Shown in pieces: positions 1 to 64,000 of a stretch of 64,000 bases of DNA. The position numbers and the translations under genes are program-made. Every line of letters starts with the position of its first letter. Positions within the stretch are counted from its first letter, which is position 1. The notes under the pieces are model-generated. The model ran no database searches and had not been told where the DNA came from. It saw only the letters and a program-made list of their open reading frames with translations. Source of the DNA: Nitrospinales bacterium (GTDB lineage Bacteria; Nitrospinota; Nitrospinia; Nitrospinales; VA-1); assembly GCA_965223795.1 (NCBI GenBank), contig CBDCXL010000002.1:2368001-2432000 (forward strand). The letters are read 5' to 3'.

Positions 1-6
1 CCCAAT

Positions 7-3000
7 ATGTTCCTGCAGAAAAACAGATTTTCACTGGAAGAGGAGCGCTATCTGGGCACGAAAGGAAAGATTCACCTGACGGGCATTCAGGCCCTGGTGC
101 GGCTTCCTTTTGACAACCTGCGCCTTTTGCAAACGATTTTTCCGAAAAAGAAATTTGCCTATTTCATTTCCGGTTACGAAGGCAGTCCTCTGGGCGGACT
201 GGATATCAATTTAAGAAAGATGTATTCCCTGTTGAAAGAATGGAACATCATTCATTTGCCCGGCGGCAATGAGGAAGCGGGCGCAAACATGGTATGGGGA
301 AGCCAGCTTCACCGTCTGTTCGGTTCCGCAAAGGTGGACGGCGTCATCGGTGCCTGGTATGGAAAAGGTCCGGGGGTTCGGCGCATTTCCGACGTCGAAG
401 ATCACATGCAGATGGCGGGATTGGATAAGTTCTGCGCCGCCTACTTCATGAGCGGCGACGACCACACCAGCAAAAGCAGCACCACGCCGCATCAGACCGA
501 CTATGTGCATTTTGCCAACCAGGTGCCCACCGCTTACCCGGGCAATATCCAGGAGATCCTGGACATCGGGAAAAAAGCCACCCTTGCGTCCATGATTTCC
601 GGGCTGGCCGTCAATCTGAAAGTGGAGACTTTCGTCTGCGACGGCTCACAGGAATTTATTCTGGATCCCCATGAGGATTTGGAACTGGCCGAGAAATTCA
701 CTGCGTTTCTGGAGGAACATGCCGATTACAAAAGGCATTTCAGTCCGGTCCTGCTGAAACCCCGTGTTTTGGAGAACGAGGAAGAGCTTTTTTATTCCAA
801 ATTGCCCATGCTGAAAGAAATCTCGAAGCAATTCAAATTCGATATCTGGAAAAACCGGAAATTGAAATCCGAATTTGGAATTGTGGCGACCGGAAAGAGC
901 TATTACGACCTGATGGGCGCCCTGACGCAAATGGGCATTTTGGAAGAAGAAGTTGAAATATACAAACCGATGTTCGTCTGGCCGCCGGACACGGATTCCT
1001 TCCGGGAATTCATCCGGGGAAAAAAACAAATCATCGTGATCGAGGAAAAACGGTCCTTTTTCGAAAACCACATCAAGAATGAATTTTTCAATGACACGAA
1101 CCGACCTGCGGTCATCGGGAAATACGACGAGAACGGAAATGTTTTATTCCGGCAAAACTCCAATTTCGACGCTGATTACATCGTTCATGTTCTCGGTGGG
1201 ATTCTTGCCCGCAAAGACCAGTTCAAGGACCGGCATATCGAACGCATTGTCGATGAAAAAGAGAAATTAAATCACGTTTCCATCCCCGAAGAACTCACCG
1301 TTAAGCGGCCCCCGGCGTATTGTTCCGGTTGCCAGCACCGGACGGCGCTGGAAATTTCCGGCCACGACAATGAAAAGGGAACTTCAGAATCGATCCTGGT
1401 GGAAAACAAGGATCTCGACGGCAATCGCGTCCAGGTGGAGATCTCTCCCAAGCACCTGATGGGCATCGGCATTGGGTGTTCCACCATGGCCATCATCGAC
1501 AGTCTGGCGAGCAACCGCGCGATAGTGGTGGGGCCCATGGCCAGCGAAGGACTGCTCTGGATGGGCGCTTCGGTATTCAGTTTTCGAACCCATGCGGACC
1601 AGGGATGTGGAGATGGTACCTATTTTCATTCCGCCCGGCTCAATATCAGTTTCATCCGCGATGCCATTGAGCACTTAAAAGTGCACTACGATATCGACGA
1701 CACCCACCAGACGCTTCTTTATGTGGACAACAGTGTTGTAGCCATGACGGGAGGCCAACGTCCCATCGGTCAGGACGATCCGGAAACCGCTATATCCAGC
1801 ATCAAAAAGGAAGGTATTGAAAACATCGCGCTGGTCGCGGAATACCCCGAGGAGTTCAAACACCTCAAGAAAAAGTACGGCATCGAGACCTATCACAAAT
1901 CCGATACTTTGAGGGTGAAAGAAGAGTTTTCAAATAAATCCGGACTCAGCGTGATCTGGTATGTGCAGAAATGTGGCATCGAAAAAGTTCGGGAGCGAAA
2001 GAGGCACCAGGAACTGGCTCCCAGAATGCGGGTCCACGTCAATACAGAAGTGTGCGAGAACTGCGGCGATTGCGGTTTGAAAGCGAAATGCGCTTCCGTC
2101 TGGCAGACCGATACCGAATTCGGTCCGAAAGTGAGGATCCATGAATACAGCTGCATCCAGGATTTTGGTTGCGCCAAAGGCGAGTGCCCCTCTTATGTCA
2201 ATATTTACACCCGAAGTGGCAACCCCTATAAAAAAGTGGATTTGGACAAACTGTCTCTGCGGGACGAAGACCTGCCCGATCCCAATCGAGAGATTCATCC
2301 CGACAAAATTTTCAAAATCTACTCGGTGGGAATCGGCGGATGGGGACTCATGACCGCTTATGAAATTCTAGCCAGAGCCGCTTCTATCGAAGGCATGCAT
2401 GTCGTCAAAGAAGATGACACCGGGTTGTCCCAAAAGGGAGGAGAGGTGCGCAACAGCCTGAAGATTTCCTACAAGAACAAAAAACTGATCGAAGGATTTA
2501 AAATTGAGGCTGGAGGTGCCGACTTATACATGTGCTCGGATTTGATCGGAGCGGTGAATCCGGAGAATCTGAAGGAAACCTCCAGAAAAAAAACCAAGGC
2601 CATTATCAATACGGAAAAAATACCCACCATGCCCATGATCGTCGGCAAGGATACATTCCCCGATCCTGAAGCCCTGAAAAAAATCGTCACCGATCACACT
2701 CGAAAGGGAAAAAATATATTTGTCAATGCGACCGAAATCGTGGAAGGCCTGTTTAAAGATTTCAAACCAACCAATCTATTTTTGTTGGGTGTTGCTTTCC
2801 AGGGCATCAAAGACTTTCCTGTAAAATACGCTAAAAACATTGAAAACGCCATTTTTCTCAACGGGGTGGATGTTGAGAAGAACATTCAGGCGTTCCGCTA
2901 TGGAAGGCTGTATGAATTCGCTCCCGAGAAAGTGCTTTCTCTGATTCGTTCACCCGAGCCCACCGTCGAAGATAAAATACAAGGGTATGAACAAAAGCTG

Positions 3001-3804
3001 CGTGGAAAGGACAAATCGCGTTTCAGCGACTTGGTGAGGCGCATCGATTTTAATGAAGATTACCGAGGGAAATTTGCACGTGAAATTTACGAGTTGATTC
3101 GTTTCCAAAATGCAAAATACGCCGAGGAATTCGTCAACTTCGTTCAAAGGGTGTTCCTGATCGACACCGATCAGTTCCCCGCAAACCGGCTTGTCCTGAC
3201 AAAGACCGTGGCGGATCATTTGTATGATGTCATGGCTTACAAAGACGAGTACCGGGTGGCCGATCTGTTGACCCGCCCTGAAGAAATTCAAAAAATACTG
3301 GATTCGTATGAAGACGGGGAGGTGGTCAAAATTCGATTCCTTTTGCGGCCTCCCATTCTCGAACATTTTCCCTGGATCAAAGACCTTAAATTTGTCAGAG
3401 ATAAATTTGAAAAAGATGATAAATGGGAAGTGCCCGGATGGATGCTGACTATCCTCAGGCACTTTAAGTTTCTGCGTGGAACGGCATTCGATGTTTTGGC
3501 CTGGGGAAATGCAACCAGAATCGAAGAAAAAAAGGCGATCTCAATATACAGGCAAAGAATGGAAGGAATTCTCGCTCTATTGAATGACTCTAATTACGAG
3601 GCTGCCTGTGCTGCTGCCACTTATCCGAGCCTCGCCACGGGTTATGAAACGGTGAAGAAGAAGCACAGTCAGGTCGCTGAAGCGTTTTGGAGCAAAAAAT
3701 GGACTGAGCTTGAAAACAGCGTTCAACTTCCTGGCGGGAATGATAAGAACTCCAATCGACACCGCCGATCGGAATCCTCGCTCTCCAGCGCGAATCCAGA
3801 ATGA
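7..3804 (+). CDS. Indolepyruvate:ferredoxin oxidoreductase family protein, fused alpha/beta type
   Basis: 1265 aa. Motifs LTGIQALVRL, SGYEGSPLGG, WYGKGPG, GDDH, YCSGCQH, TPP-binding GDGTYFHS, ferredoxin CENCGDCG...C, gamma-domain TGLSQKGG, and C-terminal MAYKDEYRVA. Confidence 0.9.
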   Translation: MFLQKNRFSLEEERYLGTKGKIHLTGIQALVRLPFDNLRLLQTIFPKKKFAYFISGYEGSPLGGLDINLRKMYSLLKEWNIIHLPGGNEEAGANMVWGSQLHRLFGSAKVDGVIGAWYGKGPGVRRISDVEDHMQMAGLDKFCAAYFMSGDDHTSKSSTTPHQTDYVHFANQVPTAYPGNIQEILDIGKKATLASMISGLAVNLKVETFVCDGSQEFILDPHEDLELAEKFTAFLEEHADYKRHFSPVLLKPRVLENEEELFYSKLPMLKEISKQFKFDIWKNRKLKSEFGIVATGKSYYDLMGALTQMGILEEEVEIYKPMFVWPPDTDSFREFIRGKKQIIVIEEKRSFFENHIKNEFFNDTNRPAVIGKYDENGNVLFRQNSNFDADYIVHVLGGILARKDQFKDRHIERIVDEKEKLNHVSIPEELTVKRPPAYCSGCQHRTALEISGHDNEKGTSESILVENKDLDGNRVQVEISPKHLMGIGIGCSTMAIIDSLASNRAIVVGPMASEGLLWMGASVFSFRTHADQGCGDGTYFHSARLNISFIRDAIEHLKVHYDIDDTHQTLLYVDNSVVAMTGGQRPIGQDDPETAISSIKKEGIENIALVAEYPEEFKHLKKKYGIETYHKSDTLRVKEEFSNKSGLSVIWYVQKCGIEKVRERKRHQELAPRMRVHVNTEVCENCGDCGLKAKCASVWQTDTEFGPKVRIHEYSCIQDFGCAKGECPSYVNIYTRSGNPYKKVDLDKLSLRDEDLPDPNREIHPDKIFKIYSVGIGGWGLMTAYEILARAASIEGMHVVKEDDTGLSQKGGEVRNSLKISYKNKKLIEGFKIEAGGADLYMCSDLIGAVNPENLKETSRKKTKAIINTEKIPTMPMIVGKDTFPDPEALKKIVTDHTRKGKNIFVNATEIVEGLFKDFKPTNLFLLGVAFQGIKDFPVKYAKNIENAIFLNGVDVEKNIQAFRYGRLYEFAPEKVLSLIRSPEPTVEDKIQGYEQKLRGKDKSRFSDLVRRIDFNEDYRGKFAREIYELIRFQNAKYAEEFVNFVQRVFLIDTDQFPANRLVLTKTVADHLYDVMAYKDEYRVADLLTRPEEIQKILDSYEDGEVVKIRFLLRPPILEHFPWIKDLKFVRDKFEKDDKWEVPGWMLTILRHFKFLRGTAFDVLAWGNATRIEEKKAISIYRQRMEGILALLNDSNYEAACAAATYPSLATGYETVKKKHSQVAEAFWSKKWTELENSVQLPGGNDKNSNRHRRSESSLSSANPE

Positions 3805-3810
3805 TTCGCT

Positions 3811-4695
3811 TCATGACAATTCAATCACGTTCTCATACACTCCCAATCTGACCTGCAACCCGTTCTCCACACTACGAGATGAAGGCACCGTGAATCTCCC
3901 CGTCCGGGTAAAAGAAAGCATAGCGCCGAAATTCACATAGCCGTCATCGGGGTAAACAACGCTGCAATTTTTGATCAGTTCGCCCACACTGTTTTTCGGT
4001 CCCTTGAGAACGGGTGCCTGCTTCCTTTTAAAGACTTGCTCGACACCGATGGTATAAGGGATCTTCCCTTTTTTCGTCTTCTGGTAGGTGTTGCACAAGA
4101 AACCTCGATCGAACACCTGAGATTGCACCAGACGATCGATGACCTCAGCCGCTGCACCCTCTGCGCCGTTGCCGAAATTCGCCGGACAAAGTAGAGCATC
4201 GGCCTTCAACCGTTCCAAAGACAACAGCTGCAGCACGTATAGATCGGAGCAAAGCACAAAAAATACACTGTATTCCCGGCCATTCTGAGAAACGGTGACC
4301 CTGTTGAGATAGTCGTAGGGAGTTACGTTCATTTTCGGAAAACTTTCATCCAGATGATTTATCTCAAACGATTGAGGCGTGATTTTTGCCTGCGGGCAAT
4401 GGACGCGTCCGTTGGCAGAAAAAACAAACAGGGCGTTGTGATTGACTTTGGAATCTGCTTTGGGAAGGTCATCAGCAGGCAGATTCAACGTGGTGATGAG
4501 AGTGATCTTCTTTTGCGAAGCCAATTGGGAGAGCTTCGCATAAGCTCGCTTGGAACCTTCGAGGGTGTAAGCGCCGTATTCGGGAAAAAGGACGGTGGCT
4601 CCTTTTTCCTTGAAACCTGATATTTTTAGAATCTCTGCAAGCTGTTCTTCCTCCCGGGCCATTCCAAACGGATGCAGGTCGATCTTCAAGGCCAT
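3811..4695 (-). CDS. Divergent carbon-nitrogen hydrolase (nitrilase superfamily)-like protein
   Basis: Triad-like motifs in the expected order: VLFPEY (Glu), HNALFVF...QAKITP (Lys), VLCSDL (Cys). Confidence 0.6.
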   Translation of the reverse strand: MALKIDLHPFGMAREEEQLAEILKISGFKEKGATVLFPEYGAYTLEGSKRAYAKLSQLASQKKITLITTLNLPADDLPKADSKVNHNALFVFSANGRVHCPQAKITPQSFEINHLDESFPKMNVTPYDYLNRVTVSQNGREYSVFFVLCSDLYVLQLLSLERLKADALLCPANFGNGAEGAAAEVIDRLVQSQVFDRGFLCNTYQKTKKGKIPYTIGVEQVFKRKQAPVLKGPKNSVGELIKNCSVVYPDDGYVNFGAMLSFTRTGRFTVPSSRSVENGLQVRLGVYENVIELS

Positions 4696-4738
4696 GAGGA
4701 CCTCTTTTCAGCCACGAGATTTTCTTAAAACCACCCTG

Positions 4739-5785
4739 TCACTTTCCAACAAATACAGGTATCTTTTCCAGAGGATCGGAAGTGAGCACCGAATTCACCC
4801 CAACCCTTCTATCCTGCGTATTCATCAATTCAAAGCACAATTCCAACTCGCATCGGGACATCTCTTCCAAACCATCAAAATGCTTTCGGTTCACCTCAGG
4901 GTGGCGGTCCAGCAATTGAAACACAGAATCCGCGGCCTTCGGTGCGATGGGCCGCCCGAGTTCTTTTAGTTTGCCCTGAACAAACTGGTTGATCAATGGG
5001 TCTTTCTTTTCAGTGCTCAACTTATGGTTTTTGAGCTTTTCAGCAGCCTCATCGATCAACGCGCGGTATCGTGTGGCATCGGTTCTGATGGCCACGATCG
5101 TTTCGATTTCCTCCCTGATCCTCAATGATTCGATGCTTCTTCCGGTCTCCGGCTGGGAGCACGTGGCCAGATCCAATGCCATTTTAAAGATCGAGTTCTG
5201 CGGACCGATTGTGTTCACCAGTCCCGTTTTGAGCATCGCATCTGCATCGATTCTGTCGCCCGTCGCGGCCAAATAGAGCGCATTCTCCCAATTGGAACGC
5301 AGCAGGACGTTCAAAATGCCATTCCACCCCGGTATCAACCCGATATTGATTTCAGAAAACCGAATCGCGGCTTCAGGTGTGCATACGCTGAATTCAGCCA
5401 TCAAGGGCCATTCCACGGATCCGCCATAACGCTCGCCCTGAATCACCGAGACCGTTCTTATATCCGGGGCGAATTGTTTGATTTTCAGATCCAGATCGGC
5501 GCCTGCCGCCAAATATCCGTGCACCGTTTCGGGATCGATGCTGCCTTTAAAAAGATTGAGATCGGCGCCTGCATGGATCTTTGCAAAGGCTCCATAGAAA
5601 ACGATAAAAGACCGGGTGTTTTCCTCTGCAATCACATCCAGGGCTTTGTCAATTTCTTTGAGGGCCTGCAAGGGAACCGAATTCACCGGATTGTCCGGAT
5701 TGTTGATTTCAACCAATCCGCCCGTCCTGCCGTTGTGCTTTTTTTCGGTCAGTGTGACGTATTTCCCGGTAAAGAGCGTTCCCAT
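4739..5785 (-). CDS. Enoyl-CoA hydratase/isomerase (crotonase) family protein
   Basis: HAGADL oxyanion loop, YGGSVE, FSEINIGLIPGW; lies within the acyl-CoA operon. Confidence 0.85.
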   Translation of the reverse strand: MGTLFTGKYVTLTEKKHNGRTGGLVEINNPDNPVNSVPLQALKEIDKALDVIAEENTRSFIVFYGAFAKIHAGADLNLFKGSIDPETVHGYLAAGADLDLKIKQFAPDIRTVSVIQGERYGGSVEWPLMAEFSVCTPEAAIRFSEINIGLIPGWNGILNVLLRSNWENALYLAATGDRIDADAMLKTGLVNTIGPQNSIFKMALDLATCSQPETGRSIESLRIREEIETIVAIRTDATRYRALIDEAAEKLKNHKLSTEKKDPLINQFVQGKLKELGRPIAPKAADSVFQLLDRHPEVNRKHFDGLEEMSRCELELCFELMNTQDRRVGVNSVLTSDPLEKIPVFVGK

Positions 5786-5786
5786 G

Positions 5787-7223
5787 CTACGGACCCTTAT
5801 TCTTTTCGTATTTTTTCTGTTCCATTTGAGAGATCACTCCCTCTAAAACTTCCGGAACGGCTTCGCCGAAATAATAAAGGAAACTGTCCAGGTAGTGTTT
5901 GAGGCTGTGGGTTTCCTTGACAATAGAACTGGCTCCTCCGATTTTCACAAAATGATCGCAGGCCTTTTGCGCGACCAGCGAGGCTTTGAGCTTGGCCCCG
6001 TTCGCCGCGATCACATATTCTCTTAAGCATTCCGGATTGGAAGGATCGGAATCATAGCACCCTTTGAGCCAGGCGGCGCGGTAGGTCATGTCGCGGGCCG
6101 CATTGATTTCCATGGACATTTCCGCAACTTTTGCCTGCGTGCGGTCGTATTCGATCAGGTGTTTTCCAGCTGCTTTTTTTCCCCCGACGGCGATCGACAT
6201 GTATTCGTCAAATGCCCTCTGAGCCAGGCCGGTGGCCAGGGCTGCAATCGTGATTCTGCCTGAATTCAGCATCCGGATGCCATAACGATTTCCCGCACCG
6301 ATTTCACCGACGACATTTTCAAGAGGCACCTTCACTTCGTTGAAAAGGATCTCTCCCAATGAGGAGTTTTCGACGATTCTCTTTTCAAAAATCTGTCCCA
6401 TTCGGACTCCTTTAATCCCCCTTTCTACCAAAAATAACGACACCCCCTGTTCCGGATGGTCTGAAGTCCGGGCGAAGACCACGAACACGTCCGCCGTTTC
6501 TGCATTGGTGATCCACATTTTCGTGCCATTGAGGATGTAATGCGTTTTATCGGGAGAAAGGACCGCTTGGGTACTCATTTCCTTCATGATATTGGACCCG
6601 GAAGCGGATCCTTCCGTCAGACAGAACGCCGCCAGCTTCTCGCCGGCGATCAATGCTTTCAAAATCCCTTCGCCATATTCCGATAAACTCCCTGCTTCCC
6701 GGTTGAAGCGCAAGCCTTCGGCGCAGGTGTTGGAGATGGCGTAACGAATGGCCACACTGGGGGACGCTTTTCCAAGAATTTCCAAAAGAGCGACGAACAA
6801 GGTGAAAGGAAATCCCATGCCGCCCAGTTCTTCTGAAAAAGAAATTCCCGGAAGTCCTCCGCCTGCGATCCCGCCATACACGGCATCGGGTATCTTTTCT
6901 TGCTGTTTGAGTTCCTCGGCAACTCGATCCAGAACATCGCAAACCAGGGCAGAAATGATTTCGGCTGAAAAAGGATCTTTGTTTTTTGTCAGAGATGCTT
7001 CAATTTTGTTTTTTAAATCAAACCGGTCGCTTTGGAACCGACCGCGAATCTCTTTGTAAGGATTTTTCGCTCTTTGGATCTCGGTTTGCTGCTCGGCGGG
7101 AAGAACGTTTTTTTCGACCCACCTTGCAAATTCATCCAGCATGGTTTGAAACGTTTCGTGGTCTGTGTGGTTTCCATAAACCATCCGGATCCAGTCTTTT
7201 TGAGCTTGAGTCACATAACTCAT
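5787..7223 (-). CDS. Acyl-CoA dehydrogenase with N-terminal extension
   Basis: ELGGMG, FCLTE..SGS, LNGTKMWITNA, GRITIAA, AKL.AS, KIGGA motifs. Confidence 0.92.
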   Translation of the reverse strand: MSYVTQAQKDWIRMVYGNHTDHETFQTMLDEFARWVEKNVLPAEQQTEIQRAKNPYKEIRGRFQSDRFDLKNKIEASLTKNKDPFSAEIISALVCDVLDRVAEELKQQEKIPDAVYGGIAGGGLPGISFSEELGGMGFPFTLFVALLEILGKASPSVAIRYAISNTCAEGLRFNREAGSLSEYGEGILKALIAGEKLAAFCLTEGSASGSNIMKEMSTQAVLSPDKTHYILNGTKMWITNAETADVFVVFARTSDHPEQGVSLFLVERGIKGVRMGQIFEKRIVENSSLGEILFNEVKVPLENVVGEIGAGNRYGIRMLNSGRITIAALATGLAQRAFDEYMSIAVGGKKAAGKHLIEYDRTQAKVAEMSMEINAARDMTYRAAWLKGCYDSDPSNPECLREYVIAANGAKLKASLVAQKACDHFVKIGGASSIVKETHSLKHYLDSFLYYFGEAVPEVLEGVISQMEQKKYEKNKGP

Positions 7224-7227
7224 TTCG

Positions 7228-8130
7228 CTACTCCTGGTTCAGAAACCGCGCAACGGCCGGGTTCACTCCCTGGGGTTTGTTGGCTTCCCATCGATAAAAC
7301 CCGGCTCCGTTTTTGTTGCCGTAAAATCCTCCATCGATCAAGCGGATCAATAAAGAAGCGGGCTTCAATCGTTCACCGAATTCCTGCTCGAGAACTGTGA
7401 GAATGAAGTGCGTGGTGTCAAGGCCAATCAGATCGGTCAAAGCCAGCGGTCCTATTGGATGGTTCAAGCAGAATTTCGCCCCATTATCGACATCTTCTAT
7501 GGTCGATGTGCCTTCTTCCACAACTTTTATGGCTTCATTGATCATCGGCATGAGTATCCGGTTGATGACGAAACCCGCTTTGTCTGAGGAATACACCGGC
7601 TTTTTGGCCAGCTGTTCGGCAAACCGCAATGTTTTTTCGAAGGTGTCGTTCGAGGTCTTGGCGCCGCGGATGATTTCCACACCGGGAATCAACGGGACCG
7701 GATTCATGAAATGCATTCCGATGCATGTTTCCGGGTGATGTGTGCAGGAAGCGAGATCCGTAATGGGAATGGACGAGGTATTGGATGCAAAGATCGTTTC
7801 CCTGCTGCAGAGGTCATTCAGGTTTTTAAAAAGCTTTCTTTTTTCATTGCGGTCTTCAATGATGGCTTCGATGATGAACGCTGACTCCGCCACCGCCTCC
7901 AGGCGATCCGCAAAAGCAATATTTTCGCAAATCGCGAGCGCTTTTTTTTCGTCGAGCTCTCCTTTTTCCAAAAGCTTTTGGATCGCGTGCCTTATTTTCA
8001 GCACGCTCGCCGCCGCCATCCCCTTCTCGCTGTCATACAGCAAAACCGGGTACCCCGCCTGGGCCACCACCTGAGCGATTCCCCGCCCCATGGTTCCTGC
8101 CCCGATCACGGAAATCGTTTGTTTCCCCAT
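7228..8130 (-). CDS. 3-hydroxyacyl-CoA (3-hydroxybutyryl-CoA) dehydrogenase
   Basis: GAGTMG Rossmann motif, SNTSSI, GMHFMNP, GFVINR, HPIGPL. Confidence 0.93.
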   Translation of the reverse strand: MGKQTISVIGAGTMGRGIAQVVAQAGYPVLLYDSEKGMAAASVLKIRHAIQKLLEKGELDEKKALAICENIAFADRLEAVAESAFIIEAIIEDRNEKRKLFKNLNDLCSRETIFASNTSSIPITDLASCTHHPETCIGMHFMNPVPLIPGVEIIRGAKTSNDTFEKTLRFAEQLAKKPVYSSDKAGFVINRILMPMINEAIKVVEEGTSTIEDVDNGAKFCLNHPIGPLALTDLIGLDTTHFILTVLEQEFGERLKPASLLIRLIDGGFYGNKNGAGFYRWEANKPQGVNPAVARFLNQE

Positions 8131-8144
8131 CTTGGCACCGGCGA

Positions 8145-8738
8145 TTAAATTTTATAATTGCTGCTGGGGCCATACCCTTCCGGCAATCGGCGTGATCCTT
8201 TTCTCACCCACATCACATCACTGGCGGTCGCTCTCGGCTCCTTGCGAAACACCGGCCTCAGTTCGTCCCCTTTTATCAGGGAATCGTAATCCTCGATGGA
8301 GACCATTCCGGCGGCAAGCGTGTCGAGTTCGATCTTTTCCGGCAGCACCGCCCGGACCCAGGCCACGGTCACCGGCAGATCGTTCATAAAACTGATCCCC
8401 GCCAATTCAACAGCAGTGGATTTGGTTTCGACAAAAAAACCGGTTGCGTCGGGCAGCGTTTTCCATTGGGTTTTTTCATAGCATTCGGCGCAATCCGCGC
8501 GGGGCACCTGATAACGAATGGTCCTGAGAATGTCGTGACCTTTTTCATTGCCGCAGTGGGAATAATAGAGCACGGCTTCTTCTTTTCGCATGATGCCCTG
8601 AAAATAGCGCGACATGCCGCCGTAACTTTTCTTGTAGCAAATCCGCACATTGCGTTCGGCAATGATGATTTGTTCCGGATGTCTCGATGGCTTGTAGCTT
8701 TTGTCCTGCGGCTGTAAAAACCTGTCTTCGACCGTCAT
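8145..8738 (-). CDS. Zn-ribbon/OB-fold DUF35 family thiolase partner
   Basis: Immediately downstream of a thiolase; HC...PRADCAEC Zn ribbon; OB-fold-like C-terminus (PVTVAWV, GDELRPVF). Confidence 0.7.
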   Translation of the reverse strand: MTVEDRFLQPQDKSYKPSRHPEQIIIAERNVRICYKKSYGGMSRYFQGIMRKEEAVLYYSHCGNEKGHDILRTIRYQVPRADCAECYEKTQWKTLPDATGFFVETKSTAVELAGISFMNDLPVTVAWVRAVLPEKIELDTLAAGMVSIEDYDSLIKGDELRPVFRKEPRATASDVMWVRKGSRRLPEGYGPSSNYKI

Positions 8739-8739
8739 G

Positions 8740-10155
8740 TCACCACCCTTTTTCGACCGTTGTTACCGTGATATCGCTTCCCGTCCCGGCATGGCTGTGG
8801 AACAGGGCCTTTTTTACATCCGGCACCTGCACTTCTGCGTGACCGTATTTTTCCTCAATCATCCCCCGCATCTGCCACAACACATCCACCGCCTGAGTGT
8901 TTCCGGTGGCTCCGACGCCGTGCATCTGACCGATGAGGCCGCCGGAGGGATTGACATACACGCCGTTTTCGCCGCCGATTTTGGGATTGACCGGAACCCT
9001 TCCCCTTTCATCCAGTGGCAGAATATTGAACAGGGATGCCGCCTTGCCGTACGGAACCATGCCCAGATCCTCCATGGTCTGAACGACACTGATGACGAAG
9101 GCATCGTGGATTTCGATGAGGTCGAAATGGTGCAGGGGATTTTCGGTGATGCCCGCCATCTCAAACGCTTTTTTGGCAGCCCATCTGCCGGCCCGAAACG
9201 AGTGCAGTCCGGGATATTCCAGCTTTTCATAATAAGCAACCAAATCGGGATCGGTCTTCTCGTGCGGCATGAGAAGTTCCTCCTGCACGAGGCCGCCGAT
9301 GGTCCGCGGCCGCTCGCCCGTTCGCATGCAGTCGGTGCCGTTGCCGATGCCGGTCACAACCACCGGCTGGTCGGTGAATTCTTTTGCCAGATCTTCCGAA
9401 GCCACGATGAGCGCGGAGGCTCCGTCCGTCATCAGGCAGCAATCCAGCCGGTACGAGGGCGTCGCTACGATACCGGATTTGGGGATATCGGAAACACCGA
9501 TGAAACCGCTGGTGGAGGGGGTCGCGTACGGGTTTTCGTGACTGGTTTGCGCGCGCCGGTTGTACTGGGCGTTGTTGCGCATGAGCACGGCGATCTTGTC
9601 GAACGCGTCGCGTATTTCTTCGGCAGACACCGTATTGCCGACAAACATGTCGATGTAGGCCTGGGCCATGGCTGCATAATACAGAGGATAAAATCCGCCC
9701 TGCGGAAGGTCGGTCACCGTGCAGGAGGCGTGCGCAATGAATTCATTGCCCTGAAATGTGTCCACCTCCGACATTTTTTCATACCCCACGGCGAGAACGA
9801 TGTCCTGCCTGCCGGAAGCGACTTTTTCGATGGCGGACTGCACCCCCAGGCCGCCGGTGCAGCCCCCTCCCACCACGCGGTAGGATTCGACGGGGTTCAA
9901 GCCGATGTAATCCCGCGTCAGCGCTTCGCCGAGCAACTGCCCGGCGAAATGATCGGCGAAATGGGTCACGATGACGCCCCCGCGCTCCCGCATCAATTTC
10001 CGGAAGTCCCGTGGCGCCAATCCCAGATCCGCCACCGCCTCTTTGGTGGCCTGCAGCACCATCTCATAGAACATCAGATCCGGATTGGCTTTGGCAAAAT
10101 GATCCACCTTCCCGCCTGCCAGCAGGACGACCTTTCGATTCAACGTTCCCGCCAT
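8740..10155 (-). CDS. Thiolase family protein (SCP2/archaeal-type)
   Basis: GGGCTGG, GYEKMS, DCC.MTDGASA, IEIHDAF, NPSGGL..HGVGATG. ATG at 10155 is preceded by GGGAGG. Confidence 0.88.
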   Translation of the reverse strand: MAGTLNRKVVLLAGGKVDHFAKANPDLMFYEMVLQATKEAVADLGLAPRDFRKLMRERGGVIVTHFADHFAGQLLGEALTRDYIGLNPVESYRVVGGGCTGGLGVQSAIEKVASGRQDIVLAVGYEKMSEVDTFQGNEFIAHASCTVTDLPQGGFYPLYYAAMAQAYIDMFVGNTVSAEEIRDAFDKIAVLMRNNAQYNRRAQTSHENPYATPSTSGFIGVSDIPKSGIVATPSYRLDCCLMTDGASALIVASEDLAKEFTDQPVVVTGIGNGTDCMRTGERPRTIGGLVQEELLMPHEKTDPDLVAYYEKLEYPGLHSFRAGRWAAKKAFEMAGITENPLHHFDLIEIHDAFVISVVQTMEDLGMVPYGKAASLFNILPLDERGRVPVNPKIGGENGVYVNPSGGLIGQMHGVGATGNTQAVDVLWQMRGMIEEKYGHAEVQVPDVKKALFHSHAGTGSDITVTTVEKGW

Positions 10156-11538
10156 CAATGCCTCCCAATCCCAGCCCAAAACGGTTCAAAAACCGCACGA
10201 ACCCGTCGCTGAAAACATTATAATGATCATACTTTCAACAATATAGGCTATGCCGGGAGCTTTGCCACCTTTTTTCACAGATTGAGGCTCCCTCACTATC
10301 CGGTATTAAAATTATATGGGCCGGGCAACAGGACCGGTCCCACTAGCCCCTTTCCGGAAAAAAGGCGATTGAGAGCGCCTAAGCGACCGGTTTTTGCGAA
10401 TTGGGGCCAAAAAGCGGAAGGCTCCAGATACAGGGGTTAAGTGAAATCACAAGTTGGTTTTTCCCATTTCATTTTATTGACGCGTTCAATTTTTGCTCAT
10501 GGCGGAAACCTGAGCCGTCATGAATAGAATCCATTGTAATCGTTCTGGCCGAGAGGCCCGCATTTTTTATGGCCGCACGAAAAGAATCGACGTCCCTGCT
10601 GCTTGATGCCTCCAACCGGGGGTACCGCCTTTAAAGTTAAGCAAAGACAAGCATTTCTGTTTGGACGACGGCTTCTCTCAGGCTGGAGGAGTGGAATTGA
10701 AGAGCCAACCTATTCATTTGTGAAATGTGTTTCGGGAATACCCGGCATTGGATTCAAGATACAAGAAGGGGCACTGACAAACGTTCCGCGATCACCCATT
10801 CTTCTGATTGCCAATTAGAAAAAGGTCGGAACCATTTTCATTACGAACAAGAACACTATCAAAAATAAGAATATTCCAACCAAGCAAATTTTGACCTGTT
10901 GCTGAGGCCAACCCAACCGTTGTCCTCTATTTTGATGACCCGACTTTCTGCGCGAGCTGATTCCCTTAAAAAGGAATACGGTCATCCTGCGGGGATGACC
11001 TGCCCTCCAAAAAACTGCTCGAGATGTTGCATTAGGATTTGGGCCTGAATTAAATAAAAGGAAAACGGTTCTGGATGGATCGGAGGTTCAGCTCAGGTGG
11101 GGGAAAAGCAATACTTCGGTAACCATACCAATTTAAATATAAAATAATTATTTTCGATCCTCAGAAAGGTAAGGAGTCTTTTGGAAGTTCAATTTTTGAG
11201 ATACCCTCCCCCCTATCCAGATTTTCGAGAATATTTGGTATGTAAATGATAAAAATTAACAAGGTACTTGGGAGTATATCAACAGATTATTTTCATGGAT
11301 CTATATGAGTTTCCCTTATGTCCAATGGTCCAGAAATGGTCCACGAGGCTTTGACGGGGAACATGCCACACACGCATTTTGGGTTAACTGATTGAATGCA
11401 TGCGCTATAAAATCTTTTTGAGGGCAGTTCAAATTGGTGAAAATCAGACATTTCCTATTGTTTTCAGCATTTTGGATAATAAATAATAAGAGATGATGCC
11501 TAAAGTTTCAGATAAAAATTGTCCTGAATTTTATAGCC

Positions 11539-13095
11539 ATGCAAATTAAATTGAATTCCTATTGGGGGCACGCTCTTTTAATTCTTGTCCTGGCGGCAAC
11601 GTTTTTTTATCTGGACCTACTCCTTCCTCTGGGTTTCGCCGCAGGCATTCCTTATGTTTTGCTCGTTTTAATCGGTTTGTGGGCGGAATCACGCCGGCTT
11701 ATTATTTTTAACTCCTTACTTGGAACTGTATTGACGATTCTGGGAGCTTTTTATTCCCCGGTTTACCCGGATCTGATCCCTGCCGTTTTTAATCGGCTGA
11801 TTTCCATTGGAACACTCTGGCTCGTCACCTATTTTTGTCTGATGAGCCTGAAATGGTCCGAGGAGAAGTATCGCGGCGACCTTTTGGAACAGGCGAATCG
11901 ACGTCTTAAGGAGGAGTCTGGTTATGTTCAACTGCATCTCGAAATCGCTTCGATCGTAAATTTGTCCCGTTGTCTGGATGAAGCGATCACATGTAGTTTG
12001 CAAAAAATCTGTGAATTCACGAAATGGCCTGTGGGCCATCTTTATTTGATTTCGGAAGATAGGCAAACTCTGAAACCATCGGGACTTTGGTATCTGAAAA
12101 ATAAAAAAAGATTTAGAGACTTCTGGAATATCACAGGAAAATGCAATCTGGGATTGGGAGAAGGGCTCCCGGGGCGCGTGATCGCAAAAGGAAAGGCTCA
12201 GTTCATCACGGATATAAAATCAGATCCAAACTTCCCCAGAGCCAGCATGGCAAAAGAAATCGAAGTGGCATCGGGTTTTGGATTTCCCGTCCTAATAGAG
12301 GACCGGCCTGTTGGGGTCATGGAATTTTATTCCTCGCAAACCATGAAACCCGCCATAAGAATGCTGGAGGTGATGGAAAGCATCGGCATACTTCTGGGAC
12401 GTGTTGTTGAACGAACTCAGGCTGATAAAAGTAAGCAAGAATACAGCAATCGTTTACGCCAATTGTACCACAAACTTGATTCTATCCGGGAAGAGGAAAG
12501 CAAACGAATTGCACGAGAAGTGCACGACAACCTGGGTCAGCTTCTCACATCGCTCAAATTAGAGGTTTCGCTTTTGGAAGAGAAGCTGACAGAGAAAAAA
12601 GTTGATGCGAGCGAAAATATCAAATTAATGTTCAATCTCATCGATAAAAATATCGAAGCTGTGAAAGAGATTTCGCAAGAATTGAGGCCGCCTATTTTGG
12701 ATACCTTGAGTTTTACGGAAGCCATCGACTGGCAGGGGAGAGTGTTTCAGGAGAAAACAGGAATTATATTTAATTTCTCTTTTTCTAAGCCCAAATTTAA
12801 TCTGGATTCAGCACGATCCACCACTCTTTTTCGAATATTCCAAGAGTGCCTGACTAATATATCTCGTCATTCCGAAGCCAGCAAAATCCAAGTTGACCTT
12901 ACCAATCAGGAAAATGCAGTATTCATGCGTGTGCGGGATAATGGAATCGGGTTGTCGGAGGAAAAGGTCAATAGCATCCATTCACTTGGTCTTTTAGGAA
13001 TGAAAGAGCGCGCTCAAATGTTGGGTGGAAACGTGGAAATTCAGGGCACTGAAGGTGTTGGGACCACGGTTTTCATTCAATTGAAATATAGGTGA
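11539..13095 (+). CDS. Membrane sensor histidine kinase with GAF domain, HisKA_3 (NarX/UhpB class)
   Basis: About 4 N-terminal TM helices; GAF (GEGLPGRV...NFPR...GFGFPV); H-box RIAREVHDNLGQ; ELRP; FRIFQECLTNISRH; DNGIG; GLLGMKER. Confidence 0.93.
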   Translation: MQIKLNSYWGHALLILVLAATFFYLDLLLPLGFAAGIPYVLLVLIGLWAESRRLIIFNSLLGTVLTILGAFYSPVYPDLIPAVFNRLISIGTLWLVTYFCLMSLKWSEEKYRGDLLEQANRRLKEESGYVQLHLEIASIVNLSRCLDEAITCSLQKICEFTKWPVGHLYLISEDRQTLKPSGLWYLKNKKRFRDFWNITGKCNLGLGEGLPGRVIAKGKAQFITDIKSDPNFPRASMAKEIEVASGFGFPVLIEDRPVGVMEFYSSQTMKPAIRMLEVMESIGILLGRVVERTQADKSKQEYSNRLRQLYHKLDSIREEESKRIAREVHDNLGQLLTSLKLEVSLLEEKLTEKKVDASENIKLMFNLIDKNIEAVKEISQELRPPILDTLSFTEAIDWQGRVFQEKTGIIFNFSFSKPKFNLDSARSTTLFRIFQECLTNISRHSEASKIQVDLTNQENAVFMRVRDNGIGLSEEKVNSIHSLGLLGMKERAQMLGGNVEIQGTEGVGTTVFIQLKYR

Positions 13096-13102
13096 TAGGG
13101 GT

Positions 13103-13747
13103 ATGGGTAAACGTAGAGACTATATTCGAATATTAATAGCGGATGATCATCCTGTATTTCGAGAAGGTCTCCATCGCGCATTTTCGAAAAAGAAAGATCT
13201 GAAAGTGGTGGCCGAAGCGATCAACGGTCGGGAGCTTATGGACAAGGTCCAACAAACCGAGGTCGATGTTGTCATTCTGGATATTACTATGAATGGCGAA
13301 TGGAGTTTGGACTATATGAAGCAATTGAAAAATATGTTTCCAGAATTACCGGTGATCGTGTTGAGCGTGTACCCCGAAGAACATTTTGCTCTGCGCTATA
13401 TCAAAGCAGGAGCCTCCGGTTACGTCACGAAAGAAATTCCTCTGGATACATTGATTCAGGCAGTGCGCAAGGTTGCTGCGGGAGGAAATTATTTGAATGC
13501 GGAATTTATGGAAAAAGTGACTTTCAAAAATAAAGGCATTGATAAAAACCCACATGAATTACTTTCCGATCGGGAGTTTGAAGTTTTTCGTCTCATTGTA
13601 ACTGGAAACTCTCTCACTGCCATTGGTGAAAAATTATTTGTGAGTGTTAAAACAGTCAGCGCACATCGCAGTCATATTCTTCAAAAAATGAAAATGGAAT
13701 CCAATGCCGAGCTGATTCAATATGCGATCTTGAATCAGCTGGTATAG
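13103..13747 (+). CDS. NarL/FixJ family response regulator (receiver + LuxR HTH)
   Basis: ADDHPVFR, ILDITM, GYVTK, LSDREFEV, SVKTVSAHR. Confidence 0.95.
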   Translation: MGKRRDYIRILIADDHPVFREGLHRAFSKKKDLKVVAEAINGRELMDKVQQTEVDVVILDITMNGEWSLDYMKQLKNMFPELPVIVLSVYPEEHFALRYIKAGASGYVTKEIPLDTLIQAVRKVAAGGNYLNAEFMEKVTFKNKGIDKNPHELLSDREFEVFRLIVTGNSLTAIGEKLFVSVKTVSAHRSHILQKMKMESNAELIQYAILNQLV

Positions 13748-14019
13748 GATTTCATTACCCCGCCTCCCTCCTGTTTTTCGTAAGCCGCCCACAATAAATA
13801 TTTGATATTGCATGCTTTATGGATTTGTTTGGGGGCTTTCTTAACCTGTAATAAGAAAAATTCCACCACAAAAAGCAGCCTTATCTCATTTGGGAATAAA
13901 GGTCTGCTGATTCCTCCCTTTTGCACAGTTCACTACACTCCATCCAAGGCTGGAAAAGCAATATTTTTTTTGATGTTTTCCCAGCAGTTCTAGAGAACAC
14001 CAAAAAGTTTAACTGGATT

Positions 14020-14096
14020 TTCCAAAGCTCAATCAGAGTTCGGGACTTGCCCTCCCTTCCCCGCCTGGTGGCGGGGACTCTGATTGAGCTTTGGAA
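14020..14096 (+). repeat. 20-bp perfect inverted repeat with an internal hairpin in the nxrA leader
   Basis: TTCCAAAGCTCAATCAGAGT (14020-14039) / ACTCTGATTGAGCTTTGGAA (14077-14096), enclosing CCCCGCC-TGGT-GGCGGGG. Confidence 0.9.
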
Positions 14097-14255
14097 CAGT
14101 TCGATATCTTCTAACTTTCCGTTTGTTTTTCAGGCCTGGTGAAAGGAGGTGGATTAAATCAGGTTCATTGTCATGCTTATGTGGCGGTTGGACAGATATG
14201 CCAAATTGAGCAAAATCTTACTTCCAGCTATTTGGATAAAAAGAGGGAGATCATC

Positions 14256-17200
14256 ATGAGGTTAAACAGAAGGAAATTCTTGCAGATGAGCGCTGGTGTG
14301 GCGACAGCTATGGCCCTTTCCAGCAAGAAAGCAGGAGCTCAGCTAAAGCCCGTAGTGAAGGTAGGAAACCCGTTGGAATCCTATCCCGACCGGCGTTGGG
14401 AGGAAGTGTACCGCGATCAGTACAAGTATGAGCGGTCTTTCACCTACTGCTGTTCGCCCAACGACACCCATCAGTGCCGCGTTCGCGGATTCGTTCGTAA
14501 CGGCATCCTGATGCGTATCGAGCAGAACTACGATCATCACAAAATCCGCGATCTTTACGGCAACCAGGCCGACGCAGCGTGGAACCCGCGCATGTGTCTG
14601 CGTGGCATGACCTTTCCGCGACGGGTCTACGGACCTTATCGGAACAAGTATCCGATGATCCGCGTCGGCTGGAAACAGTGGGCGGACGACGGTTTTCCGT
14701 ATTTGGACAAAGCAAACCGCGAAAAATATAAGTTCACCAGCCGGGGCACGGACGAGTTCGTCCGTATGACCTGGGATCAGACCTTCACCTATCTGGCGAA
14801 AGGCCACGTGGCCGTTGCAAAAGCATACAGCGGCGCCCGCGGTGCCCAGCGCCTGAAGAACGAAGGTTATCAGCCTGAAATGATCGAAGCGATGGGCGGT
14901 TCCGGCCCGCGTACTTTCAAGTACCGCGGCGGTATGGGTATGGCAGGAGTCATCGGCAAATATGGGCTGTACAGAGTGTCCAATATGATGGGTCTGATGG
15001 ACGCGATCGTTCGGGGCCGGGGACCGGGGAAGGTATTGGGCGGCCGCGCATGGTCGAACTACACCTGGCACGGCGACCAGGCGCCGGGGCATTCCTGGAC
15101 GCACGGAATGCAGACCTCCGACATCGACTTCGCTGATCACCGGTATGCGAAGCTGACGATTCAGTGGGGTAAGAACCTGATCGAGAACAAGATGCCGGAA
15201 GCCCACTGGTACACGGAGATCATGGAACGCGGCGGCACTTTGGTCACGGTTTCTCCGGAGTACAACCCGCCGGCAACCAAGGCGGACTACTGGATTCCGG
15301 TGCGTGCGGGTCTTTCTGATATTTGCGTGTTCCTAGGCTGTGCGAAGATCATCATGGAAGAAGGTCTGGTCGATGTGGACTACGTTAAGGAGTACACCGA
15401 CATGCCGCTTCTGGTGCGAACGGACAACCTGATCCGTCTGCATCCGGACGATTTCATCCCCGGCTACAAGGCTCAGGCCCTGCCGAAGGATGGCTTCTCG
15501 ACAAAGTGGATGAAGAACTTCAACCGTGACAAGATGCCCGATTTCGTCGTGTGGGATACCAACTCGGACAAACCGGTTGCGATCAACCGCGAAGACATCG
15601 GCGCGAAGATGAAGAAGAAAAACATCGATCCTGCACTGGACGGTGTTTATGACATCAAGCTCGTGAGCGGCAAGACGATCACCGTCATGCCTCTGTACGA
15701 GATGTACAAAGTACATCTGAAAGACTACGATCTGGATACCGTCAATCAGATCAGTCACGCCCCGCGTGATCTCGTGCTTCGTGTTGCCCGCGACATCGGC
15801 ACCATCAAGCCGGTTGAGATCCACTACGGGGAAGGCATCAACCATTACTTCCACGCCACGATGCACAACCGGGCCTCATTTGTGCCCCTGATGCTGACCG
15901 GTAACGTAGGCCCGAAAGGCTCCGGTGCCCATACATGGTCCGGCAACTACAAAGCCGGCAACTACCAGGGTTCCCACTGGTCAGGACCTGGTTTCGCCGC
16001 ACTGGTCGCGGAAGATCCTTTCAATCCAGTTCTTGACGTTTCCAAGAACATCGACTGGAAGAACGTCAAGGGTTACCTGAAGGGTGAGGAAGTCGGATAC
16101 TGGGCGCACCGCGATAAAGCGCTGGTCGTCAATACCCCGCGGTATGGACGGAAAGTGTTCACCGGCCGCACCCATATGCCGACGCCTACAAAGTTGATGT
16201 GGTTCGTTAACGTCAACGTCATCAACAACGCGAAGTGGTTCTACGAGCTGGTGTTCAACACCAACAACAGCATAGACATGATCGTGGCTCAGGACATCGA
16301 GTTTAGCGGATCCTGCGAGTACTCGGACATCGTTTTGGCGCCGAACTCCTGGGCGGAATTCGAGTCTTACGAGATCACATCTTCGTGTTCGAACCCGTTC
16401 CATCAGATCTGGGGCGGCACCGGCATCAAGCCGATCTTCGACACAATGGACGACAACCTGATCCATCGGGAATTTGCGAGGAGGCTTTCAGAGGTTACCG
16501 GTGACAAACGCTTTGCAGATTACATGAAGGTGTATGAAGGCGAAGCGCCCAACCGGACGAAAGCCATGATTCGGCGTTTGTTTACCACATCAACAACCGG
16601 TATGGGTTACAACATCGACGACATCATCAACGGCAAGTACGGTGAGCCCGGATGTTGCCTGATGCTGTACCGGACCTATCCGCGGTCTCCGTTCTGGGAG
16701 ATGTTTTCGGAATCGAAGCCTTTCTACACTCCGAACGGCCGTATCCAGTTCTACAATGACGAACCGGAAGCGATCGAGTGGGGCGAAAACTTCATCGTCC
16801 ATCGTGAAGGACCTGAAGCGACGCCTTATCTGCCGAACGTGATCGTGTCCACCAACCCCTACATCCGGCCGGACGACTACGGCATTCCGGAAGACGAGCA
16901 GGATCCGGATCTGCGCCACGTCCGTAACATCAAGAAGCCCTGGTCCGCAGTGCGTACGACCAAGAACTTCTTGTGGGAGAAGGGATACCGGTTTTACTGC
17001 GTCACTCCGAAATCCAGACACACCGCGCATTCTTCCTGGGCCACCACGGACTGGAATATGATCTGGAACAACAACTTCGGCGATCCTTACCGCATGGATA
17101 AGCGGGCGCCGGGTGTTGGTGAGTGGCAGGTGCACATGAACCCGTTCCTGTGTAAAGACCTGGGTATCAACGACGGTGACTATGTATACTGCGACGCGAA

Positions 17201-17717
17201 TCCCGCTGACCGGCCGTACATGGGTTGGAAACCGTCGGATCCGAGGTACAAAGTGGCACGGCTCATGCTGCGGGCGAAGTACAACCCGGCATATCCGTAC
17301 CACACCACCATGATGAAGCATTCCTGCTGGGCATCTACGGAGAGATCCGTCAAGGCCCATGAAGAACGCCCCGACGGCCGCGCCATGTCGATGACCACTC
17401 CGTATCAGGCTAATTTTCGATATGGCAGCCAGCAGTCCATCACGCGGTCCTGGTTGATGCCCATGCATCAGACGGACAGTCTGTTCCATAAGGCCAAGTC
17501 GAAGATGAAGTTCATGCATGGCTACGAAGCGGATAACCACGCGATCAACGCAACTCCGAAAGAGACGCTGGTTAAGTTCTCCAAGGCCGAGGATGGTGGT
17601 CTCCATGGTAAAGGACTGTGGGAGCCCGTGCGAACGGGTTACACCCCGGAGTCACCGTTGAAAGACCGATTCGCGGAAATGTACCTTGCAGGTCAGTACG
17701 TCCGCGTGAAGATTTAA
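14256..17717 (+). CDS. nxrA: Nitrite oxidoreductase alpha subunit (periplasmic type, Mo-bisPGD)
   Basis: ATG at 14256 after GAGGGAG; Tat signal RRKFLQ; FS0 motif CSPNDTHQC...RMC; WSNYTWHGDQ; GEGINHYFH; TPKSRHTAHS. Confidence 0.97.
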   Translation: MRLNRRKFLQMSAGVATAMALSSKKAGAQLKPVVKVGNPLESYPDRRWEEVYRDQYKYERSFTYCCSPNDTHQCRVRGFVRNGILMRIEQNYDHHKIRDLYGNQADAAWNPRMCLRGMTFPRRVYGPYRNKYPMIRVGWKQWADDGFPYLDKANREKYKFTSRGTDEFVRMTWDQTFTYLAKGHVAVAKAYSGARGAQRLKNEGYQPEMIEAMGGSGPRTFKYRGGMGMAGVIGKYGLYRVSNMMGLMDAIVRGRGPGKVLGGRAWSNYTWHGDQAPGHSWTHGMQTSDIDFADHRYAKLTIQWGKNLIENKMPEAHWYTEIMERGGTLVTVSPEYNPPATKADYWIPVRAGLSDICVFLGCAKIIMEEGLVDVDYVKEYTDMPLLVRTDNLIRLHPDDFIPGYKAQALPKDGFSTKWMKNFNRDKMPDFVVWDTNSDKPVAINREDIGAKMKKKNIDPALDGVYDIKLVSGKTITVMPLYEMYKVHLKDYDLDTVNQISHAPRDLVLRVARDIGTIKPVEIHYGEGINHYFHATMHNRASFVPLMLTGNVGPKGSGAHTWSGNYKAGNYQGSHWSGPGFAALVAEDPFNPVLDVSKNIDWKNVKGYLKGEEVGYWAHRDKALVVNTPRYGRKVFTGRTHMPTPTKLMWFVNVNVINNAKWFYELVFNTNNSIDMIVAQDIEFSGSCEYSDIVLAPNSWAEFESYEITSSCSNPFHQIWGGTGIKPIFDTMDDNLIHREFARRLSEVTGDKRFADYMKVYEGEAPNRTKAMIRRLFTTSTTGMGYNIDDIINGKYGEPGCCLMLYRTYPRSPFWEMFSESKPFYTPNGRIQFYNDEPEAIEWGENFIVHREGPEATPYLPNVIVSTNPYIRPDDYGIPEDEQDPDLRHVRNIKKPWSAVRTTKNFLWEKGYRFYCVTPKSRHTAHSSWATTDWNMIWNNNFGDPYRMDKRAPGVGEWQVHMNPFLCKDLGINDGDYVYCDANPADRPYMGWKPSDPRYKVARLMLRAKYNPAYPYHTTMMKHSCWASTERSVKAHEERPDGRAMSMTTPYQANFRYGSQQSITRSWLMPMHQTDSLFHKAKSKMKFMHGYEADNHAINATPKETLVKFSKAEDGGLHGKGLWEPVRTGYTPESPLKDRFAEMYLAGQYVRVKI

Positions 17718-17727
17718 ATCTGGTGTT

Positions 17728-17755
17728 GGCGGGCTTCCCTTGTGGGGAGCCCGCC
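17728..17755 (+). other. GC-rich intercistronic hairpin between nxrA and nxrB, no U-tract
   Basis: GGCGGGCTTCCC-TTGT-GGGGAGCCCGCC (one G-U pair). Confidence 0.75.
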
Positions 17756-17805
17756 GCATCCGGTATTTAACGGAACTACACACAGCAAGCTAAGGAGGTA
17801 CGATA

Positions 17806-19083
17806 ATGCCTGAAGTCTATAACTGGCAACTGGGCCGGATGGCGACTTACGTATACGAAGAGAAGCATCCGAAAGAGCAGTTTACGTTCGTGTTCAACAC
17901 GAACCGCTGCATTGCTTGTCAGACGTGTACGATGGCCCATAAATCCACCTGGACCTTCTCCAAGGGCCAGGAGTATATGTGGTGGAACAACGTTGAAACG
18001 AAGCCTTACGGCGGTTACCCGCAGTTCTGGGATTGGAAGATCTTGAAGATGCTTGAGCAGTCCAATCCGGGTCAGAACGTGTGGAACGTCCGCAAGACTT
18101 CCAACAAGGCGATCCACGGCGTGTACGAAGGCGTGACGATTTTCGAAGCGCCTGCCAAGATCGGTTTGAACCAGCAAGCGATCGGTTACGTACCGACGGA
18201 CGAAGAGTGGCGCTTCCCGAACTTCGGCGAAGACACCGCTCACGGCCGCGAGTTCACGCAGTCCCGCGAAGGCACCTTCGGCGGCGACAACGGAACGCGT
18301 TCGGTGCTGCCCGAGCACAAAATCTGGTTTTTCTATGTCCAGCGCATCTGCAACCACTGCACGTATCCGGGCTGTCTGGCGGCGTGTCCCCGTAAGGCGA
18401 TCTACAAGCGCCAGGAGGACGGCATCGTTCTGATCGACCAGTCGCGCTGCCGTGGTTACAAAAAGTGCGTTGAGCAGTGTCCTTACAAAAAGCCGATGTT
18501 CCGCGGCACGACGCGGATCTCCGAGAAATGCATCGCCTGTTACCCGAGGATCGAAGGACTGGATCCGTTGACGGAAGGCGATCAGATGGAGACCCGCTGC
18601 ATGGCCGCCTGTGTCGGCAAGATTCGCCTTCAGGGTCTGGTGAAGATAGGCAGCAACGGCGAATGGGCGCACGATCCCGAGAATCCGCAGTATTACCTGA
18701 TTCGGGACCGCAAAGTCGCACTGCCGCTGTATCCGCAGCTGGGCACCGAGCCGAACGGTTACTACGTACCGTCGCGGCACGTTCCCAGGGCCTATTCACA
18801 GCAGATGTTCGGACCGGGCGTCGACCATGCGATCGATCAGTACATGGTTCCGGACCGGGATCTGCTGGGCGTCCTTCAGCTCTTTAGGACGACACAGCGC
18901 ATCATCTTCAAATGGAAACGTGAGCCGGGTCCGAAGATCTTCGAGACCAACATTCACGGCAAGAAGTTTGAGATGTACAACGACACGATCATCGGGTTCA
19001 ACCGGAAAGGAAAGGAAGTCATCCGCGTGACGGTTGAAGAGCCTTTCTACGTCCGGCCCGAGGAGCATGTCGGCGCCATCTAA
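17806..19083 (+). CDS. nxrB: Nitrite oxidoreductase beta subunit (Fe-S)
   Basis: MPEVYNWQLGR N-terminus; CIACQTC, YMWWNNVETKP, CNHCTYPGC, CRGYKKC, KCIACYPR, CMAACVG. Confidence 0.97.
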   Translation: MPEVYNWQLGRMATYVYEEKHPKEQFTFVFNTNRCIACQTCTMAHKSTWTFSKGQEYMWWNNVETKPYGGYPQFWDWKILKMLEQSNPGQNVWNVRKTSNKAIHGVYEGVTIFEAPAKIGLNQQAIGYVPTDEEWRFPNFGEDTAHGREFTQSREGTFGGDNGTRSVLPEHKIWFFYVQRICNHCTYPGCLAACPRKAIYKRQEDGIVLIDQSRCRGYKKCVEQCPYKKPMFRGTTRISEKCIACYPRIEGLDPLTEGDQMETRCMAACVGKIRLQGLVKIGSNGEWAHDPENPQYYLIRDRKVALPLYPQLGTEPNGYYVPSRHVPRAYSQQMFGPGVDHAIDQYMVPDRDLLGVLQLFRTTQRIIFKWKREPGPKIFETNIHGKKFEMYNDTIIGFNRKGKEVIRVTVEEPFYVRPEEHVGAI

Positions 19084-19141
19084 GGAGTGAAGTGAAGGCG
19101 AAAGCCCGGACTCGCTTGCAGCAAGAGTGCATCCTGCAACG

Positions 19142-19173
19142 CCGGGGCAGGGAGATTCCACTCCCTGCCCCGG
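19142..19173 (+). other. Perfect 13-bp stem hairpin between nxrB and nxrC
   Basis: CCGGGGCAGGGAG-ATTCCA-CTCCCTGCCCCGG. Confidence 0.8.
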
Positions 19174-19243
19174 ATTGCGGATTCCGGTTTCGGGCGGCCT
19201 TTGAACGATTCACCAGCAGTCCCGCTAACGAGGAGAGTTTACT

Positions 19244-20245
19244 GTGAAAAAGAAGATTCTATTCATACTCATCACAGCTTCAATGCTCGGCATGTTCGCT
19301 GCCAATTCCGGAGCCGCGACCATTGAGGCGCTCAAAGTAAAAGGGGACATCCCCATTGATCCGACCGATCCTTTCTGGTCCAATTACGGCCCCACCAAAG
19401 GGAAGCAGGTGGTCATCGACCTGGATCCGCAGATGATCACCAACCCCATGTGGCCGAATCCCGCGACCAAATGGGTCAATGTGAAAGCCGCCTCCAACGG
19501 CAAGGAAATCGCCATCCGGGTTTCCTGGACCGATCCCACAAGAAACGACATCATGGTGCAGTCCCAGCAGTACAAAGACCAGGGCGCGATCATGTTTCCT
19601 GTGAACCAGACCGGTGAAGAGCCTCCGTTCACCATGGGGGGTGACGGCGAGCGGGTCAACATCTGGCAGTGGAAAGCGACCTGGGATAAGGAAGGCGCTG
19701 GAAAAGCCGGCAACAAGGGAATGCAGGACCTGGAAGATCAGTATCGAAACATGGCGATGGGAGCCGGCGGGTACTACATGTATGAGCCCGACGGTTCACT
19801 CAAAGGCCTCGACACCCAGCACGCTTCCGGCAGCAAGTCCAAGCGGAACGCGGCCGGCATCGAGTCCGGCGGAGCCAGCGACATCTCCAAGCGCAACACC
19901 TACGTCGATTTCGGCATGGGCAAAGACGAGGGCGTGTACAATCCCGGCCGGGCCACCGGCAACATCCTCTCCGACGCATCCATGCGCGTGTCTCCCATTG
20001 AAGACCTGAACGCCGAAGGGTTCAGCACGCTGACCACACAGGCGAACCAGGATGTGGACGGCGAAGGCAACTGGAACAACAACCGTTGGGCCGTTGTCTT
20101 CAAACGCGCGCTCAAAACCGACGACCAGAACGACACCCAGTTCGCCAGCGGCAAAACCCCCGTCGCGTTCGCGATCTGGAATGGTCAGAACAAGGAAAGA
20201 AACGGTCAGAAAGGCGTCACCCAGTGGCATGAACTGAAATATTGA
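19244..20245 (+). CDS. nxrC: Nitrite oxidoreductase gamma subunit (EbdC-like periplasmic heme b protein)
   Basis: Sec signal; Met ligand region FTMGG; VNIWQWKA; AEGFSTLT; AFAIWNG..ERNGQK with Lys ligand; follows nxrB. Confidence 0.9.
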   Translation: MKKKILFILITASMLGMFAANSGAATIEALKVKGDIPIDPTDPFWSNYGPTKGKQVVIDLDPQMITNPMWPNPATKWVNVKAASNGKEIAIRVSWTDPTRNDIMVQSQQYKDQGAIMFPVNQTGEEPPFTMGGDGERVNIWQWKATWDKEGAGKAGNKGMQDLEDQYRNMAMGAGGYYMYEPDGSLKGLDTQHASGSKSKRNAAGIESGGASDISKRNTYVDFGMGKDEGVYNPGRATGNILSDASMRVSPIEDLNAEGFSTLTTQANQDVDGEGNWNNNRWAVVFKRALKTDDQNDTQFASGKTPVAFAIWNGQNKERNGQKGVTQWHELKY

Positions 20246-20276
20246 GTGAAGATCCGTTTTGCGAATTATCGAATGG

Positions 20277-20308
20277 GAGGTCCACATAAAAGTGGACCTC
20301 TTTTTTTT
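20277..20308 (+). terminator. Rho-independent terminator of nxrABC
   Basis: GAGGTCCAC-ATAAAA-GTGGACCTC followed by T8. Confidence 0.9.
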
Positions 20309-21091
20309 ATAACAGACCTCTCCATAAATTAACTATTCCAAATATTGTATTGGGATCTGAACTAAAATTATAAAAAGAAATGAAAAAAGATATGGGTGAA
20401 AGATCATTCCTTATAAGAAAGCATAGATTCATATCTCAATACTAAAACCTACCTGAAATAAATATCTGCCCGTCGACACCGTATAAAGAACACCCAGATT
20501 CTACATTCCATCGTAATCTAGCTCTATCCATCAATAGGTTGCTAGATATAATGGAGTCGTGCTTGTCGCGTGTAACTCAACTCACAGCATTCCAGATTCA
20601 ATAGCAAGATTAAGAAGTATTCGAAATTCGATGAATAGGGAGATTGACTTAAAAGGCGAGACATTGGGGAGCTGGATGGAGATATGATTTATTTGATTGA
20701 AAAAAAAGATAAAATGTACAACTTCCTACAATAAGAGAGAATTTTATTTCGTGAGATTGTGTTTGTCTGCGGGGCATCAATTTAAGAAACAGGATTGATA
20801 TAGTTTGTCCACCCTTTTGCTATCGAGTGTGCTGGTGACTTTGGATTTGGGCAGGTTGCCAGCGTCGGGAGGGTGGCCGGCGAGCTTCCCTGAAATGGTT
20901 TTACTTGTAAGTTGGGATTCGAGCTGTCGGGTTTTATTGTGTGTACAATATCGTGTTGAGAATCCTGAGGACTTTGGATCGGCACTCGAATGATGCAGTT
21001 GGTAGTCTCGATCTGCTTGAATTCGGCAAGCGTTTTGCCTGCCGTAGATTAGGAATTGAGCTTTAAAATTTAAATACGGAGCGAGAAGTCC

Positions 21092-21985
21092 ATCAACACC
21101 GTAAAAAATTCGATTGCGGTTGGCGTCACCGGAGCGTCGGGTTTCATCGGTTCGCATCTGGTCAAAACGCTGGAAACCATTCCTGGTGTAACCGTGACCC
21201 GCCTTTTGCGGCCGCAACGATCCGGCAATCATGAAGCGGCCCGGCTCAATGAATTCGTAAAAGACAAACAGTTCATCTTCCACCTGGGGGGCGTGAACCG
21301 CGGTACGGAGGAAGAGATTAATACCGGCAATGTGCTCGCGACGCAAAAATTGCTGCGCGCGGTTTCGCAATATGGATCGTCGAGGACACATATCGTGTTC
21401 GCTTCTTCCGGCCAGGTGTACACACTTCCTGAAGATAAAACACCCCTGCGCGAAACCGATCGAGCGGATCCCATGTCTTTGTACGGCATCAGCAAAAAAG
21501 CCGCAGAAGACCTGATCATAGAGTCGGGTCTGCCGCACACGATTTTGCGGCTTTCCAACGTATACGGCCCCGGCTGCCGTCCGGACTACAATTCCGTGAT
21601 CGCCACGTTCTGCCACCGGGCTGCAAGCCGGCAACCTTTGACGTTGCATGGTGACGGCAGTCAGGGGCGGGATTTTGTTTATATCGACGATGTCATCCAG
21701 GCTTTTATTCTTTGCGGGGTGCAAACCGAAACTCCGCCCAACGATTGCTTCAATGTCAGTTCCGGGCGCATCGTTTCTCTCAAACAAATCATCGACACGC
21801 TCAATCAGGTGGGTGCAGAGATTCTGGTGACCCGCAAACTTAAAAGCGATCAACGGGATGATTCCTACTGCTGCGACGCCACCCGCATCCGCAGGCGCTA
21901 CGGATGGGAGCCCAGGACATCGCTTGCAGACGGATTGAAACGAACGTTGTGCGATTTTAAATTGCAATTTCCATCCACGCGATAA
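21092..21985 (+). CDS. NAD-dependent epimerase/dehydratase; start non-canonical or mutated
   Basis: In-frame GVTGASGFIGSHL lies upstream of the first GTG (21194); YGISK catalytic motif; NVYGPG; RDFVYIDD. Confidence 0.8.
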   Translation: MNTVKNSIAVGVTGASGFIGSHLVKTLETIPGVTVTRLLRPQRSGNHEAARLNEFVKDKQFIFHLGGVNRGTEEEINTGNVLATQKLLRAVSQYGSSRTHIVFASSGQVYTLPEDKTPLRETDRADPMSLYGISKKAAEDLIIESGLPHTILRLSNVYGPGCRPDYNSVIATFCHRAASRQPLTLHGDGSQGRDFVYIDDVIQAFILCGVQTETPPNDCFNVSSGRIVSLKQIIDTLNQVGAEILVTRKLKSDQRDDSYCCDATRIRRRYGWEPRTSLADGLKRTLCDFKLQFPSTR

Positions 21986-22100
21986 CTTTGAGATTCTGGG
22001 GGTGAAAATGGGATTGCTCCTATATTAAACTCAATCATGCAAACAGAAAGCGTCTCTGACGGGATTGGAATCAGTGGAAGCAATCTCAAACATTCACTGA

Positions 22101-22679
22101 ATGACTGAGAGGAGTGCACATACAGTGATAAAGAGTGTTAAGGGCGTGTTGATTTACACAGGCATTGTCCTGTTTGTTTCGATCGTGTATTTCATCTACG
22201 CATACACAATGTATCCGCCAACGCCCGAGCGGGAAACGTTTCTGAGCGAGATAGGCGAGGGTTTTGGTGAGGCAGGGCTATGGGCCCTGCTTATTATATA
22301 TGCTCGCACCGTATTGAAACTGGCGATCGGCAAAGACTCATTTATAAAGCGTCTTCTCCCGGACGATGCTCCGCTCCCCGGCGCGTCCATCCCCAAGCGG
22401 TTGCTTGGTTTTTTAAATCGAACCCATGTCTATGTCGGGATCGCGGCCGTTGCAATTATCCTGCTGCACATCGCGCTGGTGGGAATGTCGATGAAGATAT
22501 TATTCTTTCCGGCAGTATTGGCGCTGGTCCTTTGGCAGGGATTGTTTGGTTTGTTTCTGACATGGAAGTATTCACCAAAAGAATTGAAGAAATTTTCCTA
22601 TCTTGTCCACGCTCAGTTCCTGACAGGGATCATGATTGGTATTTTTTCTTATTTTGGACATCTGCTGATTGATGATTGA
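22101..22679 (+). CDS. Polytopic membrane protein with four TM-associated His (possible di-heme b protein)
   Basis: About 5 hydrophobic segments; THVYVG...ILLH and LVHAQ...FGH. Confidence 0.55.
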   Translation: MTERSAHTVIKSVKGVLIYTGIVLFVSIVYFIYAYTMYPPTPERETFLSEIGEGFGEAGLWALLIIYARTVLKLAIGKDSFIKRLLPDDAPLPGASIPKRLLGFLNRTHVYVGIAAVAIILLHIALVGMSMKILFFPAVLALVLWQGLFGLFLTWKYSPKELKKFSYLVHAQFLTGIMIGIFSYFGHLLIDD

Positions 22680-22976
22680 CGAGTTGCACACTCTGAAAAA
22701 AAATCGTCACCCCATTCTTTTTTTGAACATCGACTGTGCGCGCAGGACTTGAAGCAGACCGTTTCAACGAATCACAATCGGAATGGCCTGCATCATGATT
22801 TCGGATGGCGAAACGAATTGAATTGCAATAGCAGCAATACGCTGATGCCGGTAACGCACCGGAAGATTTTCAGGAATTCAGCGGCCTGCCTGGATGCCTG
22901 TCTGCTCCACGTCTGCAGACGTTTTTCTAGTTACAACCCTCGTTGTTTCCTTTTTAAATTATAGTCACCCGGGCTA

Positions 22977-22992
22977 TGGCATCTAAATTGCT
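22977..22992 (+). promoter_or_regulatory. sigma54 -24/-12 promoter upstream of trkH
   Basis: TGGCAT-CTAAA-TTGCT, about 45 nt before the ATG. Confidence 0.75.
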
Positions 22993-23037
22993 CATTAAGG
23001 GTATGGGCGTCGTAATGGTTGAAATCCACCACATCTC

Positions 23038-24510
23038 ATGAGCGTTTCTGCAAACCGGGCCGTGTTTTTTGCGGTCCGTTCCGGTGTCCTGATTCGCTAT
23101 TTATGCCTGTTCATTGGGGTTTTCGGCGTATTGTCCTGTGTCCCTCTTGCGGTGGCGGTCATGACCGGCGGTTGGAAATCGGCCGGACTCCAGTCCGGCG
23201 TGGTGGTTGTGGCCCTGCTGATGGGGGTTTTCGGCATCCTTGCCACTCGAAATAAAACGATTCGACTGCAGCGCAACGAGTCTCTCGCTCTGGTGGCTCT
23301 GGTTTTCATCGTCCTTCCCCTCATTCAGTCGATTCCGGTCATGGGTTTCGGCATTCCGTTTGTCGACGCCTGGTTCGAAGCGGTTTCCGGGGTCACGACG
23401 ACGGGCCTGTCCACACTCGGCACCATCGAGGACAAACCCGTCTCCTTTTTGTTTGCGCGCGGCTGGATGCAATGGGTGGGCGGACTGGGCATCGTCGTGC
23501 TGGCCCTGGCGCTGGTGCTTCAGCCGGGCCTGGTCACGCTGAAATTGGGGTTCAACTCCCGGGAAGTGGAAGACGTGGTCGGGGGAACCCGCGCGCACGC
23601 GCGGCGCATCCTCATCGTCTACGTCATTCTGACCATGGCGATTGTCCTGGCGTTGCTGGCCTCCGGCAGCGGCATGACGGACTCCTGGGTGCACGCGATG
23701 GCGGCGATATCGACCGGGGGGTTCGCCAATCACGACGACAGCCTTGCCGGTGTTTCGACGCTGCAGCGCGGCATCGTTCTCGCCGGCTGTCTTGCGGGGG
23801 CGGTTTCGTTTCATCTTTATTACCGGCGGCAATTTGCCAACTGGGGCAAGGTGTTCGGCGACGTGCAGTTTCTTCTATTGCTCGGGCTGATCGCTGTGGT
23901 GACGGCGCTGCTGTATGTGTCTCTGTCGCACAATCCTGCGCTGAGCCCGCTGGCGCGTGGTGAGCAGGCTTTATGGATGGCGGTTTCGGCGCAGACAACA
24001 GCAGGGTTCGCGACGATGCCGCCGCAGGAGATGGGTCCCGGATCACTGGCCGTCTTGAGCCTGGCCATGCTCATTGGAGGCGGGTTGGGTTCGACCGCGG
24101 GAGGCATCAAGGTCCTGCGTCTGATGATCGTTTTGCGGGTGGTTCAGCTTTACATGCAACGGTTGTCCGCATCCCGCAACGCGCGCATCGCGGACCGCTT
24201 TCTGGGCACGCCGCTCACTAGCAGCGACATCCAGGGCGTCCTGGCGGTGTGCATGGCTTACGCGGCGACACTGCTGGTTTCCTGGCTGATGTTTCTGCAT
24301 CACGGCCACGATCCTCTGCGCGCGCTCTTTGAGGTCAGTTCTGCGCTTGGCACCGCAGGGCTTTCCGCCGGTCTCACAGGACCGGAACTGGATCCGGTGC
24401 TAAAAATCGTTTTGATCGTCAACATGACCATTGGACGGGTGGAGGCCCTCGCCGTTTTTGTTCTGTTGACGCCCAACAACTGGTTGGGAAAGAGGAGGAA
24501 CGTGCAATGA
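23038..24510 (+). CDS. trkH: Trk K+ uptake membrane subunit
   Basis: FEAVSGVTTTG, QWVGGLG, STGGF, TTAGF, GSTAGGIK, SALGTAG, GRVE. Confidence 0.92.
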   Translation: MSVSANRAVFFAVRSGVLIRYLCLFIGVFGVLSCVPLAVAVMTGGWKSAGLQSGVVVVALLMGVFGILATRNKTIRLQRNESLALVALVFIVLPLIQSIPVMGFGIPFVDAWFEAVSGVTTTGLSTLGTIEDKPVSFLFARGWMQWVGGLGIVVLALALVLQPGLVTLKLGFNSREVEDVVGGTRAHARRILIVYVILTMAIVLALLASGSGMTDSWVHAMAAISTGGFANHDDSLAGVSTLQRGIVLAGCLAGAVSFHLYYRRQFANWGKVFGDVQFLLLLGLIAVVTALLYVSLSHNPALSPLARGEQALWMAVSAQTTAGFATMPPQEMGPGSLAVLSLAMLIGGGLGSTAGGIKVLRLMIVLRVVQLYMQRLSASRNARIADRFLGTPLTSSDIQGVLAVCMAYAATLLVSWLMFLHHGHDPLRALFEVSSALGTAGLSAGLTGPELDPVLKIVLIVNMTIGRVEALAVFVLLTPNNWLGKRRNVQ

Positions 24511-25184
24511 GAGTGGTGTTCGTGGGAGCCAGCACACTCACCGTGGTCACGGCCCGGCTGGCCATCGAGAAAGGGCACGAAGTGGTGATCGTGGAACTCG
24601 ATCAGGAAAGGATCGACGCACTGAGCGGGGAGCTGGATTGCGGCTTCATTCAGGGAGACGGTTCGTTTCCGGCGATCCTGGAAGAGGTGGGGCCGGAAAA
24701 CACCGATTTTCTCATCTGCCTCACAGACAACGATCAGGACAACATCCTCGCGTCCCTGGTGGGGCAGGAAATGGCGTTCGACCGGGTCATCACGCGAATC
24801 GAGAATCCGGATTTCGACACGGTCTGCAAACAATTGAAGCTGGAAGATGTGTTCAATCCGGACCGGCAGGTGGCGGACATGCTGCTCGATCGGGTGGAAG
24901 GCCACAAGCACGCACGCAACGCGACGGAACTCAAGGGCGACTTGTCGTTTTTCAGGTTTCAGGTCGTCGAGGACACCGCAAAGAAACTCGATGCGCTCGA
25001 CCTGCCTGAAGACGCGCAAGCCCTCTGTGTCGAGCGGGGCGAGCAGGGCTTTCTGATCGGCGATCTCGAAGCGCTGGAGGAAGGCGATGTCGTGACTGTG
25101 ATCACCCGTAAGGAACGCATCGAGGAGCTGGCTTCGAAATTCCAGCTTCCTCATCAATCCAGCAACAACCAGAAGGAAGACTGA
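24507..25184 (+). CDS. trkA: TrkA family K+ uptake regulatory subunit (RCK)
   Basis: RCK_N motifs (GHEVVIVE, GDG, TDNDQDN); ATGA overlap with trkH. Confidence 0.88.
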   Translation: MRVVFVGASTLTVVTARLAIEKGHEVVIVELDQERIDALSGELDCGFIQGDGSFPAILEEVGPENTDFLICLTDNDQDNILASLVGQEMAFDRVITRIENPDFDTVCKQLKLEDVFNPDRQVADMLLDRVEGHKHARNATELKGDLSFFRFQVVEDTAKKLDALDLPEDAQALCVERGEQGFLIGDLEALEEGDVVTVITRKERIEELASKFQLPHQSSNNQKED

Positions 25185-25185
25185 C

Positions 25186-26157
25186 ATGGCATCCCCCCTG
25201 TTGACACAGGCGAACGACACAAAAGAGAAGGCCCAGGACGACGCTGCGGAAAAATCCATCATCGAAGCGCCGGATTCGATTGCGGATGTGGCCGAAACGC
25301 TGCAGGCGACCCTGGTCAACATCTGGAAAAGCTTTTTGCAGCATACGCCCTATCTCTTCGCCGGGGTGGTGGTGCTGCTTTTGACCTGGATCATCGCGGC
25401 GCTGTTTTCCAAGCTCGGGCACCGGTTGTTCGAATACAAACAGATCCGCAGGTCGCTGGAGGATCTGATCATCCGCATCATCACCATCGGCATCTGGATC
25501 GGAGGGCTGCTGCTCGCCGCGATGTTCTGGTTCCCGGGACTCACGCCCACCACCGCGCTGGGCGGTCTGGGCATCGCCTCCATCGCTATCGGTTTCGCGT
25601 TTCAGGATATCTTCGAAAACTTTTTCGCGGGCATTCTGCTGCTCTGGCGTTTTCCGTTTGAACGCGGCGATTTCATCGAATGCCAGGACATCATGGGGCG
25701 CGTGGAATCCGTGGACGTGCGCATGACGCAGATCCGGCTCACCACCGGCGAGCTGGTCCTCGTTCCCAACTCCACGCTGTTTAAAAATCCGGTGCAGGTT
25801 CTCACCAACAAGCCGCACCGGCGCATCACGATCACCACCGGTGTGGCCTACGGTGAAGACGTGGCCGAATCGGTCGCGGTGGTCGAAAAGGCTGTCAAAA
25901 ACTGTGAGACCGTGAAAACGTCGGAACCGGTCGAGATTTTCCCCAAAGCCTTCGGCTCCAGCAGCATCGATATCGAAGTCACCTGGTGGACGGGAAACAA
26001 GCCCCTCGACATCCGCAAATCGCGCGGCGAGGTCGTCACCGCTGTCAAGCAGGCGCTGGACGACGCCGGGATTGAAATTCCCTTTCCGTACCGCACGCTC
26101 ACTTTCAAGGAACCTCTGGTCACGCAATCGCACAATTCCGGCGATGAGTCCCAATGA
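25186..26157 (+). CDS. Small-conductance mechanosensitive channel (MscS family)
   Basis: GFAFQDIFENFFAG, PFERGD, VPNS, GIEIPFP. Confidence 0.92.
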   Translation: MASPLLTQANDTKEKAQDDAAEKSIIEAPDSIADVAETLQATLVNIWKSFLQHTPYLFAGVVVLLLTWIIAALFSKLGHRLFEYKQIRRSLEDLIIRIITIGIWIGGLLLAAMFWFPGLTPTTALGGLGIASIAIGFAFQDIFENFFAGILLLWRFPFERGDFIECQDIMGRVESVDVRMTQIRLTTGELVLVPNSTLFKNPVQVLTNKPHRRITITTGVAYGEDVAESVAVVEKAVKNCETVKTSEPVEIFPKAFGSSSIDIEVTWWTGNKPLDIRKSRGEVVTAVKQALDDAGIEIPFPYRTLTFKEPLVTQSHNSGDESQ

Positions 26158-26204
26158 AGGACCGGCGCTGTAGGGATCGAACCTTAAACCGACAGGACGT
26201 TAAA

Positions 26205-26963
26205 GTGAAAAACTCTTTTCTGTTTTGCCTGATGCTCGCTGGATTTCTCACCGCGCACGCAGAAGCCGGCATTGAAAACCGGCCCCTCAATACCGACGAT
26301 GCCGACACGCTGCCCATGGACACCGGCACGGTGGCGTTCGGCATGGCCTATGTGAATGAAGCCAACGGCACCGACGTGCTCGATTTCCCGCTCGATCTGG
26401 GTTTTGGCGTGCGCGAGAATTTCGAGATCACCGTGAACATCCCGTTTTCTTATGTCAATCCGGAACCGGGACCGGATGTGGCCGGGTTTGCGGACATCTC
26501 GATCCGTCCGGAACTGAAATTTATGGAAGAGACGGAAACCCTGCCGGCGCTGTCGTTCGCGACCGTGTTCAAACTGGACAACGGCGACGAGGGCCGCGGC
26601 CTGGGTTCCGGAGACGTGGATTACTCTCTGTCCCTGCAGGCGAGCAAGCGGTTCGCACCGGTGATCCTGCACGTCAACCTCGGTTACACTTTCACCGGTG
26701 AGCCGCGCGGCGTCGAACGCGATGACGTGCTGTTCTACAACTTCGGCGCGGGCTACACGGTCAGCAAAGCGTTGACTCTGGTCGGGGAGATCGTCGGCCA
26801 GACCAATTCGGACCCCAGCGGGGACGACGACCTGTGGGAGTGGCTGGGGGGATTCATCTATCAGCCGGTTAAAAACTATGCATTCGATGCAGGGTTCGGA
26901 ACCGGACTCACCGGGTCCAGTCCCGACGTGCGCTTCACCATCGGGATGACGCATTTTTTCTAG
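26205..26963 (+). CDS. Putative outer-membrane beta-barrel/transporter
   Basis: Signal peptide, RPLNTDDA, GLGSG, alternating beta-strand pattern, C-terminal Phe. GTG 26205 chosen as the likely start. Confidence 0.65.
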   Translation: MKNSFLFCLMLAGFLTAHAEAGIENRPLNTDDADTLPMDTGTVAFGMAYVNEANGTDVLDFPLDLGFGVRENFEITVNIPFSYVNPEPGPDVAGFADISIRPELKFMEETETLPALSFATVFKLDNGDEGRGLGSGDVDYSLSLQASKRFAPVILHVNLGYTFTGEPRGVERDDVLFYNFGAGYTVSKALTLVGEIVGQTNSDPSGDDDLWEWLGGFIYQPVKNYAFDAGFGTGLTGSSPDVRFTIGMTHFF

Positions 26964-26997
26964 ACCCGGTATGAAACGAGGAAACGGAATGCCGGGC

Positions 26998-28383
26998 TCA
27001 CTCGCTCGGCGCATCGGCATCGAGCAAATCGTCGCCTTTTTCTTTGCTGCGTTCCTCCGCCACTTTTTCTTCCATTTGCGTGTCTTTGTCCGTGTCCGAA
27101 ATCTCGATGGAGCGCGAAGGACCCGGCCTGGAAGGATCGGGTTTGCCGGAGGCGGATTGGGATTTCATGGGAACGATTTTTTCATTGGCGGGTGCGGCGG
27201 ATTGTTCCAGCCGCAGGCGATAGATCGGTTCCGGAAGCTCCATACCGCCGTTCTCCAATGCCGACTTCGTCAACCGGATCGCCTCACTGCGCGCAGAGAA
27301 CAGGCTGGTCTTTCTCTGGTCGATCCAGCCCGCGAACCAGAGAATCACACTGGAGTCGCCCACGGTTTCAATCCAGCCCAGCGGCTTGGGATCGTCGAGG
27401 ACAAACTCCAGCCGTTTGAGCGTGTCCAATCCCAGATCCACCGCCTTTTTGAGGTCGGCATCCGCGTTCACGCCGAGGGTGAATTCGAACCGCCGGTCGG
27501 GGTGGCTGCTGAAATTTTTAATCACTCCCTTGAATACCCTGGAATTGGGAATGCGGACGTGATTGCCGTCGAACGTCAGCAGGATCGTCGCCCGGGACGT
27601 GAGCCGGATGACGTGACCTTCATATTCCTCAATCATCACGTGGTCGTTAGGGCGAAAGGGCTGCCGAATGCTGAGTAGAATGCTCGCGATGTAATTTTCG
27701 ATGGTGTCGCGGACGGCAAACCCGAAAGCCAGTCCAACGATTCCCGCCGCTCCGAGCAACGTTCCCAACAATGCGGTGGCCCCCAGGATGTCCAGCGCTG
27801 CCACCAGTCCCAGGATGATGAATACCAGCCGCACCAGCTGACGAATGAGATCGGCAAGAAACGCATTGGGTGCGATCCGATTCCAAGGATTGTCGAGCCG
27901 GGCGATCCAGAGTCCCAACAGCACACAGGTGAGGAAGGCGGCGACCGCCACACCGAACAAGGGCAGTAGCCGGATGCCTTCCTGCGCCCGGTCGAACAGT
28001 TTTTCCAGCGCCGGGGCCAGACGCTCTTCCACAGATGTTTCCTGCCGGATTTCATTGTTGATGGTCGCCACGCCTTCGATGCGCGCGGTGAGTGTTTCCG
28101 CCTGACGGATGGTTTCCGTGTCGATGGCGCTTCCTTTTAATGTCACCACTCCTGCGTTCACTTCGACGGTAACGTTACGCAGCGTTTCGATCTCATCGAA
28201 TATGGAACGGATGCGTTCGTGGATCGCCTGATCCGATTGAGCCGTGTGCTCCAGTTCAATTGCGGGCGGCGCGGGCTCTTTTCCATTTTCGTCCTGCGCG
28301 TGCGCGGGGTTAAAGAGAATGAGCGCCCACACTGCTTGAGCCAGAAAATAAGAAAGACTTACGGTGACGGCAAAGCTTCGCAT
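26998..28383 (-). CDS. MscS family channel with N-terminal BON-like domain
   Basis: VEVNAGVVTLKG...GVATINNEI (BON); GFAVRDTIENY; PFRPND; IPNS. Start at 28383 is supported by the upstream sigma54 site. Confidence 0.88.
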   Translation of the reverse strand: MRSFAVTVSLSYFLAQAVWALILFNPAHAQDENGKEPAPPAIELEHTAQSDQAIHERIRSIFDEIETLRNVTVEVNAGVVTLKGSAIDTETIRQAETLTARIEGVATINNEIRQETSVEERLAPALEKLFDRAQEGIRLLPLFGVAVAAFLTCVLLGLWIARLDNPWNRIAPNAFLADLIRQLVRLVFIILGLVAALDILGATALLGTLLGAAGIVGLAFGFAVRDTIENYIASILLSIRQPFRPNDHVMIEEYEGHVIRLTSRATILLTFDGNHVRIPNSRVFKGVIKNFSSHPDRRFEFTLGVNADADLKKAVDLGLDTLKRLEFVLDDPKPLGWIETVGDSSVILWFAGWIDQRKTSLFSARSEAIRLTKSALENGGMELPEPIYRLRLEQSAAPANEKIVPMKSQSASGKPDPSRPGPSRSIEISDTDKDTQMEEKVAEERSKEKGDDLLDADAPSE

Positions 28384-28419
28384 TGAGACCTTCCAGAGAA
28401 AAATTCTTTTTTTTAAGCA

Positions 28420-28435
28420 AGCAAAATCATTGCCA
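28420..28435 (-). promoter_or_regulatory. sigma54 promoter for BON-MscS
   Basis: Minus strand reads TGGCAA-TGATT-TTGCT. Confidence 0.7.
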
Positions 28436-28672
28436 CAAAAGATTCCGGATGCAGGAGCATGCCGAACTTGAAACTGAGAATGTATTCCGGATCGTTTGTT
28501 TATAGCACACCGAAGGAATCCCGGAGATCCCGCGGATGGCATGAATCCCGGTTCGTTATCGAGATAAATAAGAAGCGATTACCACCATGCCTGGTGCATT
28601 TAAACCACTTCGCAAAGCGATCCCAATGGGAGCCAGGCACCCATTGTCTTATTCAAGAACACTTTAAGAAGA

Positions 28673-28688
28673 TGGCACCGGTCTTGCT
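28673..28688 (+). promoter_or_regulatory. sigma54 promoter for yqaE-like gene
   Basis: TGGCAC-CGGTC-TTGCT, a consensus match. Confidence 0.8.
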
Positions 28689-28777
28689 TTTAGACGGATG
28701 ACCATACAGGCCAATCTATTTTTTGGGGGACTCCTATGCAAAAGCATGGCTCTCACATTCAAACAAAAGAGGAACAC

Positions 28778-28942
28778 ATGGCGGACTTTCTTCGTATTCT
28801 GCTGTCGATCCTGCTGCCTCCACTCGGTGTCTTCATGCAGGTGGGGATTGGCAAGCATTTCTGGATCAATATTCTTCTGACCATCCTGGGCTACATCCCC
28901 GGGATCGTGCATGCCGTCTGGATCATTGCCAAACGTGGATAA
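28778..28942 (+). CDS. yqaE: YqaE/Pmp3 family small membrane protein
   Basis: MADFLRILLSILLPPLGV...INILLTILGYIPGIVHAVW; RBS GAGGA. Confidence 0.92.
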   Translation: MADFLRILLSILLPPLGVFMQVGIGKHFWINILLTILGYIPGIVHAVWIIAKRG

Positions 28943-29108
28943 TGGCTTTCTATCCTCTTTCCGAATGACATCCAATAAAAAAGTGTGTTGAAGCATCTAT
29001 CGGTTTCGGCGGCCGCAACTCTGGGTGATTACCACCACGCTGTGGAATACGCCGATACTGCTCTGCATACGAAGCATGAATCAAAAGGGATTAGGCAGAC
29101 GGAGTTTT

Positions 29109-29124
29109 TGGCATACCTCTTGCT
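29109..29124 (+). promoter_or_regulatory. sigma54 promoter for DUF1328-csbD-csbD-osmY
   Basis: TGGCAT-ACCTC-TTGCT. Confidence 0.78.
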
Positions 29125-29216
29125 CTTTTCAGGATTAAAAAAACGAATCTGTCAGAGACGAGTCCCGCTTCGAATGTCTGTATGACCCGATCGGGCACAA
29201 GAACAGGAGAGACACC

Positions 29217-29390
29217 ATGCTCAATCTTGCCATTTTGTTTTTTGTCATCGCGCTGATCGCAGGCGTGTTTGGTTTTGGCGGCATCGCCGGAACCGCTGCC
29301 GGTATCGCGCAAACTCTTTTTTACATTTTTGTGATTCTGCTTTTGATTTCCATCGTCGTGCATTTTGTCCGGAGACAGCGTCCCCTGTGA
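29217..29390 (+). CDS. DUF1328 (YtjA-like) small membrane protein, not in ORF track
   Basis: Manual translation [38 protein letters not shown]...RRQRPL (57 aa); RBS AGGAG. Confidence 0.9.
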
Positions 29391-29439
29391 ATCCATAAAC
29401 GTGTTTAGAAATATGCAACCTTACAAGAAAGGATGAATC

Positions 29440-29646
29440 ATGAACAAAGACATCGCTGAAGGAAAATGGAAACAGCTTAAAGGCAAAGTGAAAGAAACCT
29501 GGGGCAAGCTTACGGATGATGAAATCGACCGGATCAACGGTCAAACCGAACAGCTCACAGGTATGATCCAGGAAAAATACGGCGTATCACGGGAAGAAGC
29601 GGAAGAGCAGGCGGAATCGTTTCGAAAGAGCAACGGCTGCGATTGA
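29440..29646 (+). CDS. CsbD/YjbJ family stress protein
   Basis: GKWKQLKGKVKETWGKLTDDE...IQEKYG. Confidence 0.93.
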   Translation: MNKDIAEGKWKQLKGKVKETWGKLTDDEIDRINGQTEQLTGMIQEKYGVSREEAEEQAESFRKSNGCD

Positions 29647-29688
29647 GAACCGCTTCACACGCTGTCATGCAATCCCACAAGTATTTGA

Positions 29689-29916
29689 GTGAATCTTATG
29701 AACAGGAACAACGATCGAATCTTGTCGGATAAATTCAACAAAATGATTCAGGATACCTGGTGCGAATTCACGGATCAGGAAATTGAATCGATCCAGGGAG
29801 AAGTCGACCGCCTGGCCTTGGCTCTTCAAAACAAGTACAGCACCTCGCCTGAAGAAGCAAGACGGCAGGCGGAGTTGTTCAAAAGCCGCTTTTTAACCTG
29901 GAATCGTCAACCTTAG
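29689..29916 (+). CDS. Divergent CsbD-like protein
   Basis: IQDTWCEFTDQEI...LQNKYS...EEARRQ; tandem with csbD. Confidence 0.7.
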   Translation: MNLMNRNNDRILSDKFNKMIQDTWCEFTDQEIESIQGEVDRLALALQNKYSTSPEEARRQAELFKSRFLTWNRQP

Positions 29917-29939
29917 ATTTAATCAATAAGGAATACACT

Positions 29940-30608
29940 ATGAATAAAAAGATCATCGACAATGCAGGATTTGGTTTTAAATCCGTTCTCTCTGTGGCTT
30001 TTGCCGCGATCCTGATCCTGGCGGGTACCGGCGTTCAGGCATCGGACGGGTCCAAGCATGAGAAATCGGACAAGGATTGTCAAACCATGGCGGATAAAGG
30101 CAAAGACACCTGGATCCAGGGAAAACTGGAAGCCGCCTACCTGTTGAACAAACATCTCAACTCCATGGAAATCGACACCGTGGTGAAAAACAACACTGTA
30201 TTTCTTTCCGGCAACGTGGACACGGATGTCGAGAAAGACCTGGCAGGTGAAATCGCCAAAAGCATCGAAGGCGTGGATGAAGTGGAGAACAAGCTGACCG
30301 TGCGTCCTGACCGTTTCAAAAAGAACAAGGATAAGACCGCGAAAAGTGAAGAAGACGAAAACGGTGAAAGAGACTTTGCGCAGAAAGTGAAGGACGCCAC
30401 CATCACCGCTGCAGTTAAAGTGAAACTTCTGACCAACTCCAACACCGACGGCAGCGACATCAACGTGGACACCGTGCGTCAGACCGTGACCCTGCAGGGG
30501 AAGGTGCATTCTCCAGAGGAGAAGGATCTCGCGGAAAAAATCGCCATGAACACGGATGATGTTCTCAAGGTGACCAATGAGTTGAAGGTGGACACATCGA
30601 AGGAATGA
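29940..30608 (+). CDS. OsmY-like double BON domain periplasmic protein
   Basis: Signal peptide; two BON repeats (DTWIQGKL...VENKLTV and DATITAAVK...VTNELKV). Confidence 0.92.
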   Translation: MNKKIIDNAGFGFKSVLSVAFAAILILAGTGVQASDGSKHEKSDKDCQTMADKGKDTWIQGKLEAAYLLNKHLNSMEIDTVVKNNTVFLSGNVDTDVEKDLAGEIAKSIEGVDEVENKLTVRPDRFKKNKDKTAKSEEDENGERDFAQKVKDATITAAVKVKLLTNSNTDGSDINVDTVRQTVTLQGKVHSPEEKDLAEKIAMNTDDVLKVTNELKVDTSKE

Positions 30609-30613
30609 GTGTT

Positions 30614-30732
30614 CTCCCCGACTCACTGGAGAGGGCCGCCAGTCCAGCCACTGGCGGCCCCCTCTAACTGAATGAATGGGCGTCCTCCCCGACGCTCGGG
30701 AGAGAGCCGCCAGACCAGCCCCCGGGCGGCCC
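30614..30732 (+). repeat. Imperfect tandem duplication of a ~47-nt two-hairpin unit
   Basis: CTCCCCGAC..GGAGAG(G/A)GCCGCCAG(T/A)CCAGCC..GGCGGCCC at 30614-30660 and 30685-30732. Confidence 0.7.
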
Positions 30733-30736
30733 ACTC

Positions 30737-30773
30737 AACCGGTCGGGCCTTGATAGGCCCGACCGGTTTTATT
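30737..30773 (+). terminator. Rho-independent terminator
   Basis: AACCGGTCGGGCCT-TGAT-AGGCCCGACCGGTT followed by TTATT. Confidence 0.85.
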
Positions 30774-31029
30774 CTGCTGTCCGAACTTTACCGGATAGGA
30801 CGGAATCTGTGCAATTACAGCCATTAATTCGTTTCTTTAGCATTTTGTGGCTGCTTGAACAGCACACCCTTACCCTAACATTCCGCCAATATTTAGACTT
30901 ACTTTCAAAGTTGAAAAATATTTCTTGCCAATTGCCATGAATCGGATTAACTTCAGGTATTCAAAACAGTGCCATTTCTCTCCCGCTCCCGTTTCAAGCA
31001 CTTCTGATGCAATAGAAGGAGACGATTGC

Positions 31030-32457
31030 ATGTCCAAAAAAATGCTTATCATCAAGCATGACACGGAATCGGGATCCGGGTTGGGCAAGCACTACCGCGA
31101 CCGGGGTTGGCTGGTGGAACGCGTGTCCAGCATCGCGGCTGCGAAAGAAACGATGGAGCAGAAGGACTGGGTCCCGCATGTCATCCTCGCCAATGTCGGC
31201 CTTTCCGACGGAAAGATCCTCGACCACCTGACGGAACTGCAAAAATACAGCAAATATTCTGAATGGATTTTCCTCGTCGAAGAGGCGGACCAGAAAGACC
31301 TGGACCGGGTCAGCGAACTGGCTTACGATTTTCTGCAGAAGCCTTTCAACGAGAAGCGTCTCGATACGCTTGTCGGGCGTGCCCACCGGGCGGCGCTGTG
31401 CAACCTGAAGCTGGAAAATTATTCCGCCGCCTCGCGCAAAAAATATCAGATCGACGCTTACATTGGTAAAAGCGAACCGGTGCAGGAATTGAAAAGCATG
31501 CTCCGGGACCTGACGAAGGTCGAAATCAGCGCCATGATCATCAACGGCGAGACCGGAACCGGGAAGGGGCTTGTGGCGCGCATTCTGCACCACGCCAGTG
31601 AACTGCGCAAGGACGGTCCGCTTGTGGAGATGAACTGCGCCGGGCTTCCCAGGGAATTGATGGAGTCGGAGATCTTCGGCCACGAAGCGGGAGCCTTCAC
31701 CGGGGCGAAGAGCCGGCACCGGGGCTACATGGAGCAGGCGGACGGCGGCACTCTGTTCATGGACGAAATTTCGGACATGCCGATGGACCTGCAGGCGAAA
31801 CTGCTCAAGGCCATCGAGGACAAAAGAATCCGCAGGCTCGGATCGGAGCGGGAAATCGCCCTCGACGTTCAGATCATCGCCGCTTCCGGCATCGATCTGA
31901 AGGAGGCGGTTAAACGCAAAGAGTTCCGCAGCGACCTGTATCACCGTCTGTCGATATTTTGCCTGAGCCTGCCGCCGCTGCGTTCCCGGAAAAGCGATCT
32001 GGTCGAACTGGTGCCGAACATCATCGCGGAGCTCAATCTCAAAGCCGGCAAGCATGTTAAAATCGTCCCCGATGAAGTCTGGAAGGAATTGATGGAATAC
32101 GACTGGCCTGGCAACATCCGCGAACTGCGCAATGTGATCGAGCGCTGCGTGCTCCTAGCCAAGGATGAAGTGTTTCCAACACACTGGCTGCAGCTTAAGG
32201 AATATTGCAGGCCCGTCGAAGAATCCTCTTCCTCCGACGGCGCTGAGGAAGACGGCTATTGCCATGTGGACGATAGAAGCCGCGTCACCATTCCACTGGA
32301 TGGCTCCATGTCGCTGGAGGAAATGGACAAGCACATCATCCACACCGCTCTGGAAAAAAACGATTTCAATGTTATGGAAACCGCGCGCAGCCTGGGCACC
32401 ACCCGCGAAACGCTGCGCTACCGCATGCAAAAGTACAACCTGAAAACCGCAAGCTAG
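31030..32457 (+). CDS. sigma54-dependent activator (NtrC family) with degenerate receiver domain
   Basis: GETGTGKG, ESEIFGHEAGAFTGA, LFMDEI, FRSDLYHRL, WPGNIREL, Fis HTH. Phospho-Asp position reads Asn (VILANVG). Confidence 0.93.
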   Translation: MSKKMLIIKHDTESGSGLGKHYRDRGWLVERVSSIAAAKETMEQKDWVPHVILANVGLSDGKILDHLTELQKYSKYSEWIFLVEEADQKDLDRVSELAYDFLQKPFNEKRLDTLVGRAHRAALCNLKLENYSAASRKKYQIDAYIGKSEPVQELKSMLRDLTKVEISAMIINGETGTGKGLVARILHHASELRKDGPLVEMNCAGLPRELMESEIFGHEAGAFTGAKSRHRGYMEQADGGTLFMDEISDMPMDLQAKLLKAIEDKRIRRLGSEREIALDVQIIAASGIDLKEAVKRKEFRSDLYHRLSIFCLSLPPLRSRKSDLVELVPNIIAELNLKAGKHVKIVPDEVWKELMEYDWPGNIRELRNVIERCVLLAKDEVFPTHWLQLKEYCRPVEESSSSDGAEEDGYCHVDDRSRVTIPLDGSMSLEEMDKHIIHTALEKNDFNVMETARSLGTTRETLRYRMQKYNLKTAS

Positions 32458-32617
32458 TTCTTTCCCTTTTTCACCCTTCAGTTCCTCCCTAATAGCAAGC
32501 CAGTGTTGGGCCCCACATTGGGGGATATGCCCCTTATCGGTGGATATCCACCTCCAAACGGACTGTCTGAAGTTTGATTATTTCACTGAGCCATTGAAAT
32601 CTTATGCACTTCCGGCT

Positions 32618-32633
32618 TGGCACCGATTCTGCA
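32618..32633 (+). promoter_or_regulatory. sigma54 promoter for coiled-coil/ferritin/DUF1328 genes
   Basis: TGGCAC-CGATT-CTGCA. Confidence 0.75.
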
Positions 32634-32666
32634 AATATGTTTCAAACGGTAAGGGGGTGAGCGGCT

Positions 32667-32951
32667 GTGAAGGATCGCAATGCGCTTATCAAAAAAATGG
32701 ACACCAGGCTTGCATCCATCGATGCCGAGATCGAAAAAATAGACCGGTATTATGAGGATGAAGATGTTCCCAAGCCGGTGAGAAAAAAAATTCAGCAGTT
32801 GGTCGACGCACGCAAAGACATCGCCGACCTGGTACAGCAACTGAAATGGGTAGCGGAAAATTCCTGGGATGAGCTGGAGGTTGGAGTGAACCGCAAATTC
32901 GATGAATTGACCCAATCGATCGAAAGTCTGTCAAAGCAGCTGTCCCGTTGA
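32667..32951 (+). CDS. Small coiled-coil stress-associated protein
   Basis: Helical heptads, SWDELEVGV; lies downstream of a sigma54 promoter. Confidence 0.65.
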   Translation: MKDRNALIKKMDTRLASIDAEIEKIDRYYEDEDVPKPVRKKIQQLVDARKDIADLVQQLKWVAENSWDELEVGVNRKFDELTQSIESLSKQLSR

Positions 32952-33012
32952 CGATCACGGTCTGCCCATCCCGGAAAATCAAATCATTTCATTTTAGATA
33001 TTGAGGAGTTCC

Positions 33013-33435
33013 ATGGCCATCACGAAAGAAAAGCTGATCGAAGAGTTGAACAAGGATCTGGAATGGGAATACGCCGCGGCGATTCAGTACACCCAGCACG
33101 CATCCATGGTGAAAGGCGCCGGGTACCAGTCGATTCAGAAGGAGTTGCTGGTCCATTCCAATGAAGAAATGCAGCATGCCGCGAAAATTTCCGAGCAGAT
33201 CGAATTTTTAGGCGGCGTGCCCACCATCAAGATAGAAGAACGGAATATCGCCAAGGACAGCCTCGCCATGCTCAAGCAGGATCTGGAAGGAGAAGAAATC
33301 GCGATCAATCGCTATAGAGAAAGAATTGCCCAGGCGGAAGAATTGGGGGAATACGGTCTGCGGCGGATTCTGGAAGACATTCTGGTCCAGGAGGAGGAAC
33401 ACAAACGGGATTTGACGGATGTGATCGAAGAATAA
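33013..33435 (+). CDS. Bacterioferritin-like (ferritin superfamily) protein
   Basis: Ferroxidase residues [37 protein letters not shown]. Confidence 0.88.
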
Positions 33436-33499
33436 ACCGTTTGCCAACAAACCATCAACCGGAACTGCATCCGTTTCCATTCACAGAAAGGCAACCATC

Positions 33500-33664
33500 A
33501 TGATTTCATGGGCCGTTACATTTCTCGTCATCGCAATCATCGCCGGTGTTCTGGGGTTGTCCGGCATTGCCGGCACCGCCACGCAGATCGCCTGGATTCT
33601 GTTCGTCGTGGGTCTGATTCTGGCATTGGTATTCGGACTGCTGGGAAGACGCCCTCCGGTATAG
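33500..33664 (+). CDS. Second DUF1328 small membrane protein, not in ORF track
   Basis: Manual translation [39 protein letters not shown]...GRRPPV (54 aa). Confidence 0.9.
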
Positions 33665-33909
33665 TTTCCGCGTATAGGTCGTGCTCAATCCGCCGTCCCT
33701 TGTCCCTGCGGATGCTCCTTTATGATTTGTTTCGCATGGAAAGGGCGGGGTCTGAGTATGAAATCCGGGAGGGCAACCTCGGGTCCGCATCGAAGTTTCC
33801 TCACCTCGGGACCCAAAAATCCATCCAGACTGCAAATCGATGCGGGTCTCGTGTTTTTGCACACGCCAGTGTGAAACACATATGACGAGATCAACATCAA
33901 TGCGGCGTT

Positions 33910-34545
33910 TTATCTTTTCATCAGGGATGTCTTTAAATCTTCCGACACAGGATCGGCGCCGATCCATTGCCCCAGCAACGCTTCGAACAATGCCGGACCG
34001 GGATCGGAAAATTTTTTTTCGCCGTTGAGATAAAATTCCGTTGCCTGTTCGGGGAGGTAGGTGAAGAACAGCACATCTCCCTTGTCCAGTTTGAAGAACT
34101 GTTTTTTAAACCGGCTGTACAGTTTGTCGGACACTTCGGGGCGGATGGCGTTCTCCCAGGGATCGGGCACTTCTCCGGGCATTTCGGAAGTCAGCACTTC
34201 GATGCGGATGCCCATCGGACGGTCGAGGTTTTGAATTGAGCCCACTTCACCTTCCTGCCCGGAATCCAGATACAACGCACATTGATACACGTCAAAAAAA
34301 GCATAATTGCGGACGCCATAAGAAAACAGCGACCAGTCCCGTCCTTCGATGCGGACCGTTTCCGGCGGATTTTCCTGAGCCGATAACGCGCCTGCCGAAA
34401 GAACAGGCAGTCCGAACAGGACAAAGGCCAATACAGGGCCGGATGAAAGGCATCCGCGAATGAAAAAGTGGAATTTCATGCGCTCAAACTGAAAGCCATT
34501 TCGCTGCATTTTAGAACTTGCGGGATAGTCCTTCCTTTTTACCAC
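33910..34545 (-). CDS. Chalcone-isomerase-like fold secreted protein (start uncertain)
   Basis: YGVRNYAFFDVYQCALYL, KGD, LFEALLGQWIGADPVSEDLK. Confidence 0.7.
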   Translation of the reverse strand: MVKRKDYPASSKMQRNGFQFERMKFHFFIRGCLSSGPVLAFVLFGLPVLSAGALSAQENPPETVRIEGRDWSLFSYGVRNYAFFDVYQCALYLDSGQEGEVGSIQNLDRPMGIRIEVLTSEMPGEVPDPWENAIRPEVSDKLYSRFKKQFFKLDKGDVLFFTYLPEQATEFYLNGEKKFSDPGPALFEALLGQWIGADPVSEDLKTSLMKR

Positions 34546-34685
34546 AATCCCAGGGAATCAAATTAAATTTGTGCCGGGAAACCGGGAATTCGTTGCCTCA
34601 AAGAGGATGATTCGCGTTATCATCCTACGAATGACAACTGGATCCCCGAGAGTTTTTAACAAATGTATTTCCCGCTGTTCCGGCA

Positions 34686-35756
34686 ATGAGCATCACTAAA
34701 CTTGTCCTGATCGTTTTTTCCCTGCTGCCCATTTTCGCCAGCGTGATTCCACTTTCCGGAAACACACACTGGTCCGTGCGTGCCTTCGACTTCCCCCGCC
34801 TCCAGTTCGCGTTTCTGGGCCTGTTCGTGCTCGTGGTTTATGCGCTGTTTTATATCGACAGCACATGGGATTTCGCAATTGTGGCCGCGATGCTGCTGGC
34901 CATTGCACGGCAGATGTATCTGATCTTTCCCTACACCCCGCTTGCCGCAAAAGAGGTGCTGGACACACAAAAACCGCACCCGGACAACACCCTGGGTCTC
35001 GTCGTGGCGAACGTGCTGAAACCCAACCGCAACGTGCAGGGACTGCTGCAAAGCATCCGCAAAATCGACCCCGACATCATCCTGACGCTGGAAACGGACG
35101 AGTGGTGGGAAACTCAATTGCAGGTTCTTGAAAAAGACTACCCGCATACCTTGAAATGCCCGCAGGAGAATCTCTACGGCATGCTTCTCTATTCCCGTTT
35201 TGAGATTGAAGATCCGCAAATCCGTTTTCTGGTTGAAGACGATGTGCCCTCCATGCATTGTATTGTGCGTCTGCGCTCGGGACATCCCATCGATCTGCGT
35301 TGCCTGCATCCGGCACCTCCCAGTCCCACGGAAAACACGGAGTCCAGGGAACGGGATGCGGAACTGCTTCTCGTGGGCAAAGCGGTTGCCGCCCATAAAG
35401 GTTCCGTGATCGTGACCGGAGACCTGAACGACGTTGCCTGGTCCAGGACCACCACCCTGTTTAAAAAAATCAGCGGGCTGCTGGACCCGCGCATCGGCAG
35501 GGGCATGTACAGCACCTACAACGCCAAATACCGGTTCATGCGCTGGCCGTTGGACCATCTTTTTCACAGCAACGATTTCACGCTCATGTCGATCGGCACA
35601 CTGCCGTATTTTGGTTCCGATCATTTTCCCATCCACGTGACCCTGCATCACGAGCCCGCTAAAAAAACCGAACAGCCTGCACCCGAATCGGATGAAAAGG
35701 ACGAACAACTTGCGCAGGAAAAAATCGAACAGGGAAACGGCGAGCAGCTGCTCTAA
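34686..35756 (+). CDS. Membrane-anchored endonuclease/exonuclease/phosphatase family protein
   Basis: 3 N-terminal TM helices; ANV, LETD, GDLND, LDH, GSDHFP. Confidence 0.88.
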   Translation: MSITKLVLIVFSLLPIFASVIPLSGNTHWSVRAFDFPRLQFAFLGLFVLVVYALFYIDSTWDFAIVAAMLLAIARQMYLIFPYTPLAAKEVLDTQKPHPDNTLGLVVANVLKPNRNVQGLLQSIRKIDPDIILTLETDEWWETQLQVLEKDYPHTLKCPQENLYGMLLYSRFEIEDPQIRFLVEDDVPSMHCIVRLRSGHPIDLRCLHPAPPSPTENTESRERDAELLLVGKAVAAHKGSVIVTGDLNDVAWSRTTTLFKKISGLLDPRIGRGMYSTYNAKYRFMRWPLDHLFHSNDFTLMSIGTLPYFGSDHFPIHVTLHHEPAKKTEQPAPESDEKDEQLAQEKIEQGNGEQLL

Positions 35757-35898
35757 ATATCCGGCCTCACTCCATCGATGAGTGAAAAAAAAGGGATATT
35801 CCAGCGGCATAAAATCGATGCGATTCAGAACTTTTAAACCTGAACATCATCCTAATTTGTAACTTGAAAAATTTATGAGCTAAACCGGGAGAATAAAG

Positions 35899-37410
35899 GT
35901 GGGAAACTCAACGGGAACGGTGGATGCGCTCAACCCCATACGCCCGCAATTCAACTTCGACAACAGCTTCGCCCGCACCTTTGAAGGCTTTTATGTGCCC
36001 TGCCAGGCAGACCCGGCGGCCGCCCCGAAACTGCTGCTGCTCAACCATGCCCTGGCCGAAGAGCTTGGCCTCGATCCGGCGGCGCTCGATTCAGAAGCAG
36101 GGCTGGCGATCTTCTCCGGCAATGCGACGCCTGATGGGGCGGAACCCCTGGCCCAGGCTTATGCCGGACACCAGTTTGGCGGGTTCGCGCCGCAACTGGG
36201 GGATGGACGCGCGCTTCTCCTCGGCGAGGTGATCGACACCAAAAATCGACGCCGCGATATCCAGCTCAAAGGATCCGGTCCGACCCCGTTCTCCCGCGGT
36301 GGAGACGGCAAGTCGTCACTTGGCCCGGTGCTGCGCGAATACCTGATCGGAGAGAGCATGCACGCGCTCGGCATCCCGACGACACGCGCCCTGGCGGCCG
36401 TCACCACCGGCGAGGAAGTTTATCGGGAAACCGCTCTGCCCGGTGCGGTGCTCACCCGTGTGGCGGCCAGCCACATCCGCATCGGCACCTTCCAGTTTTT
36501 CGCGACGCATGGCGGCGCCGACAAGGTTCGCGAACTCGCCGATTATTGCATTGCACGGCATTACCCCGCTGCCGCCGAAGCGGAAAATCCTTATCTGGCA
36601 TTCTTCGCGGCCGTGTCCGATGCGCAGGCGGCCATGGTGGCGGGCTGGATGAATGCCGGTTTCATCCACGGGGTGATGAACACCGACAATATGGCGATCT
36701 CCGGGGAGACGATGGATTACGGGCCCTGCGCCTTCATGGATGCGTATGATCCGGGCACGGTGTTCAGCTCGATCGACCGCCACGGCCGCTACGCCTATGG
36801 AAACCAGCCGGAAATCCTGCCCTGGAACCTCACCCGGTTGGCGGAAACGCTGGTCCCGCTTGTCGATCCGGACCAGGACCGGGCCATCCAGTTGCTGACA
36901 GATTCGATCCACAGGATCAAACCTCTCTATGAGGGACACTGGCTGGCCGGAATGCGCTGCAAGATCGGATTGTCGACGGAAGATCCTCACGATGGCGATC
37001 TGATCGACGATCTTTTGTGGGTGATGAAAGATGGACAAGCGGATTTCACCCTTTTCTTCCGCCGGCTCTCTCAAGTCTTGCGCGGCGGCAGCGACGCGAT
37101 GGAAAACGTGCTTGAACAGACGGGCGCTTTCGACGTCTGGGCGCGGCGCTGGAAAAAGCGCCTCGAGCAGGAAGGCGTTTCTGTGGAGACCTGCGCGCAG
37201 GCAATGGACCGGGTCAACCCGATCTACATCCCCCGCAACCATAAGGTCGAAGAGGCCCTTGCCGCCGCGGTCGATCGGCAGGACATGACACCCTTCACGG
37301 AACTGCTCTCCGTTTTAAGCCACCCCTTCGACGAGGTCGCCGGAAACGAAGCCTATGCCGAGGCGGCACCGGCAACGGACGTGCCCTACAGGACGTTCTG
37401 CGGAACCTGA
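35899..37410 (+). CDS. selO: Protein adenylyltransferase SelO (YdiU)
   Basis: YAGHQFG, QLGDGRA, QLKGSG.TPFSR.GDG, HGVMNTDN, DYGP, NP.YIPRNH, TFCGT. Confidence 0.95.
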   Translation: MGNSTGTVDALNPIRPQFNFDNSFARTFEGFYVPCQADPAAAPKLLLLNHALAEELGLDPAALDSEAGLAIFSGNATPDGAEPLAQAYAGHQFGGFAPQLGDGRALLLGEVIDTKNRRRDIQLKGSGPTPFSRGGDGKSSLGPVLREYLIGESMHALGIPTTRALAAVTTGEEVYRETALPGAVLTRVAASHIRIGTFQFFATHGGADKVRELADYCIARHYPAAAEAENPYLAFFAAVSDAQAAMVAGWMNAGFIHGVMNTDNMAISGETMDYGPCAFMDAYDPGTVFSSIDRHGRYAYGNQPEILPWNLTRLAETLVPLVDPDQDRAIQLLTDSIHRIKPLYEGHWLAGMRCKIGLSTEDPHDGDLIDDLLWVMKDGQADFTLFFRRLSQVLRGGSDAMENVLEQTGAFDVWARRWKKRLEQEGVSVETCAQAMDRVNPIYIPRNHKVEEALAAAVDRQDMTPFTELLSVLSHPFDEVAGNEAYAEAAPATDVPYRTFCGT

Positions 37411-37433
37411 CTGCCGATCCGAATGTGTTTCAA

Positions 37434-37482
37434 TTTTCACCGATTGTTCACAACATCGTCATAAAACCTTCATAATATAAAT
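37434..37482 (+). promoter_or_regulatory. Four direct repeats at 11-bp pitch (PhoB/OmpR-type box)
   Basis: TTCAC (37436), TTCAC (37447), GTCAT (37458), TTCAT (37469), followed by an AT-rich -10-like tract. Confidence 0.55.
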
Positions 37483-37809
37483 GTAAGCTCATGGAGATCG
37501 CCGCCGGCGGCAATCCGGGCGGCGGAGTTCCCAGGCCGCCCTTTGACCGTAAACGGACCGGCCGCCGATGCGGGGTCTAACCGACGCAAAATCAATCTTT
37601 CGCCGCGGGCCTGCTGTCCGGCGGCGGGGCCGGATCGGAGAATGAACGATTCGGCCGCTAAAAATGGTACAATTCCCTAAACTGATTAAATGCCTGAATT
37701 GTTTGGTGCTGTATTCAGGATAACGGCCGGATCCTGAGAAACCGCGGCACACGGCAATCCTGCGATCCAGGCACATCGCAGCATCGGTACCGAACCTCGG
37801 TGTTCACCC

Positions 37810-39030
37810 ATGAGCCGGAAATCCCGCATCCTCAGAACAATCCTCGCGCTGCTTCTGCTGCTGGGCGTTTCCACCGTTCTCGGTCTGCTCATTTCAGAGC
37901 GTTTCGAAAAAGACAACGCCACCGCCGGCAATCCGGAAAAGGGAATCCAGAAAATCTCGGTGGAGGTGGCGCCCGTGATGCACGGACCGCTGGCCTTGAA
38001 GCGGACGTTCAGCGGCACGCTGGAATCTCCGGCGCAGTTCGTGGTGGCGCCGAAAGTGAACGGCCGCGTCGAACGGATCACGGTGCAGCTCTCCGACACG
38101 GTGAAGCGCGGGCAGGTGGTGGCGCAACTGGACGGTGAGGAGTTCGCCCAGGCGGTGCACATGGCCCAGGCCGATCTGGAAGTGGCGAAGGCCAATCTCG
38201 CCGAGGCGAAAAGCGCCTTCGACATCGCCAATCGGGAAATCGGGCGGATCGCCAAACTGCGCGGTTCCGGGATCATGTCCGAATCCCAGTACGACGCCGC
38301 CAAAGCCAAGCAGCTTGCCAAGAAAGCGGAACTCGATGTCGCGGTCGCAAGGTTGAGCCGCGCGCAGTCGGCGGTCAACACCGCGAAGATCCGGCTGGGC
38401 TACACGAAGGTGACGGCAAGCTGGAGCGGCGGCAGCGACCGCCGCACGGTCGCCGAACGCTACATCGATGAGGGCGAAACCGTTTCCGCCAACACCGCCA
38501 TTTTGAACATCGTCGAGCTGGACCCGATCCGAGCGGTGATTTTCGTGACGGAGCAGGACTACGCGCTGCTGAGCCGGGGGCAGGCGGCCACGGTCACCAC
38601 CGACGCTTATCCCGGCAAGACGTTCCAGGGCCGCATCGAGCGCATCGCGCCCCTGTTCAAACAGGAAACCCGGCAGGCCCGGGTCGAGTTGACCATCGCC
38701 AACAAATCCCTCAGGCTCAAACCGGGCATGTTCGTGCGGGTCGCCGTCGTTTTACAAAAAATCCCCCACACCGCGCACATTCCCGAGCAGGCCGTTCACG
38801 TCCGCAATGACAAAAAAGGCGTGTTTCTCGTCACGCCGGACGGCAGGTCGGTCACCTGGCGGGAAGTGAAGGTGGGAATCCGCAATGCAGGTCGCGTGCA
38901 GATCGAAGGTGACGGTATCGCGGGCCGGGTGGTCATTCTGGGGCAGCGCCTGCTGGATGAGGGATCGCCGATCAAGATCGTGGAAAGCCAGACGGGCCTG
39001 GTGTCCCTCGCACCCGCCGAATCCCCATGA
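37810..39030 (+). CDS. RND efflux membrane fusion protein
   Basis: N-terminal TM, lipoyl half-motifs, coiled hairpin, LKPGMF. Confidence 0.93.
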
Positions 39031-42000
39031 CCGTGACCGAAGCCAGCATCCGGCGGCCGGTGTTCACCGTGATGGTGACGCTCATGGTGCTGGTGCTGGG
39101 GCTGGTTTCGCTGGAGCAGCTCAAGATCGATCTTCTGCCGCGCATCGAACTTCCCACCGTTTCCATTCATACGGATTACGAAGGCGCCAGCCCCGAGGTG
39201 GTGGAGCGTCTGGTCACGCAGATCGTGGAAGAGATCGTGGCCACCGTACCGGGCGTCGAAGAAATCACCTCCGAATCCACCGAAGGGGAAAGCACGGTCC
39301 GCGCCAAATTCGTCTGGGGGACCGACATCGACACCGCCGCGGTCGACGTGCAGTCCATATTGCAGAACGAGATCACCGAACTGCCCGAGGACATCGTCCG
39401 GCCCCATATCCGCAAATACGACGTTGACAGTTTCCCGGTGGTGATCCTGGGCGTGTCGAGCCAGCTCGATCCCGTGGAACTGACGCAGATTCTGGAAGAC
39501 CAGATCCGCTACCGCTTCGCCCGCATCCCCGGCGTGGCGCAGGTCGATCCCTGGGGCGAATACCAGCGCGAGATCCGCATCGAACTCGACCCCTACCGCC
39601 TCAACGCGCTGGGCCTGCCTTTGGACAAGGTTCTCGATGCCATCCGCGATTCCAATCTGGATCTGCCCGCGGGCCGTATTGAAGAGGGCAAGTTCGAGGT
39701 GAGCGTCCGCGTGCCCGCCGAATTCACGAACCTCGACCAGATACGCAACACCGTGATCGAGCGGGGCAAGGACAGCGCCGTCACCATCCGCCAGATCGCC
39801 AAGGTCAAAGACACCTACGAGAAAAAGACCCGCATCATTCGCGTCAACGGCGACCGCGGCCTGCGCGTGGCGGTGCGCAAGCAGTCCGAAGCCAACACGG
39901 TGGAAGTCTCGAAAAATATCCTTAAGGAGATGGATGCGTTCAAGAAGGAGTTCCCCCAGGTCGAGATGATTCCGGTCAAAAACCAGGGCAACTTCATCGA
40001 ACGCTCGATCTCCAACGTGGCGCAGTCGGTGCTCTATGGAGGCGGGCTGGCGGTGCTGGTGCTGTTTTTGTTTCTGCGCGATCTGCGCAGCACCGTGGTC
40101 ATCTCGCTGGCCATTCCCATTTCGGTGGTCGCCACGTTCGCGCTGCTGTATTTCTCCGGCTTCACCCTCAACCTGATGACCCTGGGCGGGCTGGCGCTGG
40201 GGGTGGGCATGATGGTGGACAGCTCCGTCGTCGTGGTGGAGAACATCTTCCGCCATTATCAGGAGGACCGCGAATCGCCGCACACGGCCGCGGTCAAAGG
40301 GACCAAAGAAGTGGCGTCGGCCATCATCGCCAGCACCATCACGACGATGGTGATCTTTCTGCCGCTGATCTATGTGCAGGGTGTTTCCGGGGTGCTGTTC
40401 AAGGAACTGGCCTACGTTGTGATGTTCTCGCTGTTCTGTTCGCTGCTGGTCTCCCTGACGCTGGCGCCCATGCTGGCTTCCCGGCTCGCCCAGAAGCAAA
40501 CGCAACGCACCGGGAATGCTGTGATGGAGGCGGGTGACCCGCACGCCCGCAACCGCGGTGGCCTGTTCCGCGAATTCGAATACGGCTACCGCGACCTGCT
40601 GCGCTGGGTGCTGCGCCACCGTTTTCTTACCGTCACCGTTTCGGTGGCCCTGTTCATCGGAAGCCTGATGCTGATACCGCACATCGGCACGGAATTTCTG
40701 CCTCCCAGCGACGAAGGCGAGGTGCGGGTGATCGGGGAAATGGAAGTGGGGACGCGCCTCGACCGGGTGGACCGGCAGACGCGCATTCTGGAAGACATCG
40801 TGTTCGCGTCGGTGCCTGAAAAAGTATCCTCGATCACCAGTGCGGTGACCGCCAGCCGCAGAGCCGGCGGCGCGTCCCAGGGCGAGATCCGCTTGCGGCT
40901 CACGCCTTCCGCAGAACGGGAGCGCTCCAACAAACGGATCGCCGAGGAGCTGCGCCCCGTCGTGGAAAACAGCGTCCCCGGCATGAAGATCAAGACGCGC
41001 GCGCCGCAGGGCCAGTTCCTGCTGGAACGGCTGCTCGCCAGCGAGGAGGGCGTGATCGTGGAAATCCGCGGGTTCGACCTGGACACGCTGGACCTGCTGT
41101 CCGAACGCGTGGCCGCGGCCATTGCCGACGTGCCGGGCATCACCGACGTGGACATCAGCCGTCAGGCGGGAATCCCGCAGCAGAACATCAGCGTGGACCG
41201 GGCCAAGGTCTCCGACCTGGGGCTGAGTGTGCGCGACGTCACCGAAATCATCGAAACGGCGTTGACCGGCACGGATGTCGGCGAATACCGGCTGGAAGGC
41301 AACTCCCACCGCATCCTCGTGCAACTGGAAAACGCGGAGAAACGCACGCTGGGCGAGATCCTCGACCTGAAACTGGCGACCCCTTCCGGAGAGCTGGTGT
41401 CGCTGCGCAACGTGGTGGACACCTCCACCGACCGCGGGCCGGTTCTCATCGAACGCAAGGACCAGCAGCGTCAGGTGAGCATCGAGGCCAACGTGTCGGG
41501 GCGCGATCTCGGTTCGGTGGCGCGGGACGTGCAGGAACGGCTCGACCGGCTGCCGAGGCCGAACGGCTACGATCTGCGCGTCGCCGGAAACTTCGAGGAG
41601 CAGCAGAAGGCGTTCCGCCAGTTGATGGTGGCGCTGGTGCTGGCGCTGCTTCTGGTTTACATGGTGCTCGCCTCGCAGTACGAATCGCTGCGCGATCCGC
41701 TGGTGGTGATGGTCTCGGTGCCGCTGGCGGCGATCGGCGTGCTGCTCATGCTGTTTCTGACGTGGACGACCCTCAACCTGCAATCCTACATCGGCTGCAT
41801 CATGCTGGGCGGCATCGTCATCAACAACGCCATCCTGCTGGTGGACCAGGCCGGGCAGCTGCGCAGGAAAGACATGAACGTTCACGAGGCGCTGGCCGAA
41901 GCGGGACGCCGGCGGCTGCGGCCGATTCTGATGACCACGCTGACGACGATTCTGGCGCTGATGCCGCTGGCGTTCGGCGTCGGCGAAGGCGCCGACGCGC

Positions 42001-42152
42001 AGGCGCCGCTGGCGCGTGCGGTGATCGGCGGATTGGGCGCATCGACACTCATCACCCTGCTTTTGATCCCTGTGATCTATTCCTTCTTTCACCCGGAAAC
42101 GGAATTCCAGGCCGATCCGCTGGAGAGTCCCCGAGACTGGCGGCCTTCGTGA
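39027..42152 (+). CDS. RND efflux permease (AcrB/D/F family)
   Basis: [40 protein letters not shown]; 1041 aa. Confidence 0.96.
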
Positions 42153-42166
42153 CGTTTTAGATTGAG

Positions 42167-42952
42167 ATGAAACTATTTTGGGCTGCCGCTTTTGTCCTCT
42201 CATTATTATTTTCCACGTCCGTCTTTTCCAGTTCGCAGGAAACGCCCGAACGGACGTTCGTCTCGCCTTCCACAAACATGGAATTCGTATACCTTCCGGG
42301 CGGGTGCTACCAGATGGGATCGGAAAACGGGTTTCATTTTGAGCGGCCGGTGCACGAGGTGTGCGTCGATGCGTTTTACATCGCCCGCTACGAGGTGACG
42401 CAGCGTCAGTGGAAGGAAATCATGGGCAGCAATCCCTCGAAATTCCAGGGCGAGGACCATCCCGTGGACCGGGTCTCCTGGCTGGATGCGAGCGCCTTCA
42501 TCGAAAAACTGAACGAGCGGGAATCCGACACGCTGTACCGGCTGCCCACCGAAGCGGAGTGGGAGTACGCGGCGCGGGCGGGCACGACGACGGAATACTA
42601 CTGGGGGGATGAGGTCGACAACGACTACGTCTGGTACTACGGCACGTCCGAATTTCAGACGCATCCGGTCGGCACCAAGAAACCGAACCGGTTCGGTCTG
42701 TTCGACATGCTCGGGAACGTGTGGGAGTGGACGAGCGACTGGTTCAGCGCCGATTATTACAAGAAGAGCCCGAAAATGAATCCCCCCGGCCCGAAAAGCG
42801 GCAAATTCCGTGTGCGGCGGGGCGGCTCGTCAGCGAACCTGATCAGCCACATCCGTTCCGCCACCCGTTACCGGGGAAAGCTCGAGCGCAGGCACCACAT
42901 TCTGGGAATGCGTGTCGCCCGCACGGTGGTGAAACCCAAAGCCGGGAATTGA
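42167..42952 (+). CDS. Secreted FGE-sulfatase (SUMF1) domain protein
   Basis: Signal peptide; YEVTQ.QW, RLPTEAEWEYAARAG, GLFDMLGNVWEW, RGGS. Confidence 0.9.
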   Translation: MKLFWAAAFVLSLLFSTSVFSSSQETPERTFVSPSTNMEFVYLPGGCYQMGSENGFHFERPVHEVCVDAFYIARYEVTQRQWKEIMGSNPSKFQGEDHPVDRVSWLDASAFIEKLNERESDTLYRLPTEAEWEYAARAGTTTEYYWGDEVDNDYVWYYGTSEFQTHPVGTKKPNRFGLFDMLGNVWEWTSDWFSADYYKKSPKMNPPGPKSGKFRVRRGGSSANLISHIRSATRYRGKLERRHHILGMRVARTVVKPKAGN

Positions 42953-43001
42953 TGCGTGCCGTTACCATGAACGGGCGGGAATGGAATTTGCCTGAATGAA
43001 T

Positions 43002-43385
43002 TTATTGTATTTCGTTTTCCTTGTTGCGCCGCATCCTGTTTAATTCCTGCAGGACTTCTTCCTTACTCAGCAATCCCTTTTTTTCGAGCAGCGCGTTCAC
43101 CGCCTGGATTTCGGTCCTGTTCGAAGCGGCCAGCTCTTCCAGGGCGGAAGTGGTTTTCTCCGATCTTTCCTGCATGGGTTTCGCCAGGATTTCACCCGCT
43201 TTCAGATCCAGAAAAAAACGGGTCATGCATTGCAGGCAGTCCCCGCGCATGTAATCTTTCGGCATGCCATCCTTCGTCTCCGGTTGAATCAGGACAACAT
43301 CACTCAAACACCTTGAACACTTGTGGGGGATGTGCCGTGCCATCTGCGGTTCCTTTATGCGATCGGGGTCAAAGTCTTTATACAT
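43002..43385 (-). CDS. Hypothetical protein with CxxC...CxxC Zn-ribbon and helical C-terminus
   Basis: CSRC...CLQC; LLEKKGLLSKEEV. Confidence 0.65.
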   Translation of the reverse strand: MYKDFDPDRIKEPQMARHIPHKCSRCLSDVVLIQPETKDGMPKDYMRGDCLQCMTRFFLDLKAGEILAKPMQERSEKTTSALEELAASNRTEIQAVNALLEKKGLLSKEEVLQELNRMRRNKENEIQ

Positions 43386-43501
43386 CTATCTACATTTTAC
43401 ACCGTAAATGCGGCCCAATGGCATCGCAACGCCGTATTTAGTATACTTCGCGGACGCATGTTTTTCCCTGTTGAATCCAATTTGAATGAGGAGCGATTCG
43501 T

Positions 43502-43666
43502 ATGCCCGATGACGGTGACAGCAAGCAGGTCGATTTTAAAGAAGTGGTGATTGCGTTGATGTTCCAGGTGGAGGTGCTGTTAAATTGCATGGTGGAAAAG
43601 GGGTTGATAACGCGAGAGGAATTTGCGAAACGCGTCGACCAGTTGAAGGAAAAACGGAATACCTGA
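43502..43666 (+). CDS. Small hypothetical protein, not in ORF track
   Basis: RBS GAGGAG; MPDDGDSKQVDFKEVVIALMFQVEVLLNCMVEKGLITREEFAKRVDQLKEKRNT. Confidence 0.7.
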   Translation: MPDDGDSKQVDFKEVVIALMFQVEVLLNCMVEKGLITREEFAKRVDQLKEKRNT

Positions 43667-43779
43667 TTCCATTGCGACCGGCGCGCTGAAAACGAGCCGG
43701 TTTCCCGGCAAAGAACGGGTTTTCCAGAACCGATACATTTCCGTCTGCACGAGGCTGCGGCGGGCTTCGATCCCTTTTG

Positions 43780-43910
43780 GAGAACTTTGCAAAAGTCAGG
43801 CACTCAGTCATGCTGAGCCTGTCGAAGCATGATTCCCTGCACCCTTCGACAAGCTCAGGGTGACAGGATATTCTGTCTTTCCCTGAACGGCGGACTTTTG
43901 CAAAGATCTC
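43780..43910. mobile_element. 131-bp MITE-like element with internal REP-like palindrome
   Basis: 18-bp TIRs (17/18 match): GAGAACTTTGCAAAAGTC / GACTTTTGCAAAGATCTC. Flanked by TTTTG on both sides. Internal IR GTCATGCTGAGCCTGTCGAAGC / CCTTCGACAAGCTCAGGGTGAC. Confidence 0.7.
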
Positions 43911-43940
43911 TTTTGAGATGACAGGGGAATCGTTTCCGCG

Positions 43941-44288
43941 TCAGGTTTCGTCTTTTTTGTTTCCTTCGTAATAGATGATCCGGACTTTTTCCTCGGTGAT
44001 CAGGCCTTCGGTGATCACGGCGTCCAGCGTGGGTTTGATCCGTTCGATGTTCTCCTGTTTGTCCACCACCTCGATGACGATGGGCAGGTCCGTGGTCAGC
44101 CTCAAAATGGAAGTGGTGTGCAGGTGGCTGGTTTTGCCGAAGCCGGAAATGCCGCGCAGCACCGTCGCGCCGGCCAGGCCCTCCTGTTTGAAATATTCAA
44201 CGAGGTATTTGTGCAGCGGCTTGCCGTCGTGCTTGTCCGACTCGCCGATGAAAATCCTGAGCAGGATGGCTTCCGATTCTTTTTTCAT
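43941..44288 (-). CDS. DUF190 PII-like protein
   Basis: LLRIFIGESD, GLAGATVLRGI.GFG, DLPIVIEVVD; adjacent to crcB. Confidence 0.92.
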   Translation of the reverse strand: MKKESEAILLRIFIGESDKHDGKPLHKYLVEYFKQEGLAGATVLRGISGFGKTSHLHTTSILRLTTDLPIVIEVVDKQENIERIKPTLDAVITEGLITEEKVRIIYYEGNKKDET

Positions 44289-44293
44289 CGCAC

Positions 44294-44674
44294 TCACTTC
44301 CAAAAAGAGTTGACGACGGCGATCTTGCCCAGAAAGACCGCCAGCAGCGTGAGCCCCACCGTCCCCGTGAGGTTGAGACCGAACAGGCCGTATTCGCCGT
44401 CCTCCAAAAGCTTGAACGATTCAAAGCCGAAGGTGGACATCGTGGTGAACGATCCCAGAAGACCGATGGTCAGGAAAATCCGCATCTCCTCGGAAAAAAA
44501 ACCGCGGTACTCGGACAGATAGAGGATCACGCTCACCAGAAAACTGCCGATGAAGTTGACCCCCAGCGTGCCCAGCGGAAAGGTCACGAAACCGTTCTGA
44601 ATCCATCCGGACACCACGAATCTGAGGATCGCGCCGGCGAATCCTCCGAGACCGATCCATAGCAACAAAGACAT
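44294..44674 (-). CDS. crcB: Fluoride channel Fluc/CrcB
   Basis: GG..GAILRF, FPLGTL.VN..GSF, G.LGSFTTMSTF..E; ATG at 44674 with GGAG. Confidence 0.93.
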   Translation of the reverse strand: MSLLLWIGLGGFAGAILRFVVSGWIQNGFVTFPLGTLGVNFIGSFLVSVILYLSEYRGFFSEEMRIFLTIGLLGSFTTMSTFGFESFKLLEDGEYGLFGLNLTGTVGLTLLAVFLGKIAVVNSFWK

Positions 44675-44747
44675 TCTCTGGCTCCTGTTTATTCCACGGC
44701 GGATTGTACCGCAAAACCACGGATGCGGGGGAGGGCGGTTTCCGTAT

Positions 44748-45872
44748 TCAGCGCATGGGGATTTCGAAGCTGAAGGTCGACCCGGAGCCGACGGTGGTTT
44801 CCACCTCCATGCGGCCGTGGTGGGCTTCGATGACTTTCTTGGAGATGGCGAGTCCCAGGCCGGAACTGGGTTCACCGCCGGTGGATTTCGATTTCAGCTT
44901 TTGAAACAGCTTGAACAGCTTGGCGCGGTCTTGCGGATCGATTCCCGGCCCGAAGTCCTCGACGCTGACCTTGGCGTGCTTGCCAAAACGTTTCAGGCGG
45001 ACGTACACCGGATTGCCCGGAGCGGAAAACTTGATGGCGTTGCTCAGCAGGTTGTCCAGCACCTGCGTGATGCGTTCCGGGTCGAAGCCGAACTGCGGCA
45101 GGTCGTCCAGATCCGGGTGGATGGATATGTTCTTTTTGGCGGCGAAGGCGCGGTGGAATCCGGCTCTCTCTTCGATCAGGCGGGTGAGCGAACCCGCCTC
45201 GAATTTGAGTACCAGTTTTTCGTTTTCCAGAAGCGACGCGTCGAGGATGTCATCCAGCAGAAACAGCATGTTGTTGTTCGCCGTATGGATCATGGCGATG
45301 AACTTTTTCATGGTTTCCGCGTCGAGCTCGTCGAAGTCTTCCAGCAGAATTTCAGTGAGCCCGCGGATCGAGGTGATGGGGGAGCGCAGGTCGTGCGACG
45401 CCATGACCACGAACTGGTTCATCAATTCGTTGAGCTCGCTCAGTTTCCGGTTTTTCCCGCCGAGCGAATGAATGGTGTTTTTGAGATTGAGGTGGGTGCG
45501 GACGCGCGCGCGCACCTCGTCTTTGCGGAACGGTTGGATGATGTAGTCGGCGCCGCCGGCCTCGAACCCTTCGACGATGTTTTCCCCCTCCATTTTCGCG
45601 GTGATGAAAAGCACCGGAATATGCTTCTGCCCGCTGTCCTGCTTGATCTTCCGGCACAAGGCGTAGCCGCTGCCGGCGCGGAAACCGGTTTCCATCAGGA
45701 TCAGGTCCGGATCCAGATGGGCCATTTTTTCCATGAAATCCTGATCTTCGCCCACGGTCAGAACCGTATAGCCGTCCTGGGACAGCGCCTGTTGCAGTGT
45801 GCGCACGGTGTTTTCATCCTCACCGGCGATGAGGACGCGCATTTCCTCATTCTTTAAAACGGGAATCTCCAT
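44748..45872 (-). CDS. Hybrid receiver-histidine kinase with degenerate receiver
   Basis: ASHDLRSP, NLLSNAIKF, DFGPGI, GLGLAI. Receiver reads IAGED, LILME, IIQPF. Confidence 0.9.
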   Translation of the reverse strand: MEIPVLKNEEMRVLIAGEDENTVRTLQQALSQDGYTVLTVGEDQDFMEKMAHLDPDLILMETGFRAGSGYALCRKIKQDSGQKHIPVLFITAKMEGENIVEGFEAGGADYIIQPFRKDEVRARVRTHLNLKNTIHSLGGKNRKLSELNELMNQFVVMASHDLRSPITSIRGLTEILLEDFDELDAETMKKFIAMIHTANNNMLFLLDDILDASLLENEKLVLKFEAGSLTRLIEERAGFHRAFAAKKNISIHPDLDDLPQFGFDPERITQVLDNLLSNAIKFSAPGNPVYVRLKRFGKHAKVSVEDFGPGIDPQDRAKLFKLFQKLKSKSTGGEPSSGLGLAISKKVIEAHHGRMEVETTVGSGSTFSFEIPMR

Positions 45873-46214
45873 GAATGCATCTAATGAATAGGTATTGGAA
45901 AGATCGCTTTCGCTGCGCGGGTGCTCGCAGGTTTCTGGAACGCGGTTTTTTGTAGCACACTCTGTTTTACGGCCGGAATGATCTGAGGTGGATCTGCGAA
46001 TCGAATTTTTGGAAACACCAAAATAAGGATTGAATTGAGCAGGACTAAAGATTTAATATCAGGTTCAATATGCCGGTTTTTGGGAACAGGTGCAATTGAA
46101 ATGTCTCAGCCGGAAACGCAAGGACTCACAGTTCCGATAAGAAACATTTCCCCGCCTCAACAAGACGCCTGTTTTCGTTTCTAACTTTCAACGCATCACA
46201 CACAAACGGTTTCC

Positions 46215-48128
46215 GTGTTGGACACAAAACCTCGGAGGGCACCGCGCGCAAAGGGTCGAGCGTCCTTTTGGATCGCCCGCTGCGTCGGGATCTGTGTTGC
46301 GATCCTGGCTCCGGTTTTCGCAGGCCCGGCATGGGCGCAGTCGAAAGTGTCCAAAGAGATCGCGCTTTCCGACTGGGGGCTCACGCACCCGTCGCAGATC
46401 GGTTTCATGTCGCTGGGCATTCTCAAGACAAAGAAAGGAGCCGAGATCATCGTTTACGACATCCGGGACAGCAAGCCGCGGTTCTCAGGTACAGGCGATT
46501 CCAAGGGAAGGGCGCCCGCGTTTTCGGGAGACGTGTTTCTCATCGGCCATTTTCATGAGGGCAACGTCAACCGGTTGGGCGGGTATTTCAACGGCTTCAA
46601 ACGGGCTCCCTCCACGGCATCGCTGGCCATCGACCCGGCTCCGGACGGAACCCCGGCGCTGACCTTTGGCTACCGCAACCGGCCGCCGGGCTTTTCCGGA
46701 TTCTGGGTGCACCTTTTTGACTTCAAACGGCCGCCCGCCGAGCGGGTGTTTCTCGACGCCACGCCGTTTGAATACCTGACCTTCGCCATCCGCGGGCACA
46801 CGGGAAGCGAGCGGTTGGATCTGCGCATGGCGGACCGGACCTGGGAAATGCGCGAGGATTCCGTCCGCATCGGCAGCATCGCCTCCTTTTTCGCACGGGA
46901 AACGCTGGGGCAGGACTGGCAGCGGGTCTGGGTGCCGCTTGAAAAGCTGCCCGCCTCCCTCAACCGCAGGGAGCTCGCCAGCCTGGTCTTTCAGGTGCCG
47001 GGGAAAGGGGAGGGGCGGGTGTACGTGAAGGACGTTGCCCTGACCCGCAAACGGGGCGTGCCGATTCCACAGGCTAAGGCCACGAATGTGCCGCGGCGGC
47101 TGCTGGCAAAAGCGATGTGGCTGTGGGAGACGAACAAGGTCGTGCAGAGCGAGGCGGAATTGACGGCGCTGATCGATTTCTGCAAACGCCACGCCATCAA
47201 CGAGCTGTTCGTGCAGATCCCCTATGAGGCGGAGCTTGAAAACGGGGCGTGGGTGATCGAATGGGATGCAACGCCGATGCGGCCTTTTCTGGCGCGGCTG
47301 CACCGTTCCGGCATCCGCGTTCATGCTCTGGACGGAGACCGCCGATATGCATTGAGGAAGTGGCATGGGCGGGTGCTCGGGCTGATCGACCGCGTCGTTC
47401 AGTACAACAAAAGCGTGATCCCCGAGGCCCGGTTCGCTGGAATCCGCTACGACAACGAGCCTTACCTGCTGCCGAGCTTCAGCGGCGTGCAGAAAGAGTC
47501 CATTCTGGGCCAGTATCTGGAACTGCTGGAGAACTCGCAGAACCGGGCGCGGCAGGGAGGGCTGGTGTTCGGGGTGGACATCCCGTTCTGGTTCGACGAT
47601 GTGAACGAGTTTTTCGAGCCCACCGCGATGGTGCGCGGCCGGCCGGTGAGCGAAGCGATCCTCGATATCGTGGACAACGTCGGCATCATGGACTACCGCA
47701 CCACGGCGTACGGGGCCGACGGGGTGATCGCGCATGGAATGAACGAACTGCGCTACGCGGAAAAGGCGGGCAAGAAAGTCTACATCGGGCTGGAAACGGT
47801 GTGGCTGCCGGATGAGACGATCTACGAATTCGGCAGCAAGGGCCGGGGTTCGAAAGTGCGCATCGAACCGCTGGATGCGGACCGGATGCGGCTCGACTGG
47901 ATTCCGGCGGGGGTGCCTGTGGCGGCGGGCGGCGGCAGGGTGCTGCATCAAAAGCGCGCGGTCAACGTGCCTTCGAGCAAGATCACCTTCGACCGCAAAA
48001 CGCCGGAAGACCTGGAAACGGTGCTGCGCCAGTCCGAAAGGGAGCTGCGCCGGTTCAGCAGTTTTCACGGTTTCGTCATCCACTCCTACGAAAGTTACCG
48101 ATCCTGGCTCGAAAGGGAACGCCGTTGA
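46215..48128 (+). CDS. Secreted protein: carbohydrate-binding-like beta domain plus glycoside-hydrolase-like TIM barrel
   Basis: Signal peptide (AWA-QS); YLTFAIRG...WQRVWVPL; AMWLW, GIRYDNEPY, GVDIPFW, IMDYR, IGLET, GFVIHSY. Confidence 0.6.
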   Translation: MLDTKPRRAPRAKGRASFWIARCVGICVAILAPVFAGPAWAQSKVSKEIALSDWGLTHPSQIGFMSLGILKTKKGAEIIVYDIRDSKPRFSGTGDSKGRAPAFSGDVFLIGHFHEGNVNRLGGYFNGFKRAPSTASLAIDPAPDGTPALTFGYRNRPPGFSGFWVHLFDFKRPPAERVFLDATPFEYLTFAIRGHTGSERLDLRMADRTWEMREDSVRIGSIASFFARETLGQDWQRVWVPLEKLPASLNRRELASLVFQVPGKGEGRVYVKDVALTRKRGVPIPQAKATNVPRRLLAKAMWLWETNKVVQSEAELTALIDFCKRHAINELFVQIPYEAELENGAWVIEWDATPMRPFLARLHRSGIRVHALDGDRRYALRKWHGRVLGLIDRVVQYNKSVIPEARFAGIRYDNEPYLLPSFSGVQKESILGQYLELLENSQNRARQGGLVFGVDIPFWFDDVNEFFEPTAMVRGRPVSEAILDIVDNVGIMDYRTTAYGADGVIAHGMNELRYAEKAGKKVYIGLETVWLPDETIYEFGSKGRGSKVRIEPLDADRMRLDWIPAGVPVAAGGGRVLHQKRAVNVPSSKITFDRKTPEDLETVLRQSERELRRFSSFHGFVIHSYESYRSWLERERR

Positions 48129-50071
48129 GCTTGAACGCGAAGGCAATCCGAACCGGTCTGGCATGGAGCGTGCTGCTGCTTGCGGGTTTTTTGCTCCTGG
48201 CGCCGCGGGCGCACGCGCTCGACCGCGAGGCGCAGATCCAGAAGGCGCGGCAGGCGGGCTGGCAGGGCGACCACGCGGGATCGGAGGCGCTGTACCGGGA
48301 GCTTTTGGATGAGAAACCGGACGACGTGGAAGCCTGGCTGGGGCTGGCGCAGGTGCTGAGCTGGCAGAAAAAATTCACCGAATCGGCGGAGATCTACCGC
48401 AAGGTGGACGGCATGCGTCCGGATCTGCCGGACGGACGCATCGGTCTTTTGCGGCTCAAAGCCTGGGATGGCAAGCACGCCGAGGCCGAGGCGGGACTTA
48501 AGAAACTACTTGAACAGTTTCCGGAACGGTTCGACATCCTGTCGCTGCTGGGGCAGGTCACCGCCTGGCAGAAGAAATTTCCCGAGAGCATCGGCTATTA
48601 CCAGAAACTGCTTGAACTGTACCCGGCGAACCCGGAAGCCCTCAAGGGGCTGGCGCGCACCTACAAATGGATGGAAAACACCGAGCAGGGCATCGCCATC
48701 AACAAGCAGATCCTGGAACAGGAGCCGGACAACCTGCAGGCCACGCTGGACACGGGAATCCTGTACAGTCAGGCCGGCGATTATGAGAACGCCATCGACT
48801 ATCTGGAACAGGCGCGCGAGCTGGCGCCGGAGCGCAAGGACATCCGCGCCATGCTGGGCACGCTGTACAGCTGGACGGAACGGCTCGACGACGCGGTGAC
48901 CGAGCTGCAGAAATCGCTGGCGCTGGAGCGCGGCGACATCGCGGGCTACATATCGCTGGGGCGGGTGTACAGCTGGCAGAAAAAAACCGAGGAGTCGATC
49001 CGCCTGTATGAGGAAGCGCTCAAGCTGGACCCGGAAAACACCGAGGCCCTGGTGGGGCTGGGCCGGACCTATCTGTTCAACGACCAGTGGGACCGCGCCG
49101 AGGAACAGTATCGCGAAGCGCTCAGGATCCGCCCGGACGACATCGACGCGCAGAACGCCCTCAAACGGCTGCAGGACATCAAGTCGCCGGAGGCGGTGGT
49201 GCGGTTCAATTTTTTCGAGTTCCGGGACCACGATCCCGAAGTGGACCGGCTGAGTTCGGTGGTCACCGAGTTTCGCGAAACGGCGGAGTATTTTCACAAG
49301 CTGTCGGCACAGACGAAACTGCAGCTGCGCTACCAGCGCTCCGACCTCAAGCAGGTGGACAAGATATTCAACGATACCGATTACAAGATCGACACCAACA
49401 CCGTGTCGCTGGGCGCGGAACACAAGCTGCCGGATAATTTCGGCATCCGGGCGCGCTACGACTACAGCCGCTTCGACAACGACGGCGACAATTTCTTCAA
49501 CCTCAAAGACCCGGAAAACGGCCATTCCGGCTACTTCATCCTGACAAAAGGCATCGGCAAGCATTACGCCAACGTCTCCTACGCGCGGGAGCTGTTCATC
49601 AGCACGGAAACGGGCGACGCGACGGTGGAGTCGATCGACCGCTACTCGCTGGCGCACGATTACGATTTCACCGAGCATTTTTCCTGGCTCACGGTGCTCG
49701 CCTGGAACGATTTTTCCACTTCGGGCGGCCTGCGCCAGGACTACCTCATCCGGCCGCGCTACCGCCTGCCGTTTTACGAGAACGTGCAGCTGGAATACCA
49801 GTTGCGCTACCTATCCAACCCGGATGAGTTTGAAAACAGCTTCATCGTCAACTTCCAGAACCAGATCATGGAGAAGCTGCGCTATGAGGTGGACTATGCG
49901 CTGACGTTCAACACGTTCGACGACGCACTGGAAAACCTGACGACGTTTTTCATTGCCTGGGACATTTCCGAATGCCTTTCCTTAAACGTGGACGCGCGCT
50001 TTTCCATCGAGGCGCTGGACGACCACGATATTTCCCAGAACTACCAGGCGTACCTGAGAATCCGCTTCTGA
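48125..50071 (+). CDS. TPR repeat + outer-membrane beta-barrel protein (polysaccharide export type)
   Basis: Signal peptide; about 9 TPR-like repeats (LAQVLSWQ, LGQVTAWQ, LGTLYSW, LGRVYSWQ); beta-rich C-terminal half ending YQAYLRIRF. Confidence 0.8.
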   Translation: MSLNAKAIRTGLAWSVLLLAGFLLLAPRAHALDREAQIQKARQAGWQGDHAGSEALYRELLDEKPDDVEAWLGLAQVLSWQKKFTESAEIYRKVDGMRPDLPDGRIGLLRLKAWDGKHAEAEAGLKKLLEQFPERFDILSLLGQVTAWQKKFPESIGYYQKLLELYPANPEALKGLARTYKWMENTEQGIAINKQILEQEPDNLQATLDTGILYSQAGDYENAIDYLEQARELAPERKDIRAMLGTLYSWTERLDDAVTELQKSLALERGDIAGYISLGRVYSWQKKTEESIRLYEEALKLDPENTEALVGLGRTYLFNDQWDRAEEQYREALRIRPDDIDAQNALKRLQDIKSPEAVVRFNFFEFRDHDPEVDRLSSVVTEFRETAEYFHKLSAQTKLQLRYQRSDLKQVDKIFNDTDYKIDTNTVSLGAEHKLPDNFGIRARYDYSRFDNDGDNFFNLKDPENGHSGYFILTKGIGKHYANVSYARELFISTETGDATVESIDRYSLAHDYDFTEHFSWLTVLAWNDFSTSGGLRQDYLIRPRYRLPFYENVQLEYQLRYLSNPDEFENSFIVNFQNQIMEKLRYEVDYALTFNTFDDALENLTTFFIAWDISECLSLNVDARFSIEALDDHDISQNYQAYLRIRF

Positions 50072-50976
50072 TGCCAAAAACGGCGGCCCGAAACATCCAG
50101 ACCGGACGAACGGGCTTGCGTTTCATCGTGTGTCTGTGGATGAGCTGGGTGCCGGTGGCCGGAGCGTTTGCGGGGGTCGAACTCGAACCCTTCGAACGGG
50201 CGGCGCTGGAATGCGGAACGGGCCTCGAATTTGCGCTTACCGGCGGCAGCCTCCTGGAAAACAAGCGCCTGAAGCAGGAAGGCCGGGCGGAATTGCAGCT
50301 GGCCGGCACTTTGCGCAAAGCCTATCTGTTGTGGTCGGGCGAGGTGAAAGGCGACGCCGGGGCGGCGGGACGGATCCGTTTCATCGCACCCGGTGGCAAG
50401 GCGCATGCGGTGCGGGCGGACAAATTGTGGCGGAAAAAATCGGCGGGGACCGTGTACGCCGCGATGGCGGAGGTGACGCAGTGGATCGAACGAAGCGGAC
50501 GCTACGGCGTGAAGGAACTCGCCGCCGACAATGTGAACCCGCAGGGCAAGGATCCGTACACGGTGGCGGGATGGGCGCTTGCGGCGATCGCGGAAAACCG
50601 GGCCGCGAAAAAAGCTTCCTGCGTACTGCTTCACTCGGGGCTGGAACTGCTGCGGCCGGGAGAGATCTATGACCTGGCACTGCCGCCTGGGGATTTGCCG
50701 GAAGGGAAATGGCATCTCACCCGGCTGGGCGTGGTGGGCGGGCACGGGCGCGCGGGCAACGGCTCGGGGAACCTGCTGGACGGCCGGGCGGTTTCCGGCG
50801 GCGACGACTGGGACGGCTCGGCGGGAAAATTCTGGGACATCGACGTGTTCGATCTGGAATCGCCGCTTGCGATTGGGAAGGAAGCCCCGCCCACGCTCAC
50901 GGTGGACCCGCTTTTGCAGTGGCTTTATCCTATTGCGGTGGTGCTGCGGCTGAATCCGTTCGAAAACGGCGGATGA
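50071..50976 (+). CDS. Secreted beta-rich hypothetical protein
   Basis: TGATG overlap; signal peptide; AYLLWSG, AEVTQWI, AGWAL, WDIDVFDL. Confidence 0.65.
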   Translation: MPKTAARNIQTGRTGLRFIVCLWMSWVPVAGAFAGVELEPFERAALECGTGLEFALTGGSLLENKRLKQEGRAELQLAGTLRKAYLLWSGEVKGDAGAAGRIRFIAPGGKAHAVRADKLWRKKSAGTVYAAMAEVTQWIERSGRYGVKELAADNVNPQGKDPYTVAGWALAAIAENRAAKKASCVLLHSGLELLRPGEIYDLALPPGDLPEGKWHLTRLGVVGGHGRAGNGSGNLLDGRAVSGGDDWDGSAGKFWDIDVFDLESPLAIGKEAPPTLTVDPLLQWLYPIAVVLRLNPFENGG

Positions 50977-51178
50977 TACGAATCCCTTTTAATTCGGATA
51001 TGAATGCGATGGACAAAAAATGTCACACAATGGCGTCCGGTTTGGTTGGATGAGCGGAATTCATGACTTATGGACCTGTCTGGAGGGCCAAATGCTTCCT
51101 TAAGCTAAAACCCAACCTGCGAAAAATCAGCCTGTTTCCTATCGATTCGTGTGGGAGCCTCCCCGTAACCGGGCCCTG

Positions 51179-51194
51179 TGGCCTGGCTTTTGCA
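51179..51194 (+). promoter_or_regulatory. sigma54 promoter upstream of the sorting-signal proteins
   Basis: TGGCCT-GGCTT-TTGCA, 35 nt before ATG 51230; RBS GGGAGG. Confidence 0.7.
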
Positions 51195-51229
51195 ATGTAA
51201 ATGTATAAGAAAAAGGGAGGCTCTATATC

Positions 51230-51544
51230 ATGAAAAAAACATGCAAAATCTCCTTAATTTGTTTTCTGGCGATCGGTTTTTTGGCTGTGGGATTCGGCCT
51301 GCCCGGAACTCCGGGAGTCGACGGGACCGTGTCGGTGGCGGAAGCGCACCATAGGCCCGGGCACGGAGGGGGACCCAAAGATGGCAAATGGTGCCGGAAG
51401 CATCCGGACAGGTGCAAGCCGCCCACGGTTTCCGAGCTTCCGGTTCATTATATGGTGGCCAGCGGGATCGCGGCGATTCTGATCACCGGCGGCATCGTCT
51501 ATCAGCTGCGCCGCCGCGAAGAAGAAAACGCATCATCTCTGTGA
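51230..51544 (+). CDS. Small secreted protein with C-terminal sorting signal (VSELP-TM-RRR), copy 1
   Basis: Signal peptide ending AEA; WCRKHPDRCKPPTVSELP; TM helix; RRREEEN. Confidence 0.85.
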   Translation: MKKTCKISLICFLAIGFLAVGFGLPGTPGVDGTVSVAEAHHRPGHGGGPKDGKWCRKHPDRCKPPTVSELPVHYMVASGIAAILITGGIVYQLRRREEENASSL

Positions 51545-51981
51545 GAGCCCAAAGCAGACCCATTGAGCTTCATTCAATGTGCCGAGAGGTGACAGTCCAT
51601 GATTAAAAAATTCAAATTTGGCCTCGTCATTCTGCTGATGTCCGGTTTTTTCGCATCCGGTCTTTTCATTCCCGGAAATGACGGCGGGTCTCTGGCCTAC
51701 GCGCAGAGGTCGGCGGACGACCGGGAAAAGCGGCGGGAGCTGCGCCGGGAGGAACGGCGCAAGCGCCAGGAAGCCAAAAAAGAAGCGCGAAAAAAGCGCC
51801 GGGAAGCCAGGAAGGAACGGAAAAAGCGCAAGCGTTGGTGCCGGAGAAATCCGGATAAGTGCAAACCGCCTACGGTTTCCGAGCTTCCGGTGCACACTAT
51901 GGTCGGCAGCGGCGTGGCCGCGATTTTGATCGCCGGCGGCGTCGTCTATCAGCTGCGCCGCCGCGAAGAAGAAAACGCTTC
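51389..51981 (+). repeat. ~146-bp direct repeat encoding the shared C-terminal tail (51389-51534 and 51836-51981)
   Basis: Shared blocks ACGGTTTCCGAGCTTCCGGT and GTCTATCAGCTGCGCCGCCGCGAAGAAGAAAACGC. Confidence 0.92.
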
Positions 51982-51991
51982 CAACCTATGA
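51599..51991 (+). CDS. Small secreted Arg/Lys-rich protein with the same sorting signal, copy 2
   Basis: Signal ending AYA; R/K/E helix; WCRRNPDKCKPPTVSELP; TM; RRREEEN; ATGA overlap with the exosortase gene. Confidence 0.85.
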   Translation: MIKKFKFGLVILLMSGFFASGLFIPGNDGGSLAYAQRSADDREKRRELRREERRKRQEAKKEARKKRREARKERKKRKRWCRRNPDKCKPPTVSELPVHTMVGSGVAAILIAGGVVYQLRRREEENASNL

Positions 51992-52815
51992 ACCTCTACC
52001 TCGCTCCTGTAATGCTGCTGGCGGCGGGGTTCGTCTACTATCAGCCCGCCCGCTGGCTGGTGGAAGCGTGGCAGGTGCATCCTTACTACCAGCACGGGTT
52101 GTGGGTGCTGAGCGGCTGTTTCGGCTACGCGGCGTTTGTCGCCGTGCGCTCGAAGCAGAACGAGCCGGTGCACGAAAAAACCTGGATGGCCTGGCTTGCG
52201 GCCAGCGCGCTGCTCTATGGCATCGGCTGGATGAGTGGCCTCAATTACCTCAAGACAGTGCCCCTCTTCCTGACGCTGCTCGCCGTTGCGTATCTGCTGG
52301 CGGACCGGCTGCCGGCACGGAGGCTGCGGTTTCCGCTGCTGTTTCCGATTCTGGCGGTGCCGATCCCGTTCATTGCGGAGATCACGTCCTTTCTGCAGTT
52401 CGCCATGGCGGGAATGTCGACGGGGTTTCTCCAGACTTTCGGGATGGACATCGAAGCGGAAGGCGCGATGATCTATCTGCCCGAAGCCACGTTTCTCATC
52501 GCGGAACCCTCCAGCGGCATCCAGTCGCTCATCGCGCTGACGACGCTGATGGTTCCGACGGTGTACTTCACACACACGACGCTGCGCAAAAAATTATTTC
52601 TGTACGCCGCGATCGTTCCGGTGGCGGTGTTCGTCAATTTTCTCCGGATCGTCACGCTGTTCGTCGTCGGCGATGTTTACGGCGAAGCCTTCGCGGACCG
52701 GTTCTGGCATGACACGGGCAACGTCGTGTACTTCGCGTTCGCGCTCACCCTGTTTTTCATCCTCTGGTATTCAACCGTCTATGGATTCAAATCGGCGAAA
52801 CCCAAACCGGCTTGA
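51988..52815 (+). CDS. Exosortase/archaeosortase family protein (catalytic Cys position is Ser)
   Basis: About 8 TM helices; W...PYYQHG; FPLLF...VPIP; IAEPSSGIQSL; NFLRI; FWHD. Confidence 0.85.
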   Translation: MNLYLAPVMLLAAGFVYYQPARWLVEAWQVHPYYQHGLWVLSGCFGYAAFVAVRSKQNEPVHEKTWMAWLAASALLYGIGWMSGLNYLKTVPLFLTLLAVAYLLADRLPARRLRFPLLFPILAVPIPFIAEITSFLQFAMAGMSTGFLQTFGMDIEAEGAMIYLPEATFLIAEPSSGIQSLIALTTLMVPTVYFTHTTLRKKLFLYAAIVPVAVFVNFLRIVTLFVVGDVYGEAFADRFWHDTGNVVYFAFALTLFFILWYSTVYGFKSAKPKPA

Positions 52816-54802
52816 GATCGGGCTCACCGGGGTTTTGTTTTTGATGTTTGCTGTGACCGTGCTTGCGGGCTGCGGCCCGGATGCGGCGCAACCCACCCGA
52901 CCCAGTGAACCCCCCGTTCCTTCTGCAAACCGCATTTACAAATTCACCTCGGACACATCGCATTATTTTTCCACCTCGCACGAGGGAAAATTCGTCGCCA
53001 GCTCGAATTTAGTGAGCGAAGCCAATCTGAACGGCATTCCGTTTGCGTTTTCCGGCTGGCAGGGCGAAGCGATCGCTTCGGACGATCCCAACATTCTCTA
53101 CCTGCGCTACTACGAAAACGCGGCGAAGGATGCGGGGCTTTATTTCGTGGCGGTGCACGGCACCAACGAAAGCCAGTTCCACACGCCGGAGGTCTGCTAC
53201 ATCGGCGAAGGCTGGAAAATCGAGGAGCGGGATTTTGCCACGTTCTCCCTGCGCGGCGAGCGCTTCGAAACCCGCTACGCGCTGGCCCGCAAGGACGATC
53301 TCGAACATCTCATCCTGTACTGGTACGTGTGGCCGGATTCGACGCGCAACATCACCGACGGCATGACCATGCTGCGCGTGTCGGTGCTGGTCGAAGACAC
53401 TCTGGAACAAGCGGAGCAGGCGGCGCTCGATTTCATCCGCAACCTTTCCTACCTGGATCTCAATGCGGAGGCCGAGCCTGCGATGGAGGTGCCGACGCCG
53501 GTGCTGCCGCAGGTGGCGCGCGCGCAACCGAAGCGGAAAAGCGAATGGTCCCCGTTTAAAGAACAGGCGCTGGCCTGGCTCAAGTCGCAGACCGTGCCGA
53601 ATGATATTGTGTCTCAACCGGTTCAGGAGCGGCGGCACCTGCTGATCAGCTACCGCGTGCCGGAGGATTCCGCCGACTACCCCTACGTGTTCAGCAAGGC
53701 GTCTTTGTACGACAACGCGCTGGCGATCCTCGCGTTTACAATGACGGGCGAGCACGCGCTGGCCGAGCGCGTCATCGAGGCGGCGTCGCGGCTGCTTTCG
53801 CCGGACGGCGATCTGTGGTTCAGCTTCAACACGCACAACGCCTGGCCGAACCGGCGCGATCATTCCGGCGCCATCATCCGCAGCGGCGCGTCCGCCTGGC
53901 TTGGGTACGCGATCGTGCATCACCTGAAAACCCGGCTGGTGGACAATGCCGGATTTCTGAAACAGGATCAGAACGCGATGGTGCATCTGAAAACGGCGAT
54001 GAAAATCGCCGACCGGGTTCTCAGCCGGCAGGTGCTGGATACGGCCGACCCGCGCTATGGCATGATCACCGGCGGCGAGGGCAGCTACTCCTACCGCTGG
54101 AACGAGAAGGCACAGCGTGTGGAAGAATTTTTCAAGCCGGGGCCCGTCGCGTGGGCGAGCGTCGAGCACAACATCGACATCTTCTTTTTCCTGCGCGACC
54201 TGGGGCGGATTTCCGGAAACGAAAAATACCAAACCGCGGCAGAGCGGCTTGAGCGTGCGCTGGTCAAGACGGCCTGGAACCCTGAGATCGGTCAGCTCAA
54301 CCGCGGTCAGCGGCAGGACGGTCCCGACCCGGTTCTGGCGCTCGACTGCGCTTCCTGGGGAGCCATGTTCCTGGCGGCGGTGGGGGAGGATCAGAAAGCG
54401 GAAACTGCACTTGCATCGAGCCGGAAATTTTTCCTGCGCTCCGGAAACAAAAGCGGCCACAAGCCCTACCGCGATCTTTTGCTGTATGAGGATGCCGAGA
54501 TCAACGCGCTGTTTTTTCCCGATGAGCCTGCGAAAAACTGGGACGCCATGCCGCTGATCTGGCCTGAAGGCACGCTGGGTGTGGCGATGGCGCATCTCAA
54601 GCTCGGTCAAAAACCACAGGCGAAAGCGCTGATCGAAGCGATGCTCGACCTGCAGGATGACACGGGCGCTCTGCCTTACGCGACCGAAGATCTGCGCTAC
54701 CAGTTTTCCACCAACCCCTCCGTCGCGGGCACGGCCTGGCTGGTCATGACGGTCGCGGCGTACGAGCAGGAGCGGGTGCGGGATCTGTTCTGGGAACGCT
54801 GA
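52781..54802 (+). CDS. Lipoprotein: EpsI domain fused to a six-hairpin glycosidase-like domain
   Basis: Lipobox VLAGC; EpsI motif HTPEVCYIGEGW and LYWY; helical domain with YDNALA, SVEHNID, LDCASW, WPEGT, SVAGTAW. Confidence 0.7.
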   Translation: MDSNRRNPNRLEIGLTGVLFLMFAVTVLAGCGPDAAQPTRPSEPPVPSANRIYKFTSDTSHYFSTSHEGKFVASSNLVSEANLNGIPFAFSGWQGEAIASDDPNILYLRYYENAAKDAGLYFVAVHGTNESQFHTPEVCYIGEGWKIEERDFATFSLRGERFETRYALARKDDLEHLILYWYVWPDSTRNITDGMTMLRVSVLVEDTLEQAEQAALDFIRNLSYLDLNAEAEPAMEVPTPVLPQVARAQPKRKSEWSPFKEQALAWLKSQTVPNDIVSQPVQERRHLLISYRVPEDSADYPYVFSKASLYDNALAILAFTMTGEHALAERVIEAASRLLSPDGDLWFSFNTHNAWPNRRDHSGAIIRSGASAWLGYAIVHHLKTRLVDNAGFLKQDQNAMVHLKTAMKIADRVLSRQVLDTADPRYGMITGGEGSYSYRWNEKAQRVEEFFKPGPVAWASVEHNIDIFFFLRDLGRISGNEKYQTAAERLERALVKTAWNPEIGQLNRGQRQDGPDPVLALDCASWGAMFLAAVGEDQKAETALASSRKFFLRSGNKSGHKPYRDLLLYEDAEINALFFPDEPAKNWDAMPLIWPEGTLGVAMAHLKLGQKPQAKALIEAMLDLQDDTGALPYATEDLRYQFSTNPSVAGTAWLVMTVAAYEQERVRDLFWER

Positions 54803-54805
54803 GTC

Positions 54806-56230
54806 TCAACCCTGCTTGAAATTCCTGCGGTCCATCCGGCCCCAGCCGCCTTTTTTTCCGCTCGCGTACTGGATGATTCCCACCAGCCGCCACCAGGTTG
54901 TGAGCGGTCGGTAGAAAAACACTTCGATGAGAGACAGGCTGATGAGGCTGACGATTTCGGAGAGTCCTGAGTAGCGTCGGAACGTCAGCTCTTCAAAGAT
55001 GATCGCACCGATCGAGAGCAGGATGTTCAGGGCGATGGTGGCGAGCAGGAACAGCACCGCGAGCGGCGGGTCCACCAGGTTGAAAAAGAGACTGAGCAGA
55101 AAAATAAAGAAGCCGGCAAATTCGATCAGCGGCCCGAACCCCTCCACGAACAGAAAAAACGGAAATCCCAAAAGTCCTACGGCGCCGTATTTTGGGTTGA
55201 GCAGCATTTTCCGGTTGCTCAACAGGCTTTCCAGCAGTCCGCGCTGCCAGCGGGTCCGCTGCTTGCTGAGGTCCGGCAGGTTTTCGGGGCTTTGCGTCCA
55301 GCAGACGGGATCGGGGATGAACACGATGTTGTAGGGCAGCTTTTTGTCCTGCAGATACATGTGCATGCGCACCACCAGTTCCATGTCCTCACCGATGGTG
55401 TTCACCCGGTATCCGCCGCATTGAATCACCGCGTCTTTTCTGAAAATGCCGAAGGCTCCGGAGATGATGATCAGGCTTTTGAACGCGGAGAACGCCATGC
55501 GGCCCGCCAGAAACGCGCGCAGGTATTCCATGATCTGAAATTTCGCCAGTATGTTTTTGGGAAGGCCGACTTCGATGACCCTGCCGTTTTTGATCTTGCA
55601 GCCGTTGGCGATGCGCACCGATCCGCCGGCGGCGACGGTGGTGTGGTCTTCGATGAAGGGACGCACGATTTTCAACAGCACGTCCGGCTCCAGGATCGAA
55701 TCGGCGTCGATCGAACAGATGAGCGGGTATTGCGAGGCGTTGATTCCCGCGTTCAGGGAATCCGCCTTGCCGCCGTTTTCCTTGTCGAGAACGATCAGGT
55801 TGGAATGGGTGTGCGATTCATAAATGCCGCGAATGTCCCGGCAGGGCAGCCGTTTGCGGAACACGTTTTTCGTTTTCTGCAACTGAAACGCATTTTTGAG
55901 TTCTTCCAGCGTGCCGTCCGTCGAGCCGTCGTTGATCAGAACGATTTCAAAGGCGCTGTAATGCAGCTGCAGAATGGATTTGATGCTTTCCACGATGGTT
56001 TTTTCTTCGTTGTACGCGGGAACCAGCAGGGAGATGGGCTTGGCGAAGGGAGAGTGGATGACGTTTTTCAATTCCAGCGATTGAATGTGGCGCAGGTATT
56101 TCTTCACCGCGGAATAGGAGATGAACAGCATCAGAATGTAGCTGGTATTGATGAATATAAAATAGAAGGTGATGAAGAGATTGTGCGCGTTGATCACCGG
56201 CAGCATTGAATTCAATACGGAGATTTCCAT
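54806..56230 (-). CDS. Processive family 2 glycosyltransferase (PgaC/IcaA-like synthase)
   Basis: PAYNEE, NDGSTD, GGKADSLN, DADS, GED, QRTRW; TM helices at both ends. Confidence 0.92.
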   Translation of the reverse strand: MEISVLNSMLPVINAHNLFITFYFIFINTSYILMLFISYSAVKKYLRHIQSLELKNVIHSPFAKPISLLVPAYNEEKTIVESIKSILQLHYSAFEIVLINDGSTDGTLEELKNAFQLQKTKNVFRKRLPCRDIRGIYESHTHSNLIVLDKENGGKADSLNAGINASQYPLICSIDADSILEPDVLLKIVRPFIEDHTTVAAGGSVRIANGCKIKNGRVIEVGLPKNILAKFQIMEYLRAFLAGRMAFSAFKSLIIISGAFGIFRKDAVIQCGGYRVNTIGEDMELVVRMHMYLQDKKLPYNIVFIPDPVCWTQSPENLPDLSKQRTRWQRGLLESLLSNRKMLLNPKYGAVGLLGFPFFLFVEGFGPLIEFAGFFIFLLSLFFNLVDPPLAVLFLLATIALNILLSIGAIIFEELTFRRYSGLSEIVSLISLSLIEVFFYRPLTTWWRLVGIIQYASGKKGGWGRMDRRNFKQG

Positions 56231-56233
56231 CGT

Positions 56234-57397
56234 TCAGGCGGGCTTGGATAAAAATTGATCGATGATGTCTTTCGCGAACGGATCTTCGGTCTTCCCGTGC
56301 AGGTCGTTGAGACACTTCCGGCCGGCTTCCCCCATTTCGAACAGCGATGAAGCGGCGTAGTACCGGCACCACCAGTCCCTGTCTTCGATGAGACTGGCGA
56401 TCGGCTTGATGATGTTGGGATCTTTGAGCGAGCCGAGCGCCTTCACCGCCTGCGCGCGGATGATGGGGTTTTCATCCTTGAGGTTATCCTTGAGAACGGG
56501 GATCGCCTCCTCCACACCCAGATGGCCGAGTGCCTTGATGATGTGGATTTTCTCTTCCTTGTCCTGGGAGTGCTTGAGCAGGCTGATCAACAGGGTCGCG
56601 CCTTCTATGATTTTGAAGTAACCGATGAAGTCGATGATCTTGAGCCGGGCCCGCGACGGGTAGCTCAACAGGTTCAGTTCTTCCAGGGTGTCCCGGTTGA
56701 TCGGTTCGCCGTAGCCCACGATCACTTCAGAAAAAAGCTCTTCGGAAAGCGCTTCCATCTTTAAAAGAAAGACGATGACGTCTTTCAGGATTTTTTTATT
56801 GCCCAGGCGCATCAGGGCCGCGGCGGCGTTGAGCAGGACGGTGGTGTTCTTATCCTGGATCGCCTCCATCAGGTCTTCCGTGGCTTCGGCGGCCTTGGCG
56901 ATCCCCAGCCTGTGCGCCGCGATAGACCGCCGCCAATCCTGCGGGGCATGGAGAAGCAGGTGGCGTTCCCGGTCCAGCATGCCCATTTTTCTAAGAACAT
57001 CCACGAACTTGCTGAAATAGTCTCCCCTGGTGTCTCGCAGATAGGGCGAGATGAACTCCCAGAAATTCTCGTGATCGTCCGGCGTGACGATTTTTTGAAA
57101 TTCGGTGAAAGAGATTTCCTGTTCCATGAGCGGAAACAGGCGGTGTTCCCATTCTTTGAAACGCTGGTTCTTGCGTTTTTCCCGAATTCCGAACTTGATG
57201 TGCGTGAAGATGATGTAGATCAACAGGAACAGGGTGACGGCGATCAGCAGGAATACCGACAGGATGGCGAGCGCCAGCACCGGCTTTTCCAGAAACAGAC
57301 CCGGAAAGGGAACCAGGCCGAGGTCTTCAAGGAATTGCAGGAACGAAATTTCGATTCCGCTGTGGTCGAGCGCTGCCCAATCCCTGGGAAGAGTCAT
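56234..57397 (-). CDS. Membrane-anchored HEAT-repeat protein
   Basis: N-terminal TM; HEAT/PBS repeats (IIKALGHLG, RAQAVKALG, WWCRYYAA). Confidence 0.85.
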   Translation of the reverse strand: MTLPRDWAALDHSGIEISFLQFLEDLGLVPFPGLFLEKPVLALAILSVFLLIAVTLFLLIYIIFTHIKFGIREKRKNQRFKEWEHRLFPLMEQEISFTEFQKIVTPDDHENFWEFISPYLRDTRGDYFSKFVDVLRKMGMLDRERHLLLHAPQDWRRSIAAHRLGIAKAAEATEDLMEAIQDKNTTVLLNAAAALMRLGNKKILKDVIVFLLKMEALSEELFSEVIVGYGEPINRDTLEELNLLSYPSRARLKIIDFIGYFKIIEGATLLISLLKHSQDKEEKIHIIKALGHLGVEEAIPVLKDNLKDENPIIRAQAVKALGSLKDPNIIKPIASLIEDRDWWCRYYAASSLFEMGEAGRKCLNDLHGKTEDPFAKDIIDQFLSKPA

Positions 57398-57431
57398 CGG
57401 TTTCCTTCCTTAGCGTGGGTTTCAGGTGTGA

Positions 57432-57914
57432 TCACAACAGATCGCTGAAATCCTCTTCACCCAGAGCGGAGCGTTTTCCTTTTGTGGGATAGACAAAACC
57501 TTTTACGGCGGCAGGCGGGGGGGTTTTGATGTTTTCTTTCTGCGCCATTCTGCGTTTGAGCACCTTGTTCACCCGCAGGATGAGTTCCTCGGGGCTGAAC
57601 GGTTTTTTGATGTAGTCGGTGGCGCCCAGTTCCAGCCCCTTCAAGACATCTTTTTCCTGCGATTTGGAGGACAGCATGATCACGGGGATTTGCTTCAGCT
57701 CCGGATCGCTTTTGATCTCCTGCAGGATCTGCAGTCCGTTCACGTAGGGGACCAGAACGTCGGAGATCACCAGGTCGGGGGATTCCTCGCGCACCAGGAC
57801 CTGCGCTTCCAACCCGTCCTCGGCACGGATGAGCTCGTGCCCTTCCTTGCTGAGCTTATAGTCGATCACGCTCCAGATATGATTTTCGTCTTCAATTACG
57901 AGGATTTTTGCCAT
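57432..57914 (-). CDS. Single-domain response regulator
   Basis: VIEDE, VISDV, MLSS, KKPF; no output domain. Confidence 0.9.
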   Translation of the reverse strand: MAKILVIEDENHIWSVIDYKLSKEGHELIRAEDGLEAQVLVREESPDLVISDVLVPYVNGLQILQEIKSDPELKQIPVIMLSSKSQEKDVLKGLELGATDYIKKPFSPEELILRVNKVLKRRMAQKENIKTPPPAAVKGFVYPTKGKRSALGEEDFSDLL

Positions 57915-58104
57915 TTATTTTGCTCAGATGTTCCCGCGAGTGTTCCTGATCGCGTGACGATTTCGATTTTTAGTGAACATTTTTGCGGTTCCGACGCATC
58001 GGCCTCATTGCCGAAAAACGAAGCATATTATTGATTTTAAAGCATAAACACAAATTTTGAAACTTAAATTCCGACAAGGAGGAATATATGTGTAAATCTA
58101 ATGG

Positions 58105-60657
58105 TCAGGGCTCCGCGGGCACCAGCTCCCTTTCCGGTTCGGCATTGCGCCGGGGCTTGGAACCGGGTTTTGGCGTTTTCCCGCTTTCGGCGAAGATGCC
58201 TTTGTGTTCGAAGTCTTCAAAGACCTGTTCGTGAAGATGCCGCGGCACCGGGGTCTTGCTGAAGCGGATGCGCTTCATGATGTGGAAAATGCAAACGCCC
58301 AGAATTCCGGCCGGCGGGAGAAAGATCCAGCCGATGGGGTCGCCGAACACCAGCTTGGTCATGCCCACGATCAGCAGGATGCCCGCCAGCGAGGTGATCA
58401 AAGCGCAGGTCAGCCTTTTAACGGGAAACACGATGTGGTGCCGTTCGTGCTTGAAGAATTTCACTTCTTCGGGCCACCAGCCGAAGGGCAGGGCGCGGGC
58501 GTAAAAGCGGCGGCGCACCTCCGGCGGCTCGGGGTCGGTCCGGAGCGTGACAAGAATCCAGAACGGCAGCACGGTGAAAACGCTGATCACCAGGCGGAAG
58601 GATTCTTCTTCAAGGTACCAGCTGTCGCCGAGGAAATGATCGAACAGATAATGGTAGAGCTTGATCCCGTGGGTCAGCTCGACATCGAACAGCGTCTGCC
58701 GGGACCACAGCCAGGCGGCGGCCGCGTCGAGCGGGCCGAACCCGTGCAGGACGACGTACATGATCAGCGAACCGATCAGCGCGGTGAGGATCGAGTAGCT
58801 GTTGATGCGCCAGTGCCAGAACATCAGGACGGTGGGGATGCCCGCTCCCGCCAGCAGTTCGATGGCCAGCTCCCAGCCCGTCAGCAGGCTGTCCACATGC
58901 GTGACGTAATAGAGCAAGAGAAGGATCAGCCCGGCGATCGCCAGTTTTCCGACCAGGAACTCTTCCCAGGCGGACGGTTTTTTCCGGCGCACCGCCGACC
59001 ACAGCTCGACGATGTAGGAGCCGCCGTGGAACAGCTGGCTGGTCATGGTGGACAGGTACGCGCCGAACGCCACCGAAACGAAGGCGCCGCCGAAAAACCC
59101 GCCGCCCAGCAGCAGAAACCCGGTGATGGCCACGCCCGCCTCGCCGTTCAGGTGCACGCCGTACAAATAGATCGAGGGCACCAGAAACAGCGAGGCGACC
59201 CCCAGCACCGTCCAGGGATGGTGGCGCACCGCGAAGGAAAAGGTGGAATGGAACAGCCCGGCGCCCACTGCGTGGAATTCGTTCTTGCAGTCCTTGAGAC
59301 GCTGCGCGGCGTAGCCGCCGATGTACGAGCCGATCAATGGCTGCAGGCCGAGCAGGACCAGAAGCCCGACGACGGAGTAAAAGATCTCGTTGACGAACGG
59401 GTAGTGCAGCATGAGGCTGCCCATCGTGTCCGGGTGCGTCACGCGCTGGCCGGTGAGAAAGGCGCAGATTTCGGTCTTGTCGATCCTGTTGCGGTCGAGC
59501 AATCGGATGTAGTCGTCCAGTTCGCTGATGCGGCGCGGCGGAAACAGGTTTTCATCCAGCAGTCCCGCGGTTTGCAGCTGTTTCAGGGTTTCCGGGTTTT
59601 TGAAACGGTGCGCCTGCGGGATGAATTTCTGCCGCCACAGTATGTAGAACGGATCGCCGGTGTCGCCGTCCACGGCGTCGAGCACCGCCTGCCGGCTCAG
59701 TCCGGTGATGCCGGGCGCAAACAGATACTGGTTCGGCAGGTGCGCGGTTTCCAGCAGAATCTTTTCACGCAGCAGGGCATCGGGGCGCGATGCGTTGTGC
59801 GTGAAAAAGGATTTGTCCACCTTTACGAGAGAATTGCGCACGGTGCCGCTGGCGAGCGACGCCTCCCCCCTGGTCACGGTTCCCTTGACGCCGTTGTCGT
59901 CCCAGATGTGGACCATGGCGCCGAAGAACAGCGCCGCGGCCAGTACGATCTGGACGTTGTCCGCCAGCACCATGCCGCGGAATCCGGAAAACAGGCTGAA
60001 CACCATAACGGGAAACAGCATGATGAAAAACACGAACGGGCCCGGCGCGAAGGTGAGGACGGCGTCATCCGGATAAGCCTGACCGTGCGGCAGAAAATGC
60101 GGCAGGAAGTCCAGCCCGGAAAAGGTGAAGTACACGCCCGAAATGTTGAAGCCGAGCAGGAACACCATCACCATCGCCTTGGACACGGTGCCCATGACGG
60201 CGTTGTTGCGCACGAGGATCTCGATCAGGCTCTGCGTCACCATGAGGATCTTGGCGCGCCGGCCGGAAAAGCGCAGCAGCGGCAGCGCGGCGTCGGCGTA
60301 CAAGCGCAGCCGCACCCAGATCTCGGCGTAGAGAAAGGTGCCGAGCGAAAAGGCGATGAGACCGCTCTGCCAGAACCAGTTCCAGCCCACGCCGCCTTTG
60401 GAGCGGATGAAATCGCCCACGACGAACGGCGTGTCGCTGGCGAACATGGTGGCGATGATGCCGCCGCCGGCGACGAACCAGGTGAAGCGCTTGCCTTCTT
60501 CCGCGACCGAGTAGGTCTGCTTCTTGGTTTTCTCGTCGGTGCGCCAGCGGTAATAGGCGTAGCCCATCAGGAGAATCACAAAGCAGACGAAGGTCCACTG
60601 CCCGGCCGGGTTCAGGTAGACATCGCGCTCTGGAAGTGGGGCCTGAATCGGATTCAT
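58105..60657 (-). CDS. Sodium:solute symporter family protein with large soluble insertion
   Basis: ATMFASDTP, WNWFW, GGYAAQRL, AYLST..SQL..GGSY, WHWRIN. Confidence 0.82.
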   Translation of the reverse strand: MNPIQAPLPERDVYLNPAGQWTFVCFVILLMGYAYYRWRTDEKTKKQTYSVAEEGKRFTWFVAGGGIIATMFASDTPFVVGDFIRSKGGVGWNWFWQSGLIAFSLGTFLYAEIWVRLRLYADAALPLLRFSGRRAKILMVTQSLIEILVRNNAVMGTVSKAMVMVFLLGFNISGVYFTFSGLDFLPHFLPHGQAYPDDAVLTFAPGPFVFFIMLFPVMVFSLFSGFRGMVLADNVQIVLAAALFFGAMVHIWDDNGVKGTVTRGEASLASGTVRNSLVKVDKSFFTHNASRPDALLREKILLETAHLPNQYLFAPGITGLSRQAVLDAVDGDTGDPFYILWRQKFIPQAHRFKNPETLKQLQTAGLLDENLFPPRRISELDDYIRLLDRNRIDKTEICAFLTGQRVTHPDTMGSLMLHYPFVNEIFYSVVGLLVLLGLQPLIGSYIGGYAAQRLKDCKNEFHAVGAGLFHSTFSFAVRHHPWTVLGVASLFLVPSIYLYGVHLNGEAGVAITGFLLLGGGFFGGAFVSVAFGAYLSTMTSQLFHGGSYIVELWSAVRRKKPSAWEEFLVGKLAIAGLILLLLYYVTHVDSLLTGWELAIELLAGAGIPTVLMFWHWRINSYSILTALIGSLIMYVVLHGFGPLDAAAAWLWSRQTLFDVELTHGIKLYHYLFDHFLGDSWYLEEESFRLVISVFTVLPFWILVTLRTDPEPPEVRRRFYARALPFGWWPEEVKFFKHERHHIVFPVKRLTCALITSLAGILLIVGMTKLVFGDPIGWIFLPPAGILGVCIFHIMKRIRFSKTPVPRHLHEQVFEDFEHKGIFAESGKTPKPGSKPRRNAEPERELVPAEP

Positions 60658-60723
60658 GCTGCCTCAACAGTAGGGTTGAATCGGGTGTCCGTTGCTTTGC
60701 ATGCACGGCATGGCGCGCGCGCT

Positions 60724-63318
60724 TTACAGCTTGGGATCCACGACTTCGATGCGGTTTTCTTTTTTCAATTTACGCACCGGTATGTCCGCAATGGGAATCC
60801 CTGTTTGTTCACAAGTGAAAAGAGTCTGGGGATCGCCATTGAGTTTCACGCTGCGTTCCCGGCTCTTCCTGGTTTTTTTGTAATCGATGCGGATCTTTTT
60901 TTTGTGAAAGCCGGCCTCAAACCGGAACCTTGTGAGCGGGCTCAACGGATCGGGCTGGATCCTGAGCCGGCCGAATTCGGACCGGAACCCGAACACGTAA
61001 GCGATCAGGATCTTTAGCAGCACGTTGGAGCTTCCGGTCTGCCAGTCGTTCATCGACTCGCCGTCGAGCCCTTTGTCCGGGTTGTGCAGATAGGAATTGG
61101 GCATCACGAAGGGAGTCAGGTTGTAGTTTTCGTGGATGGCGGTGAACGGCAGCAGCTTTTGCAGCTGGGCCCAGGCGCGCTGCGATTCGCCGACGGCGAA
61201 CAGGGACGCGATCCCGAACAGCGTCGCGTGGTTGTAGGTGGCGCCGTTTTCCGCCGTGCCCGGCGGCAGCTTGGGGATGCGGCCGAACCACTTCTCGGTG
61301 CCGCGGGCGAACGCGGGATGAAAGGTCCTGAGGCCGTATTTGTCGTCCAGCGTGTCGTACGCACCGAGGATGGACGCGGTCAGGTCGAGCCCGTTTTTCT
61401 CTTTCGCGTCTTTGTGCAGGCCGCTCAAAATCCAGTAGGCGTGGCTGGTGAGACTCAGCCGGGAAGCGCCGTCCGGGTCGTTAAATCCGCCCACTGTGTA
61501 TTTTGCGTCGTCGCCGAATCCGTGCGCGATGCGTTGCTCTCCCTTCGATCTTAAGACCGCGTTCTGGGTCAGACCGGCATAGAGCTTTCGCTGCGCCGTG
61601 CGCCAGCGGCGGATCTCGCCTGAGTGCTTCTTCTCCAGTTTCAAGTGGGACAACAGCGCGAGCATGTCGGTGCAGTTTTTGTAAAGCTGCAGGCTTCCCA
61701 TCACCGTGGTGCCGGTTCCGAATTGCCTGTCCTTTTTTTGCGTGAGGCCCAATCCGTCGAGCGCGTCATTCCAGTCTCCGTACAGCGCCTTGAGCAGGTT
61801 CGTTTTGGCATCGATGTTCCGGATCAGGTAACGCAGGATGCGGAACAGATGTTCGAGCACCGTGTCCTTGAGCGCGGTGGGGCGGATTGCGCCGATGAAC
61901 GGGTTGTCCTCGACGATGTCGTGATAGCCCGCCTTGCGCGATAAAAAAGTGCGGTCGCCGGTGACCTTGACGTATTCCACCACAGTCTGGATCACCCACA
62001 GGCCCTGGTCGATGAACTCGCGCGTGTCGGCGATGCCGCTTCCGGGCAGATACTGCCTCAGGCAGCGGCCGCTGGGGACGGTGCGTTCCAGGGCTTCGAG
62101 GATTTTGGCGCGCGCCGCTGCGGGAGCGAAATAGAGATAGGCTTCCAGCGCCTGAAACACGTCGCGGATGCCGACCAGCGAGCGCGGCGCCACCTGCATG
62201 TATCCCTTGAGCTCCGAGCAGACCGTCACCTGCTGCTGCACGTTGATCAGAAACGGAAAGAAATCCCGGTCCCTGATTTCGCTGCGCACAGGATCGAACG
62301 CGCCGTCCATGCGCAGCGATTTGAGCCGTTCTTTGTGGCAACGGGCCGCCCGGTTCACGATGCGGTCGGTGTAGGCGGGCCGCACCGGACTGGAGAAGTC
62401 CGGTTTGTGCGCGCCGCGCGTGCGTTGATAGAGGTAGTCCGCACGCAGTGCGGCGCCGTTTGCGTACTCGAAAAACAGGGCATTGGCGAACACGCCGCGG
62501 TCGTTGAACACGGTTTCCGTGCGCTGCACGGGAAAATGCAGCCGTTCGAAGGCTTCGGCGCGGTTGAGGTTGCGGTTGCCGCCGCCGACGAACTCTTGCC
62601 TCGATGTGGTGGTTTCGTAACCTGTGATGCGGACTTGAGTTGAATGGATGCAGCTTCCGCGCAGCGCCGCATGGTGGGTGCGGGATGTGAGCCGGTCGGG
62701 ATCGTCGTGCACGGTGAATGTGCCGGGATAAAACTGCCAGCCGTTTTTTCCATACGCACGCCGCCGGGACCGGGTTTTTGCCGTGAGGAACCAGCGGTCC
62801 TCGTCGCTTTGGCCCAGGCCGGATTTTTCGTGCGGGGCGAAATAACTGAGCAGGCGGCACTGGCTGCGGGCTTTTTTCAGTGTGAGAAACAGGGAGAAGA
62901 GAAGTTCGTTTTCGGGGCTTGCGGTGACCCGGACGACGCTTACAATGTCCTGCCAACGGGTGATGTAATAGGTCGCATGCGCGGTGAACACGGTGGCGCG
63001 GCGGGCGTTCGCGGAAAGATGCGGCACGGGCAAAAGCGGGAGCACCGTTTTGCCGGTGCTGAGAAAAAACGCGATGGCCGGCTCCTCGCCTTCTTTGGTG
63101 ACCGGGAACAGCTGATGCAGACCGTCGGAAGCGTACAGGTAGCCATCCGCCTGGCACCACAGGGTGAATCCGTTGCTGCCGTAGACGAAACGGCCCTGGG
63201 GAGAATCGCCCTGGGTGACGCCGCCGCCTCCGGGGAGGAACGCATAGCCGCGCCGGCCGGGCCTGTGGATTTCGGAGGCCTGAACGGCGGACCGGACATC
63301 TTTGGGAAGCAAGGGCAT
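60724..63318 (-). CDS. GH94 family glycoside phosphorylase
   Basis: GIRDVFQ, GDWNDALD, PGTAENGATYNHA, MPNSY, WQTGS. Confidence 0.85.
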   Translation of the reverse strand: MPLLPKDVRSAVQASEIHRPGRRGYAFLPGGGGVTQGDSPQGRFVYGSNGFTLWCQADGYLYASDGLHQLFPVTKEGEEPAIAFFLSTGKTVLPLLPVPHLSANARRATVFTAHATYYITRWQDIVSVVRVTASPENELLFSLFLTLKKARSQCRLLSYFAPHEKSGLGQSDEDRWFLTAKTRSRRRAYGKNGWQFYPGTFTVHDDPDRLTSRTHHAALRGSCIHSTQVRITGYETTTSRQEFVGGGNRNLNRAEAFERLHFPVQRTETVFNDRGVFANALFFEYANGAALRADYLYQRTRGAHKPDFSSPVRPAYTDRIVNRAARCHKERLKSLRMDGAFDPVRSEIRDRDFFPFLINVQQQVTVCSELKGYMQVAPRSLVGIRDVFQALEAYLYFAPAAARAKILEALERTVPSGRCLRQYLPGSGIADTREFIDQGLWVIQTVVEYVKVTGDRTFLSRKAGYHDIVEDNPFIGAIRPTALKDTVLEHLFRILRYLIRNIDAKTNLLKALYGDWNDALDGLGLTQKKDRQFGTGTTVMGSLQLYKNCTDMLALLSHLKLEKKHSGEIRRWRTAQRKLYAGLTQNAVLRSKGEQRIAHGFGDDAKYTVGGFNDPDGASRLSLTSHAYWILSGLHKDAKEKNGLDLTASILGAYDTLDDKYGLRTFHPAFARGTEKWFGRIPKLPPGTAENGATYNHATLFGIASLFAVGESQRAWAQLQKLLPFTAIHENYNLTPFVMPNSYLHNPDKGLDGESMNDWQTGSSNVLLKILIAYVFGFRSEFGRLRIQPDPLSPLTRFRFEAGFHKKKIRIDYKKTRKSRERSVKLNGDPQTLFTCEQTGIPIADIPVRKLKKENRIEVVDPKL

Positions 63319-63662
63319 GTTCGCTCCCTACGGATTGCATGACAGCGAGGCCGTGGAAGGGGCCCCTCAGTTTTGTGAAATAAAATTTACCGGGTTGATT
63401 TATATCTATAATATCACTATTTTCAATAATTTATGATAAATTCCTGTTGTTTTCAGGAGCCTTAGCCTAGGGGTGGGGTCCGGAAAAAAACGCAGGGCGT
63501 GACCGGGAAGGGCTGAAAAAACGGCGCTTTATATCTAAATAGTTGTTTTTAAATGGTTTTATCGCTATTCTGGGGGTTCGGCACCCTATGGCACGGGGTT
63601 TCCGGATACCGAACGGATTCCGGGGGCCCTCGGTCCAACCCATCTAACGTTGAGGATTCGAC

Positions 63663-64000
63663 ATGCGTGAAGGCAATCCCAGGGTCAAGACGCTGGCGCC
63701 GCACGGCAGGGTCAAGGCCCTGGTGGTGGACGATGAGGAAATGAACCGGGTTCTTTTGACCGACGCCCTGGAGGCCATCGGCGTTGAGGTGCGGCAGGCG
63801 GCGAACGGCAAGCAGGCGATGGAGCAGATCGGCCGCGAGGAACCGGACATCGTCTTCCTGGACATGCGAATGCCTGTCATGGACGGCATGGAAACGCTGC
63901 ACAACATCAATGAACGTTACGGCTACCGTCATTTCCACATCATCGGCACCTCCGCCTCGGATTCTCCGCTGCAGCAAAACGAGTTTCTCCAGACCGGATG
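63663..64000 (+). CDS. Response regulator receiver protein (truncated by window end)
   Basis: Manual translation ...ALVVDDEEMNR...DIVFLDMRMPVMDG...GTSAS; RBS GAGGA. Confidence 0.88.
   Translation, partial: MREGNPRVKTLAPHGRVKALVVDDEEMNRVLLTDALEAIGVEVRQAANGKQAMEQIGREEPDIVFLDMRMPVMDGMETLHNINERYGYRHFHIIGTSASDSPLQQNEFLQTG

Follow-up and report, generated by a model that had tools for sequence, protein, structure and literature searches.

The Locus

The window, a 64,000-nucleotide stretch of a Nitrospinales genome, contains two small adjacent genes (ORFs A and B) which are followed on the same strand by genes for an exosortase-family membrane protein and an EpsI-domain lipoprotein (Table 1). The stop codon of ORF B (TGA, 51989-51991) and the exosortase start codon (ATG, 51988) share the sequence ATGA. 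With ATG 52781 as the EpsI start, the exosortase and EpsI genes overlap by 35 nt (exosortase stop at 52813-52815). Both overlaps had been noted in the preliminary description of this DNA and are upheld. The EpsI start and the lipobox are conserved in 8/8 orthologues.

Table 1. Genes, sites and codons of the locus (positions in the window)
Feature	Position	Strand	Remarks
Secreted protein	46215..48128	+	637 aa; weak CBM30 match
TPR protein	48125..50071	+	C-terminus ..RIRF; TPR families at residues ~36-360
Secreted protein, two beta-sandwich domains	50071..50976	+	301 aa
Sigma-54-type -24/-12 promoter-like site TGGCCTGGCTTTTGCA	51179..51194	+	~35 nt upstream of ORF A start
ORF A, mini-substrate A	51230..51544	+	104 aa
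ORF B, mini-substrate B	51599..51991	+	130 aa; paralogue of A
Exosortase-family membrane protein, unnamed clade	51988..52815	+	275 aa; Pfam PF09721, TIGR04178
Ser175 codon	52510..52512	+	canonical catalytic Cys position; EPSSGIQSL vs CSG in other exosortases
N-x-x-R motif NFLR, Asn217..Arg220	52636..52647	+	conserved Arg of the family
His241 codon (FWHD)	52708..52710	+	conserved His of the family
EpsI-domain lipoprotein	52781..54802	+	673 aa; lipobox LAGC, PF11984, C-terminal fold
Family-2 processive glycosyltransferase, PgaC/IcaA-like	54806..56230	-	Glycos_transf_2 93.7 bits
HEAT-repeat protein beside synthase	56234..57397	-	HEAT_2 96.5 bits
Single-domain response regulator	57432..57914	-	Response_reg 90.3 bits

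The promoter-like site TGGCCTGGCTTTTGCA matches the sigma-54 consensus at 9/11 positions. At the same spot a congener (G001) has TGGCCCGGACCTTGCA, which matches at 10/11 and lies in a stretch that is conserved although the spacer around it has diverged. The genome contains rpoN, and the background amounts to 358 sites of at least 9/11 on both strands of the 3.92-Mb genome. Sites of this kind ahead of PEP-CTERM genes are described in PMC1569441. A sigma-54-like site was absent from 11 of the 13 orthologous upstream regions scanned. The sigma-54 promoter proposed earlier is therefore plausible in this genus, where it is kept in one congener, but does not extend to other lineages. Judged from sequence, expression in this genus is probably driven by such a promoter.

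The Mini-Substrates and Their Shared Tail

Mini-substrate A begins with a signal peptide running to ..VSVAEA, followed by a His/Gly-rich cationic stretch with C-x6-C, the motif PPTVSELP, a transmembrane helix and RRREEEN. Its hydrophobic segments are two only, at residues ~3-27 and 70-94. Mini-substrate B, whose orthologue in congener G001 is P0003, has a strongly basic middle part rich in K, R and E (29 K+R, 11 D+E) and the same tail. The N-terminal segment of the mini-proteins, which is not a lipobox, was read as a cleavable signal peptide from visual inspection alone. Some 15 residues separate its hydrophobic core from the conserved ..VSVAEA, a long distance for cleavage by signal peptidase.

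The tail common to both ORFs reads WC(RKH/RRN)PD(R/K)CKPPTVSELPVH, a hydrophobic stretch and then YQLRRREEENAS. Over 49 residues the two tails are 82% identical in protein, as expected from the near-identity reported previously, and 121/147 bases of their DNA are identical. Their codon differences comprise 12 synonymous and 9 non-synonymous changes, which indicates that the likeness of the tails is due to selection and not to a recent duplication. The signal peptides of A and B can also be aligned, with M1, K3, K6, L9, L13, G16, F17, A19, G21, P25 and G26 invariant, so the two genes are paralogues which differ in their middle parts. This contradicts the initial view that their N-termini are unrelated.

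Within the genome the tail occurs only in ORFs A and B (2/50,986 six-frame ORFs). As the same neighbours are kept in other genomes, chance is excluded as the source of the pattern, which is real. A profile built from 7 tails was searched against 1.84 billion representative proteins and gave 21 matches. Of these, 17 are tiny (91-131 aa), the products of ORFs A and B among them. The other four were rejected: three proved on reading to be repeat proteins, and for P0020 (2610 aa, 7 partial stretches) the verdict is based solely on its table entry.

Across the family the tail consists of the motif PPTV[S/A]E[L/F/V]P, then a helix that spans the membrane, then a basic cluster. No part of the substrates is better conserved than this motif beside the helix. 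Their middles vary, are of low complexity and are either cationic or rich in His, and among the profile matches of 91-131 aa the mini-proteins are never joined to a larger cargo domain. None of the NCBIfam sorting-signal models reached its cut-off on either window tail (best LPXTG_anchor, 11.7 bits vs 15.9), in line with the suggestion that VSELP stands outside the named signal families. Of 21 family members, 8 gave a weak match to LPXTG_anchor (lowest E 0.03) and 1 to PEP_CTERM (E 0.16).

An Exosortase Clade With Serine at the Cysteine Position

The exosortase passed both generic models, PF09721 (149.2 bits, cut-off 25.7) and TIGR04178 (59.4, cut-off 23), while all named exosortase subtypes in NCBIfam scored below cut-off, the best being XrtV (115 bits vs 313). 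The genome's remaining two exosortases served as positive controls and were typed cleanly, one as XrtO (322 bits vs 250) and the other as XrtT (626 bits vs 250). The earlier proposal of a cognate exosortase of its own kind is consistent with these scores. PEP-CTERM-type proteins elsewhere in the genome adjoin the XrtT and XrtO genes.

Linkage between tail and enzyme was found from both sides. The exosortase directly follows the tail gene in 18/20 loci located by means of the tail, the contigs of the remaining 2/20 stopping at the tail gene, and a tail gene lies upstream of 9/9 orthologous exosortases having upstream DNA; the compared genomes are kin, and these counts are not independent. Each locus has one to three tail genes directly in front of one exosortase clade, which answers in the affirmative the question of co-occurrence raised at the outset. 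Orthologues of the exosortase (E <= 1e-80) are found in 10/120 genomes of the phylum, the next-best exosortases scoring ~1e-11. On sequence criteria the enzyme belongs to an unnamed exosortase subtype which is limited to some Nitrospinota, relatives of nitrite oxidizers of the sea.

Structure prediction of the exosortase together with the tail gave a complex score of 0.38, in the weak range, compared with 0.00 for the best of 3 controls. The mark for such scores is reached by 116/157 solved complexes and 2/215 mismatched pairs, and scores of 0.60 or less include 18/157 solved complexes and both passing mismatches. Between runs at least 63% of contacts agree, with a partner pLDDT of at least 67. 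The prediction thus lends weak support to an exosortase-tail complex.

The clade has a serine at the position of the canonical catalytic cysteine. Ser was found in 19/19 locus copies and CSG in 5/5 other exosortases. All 10 copies with Ser in the phylum are members of this clade; the other 21 copies carry Cys. Ser is likewise present in 66/66 protein clusters of the clade, encoded by three synonymous TCN codons (TCG, TCC and TCA). In alignment A7, N217 and R220 of the N-x-x-R motif (as defined in PMC1569441) and His241 are invariant, and FWHD or FWHN is found in 65/66 clusters. A Ser-for-Cys exosortase clade which keeps the Arg and His motifs is new here, and Ser175 may itself be catalytic. 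Without the canonical nucleophile, the exosortase could be inactive or work otherwise. The preliminary description does not mention the Cys-to-Ser change, the glycosidase-like fusion of the EpsI protein or the conserved upstream genes.

The EpsI Lipoprotein and the Surrounding Cassette

The EpsI protein scores 53.5 bits against PF11984 (cut-off 26.1) and 36 bits against TIGR02914, under the cut-off of 42.8. An EpsI/DUF3485 domain at residues ~80-220 is followed by a predicted (alpha/alpha)6 glycosidase-like domain at residues ~300-673. The structural model has a pLDDT of 63.6 overall and of 80-95 in much of the C-terminal part, and its Foldseek matches include GH94, GH15, GH63, GH100 and GH116 barrels as well as MmpH (7qsj_B, TM-target 0.70). 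Also new is this architecture of the EpsI partner, a lipoprotein with an (alpha/alpha)6 glycosidase-like domain predicted at its C-terminal end.

The unit is embedded in a conserved cassette, likewise new here, together with a TPR protein (a putative porin), a protein of two beta-sandwich domains, a CBM protein and a PgaC-like synthase. In every case the gene immediately before the tail gene(s) is that of the 301-aa beta-sandwich protein; at its start it overlaps with the stop codon of the TPR protein gene (TGATG). This protein is without a family match in Pfam or NCBIfam; its model (pLDDT 76.3) gave generic CBM/jelly-roll matches only, with a best Z of 7.9. The TPR protein, whose gene is kept in the cassette, scores below cut-off on PrsT (127.6 bits) and PgaA (82.3 bits) and is a putative PgaA/BcsC-like outer-membrane export porin, the beta-barrel being a lead from the sequence end alone. 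The 637-aa gene is kept in the cassette except in L027. Its product scores 24.8 bits against CBM30, below the cut-off of 27, and atlas leads to CBM30, GHL10, GH10, GH26 and GH17 clusters hint, as a lead only, at a clan GH-A-like TIM-barrel part.

The glycosyltransferase remained below the cut-offs of PgaC_IcaA (148.1 vs 422.3) and of the XrtG-associated glycosyltransferase model (118.1 vs 363.95). In L024, L025, L027, L030 and G037 its gene immediately precedes the cassette in the same orientation; in G031 and G040 the two are unlinked. The glycosyltransferase and the exosortase occur together in 8 of 120 genomes; in the near-complete genome G003 the former is present and the latter absent. 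In G001 and G037 the HEAT-repeat gene is kept next to the glycosyltransferase gene, and the response regulator gene is conserved.

Comparison With Known Systems

The system resembles PEP-CTERM/exosortase (EpsH, XrtA; Haft 2006, PMC1569441) in its homologous multi-pass enzyme (PF09721), its EpsI partner, a motif set against a transmembrane helix and then a basic cluster, and its place in an exopolysaccharide locus. A sigma-54-type site before the substrate gene, here in this genus, is a further likeness to what PMC1569441 describes. In contrast, the motif is PPTV[S/A]E[L/F/V]P and not PEP, with no match to TIGR02595. The substrates number 1-3, all tiny and adjacent, whereas PMC1569441 gives a median of eight per genome, and Ser replaces the Cys described there as invariant in C-x-G. 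On the XrtA model the exosortase scores 109 bits, the cut-off being 208.

As with XrtC (VPDSG-CTERM), XrtD (VPLPA-CTERM) and XrtV, a single exosortase subfamily goes with a type of C-terminal signal that is private to it. Unlike these three, the enzyme has Ser at the nucleophile position and a tail without a match to a curated signal model, and it falls short of their cut-offs (XrtV 115 vs 313, XrtD 74.9 vs 400, XrtC 44 vs 300). The superfamily and a tripartite signal are shared with archaeosortase ArtA/PGF-CTERM of Haloferax volcanii, in which a conserved Cys and Arg are critical, framing the roles expected of Ser175 and Arg220 (PMC9263693). ArtA differs in being archaeal, with Cys173, large S-layer cargo and later lipid attachment (PMC9263693). 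Rhombosortase/GlyGly-CTERM (PMC3237569; Haft 2023 preprint) is likewise a membrane-embedded sorting protease with a tripartite C-terminal signal and a serine nucleophile, putative in our case; its rhomboid-family fold, as described in these sources, is unrelated, and the serine here is part of an exosortase scaffold.

A family-2 synthase, here with PgaC/IcaA as best NCBIfam match, and a TPR protein whose repeats resemble those of PgaA and BcsC are features in common with Pga (poly-beta-1,6-GlcNAc) and other synthase-dependent exopolysaccharide systems. A periplasmic glycosidase-like protein may also be present, as a lead only. Unlike Pga, all locus scores are under the equivalog cut-offs, and neither a deacetylase nor PgaD was found among 11 ORFs scanned against Pfam and 6 against NCBIfam.

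Proposed Function

From these results, the unit is probably a Nitrospinota-restricted exosortase variant which processes dedicated cationic mini-substrates in an exopolysaccharide system. PPTVSELP would be recognized by the exosortase at the membrane surface and attacked by Ser175, with His241 and Arg220 assisting. The helix would be removed, and a short, strongly cationic peptide would be handed to an acceptor in the exopolysaccharide or outer-envelope machinery. Cleavage, acceptor and Ser catalysis are all putative steps.

It is unlikely that the exosortase is instead a pseudo-enzyme or scaffold which, without Cys, no longer cleaves but binds the tails of the mini-proteins. These would then remain uncleaved in the inner membrane, in single-pass or hairpin form, and act as subunits or regulators of the machinery for polysaccharide synthesis and export. 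Loss of Cys in all clade members fits such a role, as does the critical part of Cys173 in ArtA, established by mutagenesis (PMC9263693). Mini-proteins with exactly two hydrophobic segments, a very short middle and never a larger cargo would also suit membrane subunits, but the helix-adjacent motif is their most conserved part, as in cleaved signals. Moreover, Ser has been kept through synonymous codon changes alongside invariant Arg220 and His241, which is unexpected for a dead site, and many protease families use Ser as their nucleophile.

Similarly improbable, and slightly more so, is a hydrolase that cuts the anchor only and frees cationic peptides to the periplasm or medium (e.g., as matrix glue, metal binders or antimicrobials), with no transfer to an acceptor. 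One-step transpeptidation by any exosortase or archaeosortase is still open (Haft 2023 preprint), and the variable, low-complexity, cationic or His-rich middles would be compatible with release. On the other hand, the obligatory EpsI partner with its glycan-type fusion and the position of the unit within an export cassette point to coupling with polysaccharide. That the small ORFs merely share an operon with an exosortase whose true substrates are encoded elsewhere is very improbable. PEP-CTERM-type proteins do occur in the genome, but they adjoin other exosortase genes, whereas the VSELP tail is built of three parts like known sorting signals, is on no other protein of the genome and co-occurs with the exosortase clade without exception where assessable.

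Processing of dedicated mini-substrates by a variant exosortase is thus the favored reading, and a Ser-type exosortase with tiny substrates may be a simple system for learning what exosortases do.

The tail and the proteins that carry it

The two tandem mini-substrate genes, ORF A and ORF B (see table), encode proteins in which a hydropathy scan finds two hydrophobic segments only. The N-terminal segment is basic and then hydrophobic, and the C-terminal end reads WC..PD.CKPPTVSELPVH, followed by a hydrophobic stretch and then by YQLRRREEENAS. This layout is like that of PEP-CTERM, with a motif abutting a TM helix, a C-terminal basic cluster and an N-terminal signal peptide (the latter called by eye). 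In the tail motif, TVSELP, the Glu is kept and Pro-Glu-Pro (P-E-P) is absent. The N-termini of the two proteins were considered unrelated in the preliminary description, which was incorrect: the signal peptides align and only the middle parts differ, that of ORF A being His/Gly-rich and that of ORF B extremely basic (29 K+R vs 11 D+E). The gene overlaps had been read correctly, as the stop of ORF B and the start of the exosortase gene are joined as ATGA, and the exosortase gene overlaps the EpsI-domain gene by 35 nt.

The tails of ORF A and ORF B share 82% protein identity. At the DNA level 121/147 bases are identical, and the differing codons comprise 12 synonymous and 9 non-synonymous changes; from this ratio, the likeness of the tails is maintained by selection. 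The 12 synonymous changes among the 49 codons also rule out recent duplication as the source of the identity. Neither chance nor a non-coding artefact accounts for the small ORFs, as they and their motif are kept where the exosortases are only 47-60% identical.

Features of the locus, in window positions
Feature	Position	Strand	Description
Hybrid response-regulator/histidine-kinase gene	44748-45872	-	374 aa, directly upstream of the cassette
637-aa secreted protein			upstream cassette gene; weak CBM30 match, atlas leads to clan GH-A-type barrels
TPR protein			upstream cassette gene; PrsT-, PgaA-, BcsC-like repeats; C-terminal ..RIRF
301-aa protein	50071..50976		upstream cassette gene; two beta-sandwich domains, model pLDDT 76.3
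Sigma-54-like site	51179-51194		TGGCCTGGCTTTTGCA
ORF A	51230..51544	+	104 aa, mini-substrate A
ORF B	51599..51991	+	130 aa, mini-substrate B, tandem with ORF A
Clade exosortase	51988..52815	+	275 aa
EpsI-domain protein	52781..54802	+	673 aa from ATG 52781
GT2 (PgaC/IcaA-like glycosyltransferase)	54806..56230	-	inverted, downstream of the cassette
937-aa ORF	58204-61017	+	no Pfam family
864-aa protein	60724-63318	-	GH94-superfamily catalytic domain (112 bits)

It had been proposed that the tail is a signal outside the named families, and scoring against the CTERM models of NCBIfam (release 20.0) agreed, with no curated signal model over its cut-off. For ORF A and ORF B the only match was LPXTG_anchor, sub-threshold at 11.7 and 8.5 bits (cut-off 15.9), and the PEP-CTERM model TIGR02595 matched neither. 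Among the 21 members of the tail family, the best match was LPXTG_anchor for 8 members (lowest E 0.03) and PEP_CTERM for a single one (E 0.16). A Pfam search of the mini-proteins gave the same picture, with no known signal. Judged by its sequence, the tail is no known sorting signal.

Distribution of the tail

Of the 50,986 six-frame ORFs of 40 aa or more in the window's own genome, only ORF A and ORF B carry the tail, by regular expression and by profile alike. A profile built from 7 tails gave 21 matches at E <= 0.001 among 1.84 billion representative proteins of any length. Seventeen of these, the two from the window among them, are tiny, at 91-131 aa. The large matches P0010, P0021 and P0023 were dismissed as repeat proteins upon inspection, and P0020 was dismissed on match-table data alone. 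Since all true matches measure 91-131 aa, the tag is confined to tiny proteins and absent from any large cargo.

The true members have a common build. An N-terminal signal peptide ends in a conserved ..VS[VI]AEA and is followed by a middle part that is short and of low complexity, varies among members and is mostly cationic (HH.PGH, K/R/Q-rich, G/N-rich or PKPPK); C-x4-6-C is frequent in it. At the C-terminal end, PPTV[S/A]E[L/F/V]P[IV].YM abuts a helix with a GG pair, and a basic cluster follows; PPTVAELP variants are found in two genomes. Each locus holds one to three tail genes (L024 and L048 of the relative G058; L025 and L044 of the relative G057). Where there are several, the middle part differs in kind from gene to gene, being Cys-rich, Gly/Lys-rich or Lys/Arg/Gln-rich, which suggests that such loci encode a few mini-substrates with separate functions.

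Linkage of the tail to one exosortase clade

Scanning for the tail pattern gave 9 pattern matches and 6 confirmed loci in a species-genome collection, and 53 pattern matches and 14 confirmed loci in metagenome contigs. An exosortase orthologue lies directly after the tail gene in 18/20 loci, and in the remaining two the contig ends within 40 nt of the tail gene. A conserved gene of 300 aa, represented in the window by the 301-aa gene, precedes the tail gene in 18/20 loci; the other two contigs begin inside the tail gene. From the enzyme side, exosortase orthologues (E <= 1e-80) were found in 10/120 genomes of the phylum and 3/30 genera, with the next-best exosortases at about 1e-11. Directly upstream of the exosortase gene, one to three tail genes were found for 9/10 orthologues; in the tenth case the exosortase gene is itself cut off by the contig end. 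The two routes partly reach the same loci (in the congener G001 and the relatives G031, G040, G057 and G058), and because of these shared loci and the kinship of the genomes, the counts show consistency rather than independent events. The suggestion that the tail has a cognate exosortase is supported by this linkage: the tag and the enzyme clade are paired one-to-one.

The six genome records with the tail are Nitrospinaceae or Nitrospinales MAGs, except for one labelled Nitrospirota (L027). This MAG was rejected as a second phylum, as genome grouping appears to place it in the window's phylum. The phylum set obtained via its genome (119 genomes vs 120) added no new sample, since the genomes are apparently the same. 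No exosortase orthologue was found in its 1.8-Mb genome, in which the contig ends at the tail gene.

An exosortase with serine at the cysteine position

Membership of the clade enzyme in the exosortase superfamily is indicated by its matches to PF09721 (149.2 bits, cut-off 25.7) and TIGR04178 (59.4 bits, cut-off 23), and by the co-occurrence of the tripartite C-terminal signal. With TIGR02602 (8TM_EpsH) it scores 100.1, just below the cut-off of 105.55. None of the models for XrtA, B, C, D, H, J, N, O, T, U, V and W, the cyanoexosortases and the archaeosortases scored over its cut-off; the best subtype scores were XrtV (115 vs 313) and XrtA (109 vs 208), and the rest were lower. As a control, the two other exosortases of the window's genome type as XrtO (322 vs 250) and XrtT (626 vs 250). 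By these scores the clade exosortase and its tail fit no named subtype and no curated signal.

These two further exosortases are encoded on contig C1 outside the window, at about 467,234-468,007 (L002) and 560,038-560,808 (L003). They are fused forms of 508 and 524 aa (XrtO, 322 bits, and XrtT, 626 bits), and a large protein that ends in a PEP-CTERM-type sequence is encoded no more than a few kb from each, one of 813 aa at 26.1 bits and one of 1062 aa at 14.3 bits (below cut-off). Given XrtO, XrtT, the clade exosortase and these neighbours, three separate sorting systems share one 3.9-Mb genome.

The clade enzyme has Ser175 (S-S-G), which takes the Cys place of the C-x-G motif, with EPSSGIQSL where other exosortases have ..CSG... 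In an alignment from the same and related genomes, Ser is found in 19/19 clade sequences and Cys in 5/5 other exosortases. The signature region was searched in 5.8 billion proteins, giving 66 protein clusters (90% identity). All 66 contain [EA]PSSGIQSL, 64/66 contain N[LF][LM]RI (N-x-x-R), and 65/66 contain FWH[DN]. A 29-sequence alignment has Ser175, Asn217, Arg220 and His241 invariant, and the Ser/Arg/His pattern runs through the aligned clade; the spacing after the His is H-x-x-G in the clade and H-x-x-x-G in the paralogues. The Ser codon is TCG, TCC or TCA in 17 distinct locus copies, and this synonymous change implies that the Ser is held by selection. Nitrospinota-wide, the whole scope of that survey, 31 signature matches comprised 10 with Ser, all from the clade, and 21 with Cys, all from the others. 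With Ser at the Cys place throughout, the clade enzyme is a homologue and not a canonical cysteine-type exosortase.

In the original description, the C-x-G Cys is the proposed nucleophile, invariant and at the centre of the strongest conservation (PMC1569441). A later preprint by the same author gives 'nearly perfect conservation' for the exosortase Cys, Arg and His (Haft 2023), and in ArtA Cys173, Arg214 and Arg253 proved critical (PMC9263693). A literature search on exosortases, extending to sources other than Haft 2012 (PMC3256604), which possibly mentions Ser variants, found neither a serine-type exosortase nor this system.

The EpsI-domain partner

The EpsI-domain gene overlaps that of the exosortase, and its product carries a lipobox in 8/8 orthologues examined. 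It matches PF11984 at 53.5 bits (cut-off 26.1), reaches 36 with TIGR02914 (below the cut-off of 42.8), and stays far below the cut-offs of the typed EpsI models (V and B). For its C-terminal domain of 370 residues, no sequence family was found in Pfam, NCBIfam or a PDB sequence search; the one PDB match (E 0.42) was not useful. In an AlphaFold model of the protein, which has a mean pLDDT of 63.6 and 80-95 over much of the C-terminal part, this domain is an (alpha/alpha)6 barrel. Fold matches include GH94 phosphorylases, dextran dextrinase, MmpH (TM-target 0.70), GH100, GH63, GH15 and GH116, at E 2e-9 to 5e-6 with 8-14% identity. Atlas leads, which serve as leads only, agree with an unannotated alpha/alpha toroid family. 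The EpsI-toroid fusion is a physical hint of coupling between sorting and polysaccharide handling.

The sigma-54-like site

A sigma-54 promoter had been placed in front of the tail genes. The site there has 9/11 positions of the -24/-12 consensus, and the congener G001 has TGGCCCGGACCTTGCA in the same place (10/11 positions), inside a conserved island of an otherwise diverged 250-nt spacer. rpoN is present in the window's genome, where sigma-54-like sites are not rare (358 were counted). Of the orthologous upstream regions scanned, 11/13 contain no such site, and in many of them just tens of bases separate the tail gene from the gene before it. A sigma-54 promoter is thus plausible for this genus alone; with the site missing in most orthologous regions, the promoter would be a genus-level feature outside the definition of the system. 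Sigma-54 sites before PEP-CTERM genes have been described (PMC1569441).

Cassette and neighbourhood

Three genes precede the tail genes in the same order in relatives, encoding the 637-aa, TPR and 301-aa proteins, and form a cassette with the tail genes, the exosortase and the EpsI-domain gene. The TPR protein is a candidate export porin. A structure search with the 301-aa protein (p334) gave generic beta-sandwich/CBM/jelly-roll matches only (Foldseek TM < 0.3; VIA best Z 7.9); from the model a specific fold relative could not be named, nor would this amount to demonstration of a new fold.

The best NCBIfam match of GT2 is PgaC/IcaA, at 148.1 against a cut-off of 422.3, and the TPR protein scores 82.3 with the PgaA model (cut-off 366.65). 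Neither a deacetylase (PgaB) nor PgaD was found among the ORFs scanned at the locus. By these scores the locus is at most a candidate Pga system; in its working it resembles a synthase-dependent one. Several lineages have GT2 immediately upstream of the cassette. Its companions in G001 and the relative G037 are a HEAT-repeat protein and a response regulator; both also stand with it in the window, where it is inverted and downstream. In G031 and G040, GT2 and the cassette lie in different parts of the genome. A GT2 orthologue was found in 10/120 genomes of the phylum, 8 of which also have the exosortase. Two genomes (72% and 83% complete) have the exosortase without GT2, and two (97% and 70% complete) have GT2 without the exosortase.

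Further observations were made around these genes. One stop codon is flagged inside the GT2 matches of the relatives G037, G057, G058 and G003, for which match overruns, frameshifts or real breaks are candidate causes. On the 4145-bp contig of L027 the TPR gene directly follows the GT2 gene, and the 637-aa gene is missing. The 864-aa GH94-domain protein is kept near the locus in G001 and G037; with it, the EpsI-toroid fusion has another alpha/alpha barrel of glycan-phosphorylase type in its vicinity. The 937-aa ORF overlaps this gene on the opposite strand, matches three separate ORFs in G001 and has a third-position GC of 0.59 (about 0.75 in its neighbours); the frame may result from fusion or breakage, or be spurious in part. 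The hybrid kinase gene occupies the same place in G001 (76% identity) and is not found there in other lineages.

A proposed mechanism and its alternatives

By homology this is an exosortase system, with a logic as in XrtC with VPDSG-CTERM and XrtD with VPLPA-CTERM (names from NCBIfam). It differs from the catalogued exosortase pairs in that the family's defining Cys is replaced, the substrates are only tiny and adjacent, and EpsI is fused to a glycan-type domain. The mini-protein would be exported by Sec and anchored by its C-terminal helix, and PPTVSELP would be recognised at the outer face of the inner membrane. Ser175 would attack the tail, the helix would be removed, and a short cationic peptide would be handed to an envelope or polysaccharide acceptor. 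Complex prediction of enzyme and tail gave weak support, with a score of 0.38 against 0.00 for the best of 3 controls. The mark used is reached by 116/157 solved complexes and 2/215 mismatches, but with scores of 0.60 or under by only 18/157 solved complexes and by the two mismatches that pass; the runs gave at least 63% contact agreement and a partner pLDDT of at least 67. In the most specific form of this scheme, an acyl-ester intermediate joins the serine-type enzyme and the mini-protein, and the peptide is transferred, guided by EpsI with the nascent glycan held in its (alpha/alpha)6 domain, onto a PgaC-like exopolysaccharide or another envelope glycan. This form is rather improbable and is offered as a conjecture. 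If true, the product would be a peptide-polysaccharide conjugate supplying positive charge where no deacetylase was found. The glycan would also be the first acceptor to be defined for a bacterial exosortase, and the system would be a minimal one, comprising a single enzyme and one to three substrates of 100 residues.

Three other readings have to be weighed against transfer by a serine-type enzyme. In one, the small ORFs and the exosortase are mere operon neighbours; the constancy of the pairing speaks for a closer relation. In another reading, the enzyme is a catalytically dead scaffold and the mini-proteins stay uncleaved. Loss of the Cys would suit such a scaffold, and selection on the Ser, with Arg and His beside it, would suit an active enzyme. 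Simple hydrolytic release of the mini-proteins would share the cleavage step with the transfer scheme and part from it at the acceptor. The Haft 2023 preprint treats the attachment target of exosortases, and whether one-step transpeptidation is their mode of action, as an open question.

Significance

The clade offers an unusually small test system, in which a single enzyme and its EpsI partner go with one to three neighbouring substrates, each about 100 residues long. Since the mature parts would be only some 25-60 residues long, the mini-proteins are suitable for intact-mass analysis. An unannotated signal and an exosortase subtype are defined, and curated models can be built for both, which would lead to better annotation of Nitrospinota, a phylum of important marine nitrite oxidisers. 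The clade-wide, selected Cys-to-Ser change, with Arg and His kept, is a natural experiment on the proposed catalytic triad. It is chiefly in this experiment, together with the minimal test system, that the interest of the clade lies.

What the first reader, a model, noticed from the sequence alone, without database searches (positions are those of the whole stretch)
52501..52530. Exosortase nucleophile position is Ser instead of Cys
Seen: the motif normally read as xAExCSG is IAEPSSG (codon TCC at 52510-52512), while the Arg (NFLR) and His (WHD) of the proposed Cys/Arg/His catalytic set are retained. Inference: this could be a serine-nucleophile variant, perhaps matched to the Ser-containing VSEL signal, or a non-catalytic scaffold. 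TCC is one base from TGC, so a recent mutation or sequencing error is also possible.
Basis: partly seen in the sequence, partly recalled or inferred. Interest (0 to 1): 0.8.

Follow-up and report, generated by a model that had tools for sequence, protein, structure and literature searches.

The report
Serine-type exosortase with private peptide cargo
A membrane protein-sorting enzyme of nitrite-oxidising Nitrospinota carries serine where its family otherwise has a catalytic cysteine; the change is old, strictly conserved and always sits beside its own small cargo genes, so it is probably a working serine version of the enzyme.

Summary
The exosortase-family gene at 51988-52815 reads IAEPSSG, with Ser175 (TCC, 52510-52512) where 107 of 107 aligned relatives outside the clade have Cys. 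Asn217/Arg220 and His241 are kept.

It is not an error or a recent mutation. All 72 close sequences have Ser, as do five distant ones (28-38% identity). Sixteen distinct DNA contexts use TCC, TCA or TCG. Contigs from four sequencing runs carry TCC. The Ser sequences form one branch of the family tree.

Every locus with upstream DNA encodes one to three small proteins ending in PP[TS][VI][SA]E..-helix-basic tail, within a conserved cassette (TPR/barrel protein, unknown protein, cargo, exosortase, EpsI fused to a glycosidase-like domain). A complex prediction places the cargo motif against Ser175, Asn217 and His241 (0.65; best control 0.03). One 97%-complete genome shows only this exosortase.

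Best reading (about 0.55): an active, unnamed exosortase subtype using a serine nucleophile on private cargo. Catalysis is inferred, not shown. The cargo's own Ser is Ala in 2 of 22 tails, so a Ser-to-Ser match is unlikely.

An earlier, unchecked note of this scan reports a similar serine variant in ammonia-oxidising archaea.

The parts
51988..52815 (+). Exosortase-family gene (275 aa, P0001), serine type. Its ATG overlaps the stop of the preceding cargo gene (ATGA).
   Evidence: AF2 model pLDDT 95.8, pTM 0.89.
52498..52518 (+). Motif I-A-E-P-S-S-G, the family's Cys-x-Gly box with Ser175.
52510..52512 (+). Codon TCC = Ser175, at the family's nucleophile position.
52636..52647 (+). Asn217-x-x-Arg220 box, invariant in 130 of 130 aligned rows.
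52708..52722 (+). His241 box. It reads H-D-T-G-N here, against H-x-x-[SA]-G in most cysteine types.
52378..52380 (+). Glu131, a clade-specific residue (21 of 23 clade rows, 15 of 107 others). Candidate extra active-site acid; this is inference only.
52522..52524 (+). Gln179, clade-specific (21 of 23 clade rows; cysteine types have R/N/S/K). It touches cargo residues 71-75 in the predicted complex.
51230..51544 (+). Cargo gene 1 (104 aa): signal peptide, short His-rich mature part with a Cys pair, then the C-terminal sorting signal.
51419..51541 (+). Sorting signal of cargo 1: PPTVSELP, hydrophobic helix, RRREEE tail.
   Evidence: It forms the interface.
51599..51991 (+). Cargo gene 2 (130 aa): signal peptide, Lys/Arg/Glu-rich mature part, Cys pair, and the same sorting signal (from 51866).
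52781..54802 (+). EpsI (DUF3485) domain fused to an (alpha/alpha)6 glycosidase-like domain. Probable lipoprotein (LAGC). The start is inferred, because orthologues have stops upstream of it.
49972..50976 (+). Conserved protein of unknown function. The start is uncertain; orthologues align from about residue 46.
   Evidence: 10 of 10 loci. One search gives a DUF3344-like lead only.
48125..50071 (+). TPR protein with a long C-terminal part. The TPR part resembles PrsT and PgaA.
   Evidence: Found in 9 of 10 loci; the tenth, L029, is cut before it.
46215..48128 (+). 637-aa protein upstream, with a weak CBM30 match below cut-off. It is conserved wherever flanking DNA reaches it.
54806..56230 (-). 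Family-2 glycosyltransferase (PgaC/IcaA-like, below equivalog cut-off), convergent neighbour.
   Evidence: Seen in 2 of 10 loci (L018, L033); in the others the held flanks may be too short.

Best explanation
This is the sorting enzyme of a small, self-contained exosortase system in which the family's catalytic cysteine has been replaced by serine.

Shown:
- The gene is a full-length exosortase homologue with Ser175 at the Cys position and with Asn217, Arg220 and His241 intact.
- The serine defines one old clade. In the held genome collection that clade was found only in Nitrospinota; more divergent members occur in metagenomes.
- The gene always lies in the same cassette, next to one to three tiny secreted proteins. 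Their C-termini carry a signal of the exosortase type: PP[TS][VI][SA]E.[PS], a membrane helix, then a basic cluster.

Inferred:
- Their motif docks at the periplasmic face against Ser175, Asn217 and His241.
- Ser175, activated by His241, attacks a peptide bond in or next to the motif and forms an oxy-ester acyl-enzyme instead of the usual thio-ester. Arg220 and Asn217 stabilise the transition state.
- The mature peptide is then passed to water or to an acceptor linked to the polysaccharide machinery encoded alongside (the EpsI-glycosidase-like lipoprotein, the TPR protein and the glycosyltransferase).
- Clade-specific changes around the site (Gln179, Trp240, the His box H-D-x-G-N, Glu131) are read as retuning of the pocket for a hydroxyl nucleophile.
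For: 1. Conservation of Ser. It is present in 72 of 72 close sequences (the query plus 71 cluster representatives at 53-81% identity). It is also present in P0080-P0083 and P0114 at 28-38% identity. The codons are TCC 5, TCA 1 and TCG 10 in 16 distinct DNA contexts, and every other codon of the motif also varies synonymously.

2. Single origin. The 12 Ser rows of 132 form one side of a branch, with SH-like support 96. With the 20 motif columns removed the support is 92.

3. Catalytic partners kept. N217, R220 and H241 are present in 23 of 23 clade rows.

4. No alternative cysteine. Nine of 77 clade proteins have no Cys at all, and no column has Cys in more than 38 of 72.

5. Remodelling rather than decay. 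Q179, W240, G244/N245, E131, W260 and Y261 are at least 91% conserved in the clade and rare outside it.

6. Private cargo.
- There are 22 distinct signals.
- Cargo is adjacent in 9 of 10 genomes; in the tenth the contig ends inside the gene.
- Cargo is adjacent in 8 of 8 metagenome loci.
- Only two such ORFs exist in the window's own genome, both directly upstream.
- The whole-genome scan with the PEP-CTERM model (TIGR02595) at E <= 1 did not list them; the scan of the two proteins at E <= 10 listed no exosortase-type signal model.

7. Cassette synteny in 10 of 10 loci, including a divergent low-identity one, L033.

8. The enzyme works alone. G033 (97% complete) gave only the serine exosortase with PF09721, yet has three tandem cargo genes. 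In the window's own genome the two cysteine exosortases (XrtO at 322 bits, XrtT at 626 bits) each sit by their own PEP-CTERM match.

9. Predicted complex of the enzyme with cargo 1 residues 40-104.
- Score 0.65 in three runs; best of 3 controls 0.03.
- The tool's calibration mark was reached by 116 of 157 solved complexes and 2 of 215 mismatched pairs; these counts hold only roughly here because my own alignment was used.
- Runs agree in at least 93% of contacts, and partner pLDDT is at least 72.
- The interface holds P174, S175, G177, Q179, S180, N217, H241 and cargo P64-H73 plus the first half of the cargo helix.
- No exosortase structure is in the PDB copy searched, so the pass is unlikely to come from memory of a solved complex.

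10. In the AF2 model, S175, R220 and H241 lie on three consecutive helices. Haft et al. 2006 (PMC1569441, passages read) predicted the same arrangement for the family's Cys, Arg and His, near the outer membrane face.
Against: - No biochemical, proteomic or transcript evidence exists. No listed sequencing run is on record as RNA.
- The only mutagenesis in the family concerns Cys. ArtA Cys173, Arg214 and Arg253 are reported critical (as cited in PMC9263693). I could not read that paper, so I do not know whether a Cys-to-Ser mutant was tried.
- Conserved inactive homologues that keep binding their clients are known elsewhere (iRhoms; recalled). Conservation of Arg and His therefore does not prove catalysis.
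Arg220 is not among the confidently touching residues.
- The tree is a FastTree tree with several long branches (P0114, P0082).
- The complex predictor shows a plausible docking pose, not cleavage.
Confidence: 0.55

Rival explanations
1. Non-catalytic exosortase homologue. The protein still binds the C-terminal helix and motif of its neighbours but no longer cleaves them. It acts as a holder, escort or assembly scaffold in the polysaccharide machinery, much as inactive rhomboid homologues do for their clients.
For: The one residue shown by mutagenesis to be needed in a family member (Cys173 of ArtA, cited in PMC9263693) is missing. The docking prediction supports binding only. The cargo proteins are tiny and could work as membrane-anchored peptides without cleavage.
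Against: A dead site should tolerate Ala, Gly or Thr. Instead Ser is present in 77 of 77 clade sequences down to 28% identity, with synonymous codon turnover. N217, R220 and H241 are as invariant as in active types, and the neighbouring residues are re-fixed to new identities rather than relaxed. The cargo keeps the full cleavable-signal architecture in 22 of 22 tails.
Confidence: 0.2
2. Active protease, but Ser175 is not the covalent nucleophile. His241, perhaps with Glu131, activates water directly, or another residue attacks, and Ser175 only positions the substrate. The enzyme would then be a plain hydrolase that releases the peptides rather than a transferase.
For: Glu131 is newly fixed in the clade (21 of 23 against 15 of 107). 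An oxy-ester is less suited to transfer than a thio-ester (general chemistry). The mature cargo is very small and might simply be released.
Against: Ser175 occupies the family's most conserved position exactly, within an invariant P-S-S-G-I box, and lies in the predicted interface. Serine acyl-enzymes do carry out transpeptidation in other enzymes such as penicillin-binding proteins (established knowledge). No test made here separates the two readings.
Confidence: 0.15
3. The serine protein is an adaptor, and cleavage is done by a cysteine exosortase encoded elsewhere in the genome (XrtO or XrtT).
For: The window's genome has two cysteine exosortases. Six of the nine other genomes with the serine type also show a second exosortase match.
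Against: G033 (97% complete) shows only the serine type. Three less complete genomes (72-83%) also show only it. XrtO and XrtT each have their own adjacent PEP-CTERM match. The whole-genome scan with the PEP-CTERM model did not list the serine system's cargo.
Confidence: 0.05
4. Sequencing error or very recent mutation of a TGC codon.
For: TCC is one base from TGC.
Against: Searches show clade-wide Ser, mostly as TCG. One search shows no other letter at 52510-52512 in contigs of runs X1 and X2 (word depth 16.9 and 13.3; these may be the source sample) or of X5 and X6 (a second study, mangrove metagenomes). These are contigs, not raw reads.
Confidence: 0.01

Closest known systems
Exosortases EpsH/XrtA and relatives (PF09721, TIGR04178; PEP-CTERM system, Haft et al. 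2006, PMC1569441)
   Same: Homologous over the full length (149 bits). Polytopic helical membrane protein. Asn-x-x-Arg and His boxes on consecutive helices. Adjacent EpsI-domain protein. Sits in a polysaccharide-type locus with a TPR protein and a glycosyltransferase. The cargo has the three-part signal of motif, helix and basic cluster, with the motif directly abutting the helix and containing an invariant Glu.
   Different: Ser replaces the Cys of the Cys-x-Gly box, which the 2006 paper describes as invariant. The His box is shifted to H-D-x-G-N. The signal motif is PPTVSE.P rather than PEP and was not listed by the whole-genome scan with TIGR02595. Only one to three cargo genes occur, all adjacent. 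No named Xrt subtype model reaches its cut-off (best: XrtV 115 of 313, XrtA 109 of 208, TIGR02602 100.1 of 105.55).
Dedicated exosortase subtypes with their own signal flavours (XrtD/VPLPA-CTERM, XrtC/VPDSG-CTERM, XrtH, XrtO, XrtT; NCBIfam models)
   Same: The logic of one enzyme subtype paired with one variant signal, with the cargo often encoded next door. The window's own genome shows this for XrtO and XrtT.
   Different: The two named subtypes I examined (this genome's XrtO and XrtT) keep Cys, as do all exosortases outside the clade seen here: 143, 7 and 54.
Archaeosortase ArtA of Haloferax volcanii
   Same: The only member of the superfamily with mutagenesis data: the conserved Cys, Arg, Arg residues are critical (as cited in PMC9263693). 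It cleaves a C-terminal signal and is coupled to lipid attachment.
   Different: It is a distant homologue, uses a Cys nucleophile and a PGF-CTERM signal, and is archaeal.
Rhombosortase / rhomboid proteases (GlyGly-CTERM)
   Same: What it may work like: an intramembrane enzyme using Ser and His to cut a C-terminal sorting signal at the membrane surface (Haft 2023 preprint, 10.1101/2023.06.07.544157, passages read).
   Different: Unrelated family. P0001 matched only PF09721 in Pfam at E <= 0.01.
Serine-variant exosortase of ammonia-oxidising archaea
   Same: It reports the same Cys-to-Ser replacement conserved across a lineage, also in a nitrifier.
   Different: Different domain of life and different architecture (fused zinc ribbon, EpsI-like ectodomain). 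It is not among the 150 nearest representatives of this protein, so if real it is probably an independent replacement. I did not test this.

Membership tests
Exosortase/archaeosortase superfamily (PF09721, TIGR04178) | Profile score above the curated cut-off | tested here: met
   PF09721 149.2 bits against 25.7. TIGR04178 59.4 against 23.
Exosortase/archaeosortase superfamily (as a cysteine-protease family, Haft 2006) | Invariant Cys in the Cys-x-Gly box | tested here: not met
   The box reads Ser175-Ser-Gly177. Cys is present in 107 of 107 aligned non-clade rows.
Exosortase/archaeosortase superfamily | Asn-x-x-Arg box | tested here: met
   N217 and R220 are invariant in 130 of 130 rows.
Exosortase/archaeosortase superfamily | His of the His-x-x-x-Gly box | tested here: met
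   H241 is present in 23 of 23 clade rows.
Exosortase/archaeosortase superfamily | Gly four residues after the His | tested here: not met
   Position 245 is Asn in 19 of 23 clade rows, and Gly sits at 244 instead. The cysteine set has Gly245 in 75 of 107.
Exosortase/archaeosortase superfamily | Polytopic membrane protein with the three boxes on consecutive helices | tested here: met
   The AF2 model (pLDDT 95.8) has helices 178-193, 199-231 and 233-265 carrying or following S175, R220 and H241. The membrane side is inferred from charge distribution only.
Exosortase/archaeosortase superfamily | Co-occurrence with proteins bearing a motif-helix-basic C-terminal signal | tested here: met
   22 distinct signals adjacent to the gene. 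Predicted docking score 0.65 against 0.03 for the best control.
Exosortase/archaeosortase superfamily | Cleavage or transfer of the cargo | not testable with these tools
Named exosortase subtypes (XrtA, XrtB, XrtC, XrtD, XrtH, XrtN, XrtO, XrtQ, XrtT, XrtV, XrtW; NCBIfam release 20) | Score above the subtype cut-off | tested here: not met
   P0001, P0023, P0080, P0081 and P0114 all fall below every subtype cut-off.
PEP-CTERM sorting domain (TIGR02595), for the cargo | Match to the model; Pro-Glu-Pro motif | tested here: not met
   The whole-genome scan at E <= 1 lists only two other places. The motif is P-P-T-V-S-E-L-P.
EpsI (DUF3485 / TIGR02914), for the neighbour at 52781-54802 | Profile score above the cut-off | tested here: met
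   PF11984 53.5 bits against 26.1. TIGR02914 scores 36 against 42.8, below its cut-off.
Rhomboid/rhombosortase | Homology to the rhomboid family | tested here: not met
   PF09721 was the only Pfam match at E <= 0.01.

The most novel reading that the evidence does not exclude
Exosortases can run on a serine nucleophile. This clade would be a natural Ser-His(-Glu131) version that forms an oxy-ester intermediate. If so, it could be an adaptation that protects an exposed active-site thiol from nitrogen oxides, copper or oxidants at the outer face of the membrane.
Probability: 0.12. Interest if true: 0.85.

Novelty: new variant of a known kind. Interest (0 to 1): 0.62.

Why it matters
The catalytic mechanism of exosortases has never been shown directly. 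It rests on conservation of Cys, Arg and His and on mutagenesis of one archaeal relative. A natural, long-lived serine clade with only one to three adjacent, very small cargo proteins is a compact test system. If Ser175 is catalytic, it confirms that this position is the nucleophile. It also shows that the family, like some other protease clans, can switch between thiol and hydroxyl chemistry. Serine-hydrolase probes could then be used on a membrane enzyme class for which the PDB copy searched here holds no structure.

The work also defines a sorting signal (PPTVSE.P plus helix plus basic tail) and an exosortase subtype that current curated models do not name. At present these genes can only be annotated generically.

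Tried and rejected
- Sequencing error or recent mutation: rejected.
- Chemical match between the enzyme's Ser and the Ser of the signal: disfavoured, because 2 of 22 signals have Ala there.
- Structural relatives of the exosortase model in the PDB: none. The best Foldseek E-value was 0.48. A profile search of PDB sequences gave only a chance hit at E 0.3.
- RNA evidence: no RNA holder is listed among the 13 runs. All four runs laid were contigs, so raw-read support at 52511 was not obtained.
- A profile search with the five distant serine members (A2) found no new relatives (6 hits, 5 of them already known; the sixth, P0229, is Cys-type; candidates were cut at 8000).
- The genome-collection scan with A1 found only the nine Nitrospinota loci. 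The distant members therefore have no representative genome, and their taxonomy stays unknown.
- The AU test of monophyly could not be run on the FastTree tree (script error at the end), and I did not build an IQ-TREE tree.
- Papers:
  - Searches for exosortase + serine + nucleophile, exosortase + archaeosortase + catalytic + cysteine, exosortase + Nitrospina, archaeosortase + C173 and exosortase + Thaumarchaeota found no description of a serine-type exosortase in the held library.
  - Haft et al. 2012 (PMC3256604) and Abdul Halim et al. 2018 (PubMed 29465796) are not held, so a mention there cannot be excluded.
- Earlier findings by sequence: none.
Full report
**What is in the sequence**

The + strand at 52498-52518 reads ATC GCG GAA CCC TCC AGC GGC. 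This lies inside an ORF that, from the ATG at 51988 to the stop at 52813-52815, gives a 275-residue protein (P0001). That start overlaps the stop codon of the preceding gene in an ATGA arrangement. The protein matches Pfam Exosortase_EpsH over its whole length (149.2 bits, cut-off 25.7). It also matches the NCBIfam exosortase/archaeosortase signature TIGR04178 (59.4 bits, cut-off 23).

**Is Ser175 really at the family's cysteine position?**

I aligned P0001 with 129 other family members (A3).
- 22 belong to its own clade. In them, and in P0001, column 175 is Ser (23 of 23).
- 107 lie outside the clade, and column 175 is Cys in all 107.
- Asn217 and Arg220 are invariant in all 130 rows.
- His241 is His in 23 of 23 clade rows and in 104 of 107 others.

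Haft et al. 2006 (PMC1569441; passages read) defined the family by three boxes: Cys-x-Gly, Asn-x-x-Arg and His-x-x-x-Gly. They called the Cys, Arg and His absolutely conserved. A 2023 preprint by Haft (10.1101/2023.06.07.544157; passages read) speaks of nearly perfect conservation.

**Error, recent mutation or old feature?**

- A word-indexed search of 5.8 billion clustered proteins returned 79 hits.
  - 72 of them (the query plus 71 representatives at 53-81% identity, some named Nitrospina or Nitrospinota by their sources) all read PSSG.
  - The remaining 7, at 27-31% identity, read CSG.
- An exhaustive HMMER search of 1.84 billion representatives listed 150 proteins. Aligned with P0001 and P0002 this makes 152 rows.
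  - 8 rows have Ser/Arg/His: P0001, P0002, P0023, P0080-P0083 and P0114, the last five at 28-38% identity.
  - 139 have Cys/Arg/His, 4 have Cys/Arg with Asp or Glu, and one is a fragment.
- A further 54 diverse exosortases from a profile search all have Cys.
- In 16 distinct DNA contexts from genomes and metagenomes the Ser175 codon is TCC (5), TCA (1) or TCG (10). Every other codon of the A/G-E/A-P-S-S-G-I-Q/R-S box also varies synonymously.
- Contigs of four public runs carry the window's letters at 52510-52512 with no alternative. Two of the runs may be the source sample; two come from a different study of mangrove metagenomes. These are contigs, not raw reads.

The error and recent-mutation readings are excluded.

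**One origin**

- A FastTree tree of 132 single-domain family members puts the 12 Ser rows on one side of a branch, with SH-like support 96 and one change of state.
- After removing the 20 alignment columns around the Ser and His boxes, the result holds with support 92.
- Caveat: this is FastTree only, and several branches are long, including P0114 and P0082.
- In the collection of one genome per species, a scan for the motif found 89 pattern matches, of which 9 encode a relative. All nine are titled Nitrospinales, Nitrospinaceae, Nitrospina or Nitrospinota.
- Among 120 genomes of the window's phylum, 10 (including the window's own) have an orthologue, spread over three genera of two families.
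- The most divergent members are known only from metagenome contigs.

**Signs of a working site**

- Nine of the 77 clade proteins contain no cysteine at all, and no alignment column has Cys in more than 38 of the 72 close sequences. No other cysteine can therefore stand in.
- The clade has fixed new residues next to the catalytic boxes:
  - Gln179, where other exosortases have Arg, Asn, Ser or Lys;
  - Trp240;
  - Gly244-Asn245, where others mostly have Ser/Ala-Gly, so the His box reads H-D-x-G-N;
  - Glu131;
  - Trp260-Tyr261.
- This pattern fits retuning of a pocket better than relaxation of a dead one.
- The AlphaFold2 model is confident (pLDDT 95.8, pTM 0.89). It places Ser175 just before helix 178-193, Arg220 in helix 199-231 and His241 in helix 233-265. 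These are three consecutive helices, as predicted for the family in 2006.
- From the distribution of Arg and Lys in the loops I infer that these ends face the periplasm. This is inference, not a tool result.
- No solved structure resembles the model.

**The cargo**

Directly upstream lie two small genes with good ribosome-binding sites (51230-51544 and 51599-51991). Each encodes four elements:
- a signal peptide;
- a short mature part, either His-rich with a Cys pair or a Lys/Arg/Glu-rich stretch with a Cys pair;
- the sequence PPTVSELP followed at once by a hydrophobic helix;
- an RRREEE tail.

Findings on these signals:
- Across all loci I found 22 distinct tails of this kind. The consensus is P-P-[TS]-[VI]-[SA]-E-x-[PS]-[IV]-x-x-M, then a helix, then a basic cluster.
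- Glu is present in 22 of 22 tails. Ser is present in 20 of 22, and two genomes have PPTVAELP.
- Cargo genes are adjacent in 9 of the 10 genomes; in the tenth the contig ends inside the exosortase gene. They are adjacent in 8 of 8 metagenome loci, downstream instead of upstream in L029 and L033.
- In the window's own genome only these two ORFs have the full arrangement.
- A whole-genome scan with the PEP-CTERM model TIGR02595 at E <= 1 did not list them. A scan of the two proteins against NCBIfam at E <= 10 listed only sub-threshold LPXTG-anchor and GlyGly-CTERM matches and no exosortase-type signal model.

**The cassette**

The same gene order recurs in all 10 loci compared, as far as their DNA reaches. 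This includes L033, whose exosortase is only 37% identical. The order is:
- a 637-residue protein;
- a TPR protein with a long C-terminal part;
- a conserved protein of unknown function;
- the cargo gene or genes;
- the exosortase;
- an EpsI-domain protein.

The EpsI protein probably starts at 52781, because orthologues have stop codons upstream. It carries a lipobox. It is fused to a domain whose model (overall pLDDT 70.9, C-terminal blocks mostly above 85) resembles (alpha/alpha)6 glycoside hydrolases and phosphorylases. Examples are MmpH (target TM-score 0.72) and GH15, GH63, GH94 and GH116 enzymes at E-values from 1e-10 to 1e-6. A family-2 glycosyltransferase lies next door on the other strand.

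**Does the serine enzyme act alone?**

- The window's genome has two more exosortases on the other contig. Both have L-P-C-S-G, both are fused to EpsI domains, and they are identified as XrtO (322 bits, cut-off 250) and XrtT (626 bits, cut-off 250).
- Each lies a few kilobases from its own match to the PEP-CTERM model: 26.1 bits, and 14.3 bits (below the 16-bit cut-off).
- Genome G033 (97% complete) gave only the serine exosortase in a PF09721 search, yet encodes three tandem cargo proteins.
- Three less complete genomes (72-83%) also show only the serine type.
- A helper role for a cysteine paralogue is therefore unlikely.

**Docking**

I submitted the exosortase (with alignment A3) and residues 40-104 of cargo 1 to the complex predictor.
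- The score was 0.65 in all three runs, against a best control of 0.03.
- The tool's calibration mark was reached by 116 of 157 solved complexes and 2 of 215 mismatched pairs. These counts hold only roughly here because my own alignment was used.
- The runs agree in at least 93% of contacts, and partner pLDDT is at least 72.
- The confident interface includes enzyme residues H36, the strands at 156-172, P174, S175, G177, Q179, S180, N217, I221 and H241.
- On the cargo side it includes P64-H73, which is the whole PPTVSELPVH stretch, plus the first half of the helix.
- Arg220 is not in the confident list.
- Because no exosortase structure is held in the PDB copy, the pass is unlikely to reflect a remembered complex.
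- It supports pairing and places the motif at the serine site. It says nothing about cleavage.

**Reading**

I think the most likely account (about 0.55) is an active exosortase subtype. In it Ser175, with His241 and Arg220/Asn217, cuts the signal of its private cargo through an oxy-ester intermediate. The peptide then passes to water or to an acceptor tied to the polysaccharide machinery.

The main rival (about 0.2) is a conserved non-catalytic homologue that only binds its clients.

A third possibility (about 0.15) is hydrolysis without covalent use of Ser175.

**Comparison and novelty**

- By homology this protein belongs to the exosortase superfamily.
- It fails the family's defining Cys box and the Gly position of the His box.
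- It reaches no named subtype cut-off.
- Its cargo was not listed by the whole-genome scan with the PEP-CTERM model.
- Five literature searches found no description of a serine-type exosortase. Two key papers could not be read.
I could not check it. If it holds, the replacement has probably happened twice, both times in nitrifiers. That suggests, but does not show, selection against an exposed thiol.
- I class the finding as a new variant of a known kind.

Noticed in passing
window 52781-54802 (+): The EpsI-domain protein is fused to a roughly 400-residue domain whose model resembles (alpha/alpha)6 glycoside hydrolases and phosphorylases (MmpH, GH15, GH63, GH94, GH116). It starts with a lipoprotein-type signal (LAGC). 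Across distant loci it is more conserved (53-60% identity) than the exosortase itself (37-59%).
   Followed up: partly
window 51230-51544 and 51599-51991; loci L011-L013, L027-L034: The mature parts of the cargo are only about 20-80 residues long. Many begin with A-E/Q-A-H/A-H-K/R-P-G/S/W-H and have a Cys pair (C-x4-9-C) just before the signal. Others are Lys/Arg/Glu-rich. This hints at a metal-binding or polymer-binding peptide. I did not test that.
   Followed up: no
G000 contig C1: 467114-468637 (+) and 559321-560892 (-): The same genome carries XrtO and XrtT exosortases, both with Cys and both fused to EpsI domains. Each lies near a PEP-CTERM model match: an 813-aa ORF ending at C1:557213 scores 26.1 bits, and a 1062-aa ORF around C1:471415 scores 14.3 bits, below cut-off. 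The genome thus has three separate one-enzyme, few-cargo systems.
   Followed up: partly
window 49972-50976 (+): A conserved cassette protein with no Pfam or NCBIfam match. The protein-atlas feature search points to clusters of hypothetical proteins and to a DUF3344 cluster at 0.95. This is a lead only.
   Followed up: partly
window 48125-50071 (+): The TPR protein gives its best partial matches to PrsT (XrtA/PEP-CTERM system TPR protein) and to PgaA. Its C-terminal 300 residues have no family match and may form an outer-membrane barrel. I did not test that.
   Followed up: no
L022:331-627 and L007/L023 (genomes G031, G029): The cargo signals read PPTVAELP instead of PPTVSELP, so the Ser of the signal is dispensable. 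The exosortases beside them still have Ser175.
   Followed up: yes
L033 (metagenome contig, 6800 bases): A divergent, AT-richer version of the whole cassette. The cargo gene lies downstream of the exosortase, the signal is PPTISEIS, and the glycosyltransferase lies upstream on the same strand. The organism is unknown.
   Followed up: partly
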